Source: an uncultured Bacilli bacterium (GTDB lineage Bacteria; Bacillota_I; Bacilli_A; RF39; UBA660). From it: 64,000 nucleotides of DNA. Position numbers and translations under genes: made by a program. Shown here piece after piece: positions 1-64,000 of this stretch; position 1 is the stretch's first letter; each line of letters opens with the position of its first letter. Location of the stretch: NCBI GenBank assembly GCA_934100165.1, contig CAKOPN010000005.1:33804-97803 (forward strand), given 5' to 3'. Below the pieces are notes generated by a model. It was not told the DNA's origin. It did no database searches and saw nothing but the letters and a program-made list of their open reading frames with translations.

Positions 1-135
1 TACAGATTCTGCTTCAGTATTACAAAATACTAAAGGATATCCAATTGTAGCTATTCTAGAGAAACCATTTAATGAAGCTAATGTAAGAAAAGTTGTAAAT
101 ATGTTAGTAAAGTAAAAAAAGAGCCGAAGCTCTTT

Positions 136-729
136 TTATTTTAGTAATTTTCTAATTGCATCATATAAATAAGGTTTAAATTTATCAATTGGAAGTGGTA
201 CTTTATTTATAATTGAACTAAATCCAGTTGAACTAACAAGTTCAATAATCATAAAGAGTGTAACTTCAGGGTTTTCCATCTTGATGTTATGCTCTTTTAC
301 TTTTGCAATAAACGTCTCAAATAAGCCAATTTCATCACTGTCAATAATTTTTGTTAATTTATCACTATAGTAAACTCCTAAAGATAAGTCTTTTGAAATG
401 AGTGAAGTAAGCTCAGGCTTTTTAATCAAACTATCTATTACATAATCAATTATTGCGATAATTTGATCATCAAACTTACTAATATTCTTTTCTTTTACAC
501 TTAACATTGCTTTATTAAATAAATCATGTGATAACTTTGTAATAAGTTTTTCTTGAAGATCATATTTGTCTTTAAAGTAAAGATAAAAAGTACCTTTGGC
601 AATACCAGCATTTTCTACGATATCTTGAATAGAAGTGTTATTTATTCCTTTTGTGGTAAATAGGGTATAGCTGGCCTCTAAGATTCTTTTTTCTTTATCA
701 TTTTTTTTCTCAATATTTTTTTCTAACAT
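136..729 (-). CDS. TetR/AcrR-family transcriptional regulator
   Basis: 197-aa ORF. The N-terminal HTH region (RILEASYTLFTTKGINNTSIQDIVENAGIAKGTFYLYFKDK) is typical of TetR regulators. It is divergent from the MMPL gene. Confidence 0.85.
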   Translation of the reverse strand: MLEKNIEKKNDKEKRILEASYTLFTTKGINNTSIQDIVENAGIAKGTFYLYFKDKYDLQEKLITKLSHDLFNKAMLSVKEKNISKFDDQIIAIIDYVIDSLIKKPELTSLISKDLSLGVYYSDKLTKIIDSDEIGLFETFIAKVKEHNIKMENPEVTLFMIIELVSSTGFSSIINKVPLPIDKFKPYLYDAIRKLLK

Positions 730-847
730 TTTAACACTATCATCCCTTTAACGCTTTACATAATAGCATCTTTTTTTATCACAGTCAAACTTTTAGAGGA
801 AACTTTTTCCTAAAAAATGAATAAAATATAAAGATTTAAAATAAATA

Positions 848-876
848 TTGACTATTGGTCATTTTTGTGTTAATAT
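848..876 (+). promoter_or_regulatory. sigma-A-type promoter (TTGACT-17 nt-TAATAT) upstream of the MMPL transporter gene
   Basis: Near-consensus -35 (848-853) and -10 (871-876) hexamers with a 17-nt spacer. An AAGGAGG RBS at 897-903 precedes the ATG at 908. Confidence 0.5.
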
Positions 877-895
877 ACTTAATGACCGTTGGTCA
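849..895. promoter_or_regulatory. Two related inverted-repeat operator candidates (TGACTATTGGTCA at 849-861, TGACCGTTGGTCA at 883-895), likely TetR binding sites
   Basis: Two copies of a TGAC-N5-GTCA palindrome. One overlaps the -35 hexamer and the other lies between the -10 and the RBS, in the intergenic region between the divergent tetR and MMPL genes. Confidence 0.4.
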
Positions 896-907
896 TAAGG
901 AGGAAAT

Positions 908-3900
908 ATGAAGAAATTTAGTGAGTTTGTTTGTAAAAATAAAATCATAATACTAATTGTTTCTTTGTTATTGATAATACCTTCTATATACGGTATGTAT
1001 AAGACAAGAGTTAATTATGATATTTTGATCTACTTGCCAGATGATATTGAGACTGTGAAAGGTCAAAATATTTTAACTAGCGACTTTAAGATGGGGTCTT
1101 ATTCAACTATAATTGCGGAAGGTGCTTCAAGCAAGGATATATTAAAATTTGAAGAGAAGGTTAGAAACATTGAAGGTGTTAACAAAGTAGTTAGTGCAAT
1201 CGATGTAACAGGATTATCTCTTCCACTTGAGTTCTTACCAAGTGAAATGACTAAAAAGTTGAAAAATGGTGATTCAACTCTTATTCTTGTAACATTTGAT
1301 GACACAATATCAAGTGATAGAACTCTTGATGCTGTAAGTCAAATAAGAGAAGATGCCTCTGGTATGTTTCATATCGGTGGTATGAGTTCAATTGTACTTG
1401 ATACAATGAAGGTATCAGATGAAGAAGTAGTAATGTATGTAATAATAGCAGTAGTATGTTGCTTAGCAGTACTTATGATATCTTTGGATTCTTATATCGC
1501 ACCATTTTTGTTACTTGCTAATATTGGACTTGCAATTTTGTACAATATGGGAACAAATACAATCTTTGGAGAAATTTCCTACATTACAAAAGCAATAAGT
1601 GCAGTATTACAATTAGGAGTAACAATGGACTTCTCAATATTCTTGTATCATAGATATTTATCTTTTAAGAGAAAATACAAGACAAAAGACGAAGCTATGG
1701 AAAATGCTATATGTGACACAATAGTATCAGTAGTAGGAAGTTCATTAACTACAGTAGCAGGTTTCTTAGCACTATGTACAATGATGTTAACATTAGGAAA
1801 AGATATTGGTCTAGTAATGGCAAAAGGTGTAATATTTGGTGTTATTTCAGTAGTTACAGTGTTCCCAGCAATATTACTAACTTTTGATAATCTAATAGAA
1901 AAAACTAGTCATAAAGTAATACTTCCTAAATTTGAAGGATTAAATAAATTCATAGTAAAAAATTATAAAATTATATTTGCTATTTTCTTAATACTTATAA
2001 TACCTGCTTGGTATGGTAATAAAAATACAGAAGTTTATTACAACCTAGATAAAACATTACCAAGAGATCTTGAAAGTAGCATTGCTAACAGTAAATTGAA
2101 AGAAACATTTAATATTGTGTCACCTGAAATTATACTGGTTAACAAAGATTTAAAATCAAGTGATTTTGAAAAAATGACTAATGAAATTTCAAATATCGAA
2201 GGAATTGATTTAGTACTAAGTAGCAGTATGATTGATTCACTTGGTATTCCAAAAGAAATGCTTGGTGATGAAGTAACAAGCATATTTGAAAATGATAACT
2301 ATCAGTTAGTTCTTGTAAACTCAGTTTATGCAACCGCCACAAATGAGCTTAATTCACAAATAGATGAACTTAACACTATAGTTAAAAAATATGATGAAAA
2401 TGCCATAATAGCAGGTGAAGGTCCACTTATGAAAGACATGGTAGAAATAAGTAATCAAGACTTTAACAATGTTAATTATTCATCAATTGCTCTTGTGTTT
2501 ATCATAATGATTATTGTATTAAAATCAGCATCACTACCAGTCTTACTAGTATGTGCCATTGAGTTTGCAATATTCATAAATATGGGATTATCATTCTATA
2601 CAAATGTTACGATTCCGTTTGTATCCTCAATAGTAATTGGTACTATTCAGTTAGGAGCCACTATTGACTATGCAATTCTTATGACTACAAAATATCTTGA
2701 AAAACGTAAAGAAGGAAAAGATCCAAAAGAAAGTATAAAATATTCTCTTGATAATTCAGTATCTTCAATAATTGTCAGTGGATTCTGTTTATTCGCCGCA
2801 ACATTTGGAGTAGGAATGTATTCAAGACTTGAGATGATTTCTTCAATATGTAACTTAATAGGAAGAGGAGCACTTATAAGTATGGTTGTAGTTATATTTG
2901 TAATACCAACACTTCTTCTTATCTTTGATAAAATAATTTGTAAAACTACAAGTGGTTTTGGGAAAGAGGTAAATATGAAAAATAAAGTTAAAAAGAGTTT
3001 AGCAGTATTTGCTATAGGGGTCTTAACTCTTGGCTCTACAACTGTTATGGCAAGTACCAAAAATGAAACTGTATATGCAAGACTTTCTAAAGATGGAAAG
3101 GTAAATAAAATTTTAGTAAATGAACATATATATTCAGATGAAAAAACGATTAAAGATATGTCAGATTTAAAAAACATTATGAATATAAGTGGTGATGAAG
3201 ATTTTACTATTGATGGTAATAATATAACTTGGAATGGTAATAATATCTTTTATCAAGGTGAAACAGACAAGTCTTTACCAGTAGAAGTAGAAATAACTTA
3301 CAAGTTAAATGGGGAAGAAATAAGCAAAGATGAATTAAAAGGAAAAAGTGGAAAAGTAGAAATAACTTTAAGCTTTAAAAATAATGATTCACACACTGTA
3401 AATGTAAATGGTAAAAGTACTACAATGTACACACCTTTTGTAGTAACAATGGGTACAATATTACCAGTTAAAGGTAATGATAACTTTACAATTACAAACG
3501 GAAAAGTTGTCAATAATGGTGTAAACAATATTGCTTTAGCATTAGCAACACCTAACCTTGATGCAAGCTTAGGGCTTAGTGAATTAAGTTCTATGAATAA
3601 TATAACAATTAGCTATGAAACAAGTAGCTTTAAAGAGTCAACTATTTATCTAGTTGTAACACCAAAGATAATTGATAAAGAAGATTTAAAAGTATTTGAT
3701 AATCTAGATTCTCTTTACAGTAGTATTTCTTATTTATCAAGTTCATCAACAAAACTTGTAAATGGAAGTAAAACATTATCAGATGGAATGAATGCTTACA
3801 ATCAAAAAATAGTAGAACTTGCAAATAATATTTCAACATTAAAACTTGGAACAAATTTACTAGCTCAAAAATATGGAATTATAAATTCTGGTATTGAAGA

Positions 3901-4618
3901 ACTTGGAGCTACATTTAGTGATGTAAATTCTCTTCTTGCAAAAGTTGCATCTTTGAATAGTGAAATAACATCATTGAATACAAAATTCTCTAACATTACT
4001 TCACAATCAGGAAATCTTACATCTATAGTAACAGGTACACAAGAGATGTTAACAAATCATATTAAAACACTAATGCAAATTGCAAATACCACTCAAGATG
4101 AAAATACAAAGAACAGTATTTTACAAGAAGTAGCAAGTTTACAAAAACAACTTCAAGAGTTAAATTTAGCTAGTCTTACTAGCCAGGTTACAGACTTAAA
4201 TAACTCAGTTATAGAGTTAAATAAAGAAGTTACAGCGTTAACTAAGAAGTATGAAAATGAAGTATCTAAACTACCAGCAATGTCTAGTAAAGTAGAAGAA
4301 TTAGTAGAAGGTAGCGAAGAATTTAATAGTAAAATAAATGAACTAAATCAAAAAGTAACATATCTTGACTCAGTAATATCTGGTACTTTAGTAGATAAGA
4401 CAGAAGAATTAGCAAATGGTTCTAAAGATTTATATACTAATTTATCAAAATTTGATGTTGAAGGAATTCAAAAAATGAGTTATTATATAAATGGTAAGGT
4501 AAAAGGTTTAACAACTAAGTTAGAAAAATTAGTGGAACTTGGAGATAACTACGAAACATTTACAATGAAGGATAAAGATACTAAAGGTGAAACTAAATTC
4601 ATAATAGTTATAGAATAA
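908..4618 (+). CDS. MMPL/RND-superfamily membrane transporter (approx aa 1-688) fused in-frame to a signal-peptide-bearing YhgE/Pip-like coiled-coil ectodomain (approx aa 690-1236)
   Basis: 1236-aa ORF. The first ~690 aa show two blocks of ~6 TM helices, each preceded by a ~150-aa loop, which is MMPL topology. At nt 2975 an in-frame ATG is preceded by GAAAGAGGT. It begins MKNKVKKSLAVFAIGVLTLGSTTVMAS (signal peptide or TM), followed by ~540 aa of Ser/Thr/Asn-rich coiled-coil sequence with no further TM segments. Confidence 0.75.
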   Translation: MKKFSEFVCKNKIIILIVSLLLIIPSIYGMYKTRVNYDILIYLPDDIETVKGQNILTSDFKMGSYSTIIAEGASSKDILKFEEKVRNIEGVNKVVSAIDVTGLSLPLEFLPSEMTKKLKNGDSTLILVTFDDTISSDRTLDAVSQIREDASGMFHIGGMSSIVLDTMKVSDEEVVMYVIIAVVCCLAVLMISLDSYIAPFLLLANIGLAILYNMGTNTIFGEISYITKAISAVLQLGVTMDFSIFLYHRYLSFKRKYKTKDEAMENAICDTIVSVVGSSLTTVAGFLALCTMMLTLGKDIGLVMAKGVIFGVISVVTVFPAILLTFDNLIEKTSHKVILPKFEGLNKFIVKNYKIIFAIFLILIIPAWYGNKNTEVYYNLDKTLPRDLESSIANSKLKETFNIVSPEIILVNKDLKSSDFEKMTNEISNIEGIDLVLSSSMIDSLGIPKEMLGDEVTSIFENDNYQLVLVNSVYATATNELNSQIDELNTIVKKYDENAIIAGEGPLMKDMVEISNQDFNNVNYSSIALVFIIMIIVLKSASLPVLLVCAIEFAIFINMGLSFYTNVTIPFVSSIVIGTIQLGATIDYAILMTTKYLEKRKEGKDPKESIKYSLDNSVSSIIVSGFCLFAATFGVGMYSRLEMISSICNLIGRGALISMVVVIFVIPTLLLIFDKIICKTTSGFGKEVNMKNKVKKSLAVFAIGVLTLGSTTVMASTKNETVYARLSKDGKVNKILVNEHIYSDEKTIKDMSDLKNIMNISGDEDFTIDGNNITWNGNNIFYQGETDKSLPVEVEITYKLNGEEISKDELKGKSGKVEITLSFKNNDSHTVNVNGKSTTMYTPFVVTMGTILPVKGNDNFTITNGKVVNNGVNNIALALATPNLDASLGLSELSSMNNITISYETSSFKESTIYLVVTPKIIDKEDLKVFDNLDSLYSSISYLSSSSTKLVNGSKTLSDGMNAYNQKIVELANNISTLKLGTNLLAQKYGIINSGIEELGATFSDVNSLLAKVASLNSEITSLNTKFSNITSQSGNLTSIVTGTQEMLTNHIKTLMQIANTTQDENTKNSILQEVASLQKQLQELNLASLTSQVTDLNNSVIELNKEVTALTKKYENEVSKLPAMSSKVEELVEGSEEFNSKINELNQKVTYLDSVISGTLVDKTEELANGSKDLYTNLSKFDVEGIQKMSYYINGKVKGLTTKLEKLVELGDNYETFTMKDKDTKGETKFIIVIE

Positions 4619-4648
4619 AAATAAAAGGTAATAATAAAGGATGTAAGG

Positions 4649-5224
4649 GTGAAAAAAATGAAAAAAAAGTTAAATGAAATAATATGTGCATCAATAGTTA
4701 TGTCAATATTCTTTCTAGTTATGGGTATACTTCTTGTGGTAAACCCAGAAATATCTCTCGATGTAATATCATATATGATTGCAACATTTCTAATTGTCAA
4801 TGGTATCTTCTTATTTGTACTTGATTTTAAGTTAGGTGGATTGCTTATTTTCTTTGATAATATCATCTCAGGTGTTATATCAGTAGTGCTAGGTATTTTG
4901 GTTTTGATAAATCCAAGCTTAGTATCAACATTTATCCCAGTAGTGGTAGGAATTTGGTTTATTATAGTAAGTATTTTCAAAATAAGAATATCACTTCTAT
5001 TTGATGATGATTCAAAGGTATTATCAATAATACTTGCTATTATTGGTGTAATAACTGGATGTTTCTTAATAGTAAACCCATCTGTTGGAAGTATAGCAAT
5101 TATACTTGCTACAGGCATATCTTTTATAGCATATTCAGTTGTAGATATAATTGAAATGATTATCTTCAAAAGAAATCTTAGAGTTATAGAAAAGAATATT
5201 AAAAAATATATAGATTTTGAATAA
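4649..5224 (+). CDS. HdeD/DUF308-like small multi-TM membrane protein
   Basis: 191 aa with repeated short hydrophobic helix pairs (LLVVNPEISLDV..., VLINPSLVS..., FLIVNPSVGS...), typical of the DUF308/HdeD family. The ATG at 4658 with TAAGGGTG just upstream is the more likely start than the GTG at 4649. Confidence 0.55.
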   Translation: MKKMKKKLNEIICASIVMSIFFLVMGILLVVNPEISLDVISYMIATFLIVNGIFLFVLDFKLGGLLIFFDNIISGVISVVLGILVLINPSLVSTFIPVVVGIWFIIVSIFKIRISLLFDDDSKVLSIILAIIGVITGCFLIVNPSVGSIAIILATGISFIAYSVVDIIEMIIFKRNLRVIEKNIKKYIDFE

Positions 5225-5230
5225 TATTAA

Positions 5231-5258
5231 AAAGCAACTTAGAAAAGTTGCTTTTTTA
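5231..5258 (+). terminator. Rho-independent terminator
   Basis: Hairpin AAGCAACTT-agaa-AAGTTGCTT followed by a T-run. Confidence 0.6.
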
Positions 5259-5335
5259 ATTCTTTAATTAGACTAATTTTGCTCTTTTCAATAATAATAA
5301 AGCCTATTATAATTATTATAAGGATAGGTGAGATA

Positions 5336-6550
5336 ATGAAAAATTATAAAAAAATACTTATAGTTTTACTTTTAATAGTAATATTAACTGGATGCACATC
5401 AAAGAAAAATGATACACCAAAGGATGACATTAAACCTGATACTAGAACAGAACTAGAAAAGAAGGTTGATTCTACGTTAGAGGGCATGACTCTTGATGAA
5501 AAGATAGGGCAGATGCTTATGATTTTTTATAGAAAAGATACTGTTGATTCTACACTTGAAAGTGCTCTTAAAGATGTTAAACCAGGTGGATTTATCTTAT
5601 TTAAGGAAAACATAAGCACGTATGACAAGACTTTAAATTTTATTAAAACAGTTAAAAATTCTTCTTCTATACCAATGTTTATTTCTATCGATCAAGAAGG
5701 AGGAAATGTTCAAAGACTTTTGGCACTTCAGGATATGAGTGTATCTAACATTCCTTACATGTATGATGTTGGGCTAAAAAATGATGAGAATCTTGCAAGT
5801 GATGTAGGGAAAGTTATTGCTGAAGAATTAAGAGTATTTGGTATAAATATGGATTTTGCACCAGATATTGATGTTTATTCAAACAAGGATAATAAAGTAA
5901 TTGGTAAAAGAAGTTTTGGCACAAATAGTGATATTGTTTCAAGGTTAGGCCTTTCTCTTGGTAATTCACTTTCGGCAAATGGAGTAATTCCTGTGTATAA
6001 ACATTTTCCAGGCCACGGTAATACTGCAACTGACTCTCATGTGTCTCTTCCAATTGTGGATAAAACAAAAGAAGAATTATATTCACTTGATTTAATACCA
6101 TTTCAAAAAGCAATAGAAGCAAATGCTCCAGTTATAATGGTTGGACATCTTGCAGTGCCAAGTATAACTGGTGATAATACTCCAGCATCAATTTCTAAAT
6201 CTTTAATCACAGATTTCCTAAAAGGTGAAATGGGTTATAAAGGATTAGTAGTGACAGATGCTCTTAACATGAATGCTTTAACAAATTATTATTCACAAGA
6301 TGAAATATACGTAAAAGCAGTAGAAGCAGGAGTAGATATACTTTTAATGCCATCATCTTCAAGAAATGCTTTAAACAGTGTAAAAAAAGCTGTTGAAGAT
6401 GGAAGAATTACAGAGGAAAGAATAAATGAATCAGTAAAGAAAATATTAACTTTGAAGTATGAAAAAATAGAAGAAAATTACAATGAATACTTACCATCAA
6501 GTTACTTAAATAGTAAAGAGCATCAAGAAATACTAAAAAAGGTTAAGTAA
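5336..6550 (+). CDS. Glycoside hydrolase family 3 N-terminal-domain protein (beta-N-acetylhexosaminidase, NagZ-like), lipoprotein
   Basis: Lipoprotein signal MKNYKKILIVLLLIVILTGC. GH3 motifs KHFPGHG and GLVVTDALNM. The start at 5336 has a GGTGAG RBS. The track ORF at 5279 is an N-terminal over-extension. Confidence 0.8.
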   Translation: MKNYKKILIVLLLIVILTGCTSKKNDTPKDDIKPDTRTELEKKVDSTLEGMTLDEKIGQMLMIFYRKDTVDSTLESALKDVKPGGFILFKENISTYDKTLNFIKTVKNSSSIPMFISIDQEGGNVQRLLALQDMSVSNIPYMYDVGLKNDENLASDVGKVIAEELRVFGINMDFAPDIDVYSNKDNKVIGKRSFGTNSDIVSRLGLSLGNSLSANGVIPVYKHFPGHGNTATDSHVSLPIVDKTKEELYSLDLIPFQKAIEANAPVIMVGHLAVPSITGDNTPASISKSLITDFLKGEMGYKGLVVTDALNMNALTNYYSQDEIYVKAVEAGVDILLMPSSSRNALNSVKKAVEDGRITEERINESVKKILTLKYEKIEENYNEYLPSSYLNSKEHQEILKKVK

Positions 6551-6559
6551 TTAAGACAT

Positions 6560-6595
6560 AAAAAAACCTCTAGGAAATCCTAGAGGAATTTTTTA
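6560..6595. terminator. Bidirectional Rho-independent terminator shared by the convergent GH3 and clpB genes
   Basis: Hairpin CCTCTAGG-aaat-CCTAGAGG flanked by A-run and T-run. Confidence 0.6.
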
Positions 6596-8704
6596 TCTTT
6601 CAATATATAATTCATTATCTTTAACACTTATAACTATATCATCACCATATTTGATTTCACCATTTATAATTGCTTTTGCTATTAGTGTTTCAATATTTCT
6701 TGATACAAATCTTTTAATTGGTCTAGCTCCATATTTTTCATCGTAAGAGTTTTCAATGATAAAGTCTCTAGCAGTATTTGTTAACATAATATTGATATTT
6801 TTATCTGTAAGTCTCTTGTTGATATCATTTATAATCTTATCAAGTATTTTGTAAACAGTATCCTTCTTAAGTGCTTTAAATATGATTATTTCATCAATTC
6901 TATTCAAAAATTCTGGTTTGAATGTTCTCTTTAATTCATCCATTACAAGTGTATTAGAATTATCTAAGTTATCAAGAATGTATTCACTACCAAGGTTAGA
7001 AGTCATGATTATAATAGTATTCTTAAAGTCTACAGTTCTTCCTTGTGAATCAGTTATTCTGCCATCATCAAGTATTTGAAGTAATATGTTGAAAACATCT
7101 TTATGAGCTTTCTCAATTTCATCAAATAGGACTATACTGTAAGGGTTTCTTCTAACAGCTTCAGTTAATTGTCCACCATCATCATAACCAACATATCCTG
7201 GAGGAGAACCAATTAGTCTTGCAACAGAATGGCTTTCCATGTATTCACTCATATCAATTCTAATCATATGACGTTCATCATCAAAAAGTTCATATGCAAG
7301 TGTTTTAGCAACTTCTGTTTTACCAACACCAGTAGGTCCAAGGAATATAAATGAACCAATTGGTCTGTTTGGATCTTTGATACCACTTCTAGCACGGATT
7401 ATTGCATCACTTACTAGTTTTATGGCATCATCTTGTCCCATAACACGTTTTTTCATGTTGGATTCTAGATTTAAAAGTTTCTCTCTTTCTTCGCCAACAA
7501 GTTTGCTTATAGGAATATTGGTCCATTTAGAGATAATAGCTGCAATACTTTCTTCATCGATAGTATCACTTAATATTTCGTTTTTGTTTTGAGCTTCTAG
7601 ATTACGAAGTTCTTTTTCGAGTTCTGGAATAACACCATGTTTAAGTCTAGCTGCCTCTTCTAAGTCATAAGTATCTTCAGCTCTTTCAAGCTCATGTTTC
7701 TTACGTTCAATTTCTTCTTTTTTCTTGTTAATTTTAGTGTTAATTTCTTTTTCACTTTCCCAGTCACTTTTTAACTTTCCTTGCTTTTCTTTTAATCCAA
7801 CAAGTTCACTATCAATTTCTTCAATTCTATGTTTTGAAAAATCATCTTTTTCTTTCTTTAAAGCTTCTTTTTCAACTTCTAGTTGCATAATGTTTCTTGT
7901 TAAAGTATCAAGTTCAGTAGGAACAGATTCCATTTGTACCTTTACAGTAGCACAAGCTTCATCAACTAGGTCAATAGCCTTATCTGGTAAAAATCTATTA
8001 GTAATATATCTATTAGATAGAGTAGCTGCCGCTACAAGTGCTTTATCTTTAATTGTAACTCCGTGGTAAACTTCAAATCTTTGCTTTAATCCACGTAGTA
8101 TTGTTATTGTATCAAGCACTGATGGTTCTTTTACTAACACTTGTTGAAATCTTCTTTCAAGTGCACTATCTTTTTCAATATATTTTCTATATTCATTTAA
8201 AGTAGTAGCGCCAATACAGTGTATTTCACCACGAGCAAGCATAGGTTTTAGCATATTACCAGCATCCATAGCACCTTCAGCACCACTTCCTACTATCATG
8301 TGAATTTCATCGATAAACATAATGATGTCACCATCAGAATCTTTAATTTCTTTTAGAACAGCTTTAAGACGTTCCTCAAATTCACCACGATATTTTGCAC
8401 CTGCAATAAGTGAACCCATATCTAGCTCCCAAATTGTTTTATTTTTAAGGCTGTTAGGTACATCACCTTTAACAATTCTTTGCGCAAGACCTTCAATAAT
8501 TGCAGTTTTACCAACACCAGCTTCACCAATTAAAACTGGGTTGTTTTTTGTTTTTCTAGACAAAATCCTAGTTATACTACGAATTTCATCATCACGGCCA
8601 ATTACAGGATCGATTTTTCCATCCTTAACGGCCTGTACTATATCACGACCATATTTCTCAAGAACATTTTCCAAATTTTCTTGATATGGATTTCTCTCAT
8701 TCAT
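6593..8704 (-). CDS. clpB: ClpB-type Hsp100 disaggregase lacking the N-terminal domain
   Basis: 703 aa with two AAA+ modules (Walker A GEAGVGKT and GPTGVGKT) and a long coiled-coil middle domain. It starts at the position equivalent to roughly residue 150-160 of full-length ClpB, so the N-domain is absent. This matches the short ClpB of Mollicutes. Confidence 0.85.
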
Positions 8705-8749
8705 AAATATCCCTCCTTATCAAAAGAACATACATATTATATCACTAAA

Positions 8750-8776
8750 TTAGCACTTGTCAATAGAGAGTGCCAA
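8750..8776. promoter_or_regulatory. CIRCE element (HrcA operator) TTAGCACTT-N9-GAGTGCCAA upstream of clpB
   Basis: Near-perfect match to the CIRCE consensus TTAGCACTC-N9-GAGTGCTAA, about 46 nt upstream of the clpB start codon on the - strand. Confidence 0.7.
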
Positions 8777-8846
8777 AATTCTACAAAAAATTTACAACAA
8801 TTTTATTAAATGTTATAATTAAAAGGGAAAAGTAAGGGAGAAAAAC

Positions 8847-9128
8847 ATGAAAAAAGTAACATTGTTAGAAAAAGAATATGAAATAATAAAAGATGAACAT
8901 AACTGCTTTGATTTACAAGAAGTAGAAGGTTTAATTACAGACTATTTTGAACCATATGACTATATTTTAGGGGACTATTCTTATGGAAAACTAAGATTGA
9001 AAGGTTATTATGATTCTAAAAGCAAAAAGAAAAATAAAGTAAACGATTATAGTAACATTGATACTTATATAAAAGAATATTGTTCTTTTAATTGCAAACA
9101 TTTTATTTTGAAAAAAGAAAAAGTATAA
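8847..9128 (+). CDS. YutD-like (DUF1027) small protein
   Basis: 93 aa. The YEIIKDEHNCFD...YDYILGDYSYGKLRLKGYYD pattern resembles the YutD family. Confidence 0.45.
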   Translation: MKKVTLLEKEYEIIKDEHNCFDLQEVEGLITDYFEPYDYILGDYSYGKLRLKGYYDSKSKKKNKVNDYSNIDTYIKEYCSFNCKHFILKKEKV

Positions 9129-9191
9129 ATTTAAGTTGAAAAGTTCTTTAAATGTGTTAAAATATTATGTATAAGGATAGGGAGGATTTAT

Positions 9192-9464
9192 ATGGGTGAT
9201 GATAGCAGAATGATGTCCATCGTTTTGGAAGATGGCTCAGTTGATGAAGTAGAATTTTTATTATCTTTTAAATTTACGGATAATAATAAAGAATATATGA
9301 TATACACCAAGAATGAAAGTGATGATAATGGTAATGTTACTATCTATGTAGCATCTGTAGAGAGAAATGGTGATAGTGATCCGAAACTTGGCGGAGTAGA
9401 TAGTGAAGATGAATGGACGAGAATTAAAAATGTATTAAAGGAATTGTCAAAGAACGTGGAATAA
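9192..9464 (+). CDS. DUF1292-family small acidic protein
   Basis: 90 aa. The pattern LEDGSVDEVEFLLSFKFTDNNKEYMIY...VASVERNGD...DSEDEWTRIKNVLKE matches the DUF1292 (YrzB-like) architecture. Confidence 0.5.
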   Translation: MGDDSRMMSIVLEDGSVDEVEFLLSFKFTDNNKEYMIYTKNESDDNGNVTIYVASVERNGDSDPKLGGVDSEDEWTRIKNVLKELSKNVE

Positions 9465-9486
9465 AAAGCAGATTGGAGGTTATATT

Positions 9487-11847
9487 ATGAACAGCGAAGT
9501 TACAAAAGATAATATAGTTGTGGTAAATGATGATCCCAAATTTTTTGCGCCACGTGATAGATTAGAGAAGAAAAGTGGTATATATCCAGTAAGAGCAAGA
9601 ATGACAAACTTGACTTTCTCAACTTTTGTAGGTAGCATTAAACAAGGAAGAATACCTAAACAGTCAGAAGTATTAAACGCAAGACTAAAAGAAATAAGAG
9701 AAAATATTATCGAAACTGCTACTGAAGAAGCAGAAAAGTCAATTAGAGAGTCAGCTATAGGAACGGAGTTTAAAAGTACAACAAGTGAACTTGATGCAAA
9801 AAAAATGTTGGAAGACCAAAAACTTTTTGATGCGACTTCTGTTAATACCATCTCAAGTATTTTTACAAATAATAATGCAATTTTAACAGAGTCATATTTA
9901 GATGGTCAAAAGAATAACACATTAAGAACTAGTTTGCCACGAGCTCTAAGGGTAAAAGGAAGTTTAAGTAAAGCTTGTCGTATAGTTGGTAAGAAAACCC
10001 CATCATATATAGATGAAATCAAAAAAAGAATGGAAGTTGAAGAAGCCAATAGTAGTTGGAAAAGATTGTTTGACGGTGTAACTTTAATTCACGAACCAAT
10101 TGAAGAAGATCAAAATGAAGTTAAAGTTATTAGAAACGCACCTAAAAAAACTGATACAAGCTTTAAAAGTAGAATTGTCAAAGCACAAATTGGCGATGAG
10201 TTAAACGATGTAAGAAGACTATTAAATGGGATAGGTAAAAATACACCATTTAATGCGGGTCTTCAAGAAAGAGAAAGAGAATTGTTGAGAATGCTATCTG
10301 AAACAGCTGGCATATCATTAAATATAGAAAAAACTACTGTACCTGAGGATAAGAAAACAGAAATGCAAGCTTTGATTGAAGGTCAAGTAGGGTATGTAAG
10401 ACCTTTGACTGAAGAAGAATATAAAGAGAAGGCACAAGATGTAGAAGAATATTACTCAGATCCTTTCGTACAGCAAAATATAAATGATTTGGCTATGAAG
10501 AATATTTTGTTTGATATGAATCAACCAGAATCGTATGAAAAAATTGCAAGAGCAGAAAGATTTGACAACGAAAGAAGAGCGGAGATGTCTAGTGCAATAG
10601 AGTTGCTAGAAGGAAATACAATCATTACTGAAAGTAATAAGAAAGTACCAAAGTTTACAGTAACAGAAGAAATTGCTAGGGAAGCAAGAAAAAATTCTGA
10701 AGATATTATTAGAAAAGCTCATGAGGAAGAACTTGCAGAAGCTAAAAAAATAGAAGAAGAAAAACAATTAACAATTTTGAAAAACGATGCAAAAGTACAA
10801 GCTGCTATGCTTCAAAAACAAAATGATGAAATAGAATTATTTGAAGGAGCACAAGAGCAGGCAGAACTTCTTAATAGAGTAAACTTATTACTAGATGGTG
10901 CACAAAAGCAAGCAGAGTTACTAATAAAGCAAGAAAAAGAAGAAAATTCTTTGAAAATAGGAGCTGAAGAACAAGCTAGAATGTTACTTGACTTAAATAT
11001 TCTTCTAGATGGTGCAAATGAGCAAGCACAAATGTTGTTTGAAAAAGAACAAAATGAAGCAATGTTAGAAGATGCAAGAAAAGAGGCTCTTAATATACAA
11101 AGATTAAATACTTTAATAGATGATGCTAGAAATCAAGCAAGTTTATTAATGATTCAAAATCAAAAAATCGACTTTTTAAATGATGCAGAACTTGAAGCAC
11201 GTAGAATATATGATAGAAATAATTTAGTAATAGGTGCCGAAGAACAAGCAAAACTATTATTTGAATTAGGAGAAATAATAGAAGATGCCCAAAAACAAGC
11301 TCAAATGCTAATGGAACAAGATGAAAATGCAGAGCTATTAAGTGGTGCTGAAGAACAGGCCAAAATGTTACAACAGAAAAACGAACAAATAGAATTGTTA
11401 AATGGTGCTGAAGAGCAAGCTAAATTGTTACAACAAAGAAATGAACAAATAGAATTGTTAAATGGTGCTGAAGAACAAGCTAGGATGTTACAACAAGAAG
11501 CTGAAAGAGAAAAACTCCATGAAGATTCTCTTGAAGAAGCAAAAGCAATAATGAGAAGAAATGAAGAAGAAAGAAAAAAATATATTTATAGTCCCCCATA
11601 TCAAATTACTGAAACAGAAGATAGATATGGACAAGTAGTATCCTATCCACAACCAATAAGAATTGCTGCTGATAAACTTTTAAATTTAAAAAGAAAGACA
11701 AAAAAGAAAATGGATCCTGCTAGTGCACTTATCTCTTTGAGAGAACAACTTGAACAAATGGATTTTGATGATGCACCTAACAATGACGAACAGAAAGAAA
11801 CAATAACATTTGATCTTGGCGGAAAAACAATGAGTAAAGTAATGTAA
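9487..11847 (+). CDS. Repeat-rich coiled-coil protein of unknown function
   Basis: 786 aa. The C-terminal half contains about 13 copies of a ~20-aa unit (xxGAEEQAKxLxQxNEQIELL), strongly alpha-helical and E/Q/K-rich. No TM or signal peptide. Confidence 0.7.
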   Translation: MNSEVTKDNIVVVNDDPKFFAPRDRLEKKSGIYPVRARMTNLTFSTFVGSIKQGRIPKQSEVLNARLKEIRENIIETATEEAEKSIRESAIGTEFKSTTSELDAKKMLEDQKLFDATSVNTISSIFTNNNAILTESYLDGQKNNTLRTSLPRALRVKGSLSKACRIVGKKTPSYIDEIKKRMEVEEANSSWKRLFDGVTLIHEPIEEDQNEVKVIRNAPKKTDTSFKSRIVKAQIGDELNDVRRLLNGIGKNTPFNAGLQERERELLRMLSETAGISLNIEKTTVPEDKKTEMQALIEGQVGYVRPLTEEEYKEKAQDVEEYYSDPFVQQNINDLAMKNILFDMNQPESYEKIARAERFDNERRAEMSSAIELLEGNTIITESNKKVPKFTVTEEIAREARKNSEDIIRKAHEEELAEAKKIEEEKQLTILKNDAKVQAAMLQKQNDEIELFEGAQEQAELLNRVNLLLDGAQKQAELLIKQEKEENSLKIGAEEQARMLLDLNILLDGANEQAQMLFEKEQNEAMLEDARKEALNIQRLNTLIDDARNQASLLMIQNQKIDFLNDAELEARRIYDRNNLVIGAEEQAKLLFELGEIIEDAQKQAQMLMEQDENAELLSGAEEQAKMLQQKNEQIELLNGAEEQAKLLQQRNEQIELLNGAEEQARMLQQEAEREKLHEDSLEEAKAIMRRNEEERKKYIYSPPYQITETEDRYGQVVSYPQPIRIAADKLLNLKRKTKKKMDPASALISLREQLEQMDFDDAPNNDEQKETITFDLGGKTMSKVM
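11341..11500 (+). repeat. Three tandem, nearly identical 60-bp coding repeats (units start at 11341, 11401, 11461)
   Basis: Direct comparison of the three consecutive 60-nt blocks shows only a few substitutions. They encode SGAEEQAKMLQQKNEQIELL, NGAEEQAKLLQQRNEQIELL and NGAEEQARMLQQEAE. Confidence 0.8.
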
Positions 11848-11858
11848 AATTAAAAAGT

Positions 11859-11889
11859 AAATTACCATGCACTACATGGTAATTTTTTT
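11859..11889 (+). terminator. Rho-independent terminator after the repeat-protein gene
   Basis: Hairpin AAATTACCATG-cacta-CATGGTAATTT followed by a T-run. Confidence 0.6.
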
Positions 11890-11985
11890 CTAAAAAAGTT
11901 GCCTTTTTAAATACCATGGGGTATACTTATTATAGACTAAGGTAGCATGAATAATCTATCACAGTTACTTAAAAATGGGAGATGA

Positions 11986-12873
11986 GTGAGTATGAATGGA
12001 AATTTAAATGTTTCAAAAGTGAAAAGATTCTTAAAAAATAAAAATACGGTAACAGCTTTATGTGCAATTTTAATAGTAGTAGTTTTAATCGTTGGTTACA
12101 CAATACGTGTTAATAATGCTACAAAACCAGTTAAAATACCAGTAGCAAAGGTTACAATCCAACCAAGAACAGAAATAACTGCGGATATGATAACTGAAAT
12201 AAATGTACCACAAGAAGCTTTAAAGGGTAATTATTATAGAAATGTAAGCTCTCTAGTAGGAAAATATTCAAATGTAAATACTGTAATTCCGGCTGGTAGT
12301 ATATTCTACAGTGAGGCAGTAATTAGTAAAAATGACCTACCAGATTCATCTTTATATGATGTTGCAGAAGGTGAGACTTTATATTATTTAACAGTTAATA
12401 TGCTAACAAGTTACACAAATTCAATTTTACCAGGAAATTATATTGATATATATCTTTCTACAAAAGAAAATAATAAAGCATTAGTTGGTAAAATATTAGA
12501 AAATGTTAAAATTTTAGCAGTAAAAACTTCTGATGGTAAAAATGTTTTTGAGAACTCTGATGAATCAAGAACACCATATGTAATAATTTTTGCTCTTCCA
12601 GAAGAACAACATTTATTACTTAGAAAAATAAATGCAATTAACAGCTATTCTGTATATGCAACTAATCCAGGATATTCAAAGATTGATATAATTCCAGTTC
12701 CTACCGCTGCAAGTTTTGACGGTTCGGAAAAAGATATTAAACCAAATGTAACTAGCCAATATTTAAAGGACTATATTTTAAATATGGCTGCTACAGTTCC
12801 AGAAGATGTAATTACTGAGAATAATAATAATCAAAATATAAATGAAAATGAAAACACTAACAAAACAGAATAA
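11986..12873 (+). CDS. CpaB/RcpC-like Flp-pilus assembly protein (N-terminal TM plus SAF-like domain)
   Basis: 295 aa. An N-terminal TM (VTALCAILIVVVLIVGY) is followed by a beta-rich region with LPGNYIDIY and VKILAVKT...YVIIFALPEEQHLLLRKINA motifs resembling CpaB. It ends in an Asn-rich tail. Confidence 0.6.
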   Translation: MSMNGNLNVSKVKRFLKNKNTVTALCAILIVVVLIVGYTIRVNNATKPVKIPVAKVTIQPRTEITADMITEINVPQEALKGNYYRNVSSLVGKYSNVNTVIPAGSIFYSEAVISKNDLPDSSLYDVAEGETLYYLTVNMLTSYTNSILPGNYIDIYLSTKENNKALVGKILENVKILAVKTSDGKNVFENSDESRTPYVIIFALPEEQHLLLRKINAINSYSVYATNPGYSKIDIIPVPTAASFDGSEKDIKPNVTSQYLKDYILNMAATVPEDVITENNNNQNINENENTNKTE

Positions 12874-12885
12874 TGAGGTGATTCT

Positions 12886-14373
12886 ATGAATGAGTCAATG
12901 AATTTTGGCAACATTGGTTTTAATAGTGTGGCTTCTAACAATACAGAAAATAATTTTGAAGTTAAGGCGCCAACTACTACAACAGGACAAAATATAACGG
13001 AAGAAAATAGTGGTATAGATTTTCCTAAAAGTAGTGTAGCTAAAATAGATGAGTCAAAAGAAGATAATTTTTCTAGTATTGAATTTGGACCACTACAAAA
13101 GTATCTAGATGATGATGATATCACAGATATTTCTTATAGTAATGGCGGACAACTATGGTTAAAGTCATTACAAAGAGGTGTATATAGAGCAGATCAACAA
13201 GATGTAGACAATGCTTTGGTAGAAAAAATAGCTTTCCAGTGTTCGAACGTAATGGGGAAAACATTTAACATGGCCCATCCATTCTTGGACTCTGAGAGTG
13301 CAGAGTTACGTATGAACTTTGTACACGATTCAATAGCACGTAACGGTATTGCTGCTGTTTTTCGTAAGACACCTGCTAAAATAAGACTTGAAAAAAGTAA
13401 ATTATTAAATGAAAAGTACGTTACTTTAAGTATTCATGATTTTCTAATAAACTGTGTAAAAGGGCACTGTAACATGATTGTCTGCGGTGAAACTGGTTCA
13501 GGTAAAACAGAACTTGTAAAATACTTAGCAAGTCATACAGCAGAAAATGAAAAGATAATAACTATTGAAGATACACTAGAACTTCACCTTGATAGAATAT
13601 ATCCAACTCGTGATATTGTAGCTATGAAAACAAATAACATTGCATCATATTCTGATGTTCTAGTTACATGTATGAGGCAAAACCCAAAATGGATACTACT
13701 ATCAGAAGTACGTAGTGCAGAAGCAGTTACAGCAGTTCGTAACTCTATATCATCAGGACACAACATCTTATCTACCATCCATGCTGATAAGGCAGAGAGT
13801 ATTCCACTTCGTATGTATAGCTTACTAGAGTCAAATATTGATGTAGAGCAGTTCTTAAAAACTATTTATCGTTATGTACAAGTAGGTATATTTGTAAGAG
13901 GTAGATATAGTCCAAAAGAAAAAAGATTTGTACGTGAAATTGCTGGAGTAACAGAGTTTTACGTAACGGATGATACTAATGAACCAAAAAGCAATAATAT
14001 ATATTTAAAAAATGTTGCAGGTGAAGAAACTTATAATGAGCCAACAGAATATTTAATAAATTACCTTGAAGGTCAAGGAATAGATATAAATAATTTATTT
14101 GGAGAAAATAAGTCATCACTTATTGCAACACTAAATGAAAAAGTAAATGAACCACAACCGGTAAATAATACTATACAAGCTCCTAATCAAAATATGCAGC
14201 AAAATATAAATTTAGCAGCACAAATAAATAATCAAAGTGCATTTCAAACAATACCAAATCAAAATAATGTAAACATGCAAGGCTATAATGCACCTGTTCA
14301 AGGTATGCAAAATCAAATGCCTTATCAAAGTCAAAATTTTAATCAACAAATAAATAGAATAGACACATTATAA
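12886..14373 (+). CDS. TadA/CpaF/VirB11-family secretion ATPase with N- and C-terminal low-complexity extensions
   Basis: 495 aa. Walker A CGETGSGKTE, the ITIEDTLEL aspartate box, ILLSEVRSAEA and a His box STIHA are diagnostic of the GspE/CpaF/VirB11 superfamily. An N-terminal ~100-aa N/T-rich region and a C-terminal ~90-aa Q/N-rich tail are atypical. Confidence 0.85.
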   Translation: MNESMNFGNIGFNSVASNNTENNFEVKAPTTTTGQNITEENSGIDFPKSSVAKIDESKEDNFSSIEFGPLQKYLDDDDITDISYSNGGQLWLKSLQRGVYRADQQDVDNALVEKIAFQCSNVMGKTFNMAHPFLDSESAELRMNFVHDSIARNGIAAVFRKTPAKIRLEKSKLLNEKYVTLSIHDFLINCVKGHCNMIVCGETGSGKTELVKYLASHTAENEKIITIEDTLELHLDRIYPTRDIVAMKTNNIASYSDVLVTCMRQNPKWILLSEVRSAEAVTAVRNSISSGHNILSTIHADKAESIPLRMYSLLESNIDVEQFLKTIYRYVQVGIFVRGRYSPKEKRFVREIAGVTEFYVTDDTNEPKSNNIYLKNVAGEETYNEPTEYLINYLEGQGIDINNLFGENKSSLIATLNEKVNEPQPVNNTIQAPNQNMQQNINLAAQINNQSAFQTIPNQNNVNMQGYNAPVQGMQNQMPYQSQNFNQQINRIDTL

Positions 14374-14393
14374 AATCGAAAGAAGGTGTATTT

Positions 14394-15290
14394 ATGATAG
14401 AACTAATTATCGTTATAGCAATTGCAATTTTTGCAATACTATATATGTTTAAAACTGGCGATTCTATGTACAAGTTTATCGTCGACACATCTTCTGTTGT
14501 ATACGATAAACTAGCTCCTTATTCTTTTAAAATGATAAGAGAAAAAGTAAAGGAAATGGGCCTTGAATATTCACCAAAACAGTATATGATTCAAGTTCTT
14601 ACGTTTGGTGGAGCAGCACTTGGTATATCATATTTATACTTTTACAATATTGCAGTTTCTATAGTATACATGATTCTAACGATATGCGTTATTCCATATC
14701 TAGCATACTTAAGATGTAAAAGAATATATAGTGAATTTATATTTGAGCAAATTCAGGTATATACAACAAACACTATAATGGAATTTCAAACAACTCAGAA
14801 TTTTGTAAAAGCACTAGAAGGTGTATATAACTCTGGTGTTCTTCAGTCTCCTGTATCAGATGATGTTAAAACAATGATAGATATGGCTTATAAAAATGGT
14901 GATATAACTGAATCAATAAATTTTATGAATGAACGATATGACTTTCATATGACAAGAAATATGCATCAGTTATTCTTACAAATAACAAGAGAGGGTGCAA
15001 AAGATTCAAACGAAGTATTAGAAAATATGCTTTTAGATATAGATATGCTAGTAGAAGGTGTATATAGAGATAGGATCGATAGACAAAATTTCCATAAGCA
15101 GTTCGTTCAGTATGGAATATTACTATATCTAATGGTTATGCTTGTTCAGTATTTGCTTGGAATAGACACATACTTACAGTTACTTGAGAATACATTCGTA
15201 AAAATTGCGCTTCACGTAATTGTTCTATTTAATAGTTACTTCTTACTTAGTGGTGAAAAATATTATAATGAGAATGTGGGGGCTGAGTAA
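14394..15290 (+). CDS. Polytopic membrane protein, TadB/GspF-like platform protein candidate
   Basis: 298 aa with an N-terminal TM, a central cytoplasmic helical region and further TM pairs. It sits immediately after the CpaF-like ATPase, as in tad loci. Assigned by topology and synteny only. Confidence 0.45.
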   Translation: MIELIIVIAIAIFAILYMFKTGDSMYKFIVDTSSVVYDKLAPYSFKMIREKVKEMGLEYSPKQYMIQVLTFGGAALGISYLYFYNIAVSIVYMILTICVIPYLAYLRCKRIYSEFIFEQIQVYTTNTIMEFQTTQNFVKALEGVYNSGVLQSPVSDDVKTMIDMAYKNGDITESINFMNERYDFHMTRNMHQLFLQITREGAKDSNEVLENMLLDIDMLVEGVYRDRIDRQNFHKQFVQYGILLYLMVMLVQYLLGIDTYLQLLENTFVKIALHVIVLFNSYFLLSGEKYYNENVGAE

Positions 15291-15292
15291 TT

Positions 15293-16081
15293 ATGTATAT
15301 AGAGATATTTCTTATAGCAATACTTGTACTAGTACCTTTCTTATATTCAGGAAAAATTACTACAAAGAGTTTCTTGAATGAAGAAAATGGATACTTATTA
15401 GGATTGAAAGAAAAGGATTATGACTTCTATGTCATGGCCAAATATGGTGAAACAGCTATTCCAAATAAGCTTTTCGCAGCAAGAGTAAAAAATGCTTTTT
15501 ATGGTACTTTAATAATATTTGTATTTATGATAGGTAACATAAACTTTTTAAATGTGTTAATGGTGTTAATACTAGGCGTACTTTTATTCAAAATGCCATA
15601 TATTTCTTTAAAAAGTTATTACAAAAAATATATGCATCAAATTGACTTGCTTCTTCCATATTACTTGAAAAACCTTGAAATATTATGTCAAAACTATACA
15701 GTCCCAGTGGCAATTGCGAGATCAATTGAAAGTGCTCCTGATGTATTTAAACCAGGTTTAAGAGAAATGATAGCAAAGATTGATGCTGGAGATTCTTCAA
15801 TACAACCATATATGGATTTTGCAACAACTTATCCAGTAAGAGACTCAATGAGAATGATGAGACTTTTGTATAGATTAGGTCTTGGTGCACAGGAAAATAA
15901 ATACAAACAATTACTTATATTTTCAAAGTCAGTTTCTTCACTTCAAAATAAGGCAAGAGAAGTTAAATATAAAAATAGACTTGATACTATGGAAAAGAAA
16001 ACTATGGTAATGCTTGTTGTAACCGGTGGGGGAACAATGGTTATATTACTTTTGTCAATGCTTATGTTGTTTGGAATGTAA
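15293..16081 (+). CDS. Polytopic membrane protein, TadC/GspF-like platform protein candidate
   Basis: 262 aa. N-terminal TM, a central TM pair and a C-terminal TM. It lies 2 nt after the previous gene. Assigned by synteny and topology only. Confidence 0.4.
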   Translation: MYIEIFLIAILVLVPFLYSGKITTKSFLNEENGYLLGLKEKDYDFYVMAKYGETAIPNKLFAARVKNAFYGTLIIFVFMIGNINFLNVLMVLILGVLLFKMPYISLKSYYKKYMHQIDLLLPYYLKNLEILCQNYTVPVAIARSIESAPDVFKPGLREMIAKIDAGDSSIQPYMDFATTYPVRDSMRMMRLLYRLGLGAQENKYKQLLIFSKSVSSLQNKAREVKYKNRLDTMEKKTMVMLVVTGGGTMVILLLSMLMLFGM

Positions 16082-16188
16082 AGTTAAATCGTAAATATTG
16101 ATATTAAGTAAAAATATGTTTATAATATATTATATACAATAGAAGGGAGAGATATTGGAGAATGAAAGAGGCTACAGGAGAATTAAAT

Positions 16189-16329
16189 ATGACACTTGTT
16201 ACTATTATTGCAATAGCAGCAGTATTAACTTTCGTTACTATGTTCTTACCAAAAATTTTAAATAGTGTTGGTAATACATGGGAAAATGGAACAGGACAAG
16301 AAATAAATGTTCCAAATCCAGGAAATTAA
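16189..16329 (+). CDS. Small pilin-like protein (46 aa; alternative start at 16162 gives 55 aa), absent from the supplied ORF track
   Basis: Translation MTLVTIIAIAAVLTFVTMFLPKILNSVGNTWENGTGQEINVPNPGN is a short hydrophobic helix plus a polar tail. An AGGAG RBS lies 8 nt upstream of the ATG at 16189. It sits where flp sits in tad loci. No canonical G/XXXXEY processing motif is present. Confidence 0.4.
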   Translation: MTLVTIIAIAAVLTFVTMFLPKILNSVGNTWENGTGQEINVPNPGN

Positions 16330-16352
16330 GATAGTAAAAGAGGTGATAGTTA

Positions 16353-16796
16353 ATGCGTGAGTCAATTGGTGGTACTATGCTATTTTGGATAGTATTGTTC
16401 TTTATGAGTATATTTATAACTTTTTTGGCCGCTGTTATCCAGTATGCAAAAGTTTATAAAATAAAAAACTCAATGATTAACTATCTAGAGCAAGGAGAAG
16501 GCATAGCTAGCAAGGAAGAATTTGAAAATGTACTAGCTGACTTAGGTTATCCGCAAAAAGGTAAATATGTAATATGTAGATATGGTGCAGAGAATAGAGG
16601 TGGCTATTATTATATTAAATTATATGCAACTTTCTCAGTTCTTAATGCATCTGTAGATGTTATGGTAAAAGGGGAAACAAGGCTTATTGAAAGTGGAGTC
16701 TATGTAAAAGGAAATGAATGGTTCCAGTATTTAGGTACAACCAAAAGTTGTGATGGAAGGAATGTTAGTGAAGCAGAACTTACAAGGGTGGATTAG
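16353..16796 (+). CDS. TadE-like pseudopilin candidate (N-terminal hydrophobic segment plus globular domain)
   Basis: 147 aa. MRESIGGTMLFWIVLFFMSIFITFLAAVIQYAKV is an N-terminal TM or class-III-like signal, followed by a soluble domain. AGAGGTGA RBS. It sits directly after the pilin-like ORF. Confidence 0.4.
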   Translation: MRESIGGTMLFWIVLFFMSIFITFLAAVIQYAKVYKIKNSMINYLEQGEGIASKEEFENVLADLGYPQKGKYVICRYGAENRGGYYYIKLYATFSVLNASVDVMVKGETRLIESGVYVKGNEWFQYLGTTKSCDGRNVSEAELTRVD

Positions 16797-16799
16797 CGT

Positions 16800-17747
16800 A
16801 TGAATGTATTAGTTGTTAATAAACAAGAAGATGTAATATCAGCATTAAATATAGAAGTAATTAAAACATTACGTGGTGTTTTTGATGCAGATGAGATTAT
16901 AAGCACATTTACAAATTTCTATTTTGCAAGAATGATAATTGATGTAACAGCACTCAAAGATTATGAGGATGTTGCAATATATCAGAAATTGTCAATAGGT
17001 CTTCCAATAGATAAAGTAATACTTTTAATTCCATCATCTAGTGCTGCCGCAAACAATTACTTTTTATCAAAGTTAATTTCAATGGGATATTATAATTTTA
17101 CAACAAATGGTGATGGTGTTAAGTATTTACTTACAAATCCAAATTCCTACAAGGATGTTGCCTATTTACATCAGGTTGAAGCTCCTACCAATAATGTTGT
17201 TCCAACAGAAAATGGTGGTGCTGTATTAAGTGGAATAAGAATCCTAGGAGTTAAGAATGTAACTGATGAAGCAGGTTCATCATCGCTTATATATATGATG
17301 AAAAAGGAGCTTGAAGAGAAGTATAATCTTTCAGTTTTAGCTGTCGAAGTTGATAAAAGAGATTTCACTTTCTTTAGAAGCAAGGATATGATATCTACAG
17401 ATAAAACTTCTATTGCGACTGAGCTTCTTAAAGCTAAGAATTACAACTATATATTAGTTGATTTAAATGATTATGATGAAAATATATGTGATGAAACTTT
17501 ATACTTAATTGAACCATCAATAATTAAACTTAATAAACTAATGTTGAGGGACAAGGGTGTTTTTTCAAGATTAAGGGATAAAAAGGTTATAATAAACAGA
17601 TCAGTTTTGAATGAAGCTGATATTAAGGAATTTGCTTCAGAAGCGGGTATAAAAATATTTGATGTTATACCTTGCTTAAATGATAGAGAATTATCAAAAG
17701 AAATTTCTAGTTTACTTGTTAAACTTGGAATGGTTAAGAGTGTGTAA
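16800..17747 (+). CDS. Hypothetical cytoplasmic protein associated with the Tad-like locus (possibly a degenerate CpaE/TadZ-like protein)
   Basis: 315 aa with no TM. It sits where tadZ/cpaE would be, but has no canonical deviant Walker A. Function unassigned. Confidence 0.5.
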   Translation: MNVLVVNKQEDVISALNIEVIKTLRGVFDADEIISTFTNFYFARMIIDVTALKDYEDVAIYQKLSIGLPIDKVILLIPSSSAAANNYFLSKLISMGYYNFTTNGDGVKYLLTNPNSYKDVAYLHQVEAPTNNVVPTENGGAVLSGIRILGVKNVTDEAGSSSLIYMMKKELEEKYNLSVLAVEVDKRDFTFFRSKDMISTDKTSIATELLKAKNYNYILVDLNDYDENICDETLYLIEPSIIKLNKLMLRDKGVFSRLRDKKVIINRSVLNEADIKEFASEAGIKIFDVIPCLNDRELSKEISSLLVKLGMVKSV

Positions 17748-17759
17748 CATAAATAATCG

Positions 17760-17788
17760 TTGACAAATAAAGGTTGTTATAGTATTAT
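17760..17788 (+). promoter_or_regulatory. Consensus sigma-A-type promoter TTGACA-17 nt-TATTAT upstream of the VirB2-like gene
   Basis: Perfect -35 hexamer (17760-17765), a 17-nt spacer and a TATTAT -10 (17783-17788). A GGAGGAG RBS at 17804-17810 precedes the ATG at 17817. Confidence 0.5.
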
Positions 17789-17816
17789 TTAGTTATGAAA
17801 TTTGGAGGAGTTTTGT

Positions 17817-18146
17817 ATGGAAATATTTCAAACTTTAGCTGATGCTTGCGGAGGATTACGTCCGATCGTTGCAGTATTAAAAGGTGTATTTGATATTATT
17901 AAAATAGGTGTTCCAATTTTACTTATAATAATGGGAGCAATAGACTTAGGAAAAGCTGTTATGGCTAGTGATGATAAAGAAATCAAAGCAGCAACTAGTA
18001 AGTTAATTAAACGTGCTATTGCAGCAGCTGCAGTGTTCTTTGCTGTTACTATTGTAGATGTAGTAATGGGACTAGTAGCAAGAGGAGAAGAAACTGATGG
18101 TGAAACAAACTCATCAAGTTGGTCTGCTTGCTGGAAGAGTATGTAA
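17817..18146 (+). CDS. Small two-TM protein, VirB2/TrbC-like pilin candidate
   Basis: 109 aa from the ATG at 17817. The track start at 17802 is a TTG inside the RBS. There are two hydrophobic helices (IGVPILLIIMGAIDLG and AIAAAAVFFAVTIVDVVMGLV) separated by a charged loop, the topology of VirB2/TrbC-family conjugative pilins. Confidence 0.4.
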   Translation: MEIFQTLADACGGLRPIVAVLKGVFDIIKIGVPILLIIMGAIDLGKAVMASDDKEIKAATSKLIKRAIAAAAVFFAVTIVDVVMGLVARGEETDGETNSSSWSACWKSM

Positions 18147-18257
18147 TTTTAATTATATCTGTAAAAGGAAGGATTATTTCTTCTTTTTTTTTAATTTTTA
18201 TTTATGTTTTTTGTAAAATATGTTATATTAGATGTGTGTATTTTATGCGAGGTAAGT

Positions 18258-19466
18258 ATGGATAAAAAAGTGTATAAATATATTGGAATATTAGTCGGCT
18301 TAGTAGTTTTATTAGTAGTAGTTGTATGGATATCTAATCTTGTTAGCGGTGGAACAACCTATTCCTATGAAAGTATAGAGAAAAAAATGGTAAGTGCTAC
18401 TAAAAGTTATATGAAAGATCATTCAGCAATGCTTCCTACAGAAGTTGGAGAAAGTGTAACAATATCACCAACTGTGTTAGTTAACAATAATTACTTTAAA
18501 GGTTTTGACGCATATGTAAAAGATAGCGACGTTGTATGTAACGGAAGTGTTGATGTATATATGGCTGGTGACGGTTATTATGATTACACACCAACTCTTA
18601 ATTGCGGAAATAAACACAATACAACGAAGTTATATGAAAAAGTTTTAGAAGATAATAACTATGGTGTAGTAATGGGATATGGTCTTTATCAAAGAGTGAA
18701 TGGAACGTTTGTTACAAACGAAGATAATCTAGTAATTGATAACAATTATGAAAGCCTTGAATATGTATTTCGTGGAAAAGATGTTAATAACTATGTAAAA
18801 ATCGATGATAATTACTGGAGAATAGTTGCAATAAGTGATGCCGGTGATATGACACTTTTATTCTCTGGAACACTCCAAAGAGGTGTATCTTGGGATGATA
18901 AATATAATGAAAGTGTTGGTAAAAATCAAGGTATAAATGATTATGAAAAAAATGGAATAAAAAGTACAATAAGAGAAGAAGTAGAAAAATTTTATAATGG
19001 AGAAGCAACATTGCTAAATAAAGAAGAATATAGTCCTAAAACTAAATATTTAATTTCACCTGCTTCATTGTGTATTGGCAAAAGAAAAGCAACGGATAAA
19101 GATTCAAGTGGAAAAATAGAATGTAGTCAAAGACTTGATGGACAGTATGTAGGATTGCTTCCAGCATACTACTATATGAATGCAAGTGTTGATGAAAACT
19201 GTGATACAATTACTTCAAGAAGTTGTGGAAATGATAACTATTTATCAAGCTTTAATGATTACTGGTGGCTTTTAACTGCTAATCAAGAAGCAAGTAATGA
19301 AGCATACCAAGTATTTAAAACCTATGCTCGTTCAGAATTGTGTATAGCAAAAACAAATGTTAAACCAACTGTTTTACTAGGAAATAGAGTATTATGGGAA
19401 AGTGGAGATGGAAGCAGTAACAATCCATATACCATCAAGTTTTATGCTGATGACAGTTTAAATTAA
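18258..19466 (+). CDS. Membrane-anchored Cys-rich extracellular protein of unknown function
   Basis: About 402 aa from the ATG at 18258 (GAGG RBS). An N-terminal TM anchor (YIGILVGLVVLLVVVVWI) is followed by an extracellular domain with ~10 Cys. Located inside the T4SS-like array. Confidence 0.55.
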   Translation: MDKKVYKYIGILVGLVVLLVVVVWISNLVSGGTTYSYESIEKKMVSATKSYMKDHSAMLPTEVGESVTISPTVLVNNNYFKGFDAYVKDSDVVCNGSVDVYMAGDGYYDYTPTLNCGNKHNTTKLYEKVLEDNNYGVVMGYGLYQRVNGTFVTNEDNLVIDNNYESLEYVFRGKDVNNYVKIDDNYWRIVAISDAGDMTLLFSGTLQRGVSWDDKYNESVGKNQGINDYEKNGIKSTIREEVEKFYNGEATLLNKEEYSPKTKYLISPASLCIGKRKATDKDSSGKIECSQRLDGQYVGLLPAYYYMNASVDENCDTITSRSCGNDNYLSSFNDYWWLLTANQEASNEAYQVFKTYARSELCIAKTNVKPTVLLGNRVLWESGDGSSNNPYTIKFYADDSLN

Positions 19467-19500
19467 AGATGAGTAGTTTTAATAAAAAAGGAGTGATATT

Positions 19501-21381
19501 ATGGGATTACAAGCAGAAAGTTGGATCAATAATATACTAAGGACAATTTTAGCTGGCCTTGATTATGTTATTTATGGACTAATTAAAAACGTACTTTTTC
19601 TAACTTTTGACTTAGCTAATTTAACAACAAGCTCAAAGATATTAAATGGTATATATAGTCGTATATATGTACTTTTAGGAGTATTTATGGCTTTCAAACT
19701 TTCTTTTTCATTCTTTCAATACATTGTTGATCCAGAATCAATGACAGGAAAAAGTGAAAAAGGTGTTGGAAAACTTATTTCACGTACAATAGTTATGCTT
19801 GTAGCACTGGTTGGTCTTCCAACAATATTATTTGGTGGTGGTGATGGTGAAGGCTTAATTCAGAGAGCTCAAAATGCATTTTTACCAATGCTACCTAGAG
19901 TTATCTTTGGAATAAGCGAAGATAGCGGTGTATCTGCAAGTAATGGTAATAACACTGAAGACATTACTAATGCTGCAAATACGATGGCAGCTTATACGTT
20001 AGGTGCTTTTTTCGCACCGTCGCCGGATTTGGATAGTGTATGTGAAGGTCAATATGCCAATACACCATACATAACATCACTTGACCAATTTATTTCAAAT
20101 GTTAATGTGAGTTGTAGAAACACTACTGGTAAGGGTGATAGTGCTAAATACTACAAATATAGTTATATATGCTTAATATCTACGGTAGTAGGACTATTGT
20201 TAGTAATTATTTTGTTAGGAATTGCCTTAGACGTTGGAAAGAGAGTTTTCAAAATGATAATTTTACAAGCAATAGCACCAATTCCAATAATGTCGTTAAT
20301 AGATCCAAAGTCAAGCAAAGATGGTGCTTTTTCACACTGGTTAAAGTCTTTAATTTCAACTTTCTTAGAAATATTTATTAAACTGGGTTTGGTATACCTT
20401 GTGCTTATGTTTATACAGTACATTATAAGTGGAGGATTGTTTAGTAATTTTCCAAGTTTTAGTGGACCAAACGGAGTAATTAGAAGTTCATTCTTATTTG
20501 TAACCTTGATAATAGCATTGCTCTTATTTGCCAAAGAAGCTCCAAAATTTATCAAGGATGCTATGGGAATTAAAGATTCAGGTGCTGGCTTTGGACAAGG
20601 AATGAGCGCTGCTATGGGAGCCATCGGTGGATTTATTGGTGGACGTGGTCTTGCTGGTATGGCAACAGGAGCAGTCGCAGGAGCTACAGCAGATCCTAAA
20701 GTTGGTGGTTACGCAGCAGGTCGTGACATAGCAGGTCAAATGAGAACAGGTGATAAAAACTGGAAAGGTGGTCTTACTAATGGCTTCATGAGAGGTGCAA
20801 GAAATCACCAAGGTACAAGAGAAGCAAGAAAACTTGGTGTAACTTCAGCAAGTTTGAGTGCTGCTAAAGATGCAATGAAGAAGGATGAAGAACGTGTTGA
20901 ATCACTACAACAAGCATATGGTGAAGCAGTACAAAGCGGAGATGCAACTGCTATTGCCGAAGCAAGAACAAATTTAAATGCTGCTATCAAACAGTCAAAA
21001 GCCTCAAAGAAAAGATACGAAGGTATGGACAAAATTGCCGATACATTTGGTATAAAAACACCAAAACATGTTGAAATGAAACAAAATGGAAACCCAGTGT
21101 ACAGAGGAAGAAGATCAGCAGCTAACCTTGCTGGCAAAGCTGGTAGTTGGATAGAGAATAGCAAAGTTGGTGCACCTATTAGAACAATTGATTCAGCAGT
21201 ACAACAGCATAGAATTAATCAAGTAACAAGAGGTGCAGCATTTGGAGATGATTCAGCACTTGCAGAAAGAAGAGATGAACTAGATAGTAGAGGTACATTA
21301 CAATCAAAAACTGGTCGTCACTTTGCACCAAGAGGCTCAAATAACAATAATTCTGGCGGTTCTAGTGGAAGTAGTTCATAA
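19501..21381 (+). CDS. VirB6/TrbL-like polytopic membrane protein with a long Gly-rich hydrophilic C-terminal tail
   Basis: 626 aa. About 6 TM helices in the first ~360 aa, then a Gly/Ala-rich segment (GAGFGQGMSAAMGAIGGFIGGRGLAGMATGAVAGA) and a ~250-aa charged tail ending in SGGSSGSSS. This architecture and the synteny (before VirB3-like and VirB4) are typical of VirB6-like proteins of Gram-positive T4SS. Confidence 0.5.
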   Translation: MGLQAESWINNILRTILAGLDYVIYGLIKNVLFLTFDLANLTTSSKILNGIYSRIYVLLGVFMAFKLSFSFFQYIVDPESMTGKSEKGVGKLISRTIVMLVALVGLPTILFGGGDGEGLIQRAQNAFLPMLPRVIFGISEDSGVSASNGNNTEDITNAANTMAAYTLGAFFAPSPDLDSVCEGQYANTPYITSLDQFISNVNVSCRNTTGKGDSAKYYKYSYICLISTVVGLLLVIILLGIALDVGKRVFKMIILQAIAPIPIMSLIDPKSSKDGAFSHWLKSLISTFLEIFIKLGLVYLVLMFIQYIISGGLFSNFPSFSGPNGVIRSSFLFVTLIIALLLFAKEAPKFIKDAMGIKDSGAGFGQGMSAAMGAIGGFIGGRGLAGMATGAVAGATADPKVGGYAAGRDIAGQMRTGDKNWKGGLTNGFMRGARNHQGTREARKLGVTSASLSAAKDAMKKDEERVESLQQAYGEAVQSGDATAIAEARTNLNAAIKQSKASKKRYEGMDKIADTFGIKTPKHVEMKQNGNPVYRGRRSAANLAGKAGSWIENSKVGAPIRTIDSAVQQHRINQVTRGAAFGDDSALAERRDELDSRGTLQSKTGRHFAPRGSNNNNSGGSSGSSS

Positions 21382-21399
21382 AAGGGAGTGTGATATATA

Positions 21400-21726
21400 G
21401 TGAATAATTATTTAATACCCGCAAATGCCAATAGAGGAAGACTAATTTTAGGGTACTTCAGGCCAATTGATTTAATTATCTTTCTAGTAGGAATTACAGC
21501 AACACTAATTTTATTCTTAGTATTTCAGGATTATACCGACAGTACTTTGGTAGTTATAACTCTTATGCTTCCAGTACTTACAGCATTACTCTTAGTATTA
21601 CCAATACCATATCAACATAACGTATTGGTTCTTCTTACAGCTATATATAGTTTCTTTTGTGTAAATAGACAAAAATATGTTTGGAGAGGTTGGTGTATGA
21701 AATATGACGACGAGACAAAGAAGTAG
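21400..21726 (+). CDS. VirB3/PrgI-like small two-TM membrane protein
   Basis: 108 aa with two TM helices, immediately upstream of the VirB4 gene as in Gram-positive conjugation loci. GTG start with an AAGGGAG RBS. Confidence 0.4.
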   Translation: MNNYLIPANANRGRLILGYFRPIDLIIFLVGITATLILFLVFQDYTDSTLVVITLMLPVLTALLLVLPIPYQHNVLVLLTAIYSFFCVNRQKYVWRGWCMKYDDETKK

Positions 21727-22255
21727 ATTTACAGAAGACTGGGTACCAGTTCAAAATATTACAAATGGAATGATAATCCTTAACAATCAAGAAAAAGTAA
21801 CTGGAGTTAAAGTTGCTCCTAAAAATATATTTATATTGGATTATGAATCACAGCAATCAGTTTTGGTAAACTTGCAAAATATGTATAACCAAATAGATTT
21901 TGAGTTTTGGTTAGTAGTAGCGGATAGACCAGTTGACATATCTGTGTATATGTCACAATTACAACTCCTTTATAATCAAGAGTCTTCACCAGCAATTAGA
22001 AAACTTATTGCTGAAGACATAGATAAAGGAAGTTCATTTATGAATAACAACGTTGTTGATACAGAATATTTCCTTCTATTTAAAGAAAGAGATATGGATA
22101 GAATTCAAAGAAGAATAAGAATGCTTATAAATGCATTAGCAACAGCAGGACTTTCAGCAAAACAAACATCAAATGAGGATTTAAGAGTTATACTCGATAA
22201 CTTCTTAAATGGTGGAAAAACTACAGATTTTGGAACGGTGGTGGTTAATCAATGA
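21704..22255 (+). CDS. Hypothetical protein; possible separately encoded N-terminal portion or partner of VirB4
   Basis: 183 aa with no TM. It overlaps the VirB3-like gene by 23 nt and the VirB4 ORF by ATGA (22252-22255). Together with the 597-aa ORF it sums to ~780 aa, the usual VirB4 size. Confidence 0.4.
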   Translation: MTTRQRSRFTEDWVPVQNITNGMIILNNQEKVTGVKVAPKNIFILDYESQQSVLVNLQNMYNQIDFEFWLVVADRPVDISVYMSQLQLLYNQESSPAIRKLIAEDIDKGSSFMNNNVVDTEYFLLFKERDMDRIQRRIRMLINALATAGLSAKQTSNEDLRVILDNFLNGGKTTDFGTVVVNQ

Positions 22256-24045
22256 GTATGTTAAAGTTTAAATCACAAATTGCACCAAAAGGATTACAAT
22301 TTTATCCTAGTGAATTTTTTATAAGTGATAAATATGCTACTATATTAACAGTTGTATCATTTCCAAAATTTATTTCGCCAGGATACCTTTCAAGCATAAC
22401 AAATATGTCTGGTATTAAGATTGTTATCAAACATATTCCACTACCTTTTTCAGTAGTATCAAAAATGTTAAATAAGCAAATAGCAGACTTAAAAATTAAA
22501 TATCAAGAAGAACATGATAGAACAATGCAAGAAAAATATCGTATGGACTATGAATCACTTGAGTCTTTCGTAACAATGTTAGCAGGAAGTCAAGCTAGAA
22601 TATTCGATTTCCAAATGCATATTTTAATTACTGCAGATTCAAAAGAAAGTTTGGAACTTAAGAAAACAAATATTAAAAACTACCTAGATGCCATGGGAAT
22701 GAAAGGAGTGGCATTAAGATTTGAGCAAGAAAAAGCTTTAAAATCAATGATTCCAGTATTTCCAAAGCAAGACATAGAAGAGAGAATAGGAACACCAATC
22801 CCTTCAGTAACAATTGCTGCAATGTACCCATTTATCTTTGACAGCGTAAAAGATCCTGGATATGCAACGCTTTTAGGAGTTGATTTCTCAGGTGGTGTTA
22901 TCTTGTTCAACCAATTCTTGTATAAAATAAGAAAAGAAAATAATAGAAACAATGCAAACCTTATCTTACTAGGTACATCAGGTAGTGGTAAATCAACAGC
23001 AGCTAAACTTTTACTTAGAGGCCATATAAGAAATGGTTGCCAAATAGTAGCAATAGACCCAGAAAACGAGCTTGAAGAGATGACAAAAACATTTGGAGGA
23101 GACACAATCGACCTTGGTAAAGGTGGAGAATTCGGTATGATTAACCCACTTCAAATAGTAATTGATGCTGATGAAGATGAAATGAGACAGGGACTAGGAT
23201 ATACAGTCTTAACTCGTACACTACAGTTCTTAAAAGCCTTTATGAAATATTATGATCCATCAATTGAAGAAGATGTACTTACATTGTTTAGTGAAGTTGT
23301 TCAAGATACATACAAGCGTTTTGGAATTGACTTTGATAAAGACTTCTATAGCTATGGACCACAAGATTATCCAACATTCTCAGATGTTTATGAAACTATA
23401 AAAGCAATACTTTTATCAATGACGGATAAAACACATGAACGTGATATAATGGAAAGACTTGAGTTAAAAATAAGACCACTTACCAAAGATTTAAAATACT
23501 ATTTTGATGGTCATACAACTATAACTCATGATAGCGATTTTATTACATTTAACATTAAAGAGCTTATGAATGCTGATGAAAATATTAAAAATGCACTTTT
23601 CTTCAACATTTTGAAATATGCTTGGGGATTATGTTTGGACAAAGATGTTGATACAATTCTGATGGTAGATGAAGCACACGTTCTATTAAGTGATAGCAAT
23701 ACTCTAGGTGCAGACTTCTTAGCTCAAGTTCAAAGACGTGCTAGAAAATATAACACAGGAACGATTATAATTACACAACAACCAAGTGACTTTGCAGCGC
23801 CAAGTGTTCTAGTACAAGGTAAAGCAATATTCGATAATGCTTCTTACTACTTAGTAATGGGATTAAAGAAACAAGCAACAGAGGACTTAAGTCTGTTGAT
23901 AGATTTAAATGATAATGAAAAAGAAAGTATTAAACAGTATTCACAAGGTGAAGCACTGTTCGTCTGTGGAAATAGACGTATGAGAATAAATGTTATTGTA
24001 ACACCAGAAGAGCTATCATCATTCGGTAGTGGCGGAGGACTATAA
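22252..24045 (+). CDS. VirB4/TraE/TrsE-family T4SS ATPase
   Basis: 597 aa. Walker A LILLGTSGSGKST, Walker B ILMVDEAHVL, motif RRARKYNTGTIIITQQPSDF, and the N-terminal YPSEFFISDKYATILTVVSFPKF region typical of Gram-positive VirB4 proteins. Confidence 0.85.
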   Translation: MSMLKFKSQIAPKGLQFYPSEFFISDKYATILTVVSFPKFISPGYLSSITNMSGIKIVIKHIPLPFSVVSKMLNKQIADLKIKYQEEHDRTMQEKYRMDYESLESFVTMLAGSQARIFDFQMHILITADSKESLELKKTNIKNYLDAMGMKGVALRFEQEKALKSMIPVFPKQDIEERIGTPIPSVTIAAMYPFIFDSVKDPGYATLLGVDFSGGVILFNQFLYKIRKENNRNNANLILLGTSGSGKSTAAKLLLRGHIRNGCQIVAIDPENELEEMTKTFGGDTIDLGKGGEFGMINPLQIVIDADEDEMRQGLGYTVLTRTLQFLKAFMKYYDPSIEEDVLTLFSEVVQDTYKRFGIDFDKDFYSYGPQDYPTFSDVYETIKAILLSMTDKTHERDIMERLELKIRPLTKDLKYYFDGHTTITHDSDFITFNIKELMNADENIKNALFFNILKYAWGLCLDKDVDTILMVDEAHVLLSDSNTLGADFLAQVQRRARKYNTGTIIITQQPSDFAAPSVLVQGKAIFDNASYYLVMGLKKQATEDLSLLIDLNDNEKESIKQYSQGEALFVCGNRRMRINVIVTPEELSSFGSGGGL

Positions 24046-24136
24046 TATAAAAAAACAAAGCATCTAGAAATAGATGTTTTTCTTGTAATAATACATCTTT
24101 TAGTATATAATATAATGGAAATGTGGAGGTATATTT

Positions 24137-25399
24137 ATGGCAAATAAAAAAAATGAAAACGAAGTAGTAGTAAAAATCGAAGGAGAAAGTTGGAAAAAAG
24201 CCTTAGATAAAGCATTTGCAGAGAAAGTTAAAAAAGTAAATGTTGCAGGTTTTAGAAAAGGTAAAGTTCCACGTGATATATATGAAAAGAAGTTTGGAAA
24301 AGAAAGTTTATATTTTCCAGCTAGTGATTATGTAATTTCAGAAGCATATGAGAAAGCAATTAAGGACTCAAAATTAGTTCCAGTTGTACAACCTAAGATT
24401 GAGATTAAGGATGTAAACGATGAAGCTATAGAATTTGTTTTCAAAATAATTACTAAACCTGAAGTAAAAATTAAAAAGTATAAAGGACTATCAGTAAAAC
24501 CTGAAAAAGTAAAAGTAACTAAAGAAGAAGTTGAAACTGAAGTTGAACGTATGCTTGAAAAATACAGTGAAGTTCGTACTAAAGAAAAAGGAGCTTTAAA
24601 AGGGGGAGAAATAGCTATTATTGATTTCGAAGGATTTAAAGATGGAACACCATTTGAAGGCGGAAAAGCTGAAAACTATGAACTTGAAATCGGAAGTCAT
24701 ACATTTATTCCAGGATTTGAAGAACAATTAGTAGGAATGAAAACAGAAGAAGAAAAAGAAATTAAAGTTACATTCCCTAAAGATTATCCAGTAGAGGATT
24801 TAAAAGATAAAGAAGTAACTTTTAAAGTAAAACTTCATGAAATAAAAGAAAAAGTTAAAAGAGAATTCGATAAAGAATTATTTGAAGATTTAGCAATTGA
24901 AGGTGTTGATTCAAAAGAGACACTATATAAACACATTGAAGATGAAATCAAGGCACACAAAGAAATGCATGCTGAAAATGATTATGTTGATAAATTATTA
25001 GAGACAGTAGCAAAGAATGTAGAAGTTGATATTCCAGAAGAAATGGTTGAAGAAGAAGTAGACAGAATGCTTGAAAGATATAATGAACAACTAAGAAGCC
25101 AAGGTGCATCAATCGAAATGTATTATGCATTTACTAAAACAACTGAAAAAGATTTAAGAGCAAGTATGGAAAAAGATGCTTACAACCATGTATTATATCG
25201 TTTAATGCTTGAAGAAATTGCTAATATTGAAAAGATAGAAGTTACTGAAGAAGATTCAAACAAAGAAGCAGAAGAACTTGCAAAGAAATATAACATGAAG
25301 AAAGAAGAGTTCTTAAAAATGTTTGGTGGTTTAGAAATGATTCAGTACGATCTTGAAATAAGAAAAGTAATTGAATTATTAAAAGAATTAAATAAATAG
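24137..25399 (+). CDS. tig: Trigger factor (ribosome-associated PPIase chaperone)
   Basis: 420 aa. The N-terminal ribosome-binding signature VNVAGFRKGKVPR plus FKBP-type domain and C-terminal arm. Confidence 0.95.
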   Translation: MANKKNENEVVVKIEGESWKKALDKAFAEKVKKVNVAGFRKGKVPRDIYEKKFGKESLYFPASDYVISEAYEKAIKDSKLVPVVQPKIEIKDVNDEAIEFVFKIITKPEVKIKKYKGLSVKPEKVKVTKEEVETEVERMLEKYSEVRTKEKGALKGGEIAIIDFEGFKDGTPFEGGKAENYELEIGSHTFIPGFEEQLVGMKTEEEKEIKVTFPKDYPVEDLKDKEVTFKVKLHEIKEKVKREFDKELFEDLAIEGVDSKETLYKHIEDEIKAHKEMHAENDYVDKLLETVAKNVEVDIPEEMVEEEVDRMLERYNEQLRSQGASIEMYYAFTKTTEKDLRASMEKDAYNHVLYRLMLEEIANIEKIEVTEEDSNKEAEELAKKYNMKKEEFLKMFGGLEMIQYDLEIRKVIELLKELNK

Positions 25400-25410
25400 A
25401 AAAAGTTATA

Positions 25411-25439
25411 TAGCCAGCATTGATTGCCGGCTATTTTTT
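25411..25439 (+). terminator. Rho-independent terminator after tig
   Basis: Hairpin TAGCCAGCA...TGCCGGCTA followed by TTTTTT. Confidence 0.55.
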
Positions 25440-25527
25440 ATCATATAGACCGAAAAGAAAGTTTAATAAGAACTTTTTTTTTTGCCTTTAATGTGCTATT
25501 ATATACATAGAATAGAGGGTGATTAAA

Positions 25528-26052
25528 ATGGAAGAAGAACAAATCATAAAAGAAGAATTAAAGAAAAATACAAAACAGGATATCTTGTGTTATATAGGAA
25601 TAGCAGTAATATTTATTATGATATTTATTCCCCCAATATTTAGAATAGTATTTTATGATCCGACAAGCGAAAAAAAAGAAGTAGATGTTGTATATGCTAA
25701 TTTGAAATGCTATAGAAGTTTTTATAGAGACGGAAAAACTATAGATATTAGAATTGAAAATAATTATAGAGATCTAATTGTGTTAAATTCAAAAATGACG
25801 TTTAGTTATACTGATCCGGAAGAAGAGATAAGTGAAGTTACATATCTTAATGCCATAGAGCAACCAGGGGTAAAAAAAGAAAAACTAACAAATGGTTATT
25901 CATATCAAATCGACTACGAAAATAATCCAGCTTTATACGATTTAAATGAACTAAGTGAGTACAATTTAACTGAACCAGCGCAAAGAAACTATTTTAAGAC
26001 ACAAAACTTTACTTGCGAACGTGACGTTAAGACTGTAAAGGAGGAAAAATAG
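25528..26052 (+). CDS. Hypothetical membrane-anchored protein
   Basis: About 174 aa from the ATG at 25528 (AGAGGGTG RBS). One TM (ILCYIGIAVIFIMIFIPPIF). No recognisable domain. Confidence 0.55.
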   Translation: MEEEQIIKEELKKNTKQDILCYIGIAVIFIMIFIPPIFRIVFYDPTSEKKEVDVVYANLKCYRSFYRDGKTIDIRIENNYRDLIVLNSKMTFSYTDPEEEISEVTYLNAIEQPGVKKEKLTNGYSYQIDYENNPALYDLNELSEYNLTEPAQRNYFKTQNFTCERDVKTVKEEK

Positions 26053-27426
26053 ATGCAAGTTACAAGTAATATAAATAAATATATCTTTAGAGGATATGAC
26101 ATAAGGGGAGTTTATGGACAAGATTTAAACAGCGATGTAGCCTATACAATAGGTAGAAGTTTTGCAACTTATGTTAAAAAAATGGGAAAACAAGTTGCTA
26201 TTGTTGGAAGAGATAATAGATATTCATCACTTGAACTTCAAACATCTTTGATTAAAGGTCTTGTAGATAGTGGCCTAGACGTTGTAGACTTAGGGCTTGT
26301 AACTACTCCAATGTATTATTATGCTTGTATTAAATTTGAAAATCCAACTGGAATAATGGTTACAGCTAGTCATAATCCAAAAGATGATAATGGCTTTAAA
26401 TTTGCATTTGATGAACGTGGAAATGCAAGAGGAAAAATGATTGAAGAATTTAGAGATTTTACTTATGCTGGAAATTTTGATCAAGGAAAAGGTAGAATTG
26501 CTAAATATAATATAGAGGAAGAATATATTGCACTATTTGAAGAATCATTAAGCTTTGGGCCAGGAAAGGTAAAGGCAATAATCGATTTAGGAAATGGTAC
26601 GACTAGCATAATTGCTAAAAAGTTGTATGAAAAGTTTCCAATAGAATTAGAAGTTATCTTTGGTGATAGTGATCCAACTTTCCCAAATCATCATCCTGAT
26701 CCATGTGTTCCAGAAAACTTAAAGGTTTTAAGTAAAATGGTAGCAGAAAGTGATGCTGATGTTGGACTTGCCTTTGATGGTGATGGAGATAGATTAGGTG
26801 TCGTTGATGAAAACGGTAACTATATACCAACTGATAAATATATGATAATGATAATAAGAGACATCATAAATAAAGTTGATAAAAAAGAATTTTTATATGA
26901 TGTTAAATGTTCTAAGTCATTAAGTGATGAAATAGAAAAACTAGGTGCAAAAGGCATATGCTATAGAACTGGTAATTCCTATACAAAGGCTAAAGTAAAA
27001 GATGACAATCTACCATTTGGAGGAGAATTGTCAGGACACGTATATTTTAATGATAAATGGCCTTGCTTTGATTCAGGATTATATGCAGGATTAAGACTTT
27101 TGGAAATATTATCACATACAAATAAAAATGTAAGTGAGCTTTTGGAAGGAATAAATGAGTACTATTCAACACCAGAACTAAAGTTTGCATCACCTGATGA
27201 TAAAAAATTTGCTGTGGTGGAAAAAATTAAAAAGTATGCTATAGAAAAAGGATATGAAATCATAGATATAGATGGTGTAAGAGTTAATTTTAGTGATGGT
27301 TGGGCACTAGTTAGAGCAAGTAACACTGGTCCAAATTTAACTGCAAGATTTGAAGCCAAAACAGAAGATAGATTAGAGAAAATTAAAAAGGAATTCACTG
27401 ATTTAATAGAAGAATATAACAAATAG
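26053..27426 (+). CDS. Phosphomannomutase/phosphoglucomutase-family (alpha-D-phosphohexomutase) enzyme
   Basis: 457 aa. Active-site loop TASHNPKDDNGFKF, metal-binding FDGDGDR and the sugar-binding GGELSGH motif. Confidence 0.85.
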   Translation: MQVTSNINKYIFRGYDIRGVYGQDLNSDVAYTIGRSFATYVKKMGKQVAIVGRDNRYSSLELQTSLIKGLVDSGLDVVDLGLVTTPMYYYACIKFENPTGIMVTASHNPKDDNGFKFAFDERGNARGKMIEEFRDFTYAGNFDQGKGRIAKYNIEEEYIALFEESLSFGPGKVKAIIDLGNGTTSIIAKKLYEKFPIELEVIFGDSDPTFPNHHPDPCVPENLKVLSKMVAESDADVGLAFDGDGDRLGVVDENGNYIPTDKYMIMIIRDIINKVDKKEFLYDVKCSKSLSDEIEKLGAKGICYRTGNSYTKAKVKDDNLPFGGELSGHVYFNDKWPCFDSGLYAGLRLLEILSHTNKNVSELLEGINEYYSTPELKFASPDDKKFAVVEKIKKYAIEKGYEIIDIDGVRVNFSDGWALVRASNTGPNLTARFEAKTEDRLEKIKKEFTDLIEEYNK

Positions 27427-27530
27427 TAGGTACTTAAAAAGTATCTACTTTTATTTACAAATACTTGCTTAAAGCTTCTTTTGCATATATACTATTAAGT
27501 TACAAATACAAAGGAAGGAAACGTATAAAA

Positions 27531-27923
27531 ATGACAATAATAGAAAGCTATGACAACTTAAGTCAAAGTAAAATTGCAAGTGATGAAAATATAAGGATCT
27601 ATAGGGAACATATTGAAAGTTATATGGATACTTTAGAAAAATATAGATTAAGAAAAGAAAATATCGTATCTATTTTATCTCATCCAATAATAGCAGTAAA
27701 AGGAAGAATAGAGCTTGGAAGAGTAGAGGGGTTAAGTAAGAATTTTGAATCTGTGCTATCGAGGAGTATAGTAGGTTTTATGTATGAAGAAACAGGTGAC
27801 TTAGAAGTTGATTTAGAAGAAGCTTGTAAGTATTACAAACCAAAGTATATAAGAGAGTTTATGTTAAATAATCCTGTAGAAAAGCCAAAAAGTTTAAAAG
27901 TTTCAAAAAAACGTGTTTATTAG
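27531..27923 (+). CDS. Hypothetical protein
   Basis: About 130 aa from the ATG at 27531. The track ORF start at 27465 has no RBS. No recognisable domain. Confidence 0.45.
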   Translation: MTIIESYDNLSQSKIASDENIRIYREHIESYMDTLEKYRLRKENIVSILSHPIIAVKGRIELGRVEGLSKNFESVLSRSIVGFMYEETGDLEVDLEEACKYYKPKYIREFMLNNPVEKPKSLKVSKKRVY

Positions 27924-27976
27924 TTTAATCATTTTTGTTATACTATTTAAGTAAAATATAAAAAAGAGGTGTTAAA

Positions 27977-28696
27977 ATGAGTGGACATTCAAAATGGGCT
28001 ACAATTCACAGAAAAAAAGGTGAATTAGATGCAGCAAGAGGAAAAGTATTCCAAAAGTTAGCAAAAGAAATTTATGTTGCAGCAAGGGGAACAAACGGAG
28101 ATCCGTTATCTAATCCAGGCCTTCGTGCTGTAATTGAAAAAGCAAGAGGAAGCAATATGCCTAAAGATAATATTCAAAAGGCAATTGACAAAGCCGTTGG
28201 AAATAATGATGGTGAAAGCTATGAACAAATAAGATATGAAGGATATGGTCCAAGTGGTGTCGCAATCATGATAGACTGCCTTACAGATAATAGAAATAGA
28301 ACTGCTATGCTTGTAAGAAGTACACTAACTAAACGTGGTGGAAATTTAGGTACAGATGGTTCAGTATCATACTTATTTGAAAGAAAAGGTGTAATAGTTA
28401 TCGATAAAGTATTAGATGAAGATACAGTAATGATGACAGCACTTGATAATGGTGCATTAGATGTTATAACTAATGAAGATAGTTATGAAATCTATACTTC
28501 ACCAGAAGACTTTCTAAAAGTTAAAGATGCACTAGTAGAATTAGGTGTAAACGAGTTCTTAACAAGTGAAATAACATTTGTTCCAAAGAATTCAATAGAA
28601 CTAGATGATGAAGCTAGTGAAAAGGTTATGACATTAGTAGAACAATTAGAAGATATTGATGATGTACAAAATGTTTATCATAATTTGAGTATATAA
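27977..28696 (+). CDS. yebC: YebC/PmpR-family transcriptional regulatory protein
   Basis: 239 aa. The N-terminal MSGHSKWATIHRKKGELDAARGKVFQKLAKEI is the YebC-family signature. Confidence 0.9.
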   Translation: MSGHSKWATIHRKKGELDAARGKVFQKLAKEIYVAARGTNGDPLSNPGLRAVIEKARGSNMPKDNIQKAIDKAVGNNDGESYEQIRYEGYGPSGVAIMIDCLTDNRNRTAMLVRSTLTKRGGNLGTDGSVSYLFERKGVIVIDKVLDEDTVMMTALDNGALDVITNEDSYEIYTSPEDFLKVKDALVELGVNEFLTSEITFVPKNSIELDDEASEKVMTLVEQLEDIDDVQNVYHNLSI

Positions 28697-28717
28697 AAGT
28701 AAATAACCGGAGGAAAA

Positions 28718-29695
28718 ATGAATATAGCAATACTTGGAACAGGTGCTTATGGAATAGCACTTGCGCTTATGTTTCATAAAAATAACCACAATATTAAAAT
28801 GTGGACTAAATTTAAAGATGAAAAAGATGCCATATTACAAACAAGAACAAACGAAAGGACTCTTCCAGGAATTATTATTCCAGATGATATAAAGATAAGT
28901 AATGATTTTGAAAATGTTGTACAAGATGCAGACATAATCGTTATTGCAGTACCAGCAGCTTTTGTGGATGACGTTAGCATAAAATTAAAAGATTGTATTA
29001 AACATAATCAACTTGTTTTGATTGCATCAAAAGGTATAGAAAGAGATAGCTGTCTTTTTGTAGGAGATATATTTAGAAAATATATTAAGACAAAAAAATA
29101 TGCTATTATCTCAGGACCATCTTTTGCAGTAGATATTGTTACAAATTGTCCAATAGGACTTTCAATCGCAAGCGAAAGCAAGAAAACTATGAAAACAATA
29201 AAAAAAGCTCTAGAGAATGATTCATTGAAATTAAGAGAAACTAAAGATGTTATTGGAACGGAAATATGTGGCTCTATAAAGAATGTGATTGCAATAGCAG
29301 CTGGTATGTTAGATGGAATGGGATATCCAGAATCAACTCAAGCTATGTTTATAACAGAGTCATTAAATGATATTAAAGAGTTAATAAATAAATTAGGTGG
29401 AGATAAAAAAACAATACTTAGTTTTGCGGGATTTGGTGATTTACTTTTAACAGCAACTAGTAAAAAGAGTAGAAACTTTACATATGGTTACATGATTGGA
29501 AAAAAATATGATCAACAGTTAATAGATGACTATGTGCAAAATACTACAATAGAAGGACTTTATACAATAAAATCTATATACAAGCTATTAAAAAATAAAA
29601 AAGTAAAGATGCCAATAATCAATCTAATTTATGATATTACAACGAATAAAACATCACCAGAAGCGCTTCCAATATTTTTGATAAATAAAAAATAA
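28718..29695 (+). CDS. gpsA: NAD(P)H-dependent glycerol-3-phosphate dehydrogenase
   Basis: 325 aa. N-terminal Rossmann motif NIAILGTGAYGIALA and GpsA-like conservation throughout. Confidence 0.9.
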   Translation: MNIAILGTGAYGIALALMFHKNNHNIKMWTKFKDEKDAILQTRTNERTLPGIIIPDDIKISNDFENVVQDADIIVIAVPAAFVDDVSIKLKDCIKHNQLVLIASKGIERDSCLFVGDIFRKYIKTKKYAIISGPSFAVDIVTNCPIGLSIASESKKTMKTIKKALENDSLKLRETKDVIGTEICGSIKNVIAIAAGMLDGMGYPESTQAMFITESLNDIKELINKLGGDKKTILSFAGFGDLLLTATSKKSRNFTYGYMIGKKYDQQLIDDYVQNTTIEGLYTIKSIYKLLKNKKVKMPIINLIYDITTNKTSPEALPIFLINKK

Positions 29696-29814
29696 GGGTT
29701 TAGTTACTTTATGTAATTAAACTTTTTTTGTGTAAAGTTTTAATTTAAATTCTCTAAAATACTTGATATATTGGGTGGAATAACTATATAATAAAATGGC
29801 ATAGGGGTGTTCTT

Positions 29815-30174
29815 ATGACTAAATATGAAAAAGATGAGGTAGTAATTGGCTACGTCACTGGAATAGAAAAGTATGGAATTTTTGTTAATCTTGATGAATA
29901 TTATAATGGTTTAATACATATATCTGAAATATCTCCAAATTTTGTAAGAAATGTTAATGATTATGTTAATATCGGAGAGACTATAAAGATGAGAATACTA
30001 TCAGTTGATGAAAAAAATCACAAAGTAAAGCTGAGTATTAAAAATTTGAATTATAAGATGAGAAAAAGAAAAAGAGCAAAAATTGAAGAGACACCACTAG
30101 GTTTTTCTACCTTAGAAAGTAACCTTTCTGGCTGGATAGAAGAAAAACTTTCTGAAATTGATAAAAATAAATAA
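29815..30174 (+). CDS. S1 RNA-binding-domain protein (YabR/CvfD-like)
   Basis: 119 aa. S1 fold signature GYVTGIEKYGIFVNL...GLIHISEIS...GETIKMRILSVD. Confidence 0.8.
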   Translation: MTKYEKDEVVIGYVTGIEKYGIFVNLDEYYNGLIHISEISPNFVRNVNDYVNIGETIKMRILSVDEKNHKVKLSIKNLNYKMRKRKRAKIEETPLGFSTLESNLSGWIEEKLSEIDKNK

Positions 30175-30238
30175 AAACTTGTTGACAAAAAATTATCAAA
30201 ATGATATATTAAATACTGTCAATGACGAAGTGCTATTC

Positions 30239-30315
30239 GGGCGATTAGCTCAGTTGGTTAGAGCACCTGCCTTACAAGCAGGGGGTCATAGGTTCGAGTC
30301 CTATATCGCCCACCA
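30239..30315 (+). tRNA. tRNA-Val (anticodon TAC)
   Basis: Cloverleaf GGGCGAT/ATCGCCC acceptor stem, D-arm GCTCAGTTGGTTAGAGC, anticodon loop CTTACAA, T-arm GGTTCGAGTCC, encoded CCA. Confidence 0.9.
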
Positions 30316-30325
30316 TATTTGTTGT

Positions 30326-30401
30326 GCCGAAATAGCTCAATTGGTAGAGCAACTGATTTGTAATCAGTAGGTTCCGGGTTCAAGTCCTGGTTTCGGCACC
30401 A
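30326..30401 (+). tRNA. tRNA-Thr (anticodon TGT)
   Basis: Acceptor GCCGAAA/TTTCGGC, anticodon stem ACTGA/TCAGT with loop TTTGTAA, T-arm GGTTCAAGTCC, encoded CCA. Confidence 0.9.
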
Positions 30402-30407
30402 TTTTTT

Positions 30408-30491
30408 GGAGAGGTAGCGAAGTGGCTAAACGCGGCAGACTGTAAATCTGTTCCTTCGGGTTCGATGGTTCGAATCCATCTCTCTCCACCA
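30408..30491 (+). tRNA. tRNA-Tyr (anticodon GTA), with long variable arm
   Basis: GGAGAGG acceptor, anticodon loop CTGTAAA, variable arm TCCTTCGGG, T-arm GGTTCGAATCC, encoded CCA. Confidence 0.85.
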
Positions 30492-30496
30492 CTTAT

Positions 30497-30571
30497 TGCC
30501 TCGTAGCCAAGTGGTAAGGCACGAGACTTTGACTCTCGCATGCGCTAGTTCGAATCTAGCCGAGGCAGCCA
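30497..30571 (+). tRNA. tRNA-Gln (anticodon TTG)
   Basis: TGCCTCG/CGAGGCA acceptor (U1-A72 as in Bacillus tRNA-Gln), anticodon loop CTTTGAC, T-arm AGTTCGAATCT, encoded CCA. Confidence 0.85.
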
Positions 30572-30578
30572 ATTTTGT

Positions 30579-30654
30579 GTTCCGTTAGCTCAGTTGGTAG
30601 AGCATTTGACTTTTAATCAAAGGGTCTGGAGTTCGAATCTCCAACGGGACACCA
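30579..30654 (+). tRNA. tRNA-Lys (anticodon TTT)
   Basis: GTTCCGT/ACGGGAC acceptor, anticodon loop CTTTTAA, T-arm GAGTTCGAATCTC, encoded CCA. Confidence 0.9.
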
Positions 30655-30666
30655 TGATGTAAATAA

Positions 30667-30700
30667 CTCTTATTAGTAGTAATAAGGGTTTTTATTTTTA
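30667..30700 (+). terminator. Rho-independent terminator after the tRNA cluster
   Basis: Hairpin CTCTTATTA-gtag-TAATAAGGG followed by TTTTTATTTTT. Confidence 0.65.
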
Positions 30701-30710
30701 ATACAATAAA

Positions 30711-30742
30711 ATGCAGTATGAAAAATTACTGCATTTTTTTTA
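30711..30742 (+). terminator. Second tandem Rho-independent terminator
   Basis: Hairpin ATGCAGTA-tgaaaaat-TACTGCAT followed by TTTTTTT. Confidence 0.6.
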
Positions 30743-30789
30743 GGAAAAATATAAAAGATAGAACATAATAATATTACTCCCCAAATAAA

Positions 30790-30832
30790 TGTCGAAAATA
30801 AAGGTATAAAAAAAATGATAACCTTTGTCGAA
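30790..30832 (+). promoter_or_regulatory. Two Spo0A-box-like heptamers TGTCGAA (30790-30796 and 30826-30832) upstream of spoIIAA
   Basis: Exact matches to the Spo0A 0A-box consensus TGTCGAA, 36 bp apart, 50-95 nt upstream of the spoIIAA GTG start. In B. subtilis the spoIIA operon is Spo0A-activated. Confidence 0.4.
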
Positions 30833-30884
30833 TACGTATAAAAAAAATAAATAATATTCTATATTAAATTAAAAGGAGGAACTT

Positions 30885-31223
30885 GTGTTACAAATTGAAA
30901 CAATATATAAAAAAGGAATTCTTTTTGTAAGATGTTATGGAGTAATAAATAAAGAAACAAAAAAAGAACTTGAAAAAACACTTGAAAGCGCCATAAATGA
31001 AGTTGGTATAAAATATTTGCTTTTAAACGTTGAAAATATTTACTATATAAATACAGAAATAGAATCCATAATAAAAAAATGGAGTACTATTTTAAGTAAA
31101 AAGGATGGAAAGTTCTTTATGTGTGGAAAAGAACAATTAAAAGAAACATATGATGTTGATAAAACAGAAAAAGTACTACAGATGACAGATGAATTTAGTG
31201 TATTTAAAATGATAAATATATAG
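30885..31223 (+). CDS. spoIIAA: STAS-domain anti-sigma-factor antagonist, SpoIIAA-like (divergent)
   Basis: 112 aa. It aligns along its length with SpoIIAA (IETIYKKGILFVRCYGVI..., YLLLNVENIYYIN..., FFMCGKEQLKE) and sits immediately upstream of sigF. The canonical phospho-acceptor DSSG loop reads NTEIES here. GTG start with a GGAGG RBS. Confidence 0.65.
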   Translation: MLQIETIYKKGILFVRCYGVINKETKKELEKTLESAINEVGIKYLLLNVENIYYINTEIESIIKKWSTILSKKDGKFFMCGKEQLKETYDVDKTEKVLQMTDEFSVFKMINI

Positions 31224-31224
31224 G

Positions 31225-31917
31225 GTGATAAAATTGGAAAGAGAAGAAATCGCATTATTATGTAAAAAGCTTGTATATTCTATAGCAAGAAAATATAGTA
31301 AAAGTGAATCTGATTTGGAAGACTTATATCAAGTAGGAAATGTTGGACTTTCAAAGGCAATGGCTAATTACAAAGAAGGAAAAAATGCCAAATTTTCAAG
31401 TTATGCTCATTTTTATATTGAAGGAGAAATTTTAAAATACATAAGAGAAAACAAGCCTATAAAAGTTAATAATAATTTAACAAGATTAAATAGAGACATA
31501 ACAAGAGCTAAAGAGTATTTACTGCAAACATATATGAGGGAACCAACGATAGAGCAAATTGCACTTTTCCTTGATAAAACACCACAAGAAATAGAAGACG
31601 CTATTACAAGTTCATTATCAGTAAAAAGTCTTGACTATGAACTTAATGCTGAAGAAGAAGGAAAAGATGTTAACTTATATGACTATTCTTCTTATATTGA
31701 AAAAGGTTATGATGAAGATATTTTAACAGTAAGAGAAGAAATAAGAAAACTAGATCCAAAAGAAAGACGAATTATAATTTCTAGATATTATGAAGATAAA
31801 AGTCAAAACGAAACATCTAAAGAGTTAGGTATGAGTCAAGTTCAACTTTCTAGAACAGAGACAAAAATACTAGCAAAAATAAGAAATAATATTGGACCAT
31901 ACTGTGTAAAGGTATAA
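31225..31917 (+). CDS. sigF: Sporulation sigma factor, SigF-like (sigma-70 family, SigF/SigG/SigB clade)
   Basis: 230 aa. Region 2 (DLYQVGNVGLSKAMANY...FSSYAHFYIEGEILKYIRE) and region 4 (LGMSQVQLSRTETKILAKIR) are closely similar to B. subtilis SigF. The context spoIIAA-sigF-spoVAC/D/E matches the Bacillus and Clostridium spoIIA-spoVA neighbourhood. Confidence 0.75.
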   Translation: MIKLEREEIALLCKKLVYSIARKYSKSESDLEDLYQVGNVGLSKAMANYKEGKNAKFSSYAHFYIEGEILKYIRENKPIKVNNNLTRLNRDITRAKEYLLQTYMREPTIEQIALFLDKTPQEIEDAITSSLSVKSLDYELNAEEEGKDVNLYDYSSYIEKGYDEDILTVREEIRKLDPKERRIIISRYYEDKSQNETSKELGMSQVQLSRTETKILAKIRNNIGPYCVKV

Positions 31918-31942
31918 CTGCTATAAAAAGCAGTTTTTTTGT
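31916..31942 (+). terminator. Rho-independent terminator between sigF and spoVAC
   Basis: Hairpin AACTGCT-ataaaa-AGCAGTT followed by TTTTTTT. Confidence 0.55.
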
Positions 31943-31985
31943 ATAAAAATACCATTTTTGTTAATCATATTTATAGGTGATTATA

Positions 31986-32429
31986 ATGGAGAAAAAGGAT
32001 TATAAAAAAATAGTAGATAAAAATAAAGCAAAAGAGAAAAGATTACAAAATGCCGTAATTGCATTCATAACAGGAGGAATAACTGGTGCAATAGCAGAAC
32101 TTTTAGTAAATCTTTATTCATATTATTTAAATATTTCAACTCAGGATGCATCAGTATTTATGATAGTAACACTAATATTTTTAGCAGCATTATTTACTTC
32201 TCTTGGTTTCTTTGATAAATGGGTCAACTTTGCAAGATGTGGTTTAATCATTCCCATAACAGGGTTTGCTCATTCAATGATGAGTGCTGGATTAGAATAT
32301 AAAAAAGAAGGACCAATATATGGAATTGGTAGCAATGTTTTTAAACTAGCTGGATCGGTAATATTCTATGGTGTAGTTAGTGCATGGTTGTTTGGAATGA
32401 TTAGATATTTCTTGTTTGGAGGTGCGTAA
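31986..32429 (+). CDS. spoVAC: Stage V sporulation protein AC
   Basis: About 147 aa from the ATG at 31986 (GGTGA RBS). Four TM helices and high similarity to SpoVAC (ITGGITGAIAELL..., GLIIPITGFAHSMMSAGLEYKKEG). Confidence 0.9.
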   Translation: MEKKDYKKIVDKNKAKEKRLQNAVIAFITGGITGAIAELLVNLYSYYLNISTQDASVFMIVTLIFLAALFTSLGFFDKWVNFARCGLIIPITGFAHSMMSAGLEYKKEGPIYGIGSNVFKLAGSVIFYGVVSAWLFGMIRYFLFGGA

Positions 32430-32430
32430 G

Positions 32431-33426
32431 ATGACATTTAAATTTAATGAAGCTTATTTAAATAGTACTGCAACAGTAACTGGACCTTATGAAAACGAAG
32501 GACCATTAAAAGGTAAATTCGATAAAAGTTATGAAGACTTGTACAATGGTGAAAAAAGCTGGGAAAAAGCAGAAATAAAACTCTTTGAAGAGTCAATTGA
32601 TATTCTTCTTAATAAAAGTAAAAAGAAAAAAGATGATATAGATATAGTGATTGGTGGAGATTTGCAAAATCAAATAGCAGCATCCTGTTATGGTGCATTA
32701 AAATTTAAAATACCATTCTTAGGAATTTATTCAGCATGCACAACAAGTACTGAAGGACTTATTTTAGGTTCTGTTTTAATAGATAGTAAAAGAGTTAAAA
32801 ATGCAGTAGTCACTGTTTCATCACATAATATGGCAAGTGAAAAACAGTTTAGAAATCCAACTGAATATGGAGCGCCAAAACCTAAGACTGCAACATTTAC
32901 TACAACAGGAGGAGCAAGTGCACTTATATCAAGCACAAAATCTAAAGTAAAGTTAGAGTCTGGTACAATTGGAAAAATGTGTGATATGAATCAAAGTGAT
33001 CCAAATAATATGGGAGCTGCAATGGCTGTTGCGGCAGCAGATACAATATATACACATTTAAAAGATATGAAAAGAAGTCCTGAATATTATGATTTAATAA
33101 TAACCGGAGACTTGGGAGTTTATGGGAGTAGAATACTTTTAGAATATATGAAAAGTGAATATGGCTTAGATATATCTGAAAATCATAAAGATAGTGGTAC
33201 GATGATATATGATGTTAATAATACAGAAGAAGTAATGGCAGGAGGAAGTGGACCAGCTTGTAGTCCTTTAGTAAATTATTCATATACAGTGCCGCTCCTT
33301 GAAAAGGGAAGCTTAAATAAAGTTTTGATTGTAGCAACAGGAGCATTATTTTCGCCAACAGCTATATATCAAAAGGAACCAATTATATCAATTAGTCATG
33401 CAGTAAGTTTGGAGAGTGTGAAATGA
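32431..33426 (+). CDS. spoVAD: Stage V sporulation protein AD
   Basis: About 331 aa from the ATG at 32431 (GGAGGTG RBS). Thiolase-like fold with SpoVAD motifs (GIYSACTTSTEGLILGS, ITGDLGVYG). Confidence 0.9.
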   Translation: MTFKFNEAYLNSTATVTGPYENEGPLKGKFDKSYEDLYNGEKSWEKAEIKLFEESIDILLNKSKKKKDDIDIVIGGDLQNQIAASCYGALKFKIPFLGIYSACTTSTEGLILGSVLIDSKRVKNAVVTVSSHNMASEKQFRNPTEYGAPKPKTATFTTTGGASALISSTKSKVKLESGTIGKMCDMNQSDPNNMGAAMAVAAADTIYTHLKDMKRSPEYYDLIITGDLGVYGSRILLEYMKSEYGLDISENHKDSGTMIYDVNNTEEVMAGGSGPACSPLVNYSYTVPLLEKGSLNKVLIVATGALFSPTAIYQKEPIISISHAVSLESVK

Positions 33427-33773
33427 CATATATATATTCGTTTTTATTTGTAGGGTTTGTAAGTATGATAGGCCAAATAATATTAGATAATACTCGTCTT
33501 ACAGCAGGTCACATAACAAGTTTGTTTGTCTGTATTGGTGCGATGCTTGATACATTCAGCATATATGATAAGATAATTAAATGTGTAGGATCAGGTGCTT
33601 TAGTACCGATAACTTCCTTCGGTCATTCTTTAATTCATGGAGCACTTGCAAAAGCTGCAGATTTTGGTGTAATAGGGTTAGTAATGGGAATGTTTGATTT
33701 AACGGCCTCAGGTATAACATCGGCAATAATATTTACTTTTGTCTTCTCTTTAATATTTAATCCAAAAGACTAA
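33423..33773 (+). CDS. spoVAE: Stage V sporulation protein AE
   Basis: 116 aa. Membrane protein paralogous to SpoVAC (VPITSFGHSLIHGALAKAADFGVIGLVMG). ATGA overlap with spoVAD. Confidence 0.85.
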   Translation: MTYIYSFLFVGFVSMIGQIILDNTRLTAGHITSLFVCIGAMLDTFSIYDKIIKCVGSGALVPITSFGHSLIHGALAKAADFGVIGLVMGMFDLTASGITSAIIFTFVFSLIFNPKD

Positions 33774-33816
33774 AAAATAATTTCCTAATTTTCTTTTTTA
33801 TAGTATACTTATAATA

Positions 33817-34812
33817 GTGAGTAGTATGAAAGAGATAAATAGTCAAAAAGAAATGTTTGTAAATACTTTGGTGTTAGCAATAATAATACTTGTTATTGCT
33901 GTTTTCTTTTGGCCAAATGATGTGGCTAAATCCCAAAGTAACAAATTAGATAAATCTAAAACACAAATCAAAGTTTTAGTAAAAAGAATAAATATAAGAA
34001 AAGAACCAACAATAAATTCTGAGGACATTGGAGATGTTTACAAAGATGAAATATATACAGTATTGGACAATGTTGATGCTGAAGAATATTACTGGTACAA
34101 AATAGAAACCTCTAAAAATGTAGTTGGATACATTGCATCTGATCCAAAAAGCGAATATGTTGAGGTTATAAGTGGTTACATAGATAGAACTGCTCCAGAA
34201 ATTATTTTTAGCAAAGATTTCTTGTTATTTGAAAATGGAAAAGAAAACTTTGAATCTGTAACGTGCGTTGATGAACATTCTAGTTGTACTTTAACACATG
34301 AATATTTATCACAAGATTATGTTAGATTTAAAGCTAAAGATGAAAAAAATAACGAGAGTGAAAAAGACATAAAATATTATAAAGTCTATAAGTTTAATGA
34401 AAGTGCTAAAGAAACTAGTCAAAATATAAATGCTAGTTATAATTTTACAAATGAAGATAACGAAATAGAAATAAATGCAAAATATGTTCTTAACAAGGAC
34501 ATTTCCAGTGAAAATAAAAGTATAAATTATACTCCAATAATTACTTTATATGATGATTCTTTTAATGAAGTTAAAATATATACGACATATAGCGGAATAG
34601 AGGAAGATACAATAAATAATTATGATATGTCTTTGAAAGAAGAATATATAGATAAAGATTTAACTAAAGATAATGCTATTGGAATAAAATATATTTTTAA
34701 AAATAATCAATCAAATATTAAATATGTAAGAGTAGGGTTTATCGGAGTAGAAAATTATAATAATGATGCTAACTTACTAGCATATTACTATTCTAGATAT
34801 TACGCTATTTAA
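33817..34812 (+). CDS. Membrane-anchored protein with bacterial SH3-like domain, otherwise unknown
   Basis: 331 aa. An N-terminal TM (LVLAIIILVIAVFFW) is followed by an SH3b-like segment (KVLVKRINIRKEPTINSEDIGDVYKDEIYTVLD...YWYKIETSKNVVGYIASD). The rest is Asn/Tyr-rich with no recognisable domain. Confidence 0.45.
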   Translation: MSSMKEINSQKEMFVNTLVLAIIILVIAVFFWPNDVAKSQSNKLDKSKTQIKVLVKRINIRKEPTINSEDIGDVYKDEIYTVLDNVDAEEYYWYKIETSKNVVGYIASDPKSEYVEVISGYIDRTAPEIIFSKDFLLFENGKENFESVTCVDEHSSCTLTHEYLSQDYVRFKAKDEKNNESEKDIKYYKVYKFNESAKETSQNINASYNFTNEDNEIEINAKYVLNKDISSENKSINYTPIITLYDDSFNEVKIYTTYSGIEEDTINNYDMSLKEEYIDKDLTKDNAIGIKYIFKNNQSNIKYVRVGFIGVENYNNDANLLAYYYSRYYAI

Positions 34813-34865
34813 AAACATTTGTTTTTGAAAGGTATGTATAGTATAATACTATTGGTGATAAGAAA

Positions 34866-35183
34866 ATGAATATAAGTATAGAATATGTAATTATAGGAAT
34901 AATCCTTTTAGTGGTGTTACTAGCAGTTTTAAAAGCTGGGAAGAAAGATGTTCACCTAGAACTAAATAAATTGGTAGACTATCTTGGTGGAAAAGATAAT
35001 ATTGTGTCAACAGAGACGAATTTATCTAGATTTAAAGTAACTCTTAAAGATGTTTCGAAAGCAAATAAAGATGCTATAACAAAGTTAGGAGCTAAAGGAA
35101 TTGTAGAAATTGGTAATGAACTAAAAATTATTTTGGGACCAAATTCAAAGCAGTTGAAAAAGTATATAGATAACCTAAAATAA
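34866..35183 (+). CDS. Membrane-anchored PTS EIIB(Glc)-like domain protein lacking the phosphorylatable Cys
   Basis: 105 aa. An N-terminal TM is followed by LVDYLGGKDNIVSTETNLSRFKVTLKD...GAKGIVEIG, which aligns with the EIIB_glc fold. The Cys of the CATRLR motif appears replaced (TNLSRF). Confidence 0.45.
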   Translation: MNISIEYVIIGIILLVVLLAVLKAGKKDVHLELNKLVDYLGGKDNIVSTETNLSRFKVTLKDVSKANKDAITKLGAKGIVEIGNELKIILGPNSKQLKKYIDNLK

Positions 35184-35210
35184 TTCAAAATACAACAACA
35201 AAAACCAAAA

Positions 35211-35227
35211 TTCGACAAAATTCGACA
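35211..35227 (-). promoter_or_regulatory. Two tandem Spo0A-box-like heptamers (TTCGACA on the + strand, i.e. TGTCGAA on the - strand) at 35211-35217 and 35221-35227, upstream of the orphan histidine kinase gene
   Basis: Exact 10-bp direct repeat TTCGACAAAA x2, 40-55 nt upstream of the kinase ATG at 35268. Each unit contains the reverse complement of the 0A-box consensus. Confidence 0.4.
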
Positions 35228-35267
35228 AAATGAATTCATATAATTGTTACTGAAAGAAGGTAATTAT

Positions 35268-36416
35268 ATGAATTTTTTTATTGAGTTAATTAAGTATTTA
35301 ATACTAACATTATTCCCACTTTTTCTGTACAAGTCATTTGAAGGATATGATAAGGATAAAAATGCATTGTTGAATATCCTTATCGCGTCATCTTTTTTAG
35401 TTGCAGTAATTTTTCTTAATGATATATATTTTATAATTTTTCTTTATGTACCTTATTATATTTGTTATATCAAAAAGAAAAAACTACTTGGAACACTGGT
35501 TTTAATTTCATCTATTGTGTTTTTATACAATTCTTATGGAATTTCAATATATCTTTTAATATTACAATTTATATCATTCTTAGTGTTGCTTTTTATAAAT
35601 AAAAAAGAATATCTATTTCTAACATTTTCAACATATTTTTATTCACTTGAAGTATTTATTTATGTATCAAATAATGTAAATTTTATTTACATGGTATTAC
35701 TAGCACTAATAACGTGTTTAATATATATTTTAATTGAAGATTTTATTCTAGTAAGTAAGTATCAACAACTAGAAAAAACTTACAATGCTTATTTATTTAA
35801 ATTTATTCATGAAATAAAAAATCATTTATCAATTTGTAAGGGATATTTAGAGATGTATAAGAGTAAAAATAGTAAGAATAAAAAAGACTACTTAGAGCAT
35901 GTAACAAAGTCAATAAATGAGTCTTTGGACATTATGGAAGATTATCTTTTGTATGGAAGATATAATGTTCAGTTTGATTACTTAGATGCAAATCTTCTTT
36001 TAAATGATGTATACAATGATTTTAAAAGTTTATATGATGGAAAAAATGTTGATATAGATTTTAATTACAATGAAGATGAAATTTTTATAAAAGGTGATTA
36101 CAATAAATTAAAACAGGTTTTGGTTAATATAATAAAAAATGGTATTGAAGCTAAAAAGGATAAAAAAAGGGCCCAAATAAGGCTTAGTATAGATAAAACA
36201 AATTCTAATGTAATTATAGAAATTAAAGATAATGGTATTGGAATTAAGAATTTAGATAAGTTAGGTAATGAATTTTATACTACTAAAAACTATGGTACTG
36301 GATTAGGGGTAAGTTTTTCTAAACACATAATAGATCTTCATAATGGTGATATAAAATATATATCTAATAAAGATGGTACAACTGTCAAAATATCATTACC
36401 AATTCAAAATATCTAA
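35268..36416 (+). CDS. Orphan sensor histidine kinase with polytopic N-terminal membrane domain
   Basis: About 382 aa from the ATG at 35268 (GAAGG RBS). About 6 TM helices, H-box FIHEIKNHLSICKGYLEMY, and HATPase_c N, G1 and G2 boxes (IIKNGIEA, IKDNGIGI, GTGLGVS). No response regulator gene is adjacent. Confidence 0.75.
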   Translation: MNFFIELIKYLILTLFPLFLYKSFEGYDKDKNALLNILIASSFLVAVIFLNDIYFIIFLYVPYYICYIKKKKLLGTLVLISSIVFLYNSYGISIYLLILQFISFLVLLFINKKEYLFLTFSTYFYSLEVFIYVSNNVNFIYMVLLALITCLIYILIEDFILVSKYQQLEKTYNAYLFKFIHEIKNHLSICKGYLEMYKSKNSKNKKDYLEHVTKSINESLDIMEDYLLYGRYNVQFDYLDANLLLNDVYNDFKSLYDGKNVDIDFNYNEDEIFIKGDYNKLKQVLVNIIKNGIEAKKDKKRAQIRLSIDKTNSNVIIEIKDNGIGIKNLDKLGNEFYTTKNYGTGLGVSFSKHIIDLHNGDIKYISNKDGTTVKISLPIQNI

Positions 36417-36454
36417 ATTAAATGATATAATATCCACAGGAGAGAAGTGATATT

Positions 36455-36913
36455 ATGAATAAAGAATATATAATTATGGAGTTAATACCAAGTCATTCAA
36501 ATGAGGATAAAGGAATAATTGTACAAATTCAAGCTTTAAAACTTAATGGACTTGAGCTGTTAGAAAGATTTGATTATAGAGTAAATGAATCTTTAGTGAA
36601 TAACCCTGATTTATTAAAAATAATTAGTTATGATAAAGATATGTTTAAATATACTGATACTGAAGAAGAACTTATAAGAAATTTTAAAAAATTCATTGGT
36701 AAAGATAAGCTGCTTATAATCGATAATTTTTATACAAGAGGTTATTTAAAGAATATAAAAAATAAAAAAGAGTCTATTTTTGATTACTTAAATATTGAGT
36801 ATAGTAATGATGTCTTTGACAAAATAAAGGAGAAGTATAATTTAGAAGATACTAATCATCTTGTGGATTTACTTTACGAAGCATTACTCATGGAAGATAA
36901 GGTAAATGTATAG
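36455..36913 (+). CDS. Hypothetical protein
   Basis: 152 aa, cytoplasmic, no confidently recognisable domain. Confidence 0.45.
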   Translation: MNKEYIIMELIPSHSNEDKGIIVQIQALKLNGLELLERFDYRVNESLVNNPDLLKIISYDKDMFKYTDTEEELIRNFKKFIGKDKLLIIDNFYTRGYLKNIKNKKESIFDYLNIEYSNDVFDKIKEKYNLEDTNHLVDLLYEALLMEDKVNV

Positions 36914-37019
36914 TAATAATTTGGGTTGGAAACGATAAATAATGAATAAAGTTTTATGAATTCTTCTTTGGCTATGATATAATAAATATGCAAGTAAAAT
37001 TTTGCTAAGGAGGTAAAAA

Positions 37020-37712
37020 ATGATTTATTCACAAGAAGTGGAAAATATGTGCAAAGTTACTAAAGGTGCAGATCATGGACCAGCACCAATTCCAGAAGAA
37101 GGAAAATGGGTAAAAGCAAAAGAGATTAAAGATATTTCAGGACTTACTCATGGTATTGGTTGGTGTGCACCACAACAAGGGGCATGTAAATTAACACTTA
37201 ATATTAAAAATGGAATTATAGAGGAAGCTTTAGTAGAAACTGTTGGATGTTCAGGTATGACTCACAGTGCAGCAATGGCTAGTGAAATACTTGTTGGAAA
37301 AACTATTTTAGAAGCTCTTAATACAGATTTAGTGTGTGATGCAATAAATACTGCTATGAGAGAATTATTCTTACAAATAGTATATGGAAGAAGTCAATCT
37401 GCATTCTCAGAAAATGGTCTTCCAATTGGAGCAGGATTAGAAGATTTAGGAAAAGGACATAGAAGTCAAGTTGGAACATGTTACAGTACTAAAGTCAAAG
37501 GGCCTAGATATCTAGAACTATCTGAAGGATATATAACAGATATAGCACTTGATAAAAATGATGAAATCATTGGTTACAAATTTGTTAATCTTGGAAAAAT
37601 GATGGAAAATATCAAAAAAGGTATTGAACCAAAAGAAGCAATTGAAAAAGCAAGTGGAAAATATGGAAGGTTCGATGAAGCTGTAAAAGTTATCGATCCA
37701 AGAGAGGAGTAG
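37020..37712 (+). CDS. NifU/IscU-like domain protein
   Basis: 230 aa. The N-terminal segment GIGWCAPQQGACKLTLNIKNGIIEEALVETVGCSGMTHSAAMASEILVGKTILEA has the IscU/NifU N-domain pattern, including the conserved Cys positions. AGGAGG RBS. Confidence 0.55.
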   Translation: MIYSQEVENMCKVTKGADHGPAPIPEEGKWVKAKEIKDISGLTHGIGWCAPQQGACKLTLNIKNGIIEEALVETVGCSGMTHSAAMASEILVGKTILEALNTDLVCDAINTAMRELFLQIVYGRSQSAFSENGLPIGAGLEDLGKGHRSQVGTCYSTKVKGPRYLELSEGYITDIALDKNDEIIGYKFVNLGKMMENIKKGIEPKEAIEKASGKYGRFDEAVKVIDPREE

Positions 37713-37716
37713 TAAA

Positions 37717-38715
37717 ATGGCACTTTTTGAAAGTTATGAAAGAAGAATTAAACAAATAGAAAAGAAGTTAAAAGAATATGGAATCAAATCACTTGATGAA
37801 GCTAAAGCTATTTGTGATGACAAAAATATAGATGTATTTAAAATCGTAAGAGGTATTCAACCAATTTGTTTCGATAACGCATGTTGGGCATATACAGTAG
37901 GAGCAGCTCTTGCAATTAAATCAAATGTAAAAACAGCAAAAGAGGCAGCAGAAAAAATAGGTGAAGGTCTACAATCATTCTGCATACCTGGTAGTGTTGC
38001 AGATGATAGAAAAGTTGGACTAGGACATGGGAACTTAGGAGCAATGTTATTATCAGAAGATACAGAATGTTTTGCCTTCTTAGCAGGACATGAATCTTTT
38101 GCAGCAGCAGAAGGTGCTATTGGAATTGCTAATTCAGCTAACAAAGTAAGAAAGAAACCATTAAGAGTAATATTAAATGGATTAGGAAAAGATGCTGCAC
38201 AGATTATCTCTAGAATAAATGGATTTACTTATGTAAAAACAGAGTTTGACTACTACACAGGAAAACTTAAAATAGTAAGTGAAACACCATATTCAAAGGG
38301 TGAAAGAAGCAAAGTTAAATGTTATGGAGCAGACGATGTTAGAGAAGGTGTTGCTATAATGCATCATGAAAAGGTTGATGTATCAATTACTGGTAACTCT
38401 ACTAACCCTACAAGATTTCAACATCCAGTTGCAGGTACATACAAGAAAGAATGTAACGAAATGGGTAAAAAGTACTTCTCAGTTGCATCAGGTGGTGGAA
38501 CAGGAAGAACACTTCACCCAGACAATATGGCAGCAGGACCAGCTTCTTATGGTATGACTGATACAATGGGAAGAATGCATAGTGATGCACAGTTTGCAGG
38601 AAGTTCAAGCGTACCAGCCCATGTTGAAATGATGGGACTAATTGGTATGGGAAATAACCCAATGGTTGGAGCTACTGTAGCAGTTGCTGTCGCTATTGAA
38701 GAAGCAATGAAATAA
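37717..38715 (+). CDS. GGGtGRT-family protein
   Basis: 332 aa. It contains the family-defining motif SVASGGGTGRTLHP and a Gly/Ala-rich C-terminal region. It is adjacent to the NifU-like gene with a 4-nt gap. Confidence 0.6.
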   Translation: MALFESYERRIKQIEKKLKEYGIKSLDEAKAICDDKNIDVFKIVRGIQPICFDNACWAYTVGAALAIKSNVKTAKEAAEKIGEGLQSFCIPGSVADDRKVGLGHGNLGAMLLSEDTECFAFLAGHESFAAAEGAIGIANSANKVRKKPLRVILNGLGKDAAQIISRINGFTYVKTEFDYYTGKLKIVSETPYSKGERSKVKCYGADDVREGVAIMHHEKVDVSITGNSTNPTRFQHPVAGTYKKECNEMGKKYFSVASGGGTGRTLHPDNMAAGPASYGMTDTMGRMHSDAQFAGSSSVPAHVEMMGLIGMGNNPMVGATVAVAVAIEEAMK

Positions 38716-38848
38716 TATAAAATAAATGTTATAAGAAAAGGAATCCTATCACTGGGTTCTTTTTATTTATTAAAAAAATCTAATGTATAAAATAATTTCA
38801 CAGAATTTTCATAGATAAGTTATAATATCAGTAAAGAGGTGGTGCAAG

Positions 38849-39526
38849 ATGAAAATACTCGTTGTGGATGATGAAAAACTTATAAGAGAAGTAATTTGTG
38901 AGTATGCAAGGAATGAAGGCTACAGTGTAATAGAAGCTGAAAATGGGGATGACGCAATAAATAAGGTTACAGAAAATCCTAACATTGATTTAATAATCAT
39001 GGATATAATGATGCCTAAATTAGATGGTTATAGCGCTTGTAAAGAAATATTTAAAATAAAGAAATATCCAACGATAATGCTTTCTGCAAGAAAAGAAGAG
39101 TATGACAAACTTTTAGGCTTTGATCTTGGAATTGATGATTATGTTACTAAACCTTTTAGTCCAAAAGAACTTATGGCTAGAATAAAGGCTGTATTAAACA
39201 GAAGTAAAAAAGGCTTTGATGATGAAGATATATACAAATACAAAACACTTGAAGTAAATAAAAGAGCACATACAGTAAAAGTAGAATCAAAAGAAGTTAA
39301 ACTTACTCCAAAAGAGTATGAATTACTACTTTATTTTATTTCAAATAAAGGTATTGCCTTATCTCGTGAACAGCTTTTAGCAAGTATTTGGGGATATGAT
39401 TTCTTTGGTGATGATAGAACTGTTGATACACATATTAAAATGTTGAGAAATTCACTTGGAAAATATAGAGATTTGATAGTAACAGTAAGATCAATGGGGT
39501 ATAAGTTTGAAACAGATGAAAAATAA
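38849..39526 (+). CDS. OmpR-family response regulator
   Basis: 225 aa. Receiver domain (MKILVVDDEKLIRE...DLIIMDIMMPKLDG) and winged-helix C-terminus (LTPKEYELLLYF...TVRSMGYKF). Confidence 0.9.
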   Translation: MKILVVDDEKLIREVICEYARNEGYSVIEAENGDDAINKVTENPNIDLIIMDIMMPKLDGYSACKEIFKIKKYPTIMLSARKEEYDKLLGFDLGIDDYVTKPFSPKELMARIKAVLNRSKKGFDDEDIYKYKTLEVNKRAHTVKVESKEVKLTPKEYELLLYFISNKGIALSREQLLASIWGYDFFGDDRTVDTHIKMLRNSLGKYRDLIVTVRSMGYKFETDEK

Positions 39527-40892
39527 ATTAGGGTTTAAAATATGGCTTTACTTAATAGCATTCTCAGTTGCTATTTTACTTCTTTTATGGTGCTTTCAAA
39601 TATTGTCTTTAAAGGATTATTATGAATTTTCTACAAAAAAAGAAATAAGTAAGACCGTAGAAAAAGTTAAAAAGCTTTACAATGATCCTAATTATGCTGA
39701 TTATTTTGATAAGTTATCTTATGATAATGATATGTGTATAGAGTTATATGATGGTATTGTTAGAGTGTATTCATCTTTCAGTTGTACTTCAACTGCAATA
39801 GAATTTAGTAGAGAGAAAAAAGCATTTATAAAAGCCGATATTACATCCCAAGGCTATGAAGTAAGTAATGGTTTAGATGATAAAGTGCTTTTATATGGTA
39901 TTGAATTAGATGATAATAAATATGCTTTTATTCAAGCTTCACTAATTCCAGTTGATTCAACAGTTAGTATCCTAAAAAAGCAATTACTTTTTGTCTCTTT
40001 CTTCACTTGTGTTTTATCTGTATTAGTCGCATATTTTATATCCAGAAAAATATCTAAACCAATTGAAGATATAAATGATAATGCTAAAAAGTTGTCAAAA
40101 GGAATATATGATGTAAAGTTTGATGAGAATAGTACTGTACAAGAAATAAATGAACTAAATAAAACTTTAAATTATACAAGTAGTGAACTTGCTAAAACAG
40201 AAAATCTAAGAAGAGAACTTTTGGCCAACGTTTCTCACGATTTGAAAACGCCTCTTACAATGATAAAAGCATATGCAGAAATGGTAAGAGACTTGACATA
40301 CAATAACAAAGAAAAAAGAGAGAGCAATTTGAATGTAATTATAACTGAAAGTGATAGATTAAATTTATTAGTAAATGATATTTTGGATTTGTCAAAATAT
40401 CAGTCAGGAAGTATAAAACTTGAATATGAAACTTTTGATTTGGTTTCTTTTATAAAAGATATCACAAAAAGATATGATATTTATGAAGAAAAAAATGGTT
40501 ATGATATAACTTGTAAATGTAAAGGTCATATATATGTAAATGCTGATAAAAAACGACTTGAGCAAGTAATGTATAATTTAATAAATAATGCGATAAATTA
40601 TACTGGTGATGATAAAAAGGTTTACGTGTTTGTAAGAGAAGAAAATGATAAGGTTAGAGTAGAAGTTAAAGATACTGGTAAAGGTATCAAAGAAGAAGAT
40701 TTACCACTTATCTGGGATAAATATTATAAAGCGGATAAAACATATTCAAGAATTACTGTAGGAACAGGAATTGGTCTTTCAATAGTTAAAAATATTTTAA
40801 TGTTACATAAATTGAATTATGGTGTAGAAAGCACAGTTAATGAGGGAACAACTTTCTATTTTGAACTTCAAGTAGTTAAAAAGCCTGAATAA
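39507..40892 (+). CDS. Sensor histidine kinase, cognate to the upstream OmpR-family regulator
   Basis: 461 aa. Two TM helices flank a ~130-aa extracellular loop, followed by a HAMP-like region, H-box LLANVSHDLKTPLT, and N, G1 and G2 boxes (LINNAINYT, VKDTGKGI, GTGIGLS). It overlaps the regulator gene by 20 nt. Confidence 0.85.
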   Translation: MKQMKNKLGFKIWLYLIAFSVAILLLLWCFQILSLKDYYEFSTKKEISKTVEKVKKLYNDPNYADYFDKLSYDNDMCIELYDGIVRVYSSFSCTSTAIEFSREKKAFIKADITSQGYEVSNGLDDKVLLYGIELDDNKYAFIQASLIPVDSTVSILKKQLLFVSFFTCVLSVLVAYFISRKISKPIEDINDNAKKLSKGIYDVKFDENSTVQEINELNKTLNYTSSELAKTENLRRELLANVSHDLKTPLTMIKAYAEMVRDLTYNNKEKRESNLNVIITESDRLNLLVNDILDLSKYQSGSIKLEYETFDLVSFIKDITKRYDIYEEKNGYDITCKCKGHIYVNADKKRLEQVMYNLINNAINYTGDDKKVYVFVREENDKVRVEVKDTGKGIKEEDLPLIWDKYYKADKTYSRITVGTGIGLSIVKNILMLHKLNYGVESTVNEGTTFYFELQVVKKPE

Positions 40893-40952
40893 TTATTAAA
40901 AAAAATAACATAATATAGGTAGTAATAAATAAATTTAAGTATAGAGGTATAT

Positions 40953-41183
40953 ATGATAAGAGTATTTAGATTTATACTAGAACTTGTTTTGACTGTAATA
41001 GGTCTTTCTTATATATTGATATATTTAAATTTATTAGTCATGGGCTACAGTGTAAAAGATTATATGTATTATATTTTTAGTAAAATAGAATGTATAATCT
41101 TTTTTATTGGTTACATAGCAATTTTAATTGAGCTTTATTTTAGGAGGCGAAAGCATGAACTACATATACGACGTTCTTCTTAA
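40953..41183 (+). CDS. Small hypothetical membrane protein
   Basis: 76 aa, two hydrophobic helices and a basic C-terminus. Could be spurious. Confidence 0.35.
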   Translation: MIRVFRFILELVLTVIGLSYILIYLNLLVMGYSVKDYMYYIFSKIECIIFFIGYIAILIELYFRRRKHELHIRRSS

Positions 41184-41796
41184 TTTTAATGATTCTAAAA
41201 GGTTATATAATTTTTTTGAATGGGATACTAATGATAATATATTGAATGTTAAAAAGGTCTTAGTATTTAGAGTAAGCCATGATGTTCTTTTGGATTTTAT
41301 AAGATATAAAGTAAAAGTAAGTAAAGCATTTCTTAAGAAAATAGAAAATACTGCAATTATTTATAAGCAGAATAAGAAGAAGTATACTCATATGATGATT
41401 TTATCGGATGGAATGAAATCTATTGGTATCAGCCTAAATGACAGTGGCATAACTGAATATAAAAGTAATATGCTTTTAGAGGAAGAAGAGGAAGCTTCTT
41501 TTATAGCGAGTAAAAGCGACTTTGAAAAAATTGAATATAAACGTCTTTCCAAGGAACATAATGAAAGCTTTACTACGCGAAAAGAACTTGAAGAGAAAGA
41601 ATTTATTATGAGAGAAATAAATAGTCTTTATAAAAATAATAATATAGAAAAATTAAAGTATCTATATATTGAGTACTTCGATCAAAAAGAAGAGAATATA
41701 AGCAAGGCTTACAATGATTTAATAGAAAGTTTAAATTCCATGGATGACAAGCATATTGTTTTATATGATTTATTAAAATTAACTTGTAAGAAGTAA
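41155..41796 (+). CDS. Hypothetical protein
   Basis: About 213 aa from the ATG at 41155 (AGGAGG RBS 7 nt upstream). The track start at 41128 is an upstream TTG. No recognisable domain. Confidence 0.5.
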   Translation: MNYIYDVLLNFNDSKRLYNFFEWDTNDNILNVKKVLVFRVSHDVLLDFIRYKVKVSKAFLKKIENTAIIYKQNKKKYTHMMILSDGMKSIGISLNDSGITEYKSNMLLEEEEEASFIASKSDFEKIEYKRLSKEHNESFTTRKELEEKEFIMREINSLYKNNNIEKLKYLYIEYFDQKEENISKAYNDLIESLNSMDDKHIVLYDLLKLTCKK

Positions 41797-41908
41797 AAGA
41801 TGCAAAAGTGTGATAAAAGCACTTTTTTTCAATTATATATGAATTTTTTAAAAGTTTATGTTATTATCTAAGTAAGAAAGTTTAAAACTTTTTAATCAGG
41901 GGGAATTT

Positions 41909-42367
41909 ATGGAATGTATAAAGAAAAAGGATAATAGTTATTTACTAATCGATGAAAATGGAACAAAGATGACTTTATCAAAAGGTGCTGATAAGAGTAT
42001 AACAATTAACTATTTAAAAGAAGAATCAGAACTTAGATGTTTTGTTATAGATAGAGAAAGCACTCTTTATAGCTCTTTTAGTAGTATGCTTGGAAATAGT
42101 GGCAGTCTAAAGTTATATAGTGACACATGTGTCGGAATTCTTGGAAACGGAGTAACTTTAGAAAGGGACAAAAAAGATATATTAGCAACATTTACTTTAG
42201 AGTCAGATTGTGATTATAAAATAGATGATGACAGTATAAGAGTATATCCACATAATGATTTTCATAGCAAAATTGATAAACTATATCAAAAGATAGAAGA
42301 AAAAAGTCAAATAAATAAAACAAAATCAAAAGTAAAACAACCAAAAACAAGAAGATTATCAAGATAA
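41909..42367 (+). CDS. Hypothetical protein
   Basis: 152 aa. Beta-rich N-terminal part and a lysine-rich C-terminus. No recognisable domain. Confidence 0.45.
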   Translation: MECIKKKDNSYLLIDENGTKMTLSKGADKSITINYLKEESELRCFVIDRESTLYSSFSSMLGNSGSLKLYSDTCVGILGNGVTLERDKKDILATFTLESDCDYKIDDDSIRVYPHNDFHSKIDKLYQKIEEKSQINKTKSKVKQPKTRRLSR

Positions 42368-42418
42368 CATAACAGTTGCCCATTTTTAAATTTTTCATAT
42401 ATTACACTAGGTGGTTGT

Positions 42419-43816
42419 ATGAAAAATTTATTTGATCTTTATTTTATTGATGTAAAAGTAAAAGATATTAAAACAAATTCGAAAGAAGTATCAAAAGAGG
42501 ATGTTTTCATATGTATAAAAGGTGTTAATGTAGATAGACACGAATATATAAGTGAAGCGATAAAAAATGGTGCTTCTTTTATTGTGGTATCAAAAGGTAA
42601 AAATTATAAAGTACCTTATATAAAAGTTAAAAATCCAAACAAAGAATTAAATATCTTAACAGACTACATATATGATGATGCTAAAAAAATAAATTTAATT
42701 GCAGTAACAGGAACAGATGGTAAAACCACCACTGCATCCATTATAAAAGATATGTTAAAAGATGAATGCGGTTATATAGGTACAAATGGTGTTATTGGGA
42801 AAAACTATAAAGCAACTTGTGATAATACAACGCCATCACTTGAAAAAACATATAAATATTTAGATATATTTTATAAAGAAGGTTTAACTTATGCAGCTAT
42901 AGAAGCATCTAGTGAAGGAATGATGCATAAAAGATTAGGAAAATTAGAGTTCAAAAGAGCAATTCTTACAAACTTTACAGAAGATCATTTAAATGTTCAC
43001 AAAACATTAAAAAACTATTTGAAATGCAAAAGAAAAGTATTTAAACAAATTTCAAAAGATGGAATTGCTATATTGAATAAAGATGATAAATACTATAAAA
43101 AGTTTAAAGCATCATGTAGGTGTAAAACATTATCATATGGAAAAAGCAAATATTCACGTTTAAGAATTTTGTCATTCAAAGAATACTCTAATAAAACAGA
43201 AATAAAATACCGCTATAAAGGGAAAGTCTTTGAAATAAACAGTCCACTTCTAGGAGAATTTAATGTATATAATTTAAGTGCTGCAATTCTAACTTTATTA
43301 TCTATGGGATACAAAGTTTCAACAATAAGAAAGAAAGTTTACAATATTAAAGTGCCATTTGGAAGATGTGAATTTTTAGACTACAAAACGCCATATAAAA
43401 TAGTTATTGATTATGCACATACTACAAATGGTATAAAAAATATACTTACATATTTAAATAAAATAAAAAGAGGAAAAATAATAACTGTATCAGGATCTGC
43501 CGGGGGAAGAGAAAAAGAGAAAAGAAAATGGATGGGGAAAGCCTTACAAGAATTATCAGACATTGTCATATATACCGAAGATGATCCGAGATATGAAAAA
43601 CCAGGAGAAATAATAAATGATTTAATAGACAAAAGTAAAACAAATTATATAACTATAATAAATAGAGAAAAAGCAATTTTAAAAGCATTATCACTTGCAA
43701 AGAATAATGACATTGTTGCTATCTTAGGAAAAGGTAGAGATAACTACATGGCTATAAAAGATAAAAAAGTTTTTTACAGCGATATTCATGTTCTTGATAA
43801 ATATTTTAATAAATAA
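42419..43816 (+). CDS. murE: UDP-N-acetylmuramoyl-L-alanyl-D-glutamate--diamino-acid ligase (MurE-type Mur ligase)
   Basis: 465 aa. Mur ligase Walker-like motif IAVTGTDGKTTT, the central domain and the C-terminal DYAHT motif. Confidence 0.8.
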   Translation: MKNLFDLYFIDVKVKDIKTNSKEVSKEDVFICIKGVNVDRHEYISEAIKNGASFIVVSKGKNYKVPYIKVKNPNKELNILTDYIYDDAKKINLIAVTGTDGKTTTASIIKDMLKDECGYIGTNGVIGKNYKATCDNTTPSLEKTYKYLDIFYKEGLTYAAIEASSEGMMHKRLGKLEFKRAILTNFTEDHLNVHKTLKNYLKCKRKVFKQISKDGIAILNKDDKYYKKFKASCRCKTLSYGKSKYSRLRILSFKEYSNKTEIKYRYKGKVFEINSPLLGEFNVYNLSAAILTLLSMGYKVSTIRKKVYNIKVPFGRCEFLDYKTPYKIVIDYAHTTNGIKNILTYLNKIKRGKIITVSGSAGGREKEKRKWMGKALQELSDIVIYTEDDPRYEKPGEIINDLIDKSKTNYITIINREKAILKALSLAKNNDIVAILGKGRDNYMAIKDKKVFYSDIHVLDKYFNK

Positions 43817-43854
43817 AAAGTATATAAACATATATTTTAGTAGGAGGAAAATAT

Positions 43855-44547
43855 ATGTTTTTTAAATTGTTAGAAAAACTCAAGAAATTGTTCGTATTCA
43901 CTGCAAGTTATTCTAATAATGTTTTTCTAGATCCATTAACTAAAGAAGAAGAGGAAGAGTGCATAAAAAAAGCTAATATGGGTGATAAGAATGCTAGAAA
44001 TAAACTTATAGAACATAACTTAAGGCTTGTCGCTCACATAGTTAAAAAGTTTGATTATAAAAATGTTGATCAAGATGACCTGATAAGTATAGGCACGATT
44101 GGTCTTATAAAAGGTGTTGATTCCTTTTCTAAAAGTCATGGGACAAAAATTACAACTTACTGTGCAAGATGTATAGAAAATGAAATACTAATGTACTTTA
44201 GGAGTAACAATAAAACGAGTAAAGATATATCTATAAATGAATCAATTGGTTATGATAAAGAAGGAAATGAAATAACAATTCTTGATATTTTAAAAATGCC
44301 AAGTCCTGATTTTGTGGAAACAATAAATGAAAAAGATAATGTAAAACTACTCAAAGAATATGTAAAAGTATTAACGCCAAGAGAAAAAAATATACTTTTT
44401 AAACGTTATGGAATTGGGGACAATGATGAAATGACCCAGAAAGAAATAGCAAAGGATTTAAAAATATCAAGAAGTTATGTATCAAGAATTGAGAAGAGAG
44501 CTCTTATGAAAATATTAAGGGAATTTATGAAGAACAATAAGACGTAA
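43855..44547 (+). CDS. sigK: Pro-sigma-K (sporulation mother-cell sigma factor), uninterrupted
   Basis: 230 aa. Near-identity to B. subtilis SigK over HNLRLVAHIVKKF, DLISIGTIGLIKG, TYCARCIENEILM and ISRSYVSRIEKRALMK. There is an N-terminal ~25-aa pro-sequence. The gene is intact, with no intervening element. Confidence 0.8.
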   Translation: MFFKLLEKLKKLFVFTASYSNNVFLDPLTKEEEEECIKKANMGDKNARNKLIEHNLRLVAHIVKKFDYKNVDQDDLISIGTIGLIKGVDSFSKSHGTKITTYCARCIENEILMYFRSNNKTSKDISINESIGYDKEGNEITILDILKMPSPDFVETINEKDNVKLLKEYVKVLTPREKNILFKRYGIGDNDEMTQKEIAKDLKISRSYVSRIEKRALMKILREFMKNNKT

Positions 44548-44623
44548 ATACTAAGTTAAACTCCATAAAATATTATGGACTTTTTTCTTTTCTAACAGTA
44601 TAATTTTATTATAAATAATAGAG

Positions 44624-46108
44624 GTGTTTAAATTGGAAACAGAATTTGTTGAAAAAAAAGAATCTGAGGAAAAGAAAAAAATAAAACATACAAGAAAAAT
44701 AATCCCTAAGAAAATAGTATTCATTTCCATAATTGCTTTAGTTTTACTTTTTATAATTATATATTTATTACTAGTACCAAAAATTTCATTAAATGGAAGT
44801 AAAAAGATGACCATAGAATATGGAGAGTCTTTTGAAGAACCAGGTTTTAAAGCAACGTATCTTGGAAAAAACATTACTGATAAGGCTTGGATAGAAGGAA
44901 CTGTCGATGATAAAGTACTTGGAGAATATAAATTAAAATACAAAGTAAGAAAAAATAAAATAACTATAACAAAGGAAAGAACAGTGAAAATAGTAGATAC
45001 AGTTAAACCTGTTATTACCCTAAATGGTGAGCAAGATACAAAAATTTGTCCAAATACTATATACAAAGAAGAAGGATATACAGCAGTAGATAATTATGAT
45101 GGTGATATAACTAAGAACGTTAAAGTTACGAGAAAAGAAGACCAAATGATTTACACTGTATCAGATAGTAGTAATAATAAGGAAACTGTTATAAGAACAA
45201 TAGAAAAGAAAGATGTTAATGCCCCTGTAATTACTCTTAAAGGCGGAGAAAACTATTACGTTACACAAAATGGCAAATATAAAGATCCAGGATACACTGC
45301 AGAAGATGAATGTGAAGGTGATTTAACTTCTAGAGTAACTGTAAAAGGAACTGTTAACACTAAAGAAGTTGGAACATATGAACTTGAATATTCTGTAGAA
45401 GATTCTATGAAGAATAAAGCAGTTGTTAAAAGAACCGTTTATGTGACAAAAGAAATTGCTACAGCAGATCCAATAAAAGGCACAATATATTTAACTTTTG
45501 ATGATGGACCTAGCGCAACAATAACACCAAAGGTGCTAAAAATATTAAAAGAAAAAAATGTAAAAGCAACTTTCTTTGTAATAAATCATTCAGACAACTT
45601 AAATTATTTAATAAAACAAGAATATGACGAAGGACATACAGTAGCACTTCACAGTATGACTCACAATTACAGCAAGGTTTACTCATCTGTTGATGCCTAC
45701 TTCAAAGATTTAGAGGCAATAAGAGATAAAGTGCAAAGTATAACTGGAGAAAGCCCAACAATAATAAGATTCCCAGGAGGAAGCAGCAATACTGTAAGCA
45801 GACATTATTCTAAAGGAATCATGAAAACTTTGACAAGAGAAGTAATCAATAAAGGATATCATTACTTTGATTGGAATGTATCAAGTGGAGATGCAGGGGA
45901 AGCTAAAACAAGCAGTGATGTTTATAGAAATGTAACGAAAGGTTTGAGTAAATCAAGAGCAAATGTCATTTTAATGCATGATTTTGAAAGTAATTATAAA
46001 ACTTTGAATGCTTTAAGTGATATAATAGATTATGGAAAAGCAAATGGTTATGAATTTTTAGCTATAGATATGTCTACGGCAATGGTTAGACATTCAGTTA
46101 ATAATTAG
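44624..46108 (+). CDS. Membrane-anchored polysaccharide deacetylase (NodB homology domain) with Ig-like repeats
   Basis: About 490 aa. An N-terminal TM is followed by two Ig-like repeats (GYTAVDNYDGDITKNV and GYTAEDECEGDLTSRV), then the NodB catalytic domain (TFDDGP, HSMTHNY, FPGGSSN motifs). The start could be GTG at 44624 or TTG at 44633. Confidence 0.8.
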   Translation: MFKLETEFVEKKESEEKKKIKHTRKIIPKKIVFISIIALVLLFIIIYLLLVPKISLNGSKKMTIEYGESFEEPGFKATYLGKNITDKAWIEGTVDDKVLGEYKLKYKVRKNKITITKERTVKIVDTVKPVITLNGEQDTKICPNTIYKEEGYTAVDNYDGDITKNVKVTRKEDQMIYTVSDSSNNKETVIRTIEKKDVNAPVITLKGGENYYVTQNGKYKDPGYTAEDECEGDLTSRVTVKGTVNTKEVGTYELEYSVEDSMKNKAVVKRTVYVTKEIATADPIKGTIYLTFDDGPSATITPKVLKILKEKNVKATFFVINHSDNLNYLIKQEYDEGHTVALHSMTHNYSKVYSSVDAYFKDLEAIRDKVQSITGESPTIIRFPGGSSNTVSRHYSKGIMKTLTREVINKGYHYFDWNVSSGDAGEAKTSSDVYRNVTKGLSKSRANVILMHDFESNYKTLNALSDIIDYGKANGYEFLAIDMSTAMVRHSVNN

Positions 46109-46120
46109 GAAGGAGTATTT

Positions 46121-47587
46121 ATGAAAAAAGTAAAATTATATTTATCTTTATTTATATTTGCCGTGCTGTTATCACCGTATATAGTACTAGCAGAAGACAC
46201 AACCAATTCCTTAGATGGACCAGAGTTAACTAGTCAGTCTGAGACAATATCATACGATATTAAGATAAATGCTCAAACAGCAATAGATGGTTATGAAGCA
46301 GCTTTAACGTATGAAACATCAAGCTTTGAACTAATAGGTATCGAATCAAAAAATGAATGGAAGGGAAATAACAAATTAACAACAGATAGTCCAATTAAAT
46401 TAGTGTTTAACCGTGAAAATGAATATACTGGAGAAATAGTGGTAGCAACTCTTAGATTTAAAGTAAAAGAAGATGCAAGCAAAACAGATACAATTTTCAC
46501 ACTAGAAGGACTAGTAAAATCAGGTAATGTTGCTACAAATTTAGCAAAAGTAACAAAAAATGTTGCTATCAAATCAAATGATAACTATTTGAAAGACTTA
46601 AAACTAAACGGAAAGAGTGTAACTAACTTTTCTAAAGATACTTACACATATTCTGTACAAATGCCATCAATTACTGCAACTGTCGCAATTGATGCAGTGT
46701 TAAATGATCAAACAGCAAGTTTTACCGATAAATATGGTTCTAGAAGTGAATCTTTAGCGTATGGGGAAAATATTTTTGAAATCAAAGTTTTATCAGCATC
46801 AGGTAGAGAAAGAAAGTATGTTATAAATATCACAAGGGAAGATAATAGAGGAACCAATAACGACTTAAAAAATATTATAATTAACTCAAACAAAGTAAAA
46901 ATAAATTTTGACAGTGCTACAACATTGTACACAATTAAAACATATAAATTAGATAAAATAGATGTAGCAGCAGAAGCAACTGACCCAAAAGCAACTGTAA
47001 AAATAGATAAACCAGAAAAGTTTGAAATAGGAGAAAACAAAGTAACCATAACAGTTACAAGTGAAGATGGAAAAGACAAAGTATATACCTTAATATTTAA
47101 CAACGTAGATTATGACATAGACACCTCACTAAAAAACATAGAAATATTTGGCCTTGATGAAGATTTTAACTTTGATCCAAAAGTTTTTGATTATGAAATA
47201 AGATATAAAGCAAAATATAAAGATACATTAGTAATAAAAGCAGAAAAAAATACTACTGATGAAGAAGTACAAATTGATGAACCACTACTTGAAGCAACAT
47301 CTAAAGATATAAAAAGTGGATCAGTTGTAAAAATAAGAGTGTATTCATTAGATGGTACAGAAAGCATGTACACTGTAACATTTGTAAAAGATAATAGAAT
47401 AAATTTCTTCCTATTACTAGGACTTGCAATTTTTCTAGTTTTGCTTATAATATTCATTAGACTTTTTATAAACAAAAACAAGGAAAAAAAGCAAAAAGAA
47501 ACTAAAAAGCCTACAACATCTAAAAATGAAAAGAACCAAGAAGATTTAGAGAAAACAAAAAGACTAGAAAAAGTTGTAAAACAATAA
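46121..47587 (+). CDS. Cell-surface protein with cohesin-like and cadherin-like beta-sandwich repeats and a C-terminal TM anchor
   Basis: 488 aa. Signal peptide MKKVKLYLSLFIFAVLLSPYIVLA, repeated ~90-aa beta-rich modules, a C-terminal TM (FFLLLGLAIFLVLLIIFI) and a Lys-rich cytoplasmic tail. Confidence 0.55.
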   Translation: MKKVKLYLSLFIFAVLLSPYIVLAEDTTNSLDGPELTSQSETISYDIKINAQTAIDGYEAALTYETSSFELIGIESKNEWKGNNKLTTDSPIKLVFNRENEYTGEIVVATLRFKVKEDASKTDTIFTLEGLVKSGNVATNLAKVTKNVAIKSNDNYLKDLKLNGKSVTNFSKDTYTYSVQMPSITATVAIDAVLNDQTASFTDKYGSRSESLAYGENIFEIKVLSASGRERKYVINITREDNRGTNNDLKNIIINSNKVKINFDSATTLYTIKTYKLDKIDVAAEATDPKATVKIDKPEKFEIGENKVTITVTSEDGKDKVYTLIFNNVDYDIDTSLKNIEIFGLDEDFNFDPKVFDYEIRYKAKYKDTLVIKAEKNTTDEEVQIDEPLLEATSKDIKSGSVVKIRVYSLDGTESMYTVTFVKDNRINFFLLLGLAIFLVLLIIFIRLFINKNKEKKQKETKKPTTSKNEKNQEDLEKTKRLEKVVKQ

Positions 47588-47599
47588 AAGGGGAACAAG

Positions 47600-48121
47600 A
47601 TGCGAAATTATATTCCAAAGATGTATAAAAAAAGTGTATTAGATGTAAACTATGAAAAGCTGAAGGAAAAAAATATTAAATATCTTTTATTTGACTTAGA
47701 CAATACAATTCTTGAAATAGGAAAAGACATTCCGAAAAAAGAAATATGTACTCTGATTAAAAATTTGAAAAAAGATTTTAACATTTACATAATATCTAAC
47801 AATAGCAGTAAAAAAAGGCTTGATAAAGTGTCACAGTGTTTACAAATACCATACATACATTTCGCTATGAAGCCCTTTTCTTTTGGCATTAAAAGAATAA
47901 TTAGAAAACATAATTTAAATAAAAGTGATGTTTGCTTGATTGGCGATCAAATCATGACTGATATCTTGGGTGGAAACAGATTTGGCATATACACTGTTTT
48001 AGTAGAACCAATTGGAGAAAAAGATTTAAAAGTAACATCACTAAATAGATTCCTTGAAAAAAGAAAACTTAAAAAGTTAGAAGAAATGAAACTGTTTAAA
48101 AAAGGTGAATTTTATGAATGA
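47600..48121 (+). CDS. yqeG: YqeG-family HAD-superfamily phosphatase
   Basis: 173 aa. HAD motif I LLFDLDNTI and YqeG-family conservation. It is followed by yqeH as in Bacillus. Confidence 0.85.
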   Translation: MRNYIPKMYKKSVLDVNYEKLKEKNIKYLLFDLDNTILEIGKDIPKKEICTLIKNLKKDFNIYIISNNSSKKRLDKVSQCLQIPYIHFAMKPFSFGIKRIIRKHNLNKSDVCLIGDQIMTDILGGNRFGIYTVLVEPIGEKDLKVTSLNRFLEKRKLKKLEEMKLFKKGEFYE

Positions 48122-49121
48122 AGATAAATATTGTTTGGGTTGTGGTGTAAAACTACAAGACTCTAATATGTTATTTGAAGGATATACAGCAGATCTTTCT
48201 AATGATATTTGCTCGAGATGTTTTAGACTTAAAAATTATGGAGAATATCAAGTATCTGCTAAGTCAAATGATGAATATATTGATATTTTAAAAAGTGTAA
48301 ATGATACTAAAGACTTAGTTTTATATGTAATAGATTTACTAAATATTGAAAAAGATATAACAATGATTAGAAATTATATATCTAATAGAATTATCTTAGT
48401 ATTAACTAAAAGAGATATATTACCTAAAAGTATTAAAGATGAAAATATTAAAGAATATTTTTCTCATCTAGGACTTGAATATCAAGATTTAATCGTTATA
48501 AGCCCTAAAAAGAATCACAATATTGATGAATTACTAAGAATAATAAAACTTAATAAATCAAGCAAAAATGTTTATGTAGTAGGGCATACTAACGTTGGTA
48601 AGAGTACGTTAATTAAAACGCTTATGAAGAATTATTCTAATGAAACGTGTGATCTTACAATATCACCACTTCCATCTACAACATTAAATAAAATAAGTAT
48701 AAAACTAGATGATGATTTAACTCTTATTGATACGCCAGGACTTATAGATAGAGGTAGTATTGTTCATTATGTTGACTTATCTTACTTAAAAAAGATAAAT
48801 CCTAAAAAGGAAATTAAACCAAAAACATATCAGGTTAAACCAAACCAAAGTTTAATTATTCCAGAGTTGGTAAGAATAGATTATATTGAAGGAGAAAAAA
48901 ATAGCTTTACATTTTTTGTGTCAAATGACTTAAAAGTTAAAAAATATATTAGTAAACGTCATAATGAGTTAAAAGAACTAATAAAAAGAACTTTTGAAGT
49001 AGGATACCATCAAGATTTAGTCATAAATGGCATGGGCTTTGTTAAAATAACAAATAAAGCAACTATTGATGTATATGTAGATAAAAATGTAGAAATATTT
49101 GTAAGAGACTCTTTAATATAG
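48105..49121 (+). CDS. yqeH: Ribosome biogenesis GTPase YqeH
   Basis: 338 aa. N-terminal Zn-ribbon CLGCGVKLQ...CSRC and a circularly permuted GTPase with G1 motif GHTNVGKST. Confidence 0.85.
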   Translation: MNFMNEDKYCLGCGVKLQDSNMLFEGYTADLSNDICSRCFRLKNYGEYQVSAKSNDEYIDILKSVNDTKDLVLYVIDLLNIEKDITMIRNYISNRIILVLTKRDILPKSIKDENIKEYFSHLGLEYQDLIVISPKKNHNIDELLRIIKLNKSSKNVYVVGHTNVGKSTLIKTLMKNYSNETCDLTISPLPSTTLNKISIKLDDDLTLIDTPGLIDRGSIVHYVDLSYLKKINPKKEIKPKTYQVKPNQSLIIPELVRIDYIEGEKNSFTFFVSNDLKVKKYISKRHNELKELIKRTFEVGYHQDLVINGMGFVKITNKATIDVYVDKNVEIFVRDSLI

Positions 49122-49161
49122 TCTTTTTTTGTAAAATTATTGTAAATCACATAACAAAAAA

Positions 49162-49190
49162 TTGAACATCTTTTTGTTTGTTGCTATAAT
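49162..49190 (+). promoter_or_regulatory. sigma-A-type promoter TTGAAC-17 nt-TATAAT upstream of the alpha/beta hydrolase gene
   Basis: -35 at 49162-49167, 17-nt spacer, consensus -10 at 49185-49190. The track ORF starting at 49162 begins at the -35 TTG and is an over-extension. Confidence 0.5.
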
Positions 49191-49206
49191 TATTATGGGT
49201 GTAAAT

Positions 49207-49929
49207 ATGACAATAAAAGTTAAAAACTTGGATATAAATTACATACAATATGGTAAGGGCAAAGATATAGTCTTACTTCATGGTTGGGGTCAAAATATTG
49301 AAATGATGGACCCAATAGGTAAAAGATTAGAAAAAAATCACAGAATTACAATAATAGATTTACCTGGTCATGGACAAAGCAGCACTCCAGAAAGTGCTAT
49401 CACTATATATGATTATGCAGATATTGTAAAAGAAGTATTAAAAGAACTGGAAATTGATAAACCATCTATTGTAGGTCATTCCTTCGGTGGAAGAGTAGCA
49501 ATCGTCTATGCATCACGTTATGAAACGGAAAAACTAGTGTTACTAGGAGCTCCATGTATAAGAAGACCACAAAAAGATAGTGCAAAAGTAAAAATTTTAA
49601 AAGCACTAAAAAAAGTTCCAATACTTAAAAACTTTGAATCATTTGCCAAGAAACATATTGGATCAAGAGATTACAAAAATGCAAGCCCTGTTATGAGAGA
49701 AATCTTAGTTAAAACTGTAAATGAAGACTTAAGTGAATGTGCTAAGAAAATCAAATGCCCAACACTTCTAATTTGGGGAGAAAATGATACAGAAGCACCA
49801 ATTGAAGATGCTAGAGAACTAGAAAAAATTATGAAAGATGCTGCACTTATCACTTATGAAAATGGTACACATTATACTTATTTAGAGTATTTATTACCAG
49901 TAACAAGGGTAATAGATAAATTTATTTAG
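49207..49929 (+). CDS. Alpha/beta-fold hydrolase
   Basis: About 240 aa from the ATG at 49207. HGWGQN oxyanion region, nucleophile elbow GHSFGG and C-terminal His. Confidence 0.8.
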   Translation: MTIKVKNLDINYIQYGKGKDIVLLHGWGQNIEMMDPIGKRLEKNHRITIIDLPGHGQSSTPESAITIYDYADIVKEVLKELEIDKPSIVGHSFGGRVAIVYASRYETEKLVLLGAPCIRRPQKDSAKVKILKALKKVPILKNFESFAKKHIGSRDYKNASPVMREILVKTVNEDLSECAKKIKCPTLLIWGENDTEAPIEDARELEKIMKDAALITYENGTHYTYLEYLLPVTRVIDKFI

Positions 49930-49945
49930 AAAGAAGGATAATATT

Positions 49946-51559
49946 ATGTTGTTAGTCTCTTTACTTTTCATTATAATGTTAATCTACGTTATAAGTACGT
50001 TAAAGAAATCGCTTCACATGATACAACAAAATCTATATAACGAAAACAATAGATATTTAAAATGGATAGTAAAAAATTATAAAATAAGCTTAGTTAATCT
50101 AAACCTATATGGAATATTATTTTCAGTATTTCTATTCTTTTCAGTATCTGCCTTATTAGATAATTTCTTTCTACTTATTTTAATGTCAGTATACACTGTT
50201 AGTTATTTTATTGATAAAGAGAAAAGAAAACAAGATCAAAACAAGAAGCCGCTTGTGTTTACTAAAAGGGTAAGAAGACTTAGTATTACTATAGCAATTA
50301 TATATTTAATACCAGTTGTTATATATTTCATTGATCAAAATACAAGAAATGTAATCTTACTTATATTAGCAATCTTAACAAGCTTAAATTATTTTGTAGT
50401 ATATCTTGCAAACGTAATAAATCATCCGATAGAAAAAATGATATATCACCATTTCGAAAAAATGGCTAAAGACAAACTTCATTCAATGAAAAATTTAAAA
50501 ATAATAGGAATTACAGGAAGTTATGGTAAAACAAGTAGCAAAAATATTCTTAATGATATTTTAAGTGTTAAATACAACACATTACCAACTCCAAAGAGTA
50601 TAAATACATTTAACGGACTAATGATTACAATAAATAACAAGTTATCAAAATTTGATGAAGTATTTATAGCAGAAATGGGAGCATACGTAAAAGGTGAAAT
50701 AAATGGACTATGCCATCTTGTAGAGCCAAAATATGGAATTATAACTTCTATAGGAACAGCACATTTAGATACATTTGGTAGTGAAAAAAATATTCAAGAA
50801 GGGAAAATGGAACTAATTGAATTTTTACCAAGTGATGGTGTAGGAGTTCTAAATAAAGATGACATTAAACAAAGAGAATACAAAATCAAAAAGAAAGATC
50901 ACTGCAAGATTTTATGGATAGGAATAGATAGCGATGACGTTGATGTAAAAGCTAGTGATATAAAATGTAGCTACAAAGGGACAACATTTGAAGCTTTCTT
51001 TAAAAAGGAAAATAAAAAGTATAAATTTGAAACAAAGCTTTTAGGGAAACATAATGTTTATAATATTTTAGCAGGTCTTGCTCTTGGGTATGAGTTTGGT
51101 ATTCCGATAAAAGATTTACAAATGGCTGTAAAGAAAGTAAAACCAGTTGAACATCGTCTAGAAATAAAACGTCTTGGTAATTTCTATCAAATTGATGATG
51201 CATATAATTCTAACCCAGTTGGAGCCAAAAGTGCTCTTGATGTTTTGGATTTAATGGAAGGAAATAAAGTTGTAGTAACACCTGGTATGGTAGAGTTAGG
51301 TCCGAAGGAAAAAGAATTAAATCGTGAATTTGGAAGACAAATAAGTAAGGTTGCGGACAAAGTAATCTTAATTGGAGAAAAAAGAACAAAACCAATTTTA
51401 GAAGGTTTGAAAGATAATAAATATAAAGATAGTGACATATATGTATTAAATGATGTTAGAGAAGCATATCCCTTACTAAGTAAATTAAAAGGAAAAGATG
51501 ATTTATATGCACTCTTTGAAAATGATTTACCAGATACATATACGGAAATAGGAGGATAG
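49946..51559 (+). CDS. murF: UDP-MurNAc-tripeptide--D-Ala-D-Ala ligase (MurF) with an atypical N-terminal multi-TM extension
   Basis: 537 aa. A Mur ligase core (GITGSYGKTS, EMGAY, SIGTAHLDTFGS) is preceded by ~170 aa containing ~4 hydrophobic helices, where the usual soluble N-domain would be. AGAAGGA RBS 7 nt upstream of the ATG at 49946. Confidence 0.75.
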   Translation: MLLVSLLFIIMLIYVISTLKKSLHMIQQNLYNENNRYLKWIVKNYKISLVNLNLYGILFSVFLFFSVSALLDNFFLLILMSVYTVSYFIDKEKRKQDQNKKPLVFTKRVRRLSITIAIIYLIPVVIYFIDQNTRNVILLILAILTSLNYFVVYLANVINHPIEKMIYHHFEKMAKDKLHSMKNLKIIGITGSYGKTSSKNILNDILSVKYNTLPTPKSINTFNGLMITINNKLSKFDEVFIAEMGAYVKGEINGLCHLVEPKYGIITSIGTAHLDTFGSEKNIQEGKMELIEFLPSDGVGVLNKDDIKQREYKIKKKDHCKILWIGIDSDDVDVKASDIKCSYKGTTFEAFFKKENKKYKFETKLLGKHNVYNILAGLALGYEFGIPIKDLQMAVKKVKPVEHRLEIKRLGNFYQIDDAYNSNPVGAKSALDVLDLMEGNKVVVTPGMVELGPKEKELNREFGRQISKVADKVILIGEKRTKPILEGLKDNKYKDSDIYVLNDVREAYPLLSKLKGKDDLYALFENDLPDTYTEIGG

Positions 51560-51560
51560 T

Positions 51561-52745
51561 ATGATAAAAGTTGGTGTTATTTTTGGAGGAGAATCTGTAG
51601 AACATGAGGTAAGTATAATTTCTGCAGTTCAAGCAATGAATAAGATGGATAATGATAAATATGATATCATTCCAATATATATAGCAAAAAATGGTGAGTG
51701 GTATACAGGAGCACCATTAAGAGAAATTGATACATACAAAGATATGGAACTTTTAAAAAGATATACAAAAAATGTAGTACTTTATAAAAAAGACAATAGA
51801 TTTGTATTACAAAGTAAAGGAATCTTTAAAAAGGTTGTAAATGATGTTGATATCATTTTCCCAGTTGTTCATGGAACAAGTGTAGAAGATGGTGTTTTAC
51901 AAGGATATCTTAGAACAATAGGCGTTCCTTTTGTAGGTAGTGATGTAACTGCTAGTGCCGTAGCACAAGATAAAATAATACAAAAACAAGTATTTACTTG
52001 TGAAAGCTTGCCAGTTGCTAACTACGTATGGTTTTATGACTGCGAGTATAATGATGATAGTGAAGAGGTAATCAAGAAAGTAGAAAAGAATCTTGATTAT
52101 CCAGTGATAGTAAAACCTGCAACTCTTGGTAGTAGTGTTGGTATATCATCAGCAGATAATAAACAAGAACTTATTAAAGCAATTGAAGATGCTATAAACT
52201 ATGACTCAAAAGTAGTAGTAGAAGAAAAAGTTCAAAACTTAGTGGAAGTAAACATAAGTGTACTTGGTAATTACGAGTCACAATCATTAAGTGAAATAGA
52301 AGAAGTAATAACTGAACATAGTTTATTAACTTATGAAGATAAATACATAAATGGTGGTAAGAAACTAGGCAAGAGTGGAATGGCTAGTGCTAGTAGAATA
52401 ATTCCTGCTGAAATCGATGAAAAGTTAAAAGAAGAAGTAAGAGATATTGCTATCCACGCATTTAAAGCAGTTGGATTAAGCGGAGATGTTCGAATAGATT
52501 TCTTAATAGATAATAAAAAGAAAAAAGTTTATATAAACGAAATAAATCCATGTCCTGGATCTTTAGCGTTCTACTTATGGGAACCAACAGGTAAAAGCTT
52601 TACAACACTTCTTGATGATATGATAACAATAGGAGTTAAAGATTACAAAAGACGTGTTAATAAAGTTCATAGCTTTACAACAAATATCTTAAGTGGTTAC
52701 GGTGGACTTAAGGGTGCAAAAGGATTAAAGGGAAAACTAAAATAA
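51561..52745 (+). CDS. ddl: D-alanine--D-alanine ligase
   Basis: 394 aa. N-terminal GGESVEHEVSIISA, ATP-grasp motifs and a C-terminal LG...EINPCPG motif. Confidence 0.9.
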   Translation: MIKVGVIFGGESVEHEVSIISAVQAMNKMDNDKYDIIPIYIAKNGEWYTGAPLREIDTYKDMELLKRYTKNVVLYKKDNRFVLQSKGIFKKVVNDVDIIFPVVHGTSVEDGVLQGYLRTIGVPFVGSDVTASAVAQDKIIQKQVFTCESLPVANYVWFYDCEYNDDSEEVIKKVEKNLDYPVIVKPATLGSSVGISSADNKQELIKAIEDAINYDSKVVVEEKVQNLVEVNISVLGNYESQSLSEIEEVITEHSLLTYEDKYINGGKKLGKSGMASASRIIPAEIDEKLKEEVRDIAIHAFKAVGLSGDVRIDFLIDNKKKKVYINEINPCPGSLAFYLWEPTGKSFTTLLDDMITIGVKDYKRRVNKVHSFTTNILSGYGGLKGAKGLKGKLK

Positions 52746-52769
52746 ATTAAAACGATAGAGGGTGGTTAA

Positions 52770-53909
52770 ATGTTAGATCTTTTTGAAAATAGTGAAAATA
52801 AAGTACTTAACTATTTCAATGTTCAAAATCTTTCATTTGATCATCCTTTAACATCTTCCGAAATAGAAGAGTTCAAAACAATAATCTTTTCTATAAATGA
52901 TTTAACACAAATATATTTTAAAGGAACTATTGATTTAAAAAGCATTGAAATAATTAAAAACTTACTTTTAATAAGTGGTTTTATCGATGATTCTATGATA
53001 GAAAAATGTGTAGCAGTCATTTTACCAAAAGATGATATGAACAAGCTTCTTAATAGTACTTATAAAAATCCTGAAACATGGAAGATTGCATACAATGTAG
53101 AAAATAATAATTATGTGTTAACGTCTATTCCAAAATGTAGGAAGTTCTTTACTTATATAAATAGGATAAAATATATAAGAGAAAATGAAAAACTTAGTGA
53201 CTTTGAAACTGTTTTAAGAATTTATGATATTGTAAAGCTTTATGATTTTGATAATGAAGAAAAAAATAGTAATTTGTCTGACATTGTAGAGAAGGGTAAA
53301 GCCTCATCACTTGGTTTTAATAAACTCTTTGCATACATTTTAAATGGATTAAATTTTAAGACTTTTGTTGGAAAAGAAAAATCTCAAGATGGGAAATATT
53401 CTTACATAACAGCAGTACTTATAAATGATGAAAAATATGCTGTTCATGGTATATATTTATTTGATCCATCAATGGATTCTCTTCCTAAAGATATTTATAA
53501 AAATGATGATATTAGAATGATAAATTATAATTACTTTGGTCTTCTTTTCTCAGGAATAGAAAACACGTCTTATAATGATAGATTATCTGGCGTATTTGGT
53601 ATTCTAGCATGTGATGATTTTGATTATGGTCTTGAAAGAAGAGAAGATGAAAGAAATGTTTCTATGCAAAAAGAATTCTCTTCAATAGAAAAAGCATTTG
53701 GAATGTCTTATATGAAATTATATTCTAAAGTAAAGAAAACAAAATCCTTAAGTTTTGACAAGATAGAAGAAGCTGTAAATAATGTTTACGGTGAAGAAAG
53801 AAATGTAAAAAATTATTATGATTTGATAAAAGAAAACTATTTTTCTAGAAAAAATGAATTGTTCATACCAACAACAGAGGAGACTTTAGAAGAATTATTA
53901 AGTAATTAA
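52770..53909 (+). CDS. Hypothetical protein, possibly a transglutaminase-like fold with substituted catalytic Cys
   Basis: 379 aa. The segment GFNKLFAYILNGLNFKTFVG...YAVHGIYLFDPSMD resembles the Cys-His-Asp core of transglutaminase-like cysteine proteases (GxCxxFA...HAWxEVY...D), but the Cys position appears to be Asn. Alignment is by eye. Confidence 0.3.
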   Translation: MLDLFENSENKVLNYFNVQNLSFDHPLTSSEIEEFKTIIFSINDLTQIYFKGTIDLKSIEIIKNLLLISGFIDDSMIEKCVAVILPKDDMNKLLNSTYKNPETWKIAYNVENNNYVLTSIPKCRKFFTYINRIKYIRENEKLSDFETVLRIYDIVKLYDFDNEEKNSNLSDIVEKGKASSLGFNKLFAYILNGLNFKTFVGKEKSQDGKYSYITAVLINDEKYAVHGIYLFDPSMDSLPKDIYKNDDIRMINYNYFGLLFSGIENTSYNDRLSGVFGILACDDFDYGLERREDERNVSMQKEFSSIEKAFGMSYMKLYSKVKKTKSLSFDKIEEAVNNVYGEERNVKNYYDLIKENYFSRKNELFIPTTEETLEELLSN

Positions 53910-54107
53910 AAGATAGTTATGTTTTAAATCACAAATACCAAGAACATGGTACTTGTGATTTTTTGTATAAAATTTCATTTTTATGTAGGAATATTACAAA
54001 TAAATAGCAATAATATAAAGTGTAGACATTTACATCTACACATTAAAATAAGCATTGACAAAGAAAATAAAAATTAGTATATATATTTGTAGGAAAGAAG
54101 TGGGAAT

Positions 54108-56129
54108 ATGCCAAAAAACTTAGTAATTGTGGAATCACCAAGTAAAAGTAAGACTATTGAAAAATACCTTGGAAAGGACTTTCATGTCGTATCATCAAAA
54201 GGACACATAAGAGATCTTGCTACAACTGGAAAATATGGACTTGGAGTAGATGTAGACAACGACTTTAAACCAACATACGTACCAATAGAAGGTAAACAAA
54301 AAATGATTGCAGCACTAAAGAAAGATGTCAAAGAAGCGTCAAAAGTCTACCTTGCAACCGACCCAGATAGAGAAGGGGAAGCTATATCATGGCACTTAAA
54401 AGATGCACTTGGTATTAAAGATAGCGACTATGACCGTGTGTTATTCCATGAAATTACTAAAGACAAAGTGATAGAAGCATTTAAAGAACCTAGGAAAATA
54501 GATTATAACCTTGTAAAAAGTCAAGAGACAAGAAGAATTTTAGACAGAATAATAGGATTTAGACTAAGTAAACTAATGCAATCAAAAACAGGTGGAAAAA
54601 GTGCAGGACGTGTACAAAGTGTTGCATTAAAACTAATCGTTGATAGAGAAAGAGAAATAAATGCCTTCAAGAAAGAAGAATACTGGACAATTGATGCCAT
54701 ATTTAAAGATTTTGAAGCAAGCCTCTTTGCATACAAAAATAAAGATATAAAAGTTAAAAATGAAGAAGAAGCTGATAAAATATTATCATCGTTAACAGAT
54801 AAGTTTACAGTATCTTCAATAACAAAAAAAGAAAAAGCAAAAAAAGCTAAACCGCCTTATATAACAAGTACATTACAACAGGAAGCATCAACAAAGTTAA
54901 ACTTTCCTGCTAAAAAAACTATGAGCATTGCTCAAAAATTATATGAAGGTATAGATATAGGCACAGAGACAACTGGTTTAATAACTTATATGAGAACAGA
55001 CTCAATACGTCTTAGTGATACTTATATAAAAGATGCTTATAAATATATAAATGATAACTTTGGAAAAGAATACATTGGTTATGTTAAAAAGACAAAAAAA
55101 ACAGAAAATGTACAAGACGCACACGAAGCAATTAGACCAACTAGTGTATTTAGAACACCAAATGATATGAAACAATACTTAACAAATGATGAATTTAAAC
55201 TATATGAGTTAATATACTATAGAACACTAGCATCCCTAATGGCAGATGCAAAAGTAAATGCAACTGTTATGATACTCGACAATAACGATTATAACTTTAA
55301 AGCAACAGGGCAAACACTGATTTATGATGGTTACTTAAAAGTTTATAAAAAGTTTGAAAAAAGCGAAGATAAAATATTACCAGTATTAAATGAAAACGAT
55401 ACAGTTACAACTGACAAAATTGAAAAAGAACAACATTTCACAGAACCACCTGCAAGATATACTGAAGCTAAACTAATAAAAGAAATGGAAGAATTAGGAA
55501 TAGGTAGACCATCTACGTATGCTACAGTAATTGATACAATAAAAACTCGTGGATATGTTACTCTTGACGATAAAAAGTTTGTTCCAACAGAAATTGGAAT
55601 AGAAACTACAGACAAACTTCAAGAGTTCTTTAGTGACATAATAAATGTTGAGTATACTGCTAACATGGAAACAGATCTTGATAAAATTGCTGATGCCAAA
55701 GAAGATAACATAAAAGTGTTACATGCTTTCTATGATTCCTTTGAGCCACTCGTAAAAAAAGCTTTTGGTGAAATGGAAAAGAAGTCTCCTGAAGCAACTG
55801 GTGAATCCTGCCCACTATGTGGAAGCCCACTTGTACTTAGAAAAGGAAAATACGGAACATTTACAGCCTGCAGTAATTATCCTGAGTGTAAATACATAAA
55901 AAAAGAACAAAAAGAAGTTAAAGAAATAGTAAAATGTCCAAAGTGTGGCGGAATGATAGTAGAAAGAAAAAGCAAAAAAGGGAAAGTGTTCTATGGCTGT
56001 AATAACTTCCCTAAATGTAAAACCGCAACATGGGATATTCCAACTGGAGAACTTTGCCCAAATTGTGGTGACTTACTAGTAGAAAAAGATGGACATATAA
56101 AATGTAATAGTTGTGAGTATGTAAAATAA
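54108..56129 (+). CDS. topA: DNA topoisomerase I
   Basis: 673 aa. TOPRIM N-terminus MPKNLVIVESPSKSKTIEKYLG, the active-site region, and three C-terminal C4 zinc ribbons (CPLCGSP...C, CPKCGG...C, CPNCGD...C). Confidence 0.9.
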   Translation: MPKNLVIVESPSKSKTIEKYLGKDFHVVSSKGHIRDLATTGKYGLGVDVDNDFKPTYVPIEGKQKMIAALKKDVKEASKVYLATDPDREGEAISWHLKDALGIKDSDYDRVLFHEITKDKVIEAFKEPRKIDYNLVKSQETRRILDRIIGFRLSKLMQSKTGGKSAGRVQSVALKLIVDREREINAFKKEEYWTIDAIFKDFEASLFAYKNKDIKVKNEEEADKILSSLTDKFTVSSITKKEKAKKAKPPYITSTLQQEASTKLNFPAKKTMSIAQKLYEGIDIGTETTGLITYMRTDSIRLSDTYIKDAYKYINDNFGKEYIGYVKKTKKTENVQDAHEAIRPTSVFRTPNDMKQYLTNDEFKLYELIYYRTLASLMADAKVNATVMILDNNDYNFKATGQTLIYDGYLKVYKKFEKSEDKILPVLNENDTVTTDKIEKEQHFTEPPARYTEAKLIKEMEELGIGRPSTYATVIDTIKTRGYVTLDDKKFVPTEIGIETTDKLQEFFSDIINVEYTANMETDLDKIADAKEDNIKVLHAFYDSFEPLVKKAFGEMEKKSPEATGESCPLCGSPLVLRKGKYGTFTACSNYPECKYIKKEQKEVKEIVKCPKCGGMIVERKSKKGKVFYGCNNFPKCKTATWDIPTGELCPNCGDLLVEKDGHIKCNSCEYVK

Positions 56130-56267
56130 CTCATAACTTTTTTATTGTGTAAAATATGCATACTTTATACATAAATATTTTGCCCCTGTCAGTTGAATAA
56201 CTTCATCTAGTGTGCTATACTTTTTATAAGTTATCGAATTGTAATAGAAGCTGTTGGAGGTCTTATT

Positions 56268-57212
56268 ATGAATGTAGAACTTGAGAAGAGTATGGAAAGT
56301 GCAAGAGAAAGTATCGAAAGAAGAACAGGGACATATTTTACTAGTCATAAAGCATTTGATAGTGCCATGGATTTTGCTTATAGATTTCTATACGATACAT
56401 TCGGTGATATTGATTTTACACCAATATTTTCATCTCAAGAAAAAGTTATAGTATTTCATAAAAATGGTAAAAAGCGTTTCAAAAGCCATGAAAAAACAAA
56501 CAACAGTGCAAGTGTTAGAATAAGCATAGAAATAATAAATGATACAGCATTAAATGTAGATGTTGAATCAGGAGCTGTCTATGATGTAGATAGTTTGGCA
56601 GAACAATTTACAAATGAAGAAGATAAAGAGAACTTCTTAAAAAATGCAAATGGTACCAAAAGTATTCTATGTACTTATTACAATCATAAAGTATATGACA
56701 ACTTTGGAATAGAAATGCATGACAGTTTTTACGATGACATGTTTTTCTTAAGAGAACCAATGTCAAGAGTTTTAATAAGTGGACAAGTAGTAACACCACT
56801 TAGAAACCCATCACTTTCTGAAAAAGGATACAGATTGCCCGAGAAACACAACAGTCCAGAATACAAAAGTGTAAGTAGAAATTATGATAATTTATCTCTT
56901 GCATACGTAACTTTTGTAGATTCAAATAGTAAAAAAAGTAGTAAAGAAATCTTTTTAGTAGATAGTACTAAACATCCAGAGAGACTAAGATTAACTGAGA
57001 CCCCTGTGGCACGTTGGAATGATAAAAAAATGGAATATGAAATAACTAATGAGGCATCTGGGAAATATAAAGATCTAGCTGAGCTAAATGCTAAAAGCAA
57101 AGAAGTTTTAGGTGCAAACTTAGAAGAATGCAAAACACGTGAAGAAAGCCCTGAAATATACAAACTATTAAAAAGTATAAACGGAATAGAGTATCCAAAA
57201 TACTCAAAATAA
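56268..57212 (+). CDS. Hypothetical cytoplasmic protein (immediately upstream of the VirB1-like hydrolase)
   Basis: 314 aa, no TM, no recognisable domain. Confidence 0.5.
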   Translation: MNVELEKSMESARESIERRTGTYFTSHKAFDSAMDFAYRFLYDTFGDIDFTPIFSSQEKVIVFHKNGKKRFKSHEKTNNSASVRISIEIINDTALNVDVESGAVYDVDSLAEQFTNEEDKENFLKNANGTKSILCTYYNHKVYDNFGIEMHDSFYDDMFFLREPMSRVLISGQVVTPLRNPSLSEKGYRLPEKHNSPEYKSVSRNYDNLSLAYVTFVDSNSKKSSKEIFLVDSTKHPERLRLTETPVARWNDKKMEYEITNEASGKYKDLAELNAKSKEVLGANLEECKTREESPEIYKLLKSINGIEYPKYSK

Positions 57213-57233
57213 GCTTTGTTAGGTGGTGAAATA

Positions 57234-60200
57234 ATGAATAACTCTACAAACAACACAAACCCAAATACAAACAATAGTGCACAAAACAACAATACAACCA
57301 AAAGACAAAAGATTAACTTAAATATGAACGACTATCTAAAAAAGCAAGCAATGCGAAAATTAGATGATAATAGATTCTCATCAAAATTAAGAGAAGCAGT
57401 GGAAAAAAATAAAAATAAAAATGCCAAAAAAGCCCTAAAAAACAATATTGGTAATTTTGCTTCTCCATTAGAAAGTGCTGTTGTTAAATCAAAATTAGCA
57501 GCAGGCGGTGGAGAAGAATATATAGATACTGTAAAGAATGCAAGCAATGAAATGGAAGGCGTTGCTAAAGTTGCAGCAAAGATCAAACTCAAAGGTAAAC
57601 TAATTAAAGTTGGTTTAATAATTGGTGGAATTGCTCTTGCAGTACTTTTTGTAATCGCTTTAATTACATCAATTTTCAAAAATGCTGATTCACAAATATA
57701 TAGTAATGTTAATGATGGAAAAATAGATCCTGAACAGTACCCAGACAATGACTTAATAAATCCAAATGTCTTTGTAAAATACCCAGGAATATACGAAAAA
57801 GTAGAAGCGGCAGCTAGAAAAGTTGGAAGCCAGTATAAAGTAGACATAGATAGATATTTAATTTTAGCTACTTTAATCGCTCCACTTGAAAATGAAAATA
57901 TAGTACCTGTTTCTGATGAAAGCTGCGGAGAAACGGACTGTTACTATCTTAAAGGGGAAAGCTACACATGGACTGAATTTTTGGAAAGATGGGGAGATCA
58001 AGCTGAATATTTAGCAAAAGCTCAGATACTAACTTATGTAAATAAAAGTTCAGATATAAAAGTAACTTGTGGAAAAGATCAGACAATGGAACAATATGCC
58101 CAAAATGACTTAGAAGTAAATGATTTTAATTTTTGGAAACTTTTCAACCCAGCTAACTGGTTTAAAGGTTTTAGAGATGCGACAGGAGCAGAACTTAATG
58201 CTAAATGCATATATGATGTTGAAGCAGGTGAGTCAAGAATCCCTACAATATATGTTCTGTCAAAAGATCAAGGAATATACTATAACGATATAAATGCCGA
58301 TGGAGAACGTACTTTTGTAAAAGATCCAAACAGTGGGGGAGTATACTTCTGGAATCTTGTTAATAATGGCGGATTTATTCATGTATATTTTGGAGACTAT
58401 CTGAACATTAATGAGAATGCTACAGATGATCAAAATTATGAACAAAACCTTTCTACTATCCTTGACATAGCAAACTATATTTATTCTTATTATGAATCAA
58501 TTAGAAAAGATTGTGAAGGATATTTGCTTATTGAGAGTACAATTGAAACAATAAATATGAGTCAACCAGGTGGTGGGGTATATACTCTTCCTCTTGACCA
58601 ATATATTGGTGGTGTAGTATTAGCAGAAATAGGATACAATGACAATATAGAAACAATTAAAGCATTTGCAACTCTTGCAAGAAGTTATGCTATAAGTGTT
58701 GTAGGATTAGATGGAAGTGGTACTATTGAAAATAGTAGTAATAACCAAAATTATAGCTGGAATTACACACCAGAAAAATATCCAAGAATAGCCCAGGCTG
58801 TTGAAGAAACGAAAGGTTTCGTATTAACACACTATGGGCAAGCTTCAGTAATTAGAAGTAGTTATGATGCATTTTGTCCTACGACTAGTGAGCCTATAAA
58901 TGACTTTTATTATTTACCAGATGGACAAAATAATATTCCAATTAGTCTTGAAAGTTATAGAAAAAAAACAGGACATGAATTCACTGTAAAAGAAAAATAC
59001 TTAAAATGCCCATGTTTCCAAAACGAAAGTAGTAGACCTAATAATGTAAGTTTTGGTGGTAAAAAAGTAAGATTTGCAACGTCTCCAAATAATCCACCAA
59101 CGGAAGCAGCTGGATCACCTAGACAAACAACGGATGCAGAATGCTGGACATACACAGGAAGTTCAAGAATAAATTCTTTAACACAAGCAACTGAATATGC
59201 TTGGACTTATAAAGCAACAGGTGGACATGGTAGAGGAGCAAGCCAAGTTGGACTTTCATATTATGGAATGTTTGGTTATGAATGGGAAGCTTTAATAAGA
59301 ATGTTCTATACTGATTCAACAATAAAGAGATTATCATCTTCTCTTGAAGAAGGAGAATGTCAAAATGCATCATACTATAAAGGAGAAACTGGTTCTACTG
59401 GTTCAACTACAATTGAAGCTTGTGGAGCAACATTTGAAAGCAATGGCGGAAATTATACAAAACGTATAAGTGGAAATCCTCTAAATTCTCCATTAACAGA
59501 TGCCCTTGATAGTAAAGGATATAGTATTGAATGTTTAAATAGTTGCATAGAGCAAAGAGTAAGCGCTGCTGGAATTGGTACTAGATATGGTACATCAGAA
59601 GCTGCTGTAGCACTTCTTGAGTGTACAATGGAAATGACAGGTGGCTTTACTTATCCTTATGACCATCGTGGCGGATACACTCCAAGAAACCCTGATATAG
59701 CTGGACAAACAGGTGTTAACTCAAGATGGGGAGAATATGAATCATGGGCTACTGGATGCGGTTCAAGTAAATGTCGTTTGGGCCTTAACTGTGCTAACTT
59801 TGTTAGATGGTCAATGTGTAATGGAGGAAGAAGTGATTTCTGTAATAGTAGAAGACAAGACACGTTTGCAACTGGAATAACAGGCGTAAACTCTGATACA
59901 GAATACTTCCCTGGAGCAGTTAGATTATATTTATCAGGTAGAAGTCACTTCTCAGTATCACCAAATGTTACTATTGGTGATTTAAGTAGTAGTTACCAGC
60001 AAAAATTTAGTAGCTTATATTCAACAAGTACTGCTCTTACTTCTGTAGATATAGACAAAGTATTATCACTAATTCAACCAGGAGACGTACTATATTCAGA
60101 CGTTAATGGTGGATCAAACCATGCTATGATGATAATTGGCGTTGAAGATTCTGCAATTTGGATAGCAGAAAATGGAAGAAAAACGCGTATGATTACTTAT

Positions 60201-60266
60201 GATGATTTAAAGTCAGGTAGTAAAAACTATGTCGTACTTTTACTAGATGGATATTACGAATCATAA
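57234..60266 (+). CDS. Membrane-anchored multi-domain cell-wall hydrolase: SpoIID/LytB-like domain plus C-terminal NlpC/P60- or CHAP-type papain-fold peptidase (VirB1 functional class)
   Basis: About 1010 aa from the ATG at 57234 (AGGTGGTGA RBS). Asn-rich N-terminus and a single TM (LIKVGLIIGGIALAVLFVIALITSIF). The SpoIID/LytB signature is LDQYIGGVVLAEIGYNDNIETIKAFATLARSYAI. The C-terminal Cys/His pair (GLNCANFVRWSMCNGG and GGSNHAMMIIG) is typical of NlpC/P60 or CHAP peptidases. Confidence 0.6.
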   Translation: MNNSTNNTNPNTNNSAQNNNTTKRQKINLNMNDYLKKQAMRKLDDNRFSSKLREAVEKNKNKNAKKALKNNIGNFASPLESAVVKSKLAAGGGEEYIDTVKNASNEMEGVAKVAAKIKLKGKLIKVGLIIGGIALAVLFVIALITSIFKNADSQIYSNVNDGKIDPEQYPDNDLINPNVFVKYPGIYEKVEAAARKVGSQYKVDIDRYLILATLIAPLENENIVPVSDESCGETDCYYLKGESYTWTEFLERWGDQAEYLAKAQILTYVNKSSDIKVTCGKDQTMEQYAQNDLEVNDFNFWKLFNPANWFKGFRDATGAELNAKCIYDVEAGESRIPTIYVLSKDQGIYYNDINADGERTFVKDPNSGGVYFWNLVNNGGFIHVYFGDYLNINENATDDQNYEQNLSTILDIANYIYSYYESIRKDCEGYLLIESTIETINMSQPGGGVYTLPLDQYIGGVVLAEIGYNDNIETIKAFATLARSYAISVVGLDGSGTIENSSNNQNYSWNYTPEKYPRIAQAVEETKGFVLTHYGQASVIRSSYDAFCPTTSEPINDFYYLPDGQNNIPISLESYRKKTGHEFTVKEKYLKCPCFQNESSRPNNVSFGGKKVRFATSPNNPPTEAAGSPRQTTDAECWTYTGSSRINSLTQATEYAWTYKATGGHGRGASQVGLSYYGMFGYEWEALIRMFYTDSTIKRLSSSLEEGECQNASYYKGETGSTGSTTIEACGATFESNGGNYTKRISGNPLNSPLTDALDSKGYSIECLNSCIEQRVSAAGIGTRYGTSEAAVALLECTMEMTGGFTYPYDHRGGYTPRNPDIAGQTGVNSRWGEYESWATGCGSSKCRLGLNCANFVRWSMCNGGRSDFCNSRRQDTFATGITGVNSDTEYFPGAVRLYLSGRSHFSVSPNVTIGDLSSSYQQKFSSLYSTSTALTSVDIDKVLSLIQPGDVLYSDVNGGSNHAMMIIGVEDSAIWIAENGRKTRMITYDDLKSGSKNYVVLLLDGYYES

Positions 60267-60359
60267 TCTCGAGAGAAATATAAAAAGGGTTGATATTATT
60301 GATTAGTAAAAAAATACAATTCTCTCTTGTATACTAAAAAATAGTATCATTTTGTGTCT

Positions 60360-61106
60360 ATGAGAAAAAAAGCATGTTTACTTCTTTTATTACTATTTCT
60401 GTTTACTGGCTGTACAGCAAATTATACTATCGAAGTTAAAGATGGCAAAATAACGGAAGAGTTTTATGTCGTTGAAACAGACAAAGAACTTGCCACAACC
60501 TACAAAGATGATATGGATAGTACATTCGATGATTATGCAAAAATGTATGGTATAGAAGACAATTATTATGCAAGTTACTATAACATGTATAACGATGAAG
60601 AGTCTATTTGCCATGAAACAGAAAAACACAGATGTGACTACTATAATAAAAAATATATAAATAATGATGATGGAATTGGTTTTAAACTAAGCTCAACCTT
60701 TACTTATGATGATTATGCAGATGCCACTATACCTAATGATTTGATGCCAGGCTTTACATCAAAGTTCGATGGTAAATATTTAGTAATAAATGGTGGAACA
60801 AACTGGGACTTTTTAAAAGGATATAAAAACCTTGAAAAAGTAAATATTAGAATAAAAAGTGACTATTATGTTACATCGACAAATATGAAATACAAAGGTA
60901 ATGGGTTGTACGAGGTTTCTGTCGACAAAAATAACAATAATGATTTCCCAGAAATTTATATAACATTTGACACAACTAAAACCAAAAGATTAGGTAATGA
61001 AAATGCTCAAATTGTAGGTATTATAATGGTTAGTGTAATTGGAGTAGTAATTTTATTTACAATAATAAGGTTATTCCAAAAAAATAAAAAGAACAATAAA
61101 GTTTAG
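60360..61106 (+). CDS. Lipoprotein with C-terminal TM anchor, unknown function
   Basis: About 248 aa from the ATG at 60360. Lipobox LLLLLLFLFTGC. A Tyr/Asp/Asn-rich ectodomain is followed by a C-terminal TM (IVGIIMVSVIGVVILFTII) and a KNKKNNKV tail. No obvious RBS. Confidence 0.55.
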   Translation: MRKKACLLLLLLFLFTGCTANYTIEVKDGKITEEFYVVETDKELATTYKDDMDSTFDDYAKMYGIEDNYYASYYNMYNDEESICHETEKHRCDYYNKKYINNDDGIGFKLSSTFTYDDYADATIPNDLMPGFTSKFDGKYLVINGGTNWDFLKGYKNLEKVNIRIKSDYYVTSTNMKYKGNGLYEVSVDKNNNNDFPEIYITFDTTKTKRLGNENAQIVGIIMVSVIGVVILFTIIRLFQKNKKNNKV

Positions 61107-61171
61107 TTTTATTGCAAAAAACTAGATTTTTATGTTATGATTTAATGTGTAAATAAGGAAGTGAATGTTTA

Positions 61172-63772
61172 ATGAAATTACGTATTGTAGCTAGTTCAAG
61201 AGATTTGATAATATTTGCTATATTTGCAGTATTTTTATTATATGTAGTGGCACTTGGAGTATTAAATTTGCCACAGTTAGCAGGGGAGGGAACTTTCTAT
61301 GGATTAAATCCAATAGAAGCGTTTTCAAGTGATTATATACTCTTTACAGTTGTATTTTATCTTTTAGCCTTAGGTGGTCTTATTATGAGTGTAAGCTCAT
61401 ATTTCTTTGAATGGGAATCTGGCTTTGGTTTTGGAGTTTCATCTGGTAGCAAAGGTGGATATTCAGACTGGGCAAAAGCAAAAGATATAAAAGAAGATAC
61501 AAACATTAAGAAAGTTAATGCAAGTGATCATACTTCTAAGTATGCAGGTGTTCCTCTTATTTGTAATGGTAAAGAGTTATGGGTAGATGATGGAGCATAT
61601 CATACACTTGTTATAGGTGCTACTGGTAGTGGTAAAACTCAGAGTACCATCTTACCTACAATGAAAATCCTTGCTAAAAAGGGTGAATCAATTATTTGTA
61701 CAGACCCAAAAGGTGAGTTATATGAAAAAACTGGTGGATTATTAAAAGAAAAAGGATATAACGTAATATTATTAAACTTCCGTAATCCTCAAAATGGTAA
61801 TGCTTGGAACCCACTTGCACTTCCATATAGACTTTATAAAAGCGGTAATCAAGATAAAGCTATTGAGTTACTAGATGACTTAGCTTTGAATATACTTTAT
61901 GATGAAAGTTCATCAAATGCCGACCCATTTTGGGAAAAAACAGCAGCAGATTATTTTGCAGGTATTGCTCTTGCTATGTTTGAAGATACTACTGAAGATA
62001 AAATCAATATAAATAGTATTAACATGACAGCAACTGTTGGTGAAGACAGGTTTGGTGGTTCAACTTATATTAAAGAGTATTTTAACTATAAAGATCCTAG
62101 CAGTGCAGCATATGTTAATGCAAGTGGTACTGTTATGGCACCAAGTGATACAAAGGGTGGTATAATTTCTGTATTTAAACAGAAAGTAAAACTTTTTGCA
62201 TCACGTGAAAACTTATCAGAAATGTTAAGTTATAGTGATTTTGATCTAGATTCAATTGGTAAAAGACCAACAGCAGTATTTATAATTATTCAAGATGAAA
62301 AGAAGACATACCATTCACTTGCTACAATCTTTATTAAACAAGCTTATGAAACTTTAATCGATGTAGCACAGTCAAATGGCGGAAAACTTCCATATAGAAC
62401 TAACTTCTTACTAGATGAGTTTGCTAACATGCCACCACTTAAAGACGTTACAACAATGATAACAGCAGCTCGTTCTAGACAAATAAGATTTACAATGATA
62501 ATCCAGAACTTTGCACAGTTAAACAAAATATATGGAAAAGATGATGCTGAAACAATAAAAGGTAACTGTGGTAACATAGTTTATTTGATTTCAACAGAAC
62601 TTGCTGCACTAGAAGAAATAAGCAAACTTTGTGGTGAGAAAAAATCAAAGAAAGATGATAAAACAGCATCAACACCTCTAGTTACTGTAAGCGACTTACA
62701 AAGAATGAAACAGTTCGACCAAATAATCTTACGTATGAGAAAAAATCCATTTAAAACATCATTTGTACCAGACTTTAAAATTGACTGGGGAAGCGAAACA
62801 TCTCCAAAAGTTGATTATCCACTAAGAGAGAAGAAAAAAGTAAATATATTCGATATTAGAGATTTTGTTAAAGAAAAGAAAAATCAAAAAATAAATGAAA
62901 TGATGGCAAGCATGTCTGATGGAGATAAAGGTGGATCTACAGCAAAGAAAGATCCATTCCAACAAATGCCTAGAGATCCTTTCCGAAGACCAATGTATAA
63001 TTCACCAGAAGGAAGAATGCCAAAAGAAAACAGTGATTTAGATACAAAACCGAAACCAAATATATCTGTTAGCGATCTAGTTAAGAAAATAGACCAAAAA
63101 TTAGCGGAAATTGAAAAAGAAGAATCAGAAAATAAAGCTAACAAGAAAGAACCAGTACCTGTAAAGAAGGAAGAAAAGAAATATTCTATTGATGACTTCT
63201 TAATGCAACAGGAAGAGAAAAAAGAAATCCAAAAAAATAAGAGTGTACAATATACTCCTTCAAAATCTTTTGATGAAAAGACAAAAGATAGTAAATCTTT
63301 TAATAAAGATATAGAACTTTTATCTGAATATGAAAAAGAAAAAAATGACAAAAAGGAACCTAAAAAAGAGAAGGAATATGTCTACATTGATAGTGATTCT
63401 GACTTATTTGCGCCAATTCTTGATAAAACAGATGAAGATAGAATAGAAAAAGAAATGAAAAAAGATGCTCCTTCAATAGATTTAACTGATGATATGATAA
63501 TGGATGTTGATAATCAGTTAAAAAATACTAAATTTGAAGAAGACAATATTGATATGGGTTTATTTGATTTAGATGATGATATAACTCCAAAAACTGAGGA
63601 TATTGTAATAGAAGAAAGAAAAGAACCTGAAGAAATCAAACAAGAGCAAGAGAAGAAAGAAGCTCCTGTTGAAAGAAAGGAACCAGAAGAAATCTTTAAG
63701 CCAACTCCAACAATTAAACTTGATGATGTTAAAGATGATGATAACTTCTTTGATGATTTCTTCGATGATTAA
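61172..63772 (+). CDS. VirD4/TraG-family type IV coupling protein ATPase with ~250-aa acidic C-terminal tail
   Basis: 866 aa. Two N-terminal TM helices, Walker A LVIGATGSGKTQS, the FLLDEFANMPPL motif, the RSRQIRFTMIIQNFAQL motif, and a highly acidic, Lys/Glu/Asp-rich tail ending DDDNFFDDFFDD. Confidence 0.8.
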   Translation: MKLRIVASSRDLIIFAIFAVFLLYVVALGVLNLPQLAGEGTFYGLNPIEAFSSDYILFTVVFYLLALGGLIMSVSSYFFEWESGFGFGVSSGSKGGYSDWAKAKDIKEDTNIKKVNASDHTSKYAGVPLICNGKELWVDDGAYHTLVIGATGSGKTQSTILPTMKILAKKGESIICTDPKGELYEKTGGLLKEKGYNVILLNFRNPQNGNAWNPLALPYRLYKSGNQDKAIELLDDLALNILYDESSSNADPFWEKTAADYFAGIALAMFEDTTEDKININSINMTATVGEDRFGGSTYIKEYFNYKDPSSAAYVNASGTVMAPSDTKGGIISVFKQKVKLFASRENLSEMLSYSDFDLDSIGKRPTAVFIIIQDEKKTYHSLATIFIKQAYETLIDVAQSNGGKLPYRTNFLLDEFANMPPLKDVTTMITAARSRQIRFTMIIQNFAQLNKIYGKDDAETIKGNCGNIVYLISTELAALEEISKLCGEKKSKKDDKTASTPLVTVSDLQRMKQFDQIILRMRKNPFKTSFVPDFKIDWGSETSPKVDYPLREKKKVNIFDIRDFVKEKKNQKINEMMASMSDGDKGGSTAKKDPFQQMPRDPFRRPMYNSPEGRMPKENSDLDTKPKPNISVSDLVKKIDQKLAEIEKEESENKANKKEPVPVKKEEKKYSIDDFLMQQEEKKEIQKNKSVQYTPSKSFDEKTKDSKSFNKDIELLSEYEKEKNDKKEPKKEKEYVYIDSDSDLFAPILDKTDEDRIEKEMKKDAPSIDLTDDMIMDVDNQLKNTKFEEDNIDMGLFDLDDDITPKTEDIVIEERKEPEEIKQEQEKKEAPVERKEPEEIFKPTPTIKLDDVKDDDNFFDDFFDD

Positions 63773-63788
63773 GGAAGGTGGTAGTAGA

Positions 63789-64000: not shown

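Follow-up and report, generated by a model that had tools for sequence, protein, structure and literature searches.

The locus described here raises a question about the control of sporulation: does a histidine kinase gene that has no response regulator beside it, and that is immediately preceded by a tandem pair of 0A-box motifs, belong to the targets of Spo0A, and does its product in turn feed phosphate to Spo0A? The gene lies in a stretch of 64,000 nucleotides (hereafter, the window) from an uncultured Bacilli bacterium, and the preliminary description of this DNA had suggested that an orphan kinase regulated by Spo0A would constitute a feedback node. The two motifs upstream of the kinase are the following.

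35211..35217, + strand: distal 0A box; the coding strand reads TTCGACA and the - strand TGTCGAA. Relative to the inferred transcription start, it covers about -40 to -34.
35221..35227, + strand: proximal 0A box, again TTCGACA, covering about -30 to -24, with 11 nt between it and the -10 hexamer.

The sequence TTCGACAAAATTCGACAAAA at 35211-35230 of the + strand occurs only once in the window, even when two mismatches are allowed, and has 0 occurrences in shuffled sequences. The full repeat consists of two copies of AAAATTCGAC followed by AAAA (35207-35230), and it is thus slightly longer than originally noted. Within each copy lies TTCGACA, which is exactly complementary to TGTCGAA, the strict form of the 0A box, and both (35211 and 35221) match the TGNCGAA core in that form. 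The two boxes are arranged head-to-tail in a 7-3-7 layout with a start-to-start spacing of 10 bp, in agreement with the initial claim of two exact complements one helical turn apart. Strict boxes are scarce in the 64-kb window, with five in total: the two described above, two at 30790 and 30826, and one at 17342 that is located inside a gene. A cluster of degenerate TGNCGAA matches at 30223-30392 was discarded as 0A boxes, since it corresponds to five tRNA genes.

Downstream of the boxes, the kinase gene and its expression signals are arranged as follows.

35239..35244, + strand: -10 hexamer TATAAT of sigma-A type, 11 nt 3' of the proximal box.
35252..35260, + strand: ribosome-binding site GAAAGAAGG, 7 nt before ATG 35268.
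35268..36416, + strand: orphan polytopic histidine kinase of 382 aa, with about 6-7 transmembrane segments, a HisKA domain (H181, codon 35808-35810) and a HATPase_c domain.

The mechanically called ORF begins at TTG 35244. ATG 35268 is a better start for the kinase, because GAAAGAAGG is found 7 nt upstream of it and because it agrees with the alignment of the MNF... N-termini of the homologues. Ribosome-binding sites resembling GGAGG or GGTGA occupy the equivalent place in orthologues.

In the core promoter, the TATAAT hexamer has no -35 partner at 16-18 bp, unlike that of the EIIB-like gene that precedes the kinase, and a consensus promoter scan called no sigma-70-type promoter that uses it. 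Counted from the inferred transcription start, the boxes would occupy about -40 to -24, that is, the position of an absent -35. Such a promoter, with a good -10 that lacks a -35 and is accompanied at a fixed distance by a factor site, has the form of the class II sigma-A promoters that depend on an activator. Recognition by sigma-H or sigma-K was ruled out, given that there is no AGGA -35 at the right spacing and that the AC-to-CATA spacing is wrong. The proximal box itself, which reads TTTGACA in some relatives, was also ruled out as a -35 element, since it lies 11 nt from the -10 instead of 16-18. No terminator was predicted in the window, so read-through from the upstream gene is conceivable; in several relatives, a hairpin followed by a T-run is found just 5' of the boxes.

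The conservation of this arrangement was analyzed in 80 loci from 80 different species-level genomes, retrieved with an alignment built from the kinase and related sequences. The kinases of these loci share only 30-45% identity with that of the window. The strict TTCGACA is present on the coding strand upstream of the kinase in 76 of the 80 loci, mostly about 40-70 bp before the start codon, and the exact tandem pair is found in roughly 35 of them. Within the upstream 250 bp the strict box reaches a density of 5.4 per kb, compared with 0.036 per kb over the 838 kb that remain (about 150-fold). A formal fit indicated that 74 of 78 orthologous promoters obey the layout "box, 3 nt, box, gap, -10". 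In these 74, the proximal box is separated from the -10 by 11 nt in 62 promoters and by 12 nt in 7. Perfect copies of the distal box and of the -10 occur in 65 and 43 of them, respectively; for the proximal box there are 36 perfect copies, 23 with a single mismatch and 15 of a more degenerate kind. Between the -10 and the ATG the spacing is free, ranging from about 4 to 74 nt among orthologues, and a box-anchored alignment revealed that, besides the second box and the -10, the intergenic DNA is unconserved. The lack of a -35 is equally general, the best match at 16-18 bp reaching at most 2 of 6 positions in 77/78 orthologous promoters, and neither a canonical TGn-extended -10 nor a -35 is present in 77/78. 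In conspecific metagenome contigs the kinase promoter is unchanged. According to these data, the tandem boxes constitute a promoter element that is conserved and fixed in position. The preliminary description had judged the exact duplication unlikely to be due to chance and had proposed to look for the motif in orthologous promoters, where its absence would count against the idea; the repeat is present in the relatives, so this objection falls, and both the conserved layout and the enrichment over the flanking DNA bear out the first judgement.

The repeat could be bound by a regulator different from Spo0A, taking into account that many response regulators bind direct repeats of 10-11 bp, or it could be a structural element, such as phased A-tracts or an UP-like sequence, that resembles 0A boxes by coincidence. 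The conserved core is, however, exactly TTCGACA and not an A-tract, and the same 7-mer is found at a second candidate target within the window.

30790..30832, + strand: pair of strict TGTCGAA boxes (30790 and 30826) that belongs to the promoter of the spoIIAA-like/sigF-like operon.
30885-31223 and 31225-31917, + strand: spoIIAA-like STAS protein followed by a SigF-like sigma factor, forming an operon (30885..31917) without spoIIAB.

The operon spoIIA is a canonical Spo0A target. In the window, the proximal box of the spoIIAA/sigF promoter ends 27 nt upstream of TATATT (30860-30865), and a strict TGTCGAA is located exactly 27 nt before a -10-like hexamer of spoIIAA-sigF in each of the three genomes from which this operon was recovered (window, L064 and L011), with a weaker box about 36 bp farther upstream of the strict one. 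The spoIIAA-sigF box, at -46 to -40, has the opposite orientation to the kinase boxes and, because the motif is inverted there, it cannot be a sigma -35 element.

The regulator itself was more difficult to place. A tblastn search with a B. subtilis Spo0A sequence as query did not locate spo0A of the window species in the window or any spo0A in the 80 kinase loci, and detected receiver domains only; this result speaks for a regulator other than Spo0A and against the feedback loop proposed below. The comparison of Spo0A loci with kinase loci at the nucleotide and protein levels yielded none with both Spo0A and the kinase; neighbour genes were shared. Metagenome contigs were also scanned for AT-rich coding versions of the Spo0A recognition helix RVERAIRHAIE, and a distinct low-GC Spo0A subfamily (...AIEVSWNRG...) was among the hits, whereas the JGI contig that bears the kinase was not. 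In the Spo0A of the lineage, the recognition-helix peptide SRVERAIRHAIE is intact, which again argues against a different regulator. Protein P0275 is an intact Spo0A (PF00072 and PF08769), and many of its relatives from public MAGs are named 'sporulation transcription factor Spo0A [Bacilli bacterium]'. The spo0A gene is always found 3' of tpiA in this lineage.

The promoters of these spo0A genes resemble that of the kinase. In 27 of 28 low-GC relatives, the 220 bp that precede spo0A contain a strict TTCGACA in the kinase-like orientation, and the kinase-type geometry, with a box 21 +/- 1 nt from the -10, was found at 10 of 26 spo0A promoters. In one case, L137/L217, an identical TTCGACAAAATTCGACAAAA stands before spo0A. 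L137 appears to be a fairly close relative of the window organism, the Clp ATPase on its contig being 80.6% identical over 551 aa to the protein encoded at 6593-8704 of the window. Taken together, the exact 0A-box core, the box at spoIIAA-sigF and the box upstream of spo0A point to Spo0A as the regulator that would act on the tandem boxes, and a different regulator or a structural coincidence is very improbable. The Spo0A control of the kinase that had been proposed at the outset is thus strongly supported by position-fixed boxes that also mark the spoIIA-like and spo0A promoters.

The organism in which this control would operate is an uncultured, reduced-genome member of the class Bacilli, probably similar to RF39. 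The GC content is about 29%, and the homologues come from uncultured gut MAGs labelled as Bacilli, Tenericutes, Mollicutes and Mycoplasmatota, and also from Clostridium sp. CAG:710 and CAG:914. The initial reading of the system as one of clostridial type was therefore mistaken, as the homologue records correspond to Bacilli, Tenericutes and Mycoplasmatota MAGs and not to a Clostridium. A 1.27-Mb contig bears the same kinase cluster. The likeness to RF39 is suggested by the location of sigF directly after the spoIIAA-like gene, with no spoIIAB, as published for this order: members of RF39 mostly lack spoIIAB and spoIIE, yet they are predicted to sporulate (PMC10868615). In the related Erysipelotrichales there is no sporulation sensor kinase recognisable by KEGG (PMC10868615), and hence the place of the sporulation kinase appears to be vacant in the group.

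Residues 1-165 of the kinase contain about six or seven hydrophobic stretches with only very short loops between them, and this N-terminal membrane domain matches no Pfam family. The HATPase_c domain scores 73 bits, whereas HisKA remains below threshold (21.6 bits vs a cut-off of 26.9). H181, N287/N291 of the N box, D321-G325 of the G1 box and G343-G347 of the G2 box are invariant in an alignment of 28 sequences, as are E182 and N185 of the H box, so that the H-E-x-x-N motif is kept among the 28 homologues. The nearest response regulator (38849-39526) is of OmpR type and is paired with its own HAMP kinase (39507-40892), and no syntenic response regulator was found next to the kinase in 80 related loci. 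Because the only nearby regulator has its own kinase, the kinase under study is an orphan. The early account of a polytopic kinase at 35268-36416 without an adjacent response regulator thus holds in both respects, but its location in a sporulation neighbourhood is not conserved, the sole syntenic neighbour being a small EIIB-like gene.

For the kinase, the best sporulation model of NCBIfam is KinD (88 bits vs a cut-off of 775) and the best overall model is AtoS (131 vs a cut-off of 646); among the curated KinA-E models, the kinase reaches no sporulation-kinase cut-off. Among proteins of solved structure, sporulation kinase B of Geobacillus (3D36) is the second-best relative of the catalytic core (E = 7.7e-20), and this core is about equally similar to Geobacillus KinB and to Thermotoga ThkA. 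The domain architecture is also that of known orphan kinases, since KinB of B. subtilis is organized as 5 TM - HisKA - HATPase and CPR1953 of C. perfringens as 8 TM - HisKA - HATPase, neither of them with PAS or extracellular domains (PMC11210211, Table 1).

In an alternative reading, the promoter is controlled by Spo0A while the kinase does not serve Spo0A. It might act on another orphan regulator, involved in stationary phase or in the envelope, or it might function mainly as a phosphatase of Spo0A~P or Spo0F~P, as PtpA-C do in C. difficile. The absence of any sporulation-kinase model above its cut-off, with AtoS as the best NCBIfam match, is compatible with such a role. So is the invariance of E182 and N185, given that in kinases of HisKA type the H-E-x-x-N motif supports a phosphatase activity. 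Among the clostridial orphan 'kinases', several act as inhibitors of sporulation, in that their deletion raises it (PMC11210211, Table 1), and according to the same review the role of these proteins cannot be read from any domain feature (PMC11210211). However, a different role has to be reconciled with the promoter architecture that the kinase has in common with spo0A, with its KinB-type organization and a DHp/CA core resembling that of KinB, and with its retention across a lineage that has a minimal set of sporulation genes and lacks a recognised sporulation kinase. We consider this alternative unlikely. The KinB architecture and the absence of a partner regulator suggest Spo0A as the target, and the kinase is likely to be the sporulation-triggering kinase of the lineage.

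If the kinase indeed feeds Spo0A, the sign of the control decides what kind of circuit is formed. Our preferred proposal, which we advance tentatively and hold to be somewhat short of an even chance, is a direct positive loop in which Spo0A~P activates the -35-less promoter and the kinase feeds Spo0A. According to it, TTCGACAAAATTCGACAAAA would be a high-affinity tandem operator for phosphorylated Spo0A that stands in for the -35, and a head-to-tail dimer of Spo0A~P at about -40 to -24 would recruit or reposition the RNA polymerase. Transcription of the kinase would then rise once some Spo0A~P is present, and the phosphate of the kinase would be transferred to Spo0A, directly or via a relay, closing the loop. 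Since such a loop needs Spo0A~P to make its own kinase, a basal source of the enzyme is required, and it could be provided by read-through of the upstream EIIB-like gene. We infer from the sequence the binding of Spo0A, activation as its effect and Spo0A as the final recipient of the phosphoryl group. Class II activation is favoured by the good -10, the absence of a -35 and the stereospecific placement of a tandem response-regulator site. Activation is further suggested by the occurrence of this design at spo0A promoters of the lineage, since it is difficult to see how sporulation could proceed if Spo0A only repressed its own gene.

The opposite effect deserves consideration, as Spo0A~P bound to the tandem boxes might repress the kinase, either as a negative feedback or as a just-in-time shut-off after commitment. 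The boxes at about -40 to -24 lie inside the footprint of RNA polymerase, where an operator may occlude the enzyme as readily as assist it, perfect tandem 7-3-7 boxes are a hallmark of the repressed abrB promoter, and the orientation of the kinase boxes is opposite to that found in the spoIIA-like promoters of the lineage, which are presumably activated. Moreover, Spo0A blocks the binding of polymerase at phage promoters (PMC2731898), and the modelling of B. subtilis spo0A finds mostly repressive effects of the boxes (PMC12090719). Repression, however, requires a promoter that works unaided, whereas nearly all the orthologous promoters (77/78) have neither a -35 nor a canonical TGn-extended -10. 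A spacing to the -10 that is maintained within +/-1 bp across divergent genomes suggests a stereospecific contact rather than simple occlusion, and the geometry shared with the spo0A promoters raises for this alternative the same difficulty with negative autoregulation. Repression is a serious competitor, although it seems improbable to us, and direct activation by Spo0A~P is retained as the working proposal.

Besides the promoter, the other constant companion of the kinase is the gene that precedes it.

34819-34847, + strand: sigma-A promoter of the EIIB-like gene (TTGTTT, 17 nt, TATAAT).
34866..35183, + strand: EIIB(Glc)-like gene of 105 aa; a single transmembrane helix at the N-terminus is joined to an EIIB(Glc)-like PTS domain from which the active-site cysteine is missing.

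Its product matches PF00367 with 31.9 bits (cut-off 27) and also the EIIB regions of glucose-family EIIBC models. The gene is located directly 5' of the kinase in 70 of the 80 loci, where it is the only syntenic neighbour, and the encoded proteins are 55-81% identical, far better kept than the kinase. The position of the phospho-cysteine is never occupied by Cys, the residue being N, E, K or M in the window copy and the 70 orthologues, and it is followed by (L/M/K)-S-R-F; this assignment presumes that the C-x-T-R-L-R motif of the consensus is correctly placed in the alignment. The protein therefore differs from the PTS EIIB(Glc) proteins of PF00367 in that it is stand-alone, is anchored by one helix, and lacks both an EIIC and the Cys. 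The family has 6421 database matches, whose sole annotation is 'PTS transporter subunit EIIB'. A joint control of the EIIB-like gene and the kinase through 0A boxes was ruled out, as a strict box was found upstream in only 3 of 69 cases.

KapB and KbaA are partners of KinB and, by analogy with KapB, we hypothesize that the EIIB-like protein may be a co-sensor or accessory subunit of the kinase. A broader version of this hypothesis, which we regard as rather doubtful, is that the pseudo-EIIB/kinase pair constitutes the sporulation-initiation sensor of genome-reduced gut Bacilli (RF39-like bacteria and related orders), which have no recognisable KinA-E. The kinase and spo0A, with their common promoter design, would make up a minimal and direct positive-feedback switch of two genes, and the EIIB domain, anchored in the membrane and without its cysteine, would link the activity of the kinase to the carbohydrate or PTS status of the cell.

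The separate ingredients, namely 0A boxes, orphan kinases of sporulation and a feedback on the expression of kinases, have all been described before. In the promoter of abrB, tandem 7-3-7 head-to-tail 0A boxes are placed downstream of the transcription start and cause repression. In spoIIG and spoIIE, whose sigma-A promoters lack a proper -35 spacing, the activator 0A box extends over the -35 region, and the boxes are weak and centred near -40. The kinase promoter shares the box TGTCGAA with all three, and the tandem layout with abrB. It differs from abrB in that its boxes are 5' of the start and extend to -24, and from spoIIG and spoIIE in that both boxes are perfect and reach -24. A parallel in geometry is the pho box of PhoB, made of two direct repeats of about 10-11 bp at the -35 position and ending 10 bp from the -10, a placement that would match that of the kinase boxes. 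The PhoB sites overlap the -35 and still activate, with the factor and sigma region 4 binding together (PMC3348028). PhoB is a winged-helix protein and Spo0A has a helix-turn-helix, and thus the analogy concerns geometry only.

Regarding the circuit, the closest precedent is the phosphorelay of B. subtilis, in which Spo0A~P raises kinA and kinB and the kinase level is the limiting, feedback-controlled quantity (PMC3269414). That loop is indirect, since Spo0A~P represses abrB, with the consequence that sigma-H increases for kinA and kinB is de-repressed (PMC3269414). Both systems would have in common a master regulator that feeds back on the transcription of an upstream kinase. The difference is that here the consensus operators lie in the core promoter of the kinase, so that the loop would be direct and without delay. 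With KinB and CPR1953 the kinase shares the orphan polytopic HisKA-HATPase architecture, and Geobacillus KinB is close in the catalytic core. There is no equivalog-level similarity to KinB, however, and the neighbour is a pseudo-EIIB rather than KapB or KbaA. The literature consulted describes no 0A boxes in the promoter of a sporulation-kinase gene, and none of it reports a tandem Spo0A operator of consensus sequence that serves as the core promoter of a sporulation-type kinase, is common to spo0A and extends across a whole uncultured lineage.

The trigger of sporulation is described for few gut sporulators beyond some Bacillus and Clostridium models, and this work nominates a widely conserved kinase and its partner protein as candidates. 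It also provides a precise cis-regulatory prediction, namely, that a Spo0A~P dimer would sit at -40 to -24 of a promoter without a -35. With the promoter design common to the kinase and spo0A as a signature, the Spo0A regulon could be traced by sequence in unculturable MAGs. If the control is direct and positive, the wiring of these bacteria would be simpler than the AbrB/sigma-H loop of B. subtilis, and a sharper, switch-like commitment to sporulation is predicted.

Directly 5' of the orphan polytopic histidine kinase lies an EIIB(Glc)-like gene (window 34866-35183), and the same arrangement is found in 70 of the 80 genomes whose kinase loci were compared (L001-L080). This gene encodes a membrane-anchored protein without the active-site cysteine that is much better conserved across the loci than the kinase itself (55-81% identity vs 30-45%). 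The EIIB-like protein may be a partner of the kinase. The H box of the window kinase (35808-35828) reads HEIKNHL, and more than 90% of its homologues carry HE(I/V)KNP(I/L); in the window species and its close strains, a histidine stands in place of the near-invariant proline that follows the H box.

In one relative (L222, 1025-1804), two CotZ-like spore-coat genes are located just 5' of the EIIB-like/kinase pair, which is further evidence that the genomes carrying the kinase belong to spore-formers. Three further features lie downstream of the kinase:

37020-38715: two genes, one for a 230-aa NifU_N-like protein and one for a protein of the GGGtGRT family (PF14057, 660 bits)
57216-60266, near the right end: 1016-aa protein with a SpoIID domain
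61172-63772, near the right end: TraG/VirD4-type coupling protein of type IV secretion

The gene pair at 37020-38715 also follows the kinase in the closest relatives (L001, L223-L227), with 93% identity in L001. The TraG/VirD4-type protein is a hint of a conjugative element.

Apart from the kinase promoter, other matches to the 0A box (strict form TGTCGAA, complement TTCGACA; loose form TGNCGAA) were considered. The fifth strict match of the window (17342-17348) falls within a 315-aa ORF (16800-17747) and is most likely due to chance. Loose matches were also found at a tRNA cluster, which is placed between an S1-domain gene and the promoter of the spoIIA-like genes; the positions of the cluster and of these genes are:

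30239-30654: tRNA genes for Val, Thr, Tyr, Gln, and Lys
30885-31917: SpoIIAA-like STAS gene and SigF-like sigma gene

These loose matches were rejected as 0A boxes, since they are explained by the five tRNA genes.

Several promoters of spo0A genes in the low-GC lineage (L104, L107, L137/L217, L181, L196, and L140) carry an imperfect palindrome, e.g., CTAGATAAnnTTTnnnCTAG(A), directly after the TTCGACA box; this palindrome could be the operator for a second regulator. Whereas spo0A is linked to spoIVB in Bacillus and Clostridium, in this lineage it consistently comes next after tpiA, in the order pgk, glycosyltransferase, tpiA, spo0A (L217-L253). The spo0A gene of L137 contains an in-frame TAA (9008-9010) at a position that is intact in the otherwise identical Spo0A P0275 (PF00072 and PF08769), which was matched at 100% when a leucine was put at the stop position of the L137 query. 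Either the assembly is wrong at this TAA, or spo0A is inactivated in the strain.

Within the spoIIA-like operon of the window, the SigF-like gene begins at 31225, directly after the end of the STAS gene at 31223, leaving no spoIIAB (anti-sigma F kinase) between them. This agrees with the pattern of order RF39, where spoIIAB is largely missing according to a published survey (PMC10868615), and raises the question of what keeps sigma F inactive in its absence.

Follow-up and report, generated by a model that had tools for sequence, protein, structure and literature searches.

The window analysed here is a stretch of 64,000 nucleotides from an uncultured Bacilli bacterium. Its ORF list contains, on the plus strand, a reading frame opening at 57216 or 57234 and ending at 60266, and since a Shine-Dalgarno-like AGGTGGTGA lies upstream of the ATG at 57234, we use that start, which gives a protein of 1010 aa. 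The identical protein is present on 11 metagenome contigs, and the 99%-identical cluster around it holds 145 member sequences, showing that the gene is real and intact. Judged from its sequence, the product is a membrane-anchored cell-wall hydrolase in which a SpoIID glycan cutter is joined to a cysteine peptidase, with the enzymatic specificities predicted from the domains. A preliminary description of this DNA had proposed a membrane-anchored protein with a SpoIID domain and a Cys/His peptidase of the papain fold, and profile, structure and conservation evidence agree on this point. The features of the gene and of the surrounding T4SS cluster are collected in Table 1.

Table 1 Features of the hydrolase gene and of the T4SS cluster in the window.
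Feature	Position	Strand	Basis
CpaB/RcpC-like protein and VirB11/TadA-type secretion ATPase, cluster head	11986..14373	+	NCBIfam scores all under cut-offs
T4SS pilin-like (VirB2-like) small protein	17802..18146	+	PF18895 E=1.1e-4, under cut-off
TrbL/VirB6-like polytopic protein	19501..21381	+	PF19597 TrbL_4 E=1.4e-6, 28.3 bits vs cut-off 27
Separately encoded VirB4 N-terminal domain ("TraC-like")	21704..22255	+	VirB4 model NF045975 positions 100-276; homologs carry PF26593
VirB4-like ATPase	22252..24045	+	Pfam AAA_10, P-loop_TraG, CagE_TrbE_VirB; NF045975 354 bits
Complete 1010-aa hydrolase gene, stop codon included	57234..60266	+	ORF list, Shine-Dalgarno-like sequence, identical protein on contigs
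N-terminal cytoplasmic tail (residues 1-123), Asn-rich then Lys-rich, moderately conserved	57234..57602	+	Sequence, hydropathy, alignment consensus
Single TM helix (residues ~124-146)	57603..57671	+	Kyte-Doolittle, 19-residue window, up to 3.02
N-domain (residues 165-445), conserved, extracytoplasmic, ~280 aa	57726..58568	+	AF2 pLDDT mostly >90; conservation
SpoIID/LytB domain (residues 446-711), "E-type"	58569..59366	+	Pfam, NCBIfam, family profile vs PDB, Foldseek
Glu465 codon	58626-58628	+	Aligned with the Glu of the GVxAxEM motif, the catalytic Glu (E101) of C. difficile SpoIID
GGHGRGASQ motif	59220-59246	+	Aligned with GHGVGMSQ
Papain-fold peptidase/amidase module (NlpC/P60-CHAP-Amidase_6 clan; residues 712-1010, ~290 aa)	59367..60263	+	AF2 pLDDT 88.3, family Pfam hits
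Cys853, helix N-terminus	59790-59792	+	AF2 secondary structure, conservation
His963, beta-strand	60120-60122	+	AF2 secondary structure, conservation
Glu979-Asn980, strand next to the His963 strand	60168-60173	+	AF2 secondary structure, conservation
Partner gene, 248-aa protein, lipobox LFTGC and C-terminal TM helix	60360..61106	+	ORF list, sequence
VirD4/TraG-type coupling protein (T4CP), CD1115 family	61172..63772	+	PF02534 E=6e-64; NF045973 302.6 vs cut-off 250

The tail of the hydrolase is placed on the cytoplasmic side by the positive-inside rule, and the TM helix is the sole such hydrophobic segment of the whole protein in the Kyte-Doolittle analysis. In the N-domain that follows, residues D206, D292 and E320 are invariant and five Cys residues (231, 236, 279, 325 and 427) are conserved, Cys231 in 67 of 68 sequences. 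No relatives of the N-domain were found by a Pfam scan or by Foldseek against PDB and BFVD, and when it was searched as a stand-alone domain the matches were fragments of the hydrolase's own family only. This region, N-terminal to SpoIID, is the truly unassigned domain of the protein. Several hundred unassigned residues had instead been supposed to lie between SpoIID and the peptidase Cys; the actual gap from ~711 to Cys853 is ~140 residues and is part of the peptidase module's own fold.

The SpoIID/LytB domain is detected by PF08486 (E=4.5e-12, 46.9 bits with a cut-off of 23, residues 449-533) and by TIGR02669 SpoIID_LytB, which aligns to residues 450-698 over model positions 4-269 of 270 (E=3.6e-18) with a score under the NCBI cut-off (66.4 vs 83.3). 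A profile of the hydrolase family searched against the PDB found the SpoIID structures 4rwr, 5i1t and 5txu at E~4e-8, the C-terminal GHGxGxSQxG motif being included in the match. The AF2 model (pLDDT 91.9) matched 5i1t (E=3.2e-9) and 4rwr (E=4.7e-7) in Foldseek with probability 1.00 each, and it also matched the structure of SleC, a spore lytic transglycosylase. Arg483 is kept along with Glu465, and both align with the SpoIID catalytic region; the equivalent of the catalytic Glu in B. subtilis SpoIID is E88. For C. difficile SpoIID, E101 is known to be catalytic (PMC6221140). The zinc motif H134/C140/H145/C146 of the C. difficile enzyme is missing at the equivalent place in the hydrolase, which has instead four other Cys residues (548, 592, 594 and 637), conserved in 67-68 of 68 sequences and located within family-specific inserts. 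Identity with SpoIID sensu stricto was rejected, as the protein scored 37.4 bits against the sporulation equivalog TIGR02870 with its cut-off of 234.75, and as 1010 aa with three ectodomains compares poorly with the ~340 aa of SpoIID.

The assignment of the C-terminal module depends on relatives. The preliminary description had looked to a Pfam scan for SpoIID and for CHAP or NLPC_P60; SpoIID was recovered, while the query gave no CHAP or NLPC_P60 hit at threshold and relatives passed both. The whole-protein scan gave no peptidase hit and no SLT or lysozyme hit, and the C-module searched alone reached E=0.11 for NLPC_P60 and E=0.10 for Amidase_6, neither at a Pfam threshold. Among 21 family members, NLPC_P60 matched 16, Amidase_6 12 and CHAP 10. 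Scores above the cut-offs were obtained for P0045 (CHAP 29.4, cut-off 26), P0085 (CHAP 28.1), P0086 (Amidase_6 27.3, cut-off 23.2), P0120 (CHAP 28.9; NLPC_P60 28.5, cut-off 23) and P0127 (CHAP 27.9, NLPC_P60 27.4), all of which are linked to the query module with E values between 1e-20 and 1e-128, and the CHAP match of P0045 covers exactly the conserved Cys, His and Glu-Asn. By homology through these relatives, the module is assigned to the papain-fold NlpC/P60-CHAP-Amidase_6 clan (Pfam Peptidase_CA). In the AF2 model it starts with a helical N-subdomain. Foldseek gave no match to the PDB at E<=1e-3 (best E=0.02), and the weak best matches were all papain-fold Cys peptidases, namely USP14, the C39 domain of PCAT1 (probability 0.93, 64 columns) and SpeB.

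Cys853, His963 and Glu979-Asn980 are invariant in 34 long-form close homologs. Among distant representatives (n=145), 139 of 140 aligned sequences retain the Cys, which sits in a D/N-C-S/A-x-x-V motif, and the His is retained in 85 of 85 and the Glu in 65 of 84. The Cys/His pair, on whose conservation the preliminary description had made its peptidase depend, is in other words conserved both in orthologs and in distant homologs.

The architecture is not a one-off, as SpoIID and the peptidase module are combined in at least 46 of 167 classified sequences, of which 145 are representative clusters from a profile search. The family does vary at both catalytic modules. The catalytic Glu of the SpoIID domain, kept in the query, is replaced by Thr in 23 of 68 members ("T-type"), and in at least one genome (L030) a T-type protein is the sole hydrolase copy in the T4SS cluster, so that lytic transglycosylase activity of this domain is not universally required in the hydrolase slot. 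In the genomes L013, L017 and L027 the peptidase module is absent altogether. The lipoprotein gene is found after every long-form hydrolase and is missing where the peptidase module is missing; the 248-aa lipoprotein itself has no relatives in Pfam, NCBIfam or PDB.

The association with T4SS genes, already proposed in the preliminary description, holds: the VirD4-type T4CP is encoded two genes downstream, and in relatives virB4 directly precedes the hydrolase gene. The gene order pilin, VirB6, split VirB4, hydrolase, lipoprotein, T4CP is fixed in relatives, distant ones included, and the hydrolase is directly 3' of virB4 in those loci of relatives that reach virB4, and in L021, L023, L024, L026, L027, L028 and L030. 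In the present genome the cluster is split by ~33 kb of housekeeping genes; at this distance from virB4, the hydrolase is not necessarily co-regulated with the first half of the cluster. The TrbL/VirB6-like protein also has a weak match to the NCBIfam pLS20_p028 family, and the weak PF18895 match of the pilin-like protein was seen again in relatives. Divergence of the hydrolase follows that of VirB4 (Spearman rho 0.86), the lipoprotein (0.80) and the T4CP (0.76). Identity across the lineage is 85-93% for VirB4 and 70-84% for the T4CP, compared with about 50% for holA. After the T4CP gene follows a gene for an SNase-type nuclease, and in L023 comEA-comEC is found there. The conjugative plasmid pBMB68 encodes an NlpC/P60 protein in the matching slot after VirB4, and comparison of that protein with the hydrolase gave no significant sequence similarity.

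The cluster occupies a site beside holA that is conserved across the whole lineage, with the flanks (holA and others) unchanged. No relaxase or integrase was detected among the cluster genes scanned, with several cluster ORFs lacking a family assignment so that a very divergent relaxase is possible. Since no relaxase is seen in the cluster, the process it serves may not be conjugation. An integrative or conjugative element, or plasmid cargo, was rejected on the basis of the missing relaxase and integrase, the flanks shared throughout the lineage and the lack of hydrolase homologs in PLSDB and in phage records. The same observations speak against a mobile conjugative element as the context, and the topoisomerase is the housekeeping topA (TIGR01051, 774 bits). 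With respect to sporulation, the window encodes a SigK-like sigma factor (300.9 vs cut-off 252), a SigF/G-like sigma factor and SpoVAD (414.7 vs 402), and the host, called a spore-former in the preliminary description, plausibly does sporulate judging from these genes. The closed genome of one relative is 1.31 Mb.

Among the conjugation hydrolases of Gram-positive bacteria, TraG of pIP501 consists of SLT and CHAP, PrgK of pCF10 of LytM, SLT and CHAP, and CwlT of ICEBs1 of a muramidase and NlpC/P60. Like these proteins and TcpG of pCW3, which are membrane-anchored or secreted and encoded beside virB4, the 1010-aa hydrolase carries a papain-fold Cys peptidase at its C-terminus, preceded by a domain that cleaves glycan, and the presumed task is in each case the opening of the thick wall for the channel. 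It differs from them in that the glycan cutter is of the SpoIID/LytB type and not SLT, lysozyme or glucosaminidase, in the additional N-domain with no known relatives, in an elaborated ~290-aa peptidase module that has its own helical subdomain and stays under the Pfam thresholds in the query, and in belonging to a chromosomal system with no relaxase detected. To our knowledge, the few characterised T4SS hydrolases of Gram-positive bacteria all use SLT, lysozyme or glucosaminidase modules. A SpoIID module in a T4SS-type context had been called unusual in the preliminary description, and we found no description of one in the T4SS hydrolase slot in the searchable literature.

B. subtilis LytB, the enhancer of the LytC amidase, likewise has a SpoIID/LytB domain that works alongside a peptide-removing wall hydrolase, but LytB is secreted as a protein of its own, carries wall-binding repeats and is partnered by an enzyme of the Amidase_3 type instead of a papain-fold domain. 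LytB may serve as a model for the T-type members. With the SpoIID-SpoIIP (DMP) system of Bacillus and Clostridioides the hydrolase has the SpoIID fold in common, as well as the GHGxGxSQ motif and the catalytic Glu. Where engulfment has been studied, peptide-free glycan is the sole substrate of SpoIID, which cleaves only strands denuded by SpoIIP, so that an amidase or endopeptidase acts first and the lytic transglycosylase second (PMC6221140). A similar order may apply to the hydrolase. Unlike in that system, the peptide remover would here be a papain-fold Cys peptidase fused in cis and not the SpoIIP amidase, SpoIIM is lacking, the SpoIID domain is not that of an ortholog, and the genomic context is a T4SS and not a sporulation operon.

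The T4SS of Patescibacteria (e.g. Southlakia epibionticum) has in common with the present cluster an MPF-FATA-related VirB4, VirB2-like pilins, VirB6 and a T4CP. It is chromosomal, relaxase-less and widespread in a reduced-genome lineage, and wall hydrolases (peptidase and lysozyme homologs) are encoded immediately downstream of virB4 (PMC12102498). The host of the hydrolase belongs to a different phylum, being an uncultured gut Bacilli with sporulation genes, and its hydrolase is of another type.

Taken together with the observation that VirB1 proteins of monoderms combine a CHAP-type domain with one that cleaves glycan (PMC12102498), the hydrolase is probably the peptidoglycan-remodelling subunit, a functional equivalent of VirB1, PrgK and CwlT, of a monoderm, MPF-FATA-like T4SS. 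The basis for this is the domain identities, the conserved catalytic residues, the membrane anchor and the conserved T4SS synteny; from these we infer the enzymatic specificities, the order of action, the docking and the role of the lipoprotein.

The SpoIID fold, the structural match to SleC, the sigma factors and SpoVAD in the window, and the detachment of the gene from virB4 in this genome could be taken as signs of a sporulation enzyme, acting in SpoIID-like engulfment or cortex remodelling, with an incidental proximity to the T4SS. This is very unlikely, as the protein is far below the equivalog cut-off, is unlike SpoIID in length and architecture, and in all relatives examined is placed between virB4 and the T4CP, with both of which it co-diverges. 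SpoIID/LytB domains also occur beyond sporulation; LytB is part of the name of the NCBIfam model itself, and LytB of B. subtilis is a vegetative, amidase-associated protein. The earlier suggestion that the protein could act in either process is for these reasons (37 vs 235 bits, synteny with T4SS genes) a weak one. An enzyme of general autolysis or cell separation that is only linked to the T4SS genes and plays no dedicated part in secretion would fit the frequent roles of NlpC/P60 and SpoIID/LytB proteins in growth and cell separation as well as the split cluster of this genome, but it is most improbable in view of the gene order kept across very divergent genomes with differing flanking genes, and of a family found in T4SS context only, across all of the at least 17 loci inspected.

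It is also conceivable that the hydrolase is an outward-directed weapon or "drill" of a chromosomal, relaxase-less T4SS engaged in contact-dependent interaction with other cells, be it for the uptake or export of DNA, for killing or for an epibiotic lifestyle, in which case the large three-domain ectodomain would attack the wall of a partner and the lipoprotein would inhibit the peptidase module or confer immunity to it. The lack of a detected relaxase or integrase, the conserved chromosomal position, the absence of a plasmid homolog, the small genome of the relative, the strict co-occurrence of lipoprotein and peptidase module, and the nuclease or comEA-comEC genes after the T4CP are consistent with this, as is the far higher identity of VirB4 and T4CP than of holA, which suggests strong selection on a core function. 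There is a precedent in Patescibacteria, where epibiotic growth requires a relaxase-less chromosomal T4SS whose hydrolases are encoded directly after virB4 (PMC12102498). We nevertheless consider such a weapon unlikely, since a protein whose TM anchor is not cleaved and which shows no evident signal for secretion or translocation should remain in the membrane of its producer, self-wall hydrolases of conjugative plasmids ordinarily occupy the position after virB4, and the lipoprotein could equally be a structural part of the T4SS.

As the peptidoglycan-remodelling subunit of the T4SS, the hydrolase would be held in the producer's membrane by its TM helix, with the conserved cytoplasmic tail probably docking to the T4SS ATPases and the three extracytoplasmic domains working on the wall above the channel. 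The Cys-His-Glu papain-fold module would first remove or cut stem peptides, which would leave denuded glycan strands, the only substrate for SpoIID-type lytic transglycosylases. The E-type SpoIID domain could then cut these strands by means of Glu465, giving anhydro-muropeptides and opening the wall locally to let the pilus or channel through, so that the two-protein logic of SpoIIP and SpoIID in engulfment would be fused in a single polypeptide. The downstream lipoprotein may regulate or position the peptidase module, because it occurs only together with that module, and the N-domain may act as a scaffold, or may be one more domain that binds the wall or has a catalytic role. In a wider proposal, which we put forward tentatively and regard as rather unlikely, the T4SS would be a domesticated, relaxase-less and vertically inherited system, core to this small-genome lineage of uncultured gut Bacilli and serving a non-conjugative function (for instance the uptake or export of DNA beside the comE/holA locus, or the exploitation of neighbouring cells on contact); the hydrolase would be its wall breacher, a lipoprotein-controlled "strip then cut" machine in one polypeptide, and the N-domain would stand for a new fold family whose proteins act on the wall or as scaffolds.

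The passage of a Gram-positive T4SS through the thick wall is poorly understood, and the peptidoglycan-remodelling hydrolase family described here bears on that question. Its members appear to have recruited a SpoIID-type lytic transglycosylase and fused it to the peptide-removing enzyme that it would need, which gives a testable "strip-then-cut" mechanism, and natural variants for dissecting it are at hand in the E-type and T-type proteins, in the forms with and without the peptidase module and lipoprotein, and in tandem paralogs. The analysis also draws attention to the ~280-aa N-domain without structural relatives in PDB and BFVD, and to a chromosomal T4SS, unannotated and highly conserved, of bacteria that are common in the human and animal gut.

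The gene for the 1010-residue hydrolase is read from an ATG at 57234, with AGGTGGTGA just 5' of it, and the identical protein was called on 11 independent metagenome contigs. A word-indexed search gave 82 homologs, none of them named, and a look-up of cluster members found no source-given name for any member of the family. The promoter and terminator scan gave signals at background level only. Hydropathy identifies a single transmembrane helix at about residues 124-146, preceded by a tail that is Asn-rich and then Lys-rich, and by the positive-inside rule the roughly 860 residues after the helix would be extracytoplasmic.

The preliminary description had proposed a SpoIID/LytB domain combined with a papain-fold peptidase. 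Searching the whole protein against Pfam and NCBIfam gave SpoIID and no other domain: Pfam PF08486 matched residues 449-533 (E=4.5e-12), and the NCBIfam SpoIID_LytB model was covered almost whole by residues 450-698 (E=3.6e-18, with a score under the model cut-off). A profile of 68 family sequences found three solved SpoIID proteins in the PDB (E about 4e-8) with the GGVxLAE and GHGRGASQ motifs both aligned, and in this alignment the catalytic glutamate E101 of C. difficile SpoIID falls on Glu465 of the target (PMC6221140). The AF2 model built for residues 160-715 (pLDDT 91.9) matched the SpoIID structures 5i1t (E=3.2e-9) and 4rwr (4.7e-7) in Foldseek, with a weaker match to SleC, a spore lytic transglycosylase.

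The domain that lacks an assignment lies N-terminal of SpoIID, not C-terminal of it as had been described. This N-domain (residues 165-445) is modelled confidently by AF2 and, according to local HMMs, limited to the closer clade. Across the 68 sequences D206, D292 and E320 are invariant, and five cysteines are conserved (231, 236, 279, 325 and 427), Cys231 in 67 of the 68. No relatives of the N-domain were detected in Pfam, the PDB or BFVD; with the model of the N-domain plus SpoIID, Foldseek returned only SpoIID and SleC from the PDB and nothing from BFVD, and a word-indexed search with the N-domain alone gave nothing beyond fragments or split genes from the target's own family.

The several hundred unassigned residues said to separate SpoIID from the peptidase amount to about 140 and are part of the peptidase module. 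Residues 712-1010 (the C-module) form one confidently modelled unit (pLDDT 88.3) that begins with a helical subdomain. Cys853 begins a helix, His963 is part of a beta-strand and Glu979-Asn980 close the strand that follows, and in the model this is a papain-like arrangement. The module of the target itself reaches only E of about 0.1 at best against NLPC_P60 and Amidase_6, but several family members exceed the curated Pfam cut-offs; among 21 members, matches to NLPC_P60 were found in 16, to Amidase_6 in 12 and to CHAP in 10, and in the family member P0045 the CHAP match spans exactly Cys to Glu-Asn. Foldseek of the module against the PDB gave no significant match, the best weak ones all being papain-fold Cys peptidases; its profile against PDB sequences gave MagC only (E=1.2), and in the word-indexed search with the module alone every match was a fragment or a split gene from the target's family. 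When 1.84 billion representatives were scanned in full with the module profile, HMMER gave 581 proteins at E<=1e-3, 145 of which were used for counting residue conservation. The Cys is kept in 139 of 140 aligned sequences, within the motif D/N-C-S/A-x-x-V that is the classical NlpC/P60 signature, the His in all 85, and at the third position 65 of 84 distant representatives have Glu. Since both domains were recovered, the peptidase by way of its family, and the catalytic Cys and His are conserved, the proposed architecture stands.

Local HMMs found SpoIID together with the C-module in at least 46 of 167 classified sequences, which include 145 representatives from the profile search, and the much more distant proteins P0120, P0127, P0147 and P0166 also carry SpoIID with CHAP or NLPC_P60. 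A short form of about 740 residues ends right after SpoIID. Three loci with the short form only (L013, L017 and L027) have neither the peptidase module nor the lipoprotein, and in L018 this module has a gene of its own. The lipoprotein, with a lipobox and a C-terminal transmembrane helix, follows every long form and co-occurs strictly with the peptidase module; no relatives of it were detected in Pfam, NCBIfam or the PDB. The target has the catalytic glutamate, and 23 of 68 members in the family alignment have Thr in its place and a 21-residue Trp-rich insert nearby (GSAKMGCWWWKYNPTYDPSY), among them P0038, P0041, P0043, P0045, P0046, P0048, P0049, P0056 and many short forms. Such Thr-type proteins are perhaps pseudo-enzymes, or they work by another mechanism. 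They occur as short paralogs in tandem with a Glu-type long form and, in at least one genome, as a long form that is the sole copy. Given the Thr-type variants and the forms without a peptidase, neither activity would be indispensable in every genome. In two C-module relatives of about 700 residues (P0098 and P0101) a Bact_surface_Ig-like domain replaces SpoIID. The same domain occurs in a protein at 44624-47587 of the window, where two large surface proteins are encoded, one with Ig-like and polysaccharide deacetylase domains and one with cadherin-like domains.

Features of the hydrolase locus and its surroundings, in window order, followed by two features of other loci
Feature	Location	Strand	Remark
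786-aa ORF	9487-11847		just 5' of the CpaB-like gene
Upstream gene set	11986-24045		CpaB-like; VirB11/TadA-type ATPase; T4SS-pilin-like; TrbL/VirB6-like; split VirB4
TraC-like protein, 183 aa (VirB4 N-domain)	21704-22255		positions 100-276 of the VirB4 model
VirB4 ATPase, 597 aa	22252-24045		positions 294-891 of the VirB4 model
SigF/G-like sigma factor	31225-31917		in sporulation-gene stretch 30885-33773
SpoVAD	32416-33426		above NCBIfam cut-off
SigK-like sigma factor	43855-44547		above subfamily cut-off
topA			
314-aa ORF (unk314)	56268-57212		directly 5' of the target, 21-nt gap
Target ORF	57216/57234-60266	+	uninterrupted
Lipoprotein, 248 aa	60360-61106		
Coupling protein (T4CP)	61172-63772		CD1115 family, VirD4-type
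SNase-type nuclease and PedC/BrcD-like gene, then holA	L001 (locus) 16556-17667		directly after T4CP, just past the window end
comEA and comEC	L023 (distant locus) 14971-17707		position after T4CP

A survey with one genome per GTDB species gave 16 loci, all from metagenome-assembled genomes that belong to uncultured gut "Bacilli" (the label is Clostridium sp. or Erysipelotrichaceae for some); one of these genomes is a closed chromosome of 1.31 Mb. On longer contigs with the identical target gene, the T4CP is followed by genes for the SNase-type nuclease and a thioredoxin-like PedC/BrcD-like protein, by holA and by two unassigned genes. Most of the 16 loci maintain the order target-lipoprotein-T4CP-SNase-(PedC)-holA-unk408-unk551; it is not kept in L013 and L017, which have the short form, in L019, which is rearranged, or where a contig end cuts the locus. 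In nearly all loci the target is directly preceded by homologs of window genes 14394-24045, which makes it a genuine member of the T4SS gene set. The division of VirB4 into two overlapping genes is present in all relatives seen. The T4SS/Tad-like cluster (11986-24045 and 57234-63772) is contiguous in relatives, whereas in the window about 33 kb of housekeeping genes separate virB4 from the target, including tig, a phosphoglucosamine-mutase-like gene, yebC, gpsA, five tRNAs, sporulation genes, Mur ligases, ddl and topA. The cluster of L019 is broken elsewhere, after the short-form hydrolase, where yebC-gpsA follows. The 314-aa ORF is restricted to the window's own species, gave no family or PDB sequence match, and is not a remnant of a short paralog, having no similarity to the hydrolase family; the 786-aa ORF likewise had no Pfam or PDB sequence match.

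The T4SS context of the preliminary description is retained. The type IA topoisomerase near the target is the housekeeping topA (TIGR01051, 774 bits), the flanks are conserved and chromosomal, and the genes scanned gave no match to a relaxase or integrase family, so that an ICE or plasmid was rejected. In tblastn the target matched nothing among PLSDB plasmids and INPHARED phages, and no plasmid VirB4 exceeds 30% identity to the one in the window. Together with the missing relaxase and integrase this argues for a T4SS that is vertically inherited and chromosomal rather than an ICE. Across loci VirB4 is 85-93% identical, T4CP 70-84% and holA about 50%, and the target diverges in step with VirB4 (rho 0.86), T4CP (0.76), the lipoprotein (0.80) and also with unk408 and unk551 in the flank. 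The plasmid system nearest to this one, pBMB68, encodes an NlpC/P60 protein directly after VirB4, but its comparison with the C-module was non-significant by hhalign and BLASTP, and the resemblance is at motif level only.

All three distant loci inspected hold the hydrolase in the same slot (VirB6, a gene of about 105 aa, TraC-like, VirB4, hydrolase, a protein of about 250 aa, T4CP) with differing flanks, one having comEA-comEC after it. The comE operon adjoins holA in B. subtilis, so that the T4SS cluster would lie at or in the ancestral competence locus.

A size of 1.31 Mb, that of the closed genome of a lineage relative, would be very small for a spore-former, and small genomes had raised doubt on this point; the doubt was dropped because the window encodes SigK-like and SigF/G-like sigma factors and SpoVAD. 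The organism is plausibly a spore-former, and these genes would also speak for the target as a sporulation enzyme. This is nevertheless unlikely, since the target is not a SpoIID ortholog (the sporulation equivalog TIGR02870 was clearly missed, 37 versus 235 bits) and is syntenic with T4SS genes. We consider it rather improbable that the target acts outward in a T4SS that is not conjugative, with the lipoprotein serving for immunity, and very improbable indeed that it is a general autolysin, which would leave the invariant slot unexplained.

The best-supported reading is that the target is a wall hydrolase of the T4SS. SpoIID cuts only glycan strands whose peptides SpoIIP has already removed (PMC6221140), and in monoderm VirB1-type proteins a glycan-cleaving domain is combined with one of CHAP type (PMC12102498). 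In the target the Cys peptidase/amidase would denude the glycan first and the SpoIID domain would then cut the denuded strands, while the transmembrane helix and cytoplasmic tail would hold the protein at the T4SS machine by a putative docking and the lipoprotein may modulate the peptidase. No paper in the literature searched links SpoIID to VirB4, to NlpC in a conjugative setting, or to a CHAP domain. Bifunctional wall hydrolases of T4SSs are already known as a class; new in the target are the SpoIID-type glycan-cleaving module in such an enzyme, the extra orphan domain and the unusual chromosomal host system.
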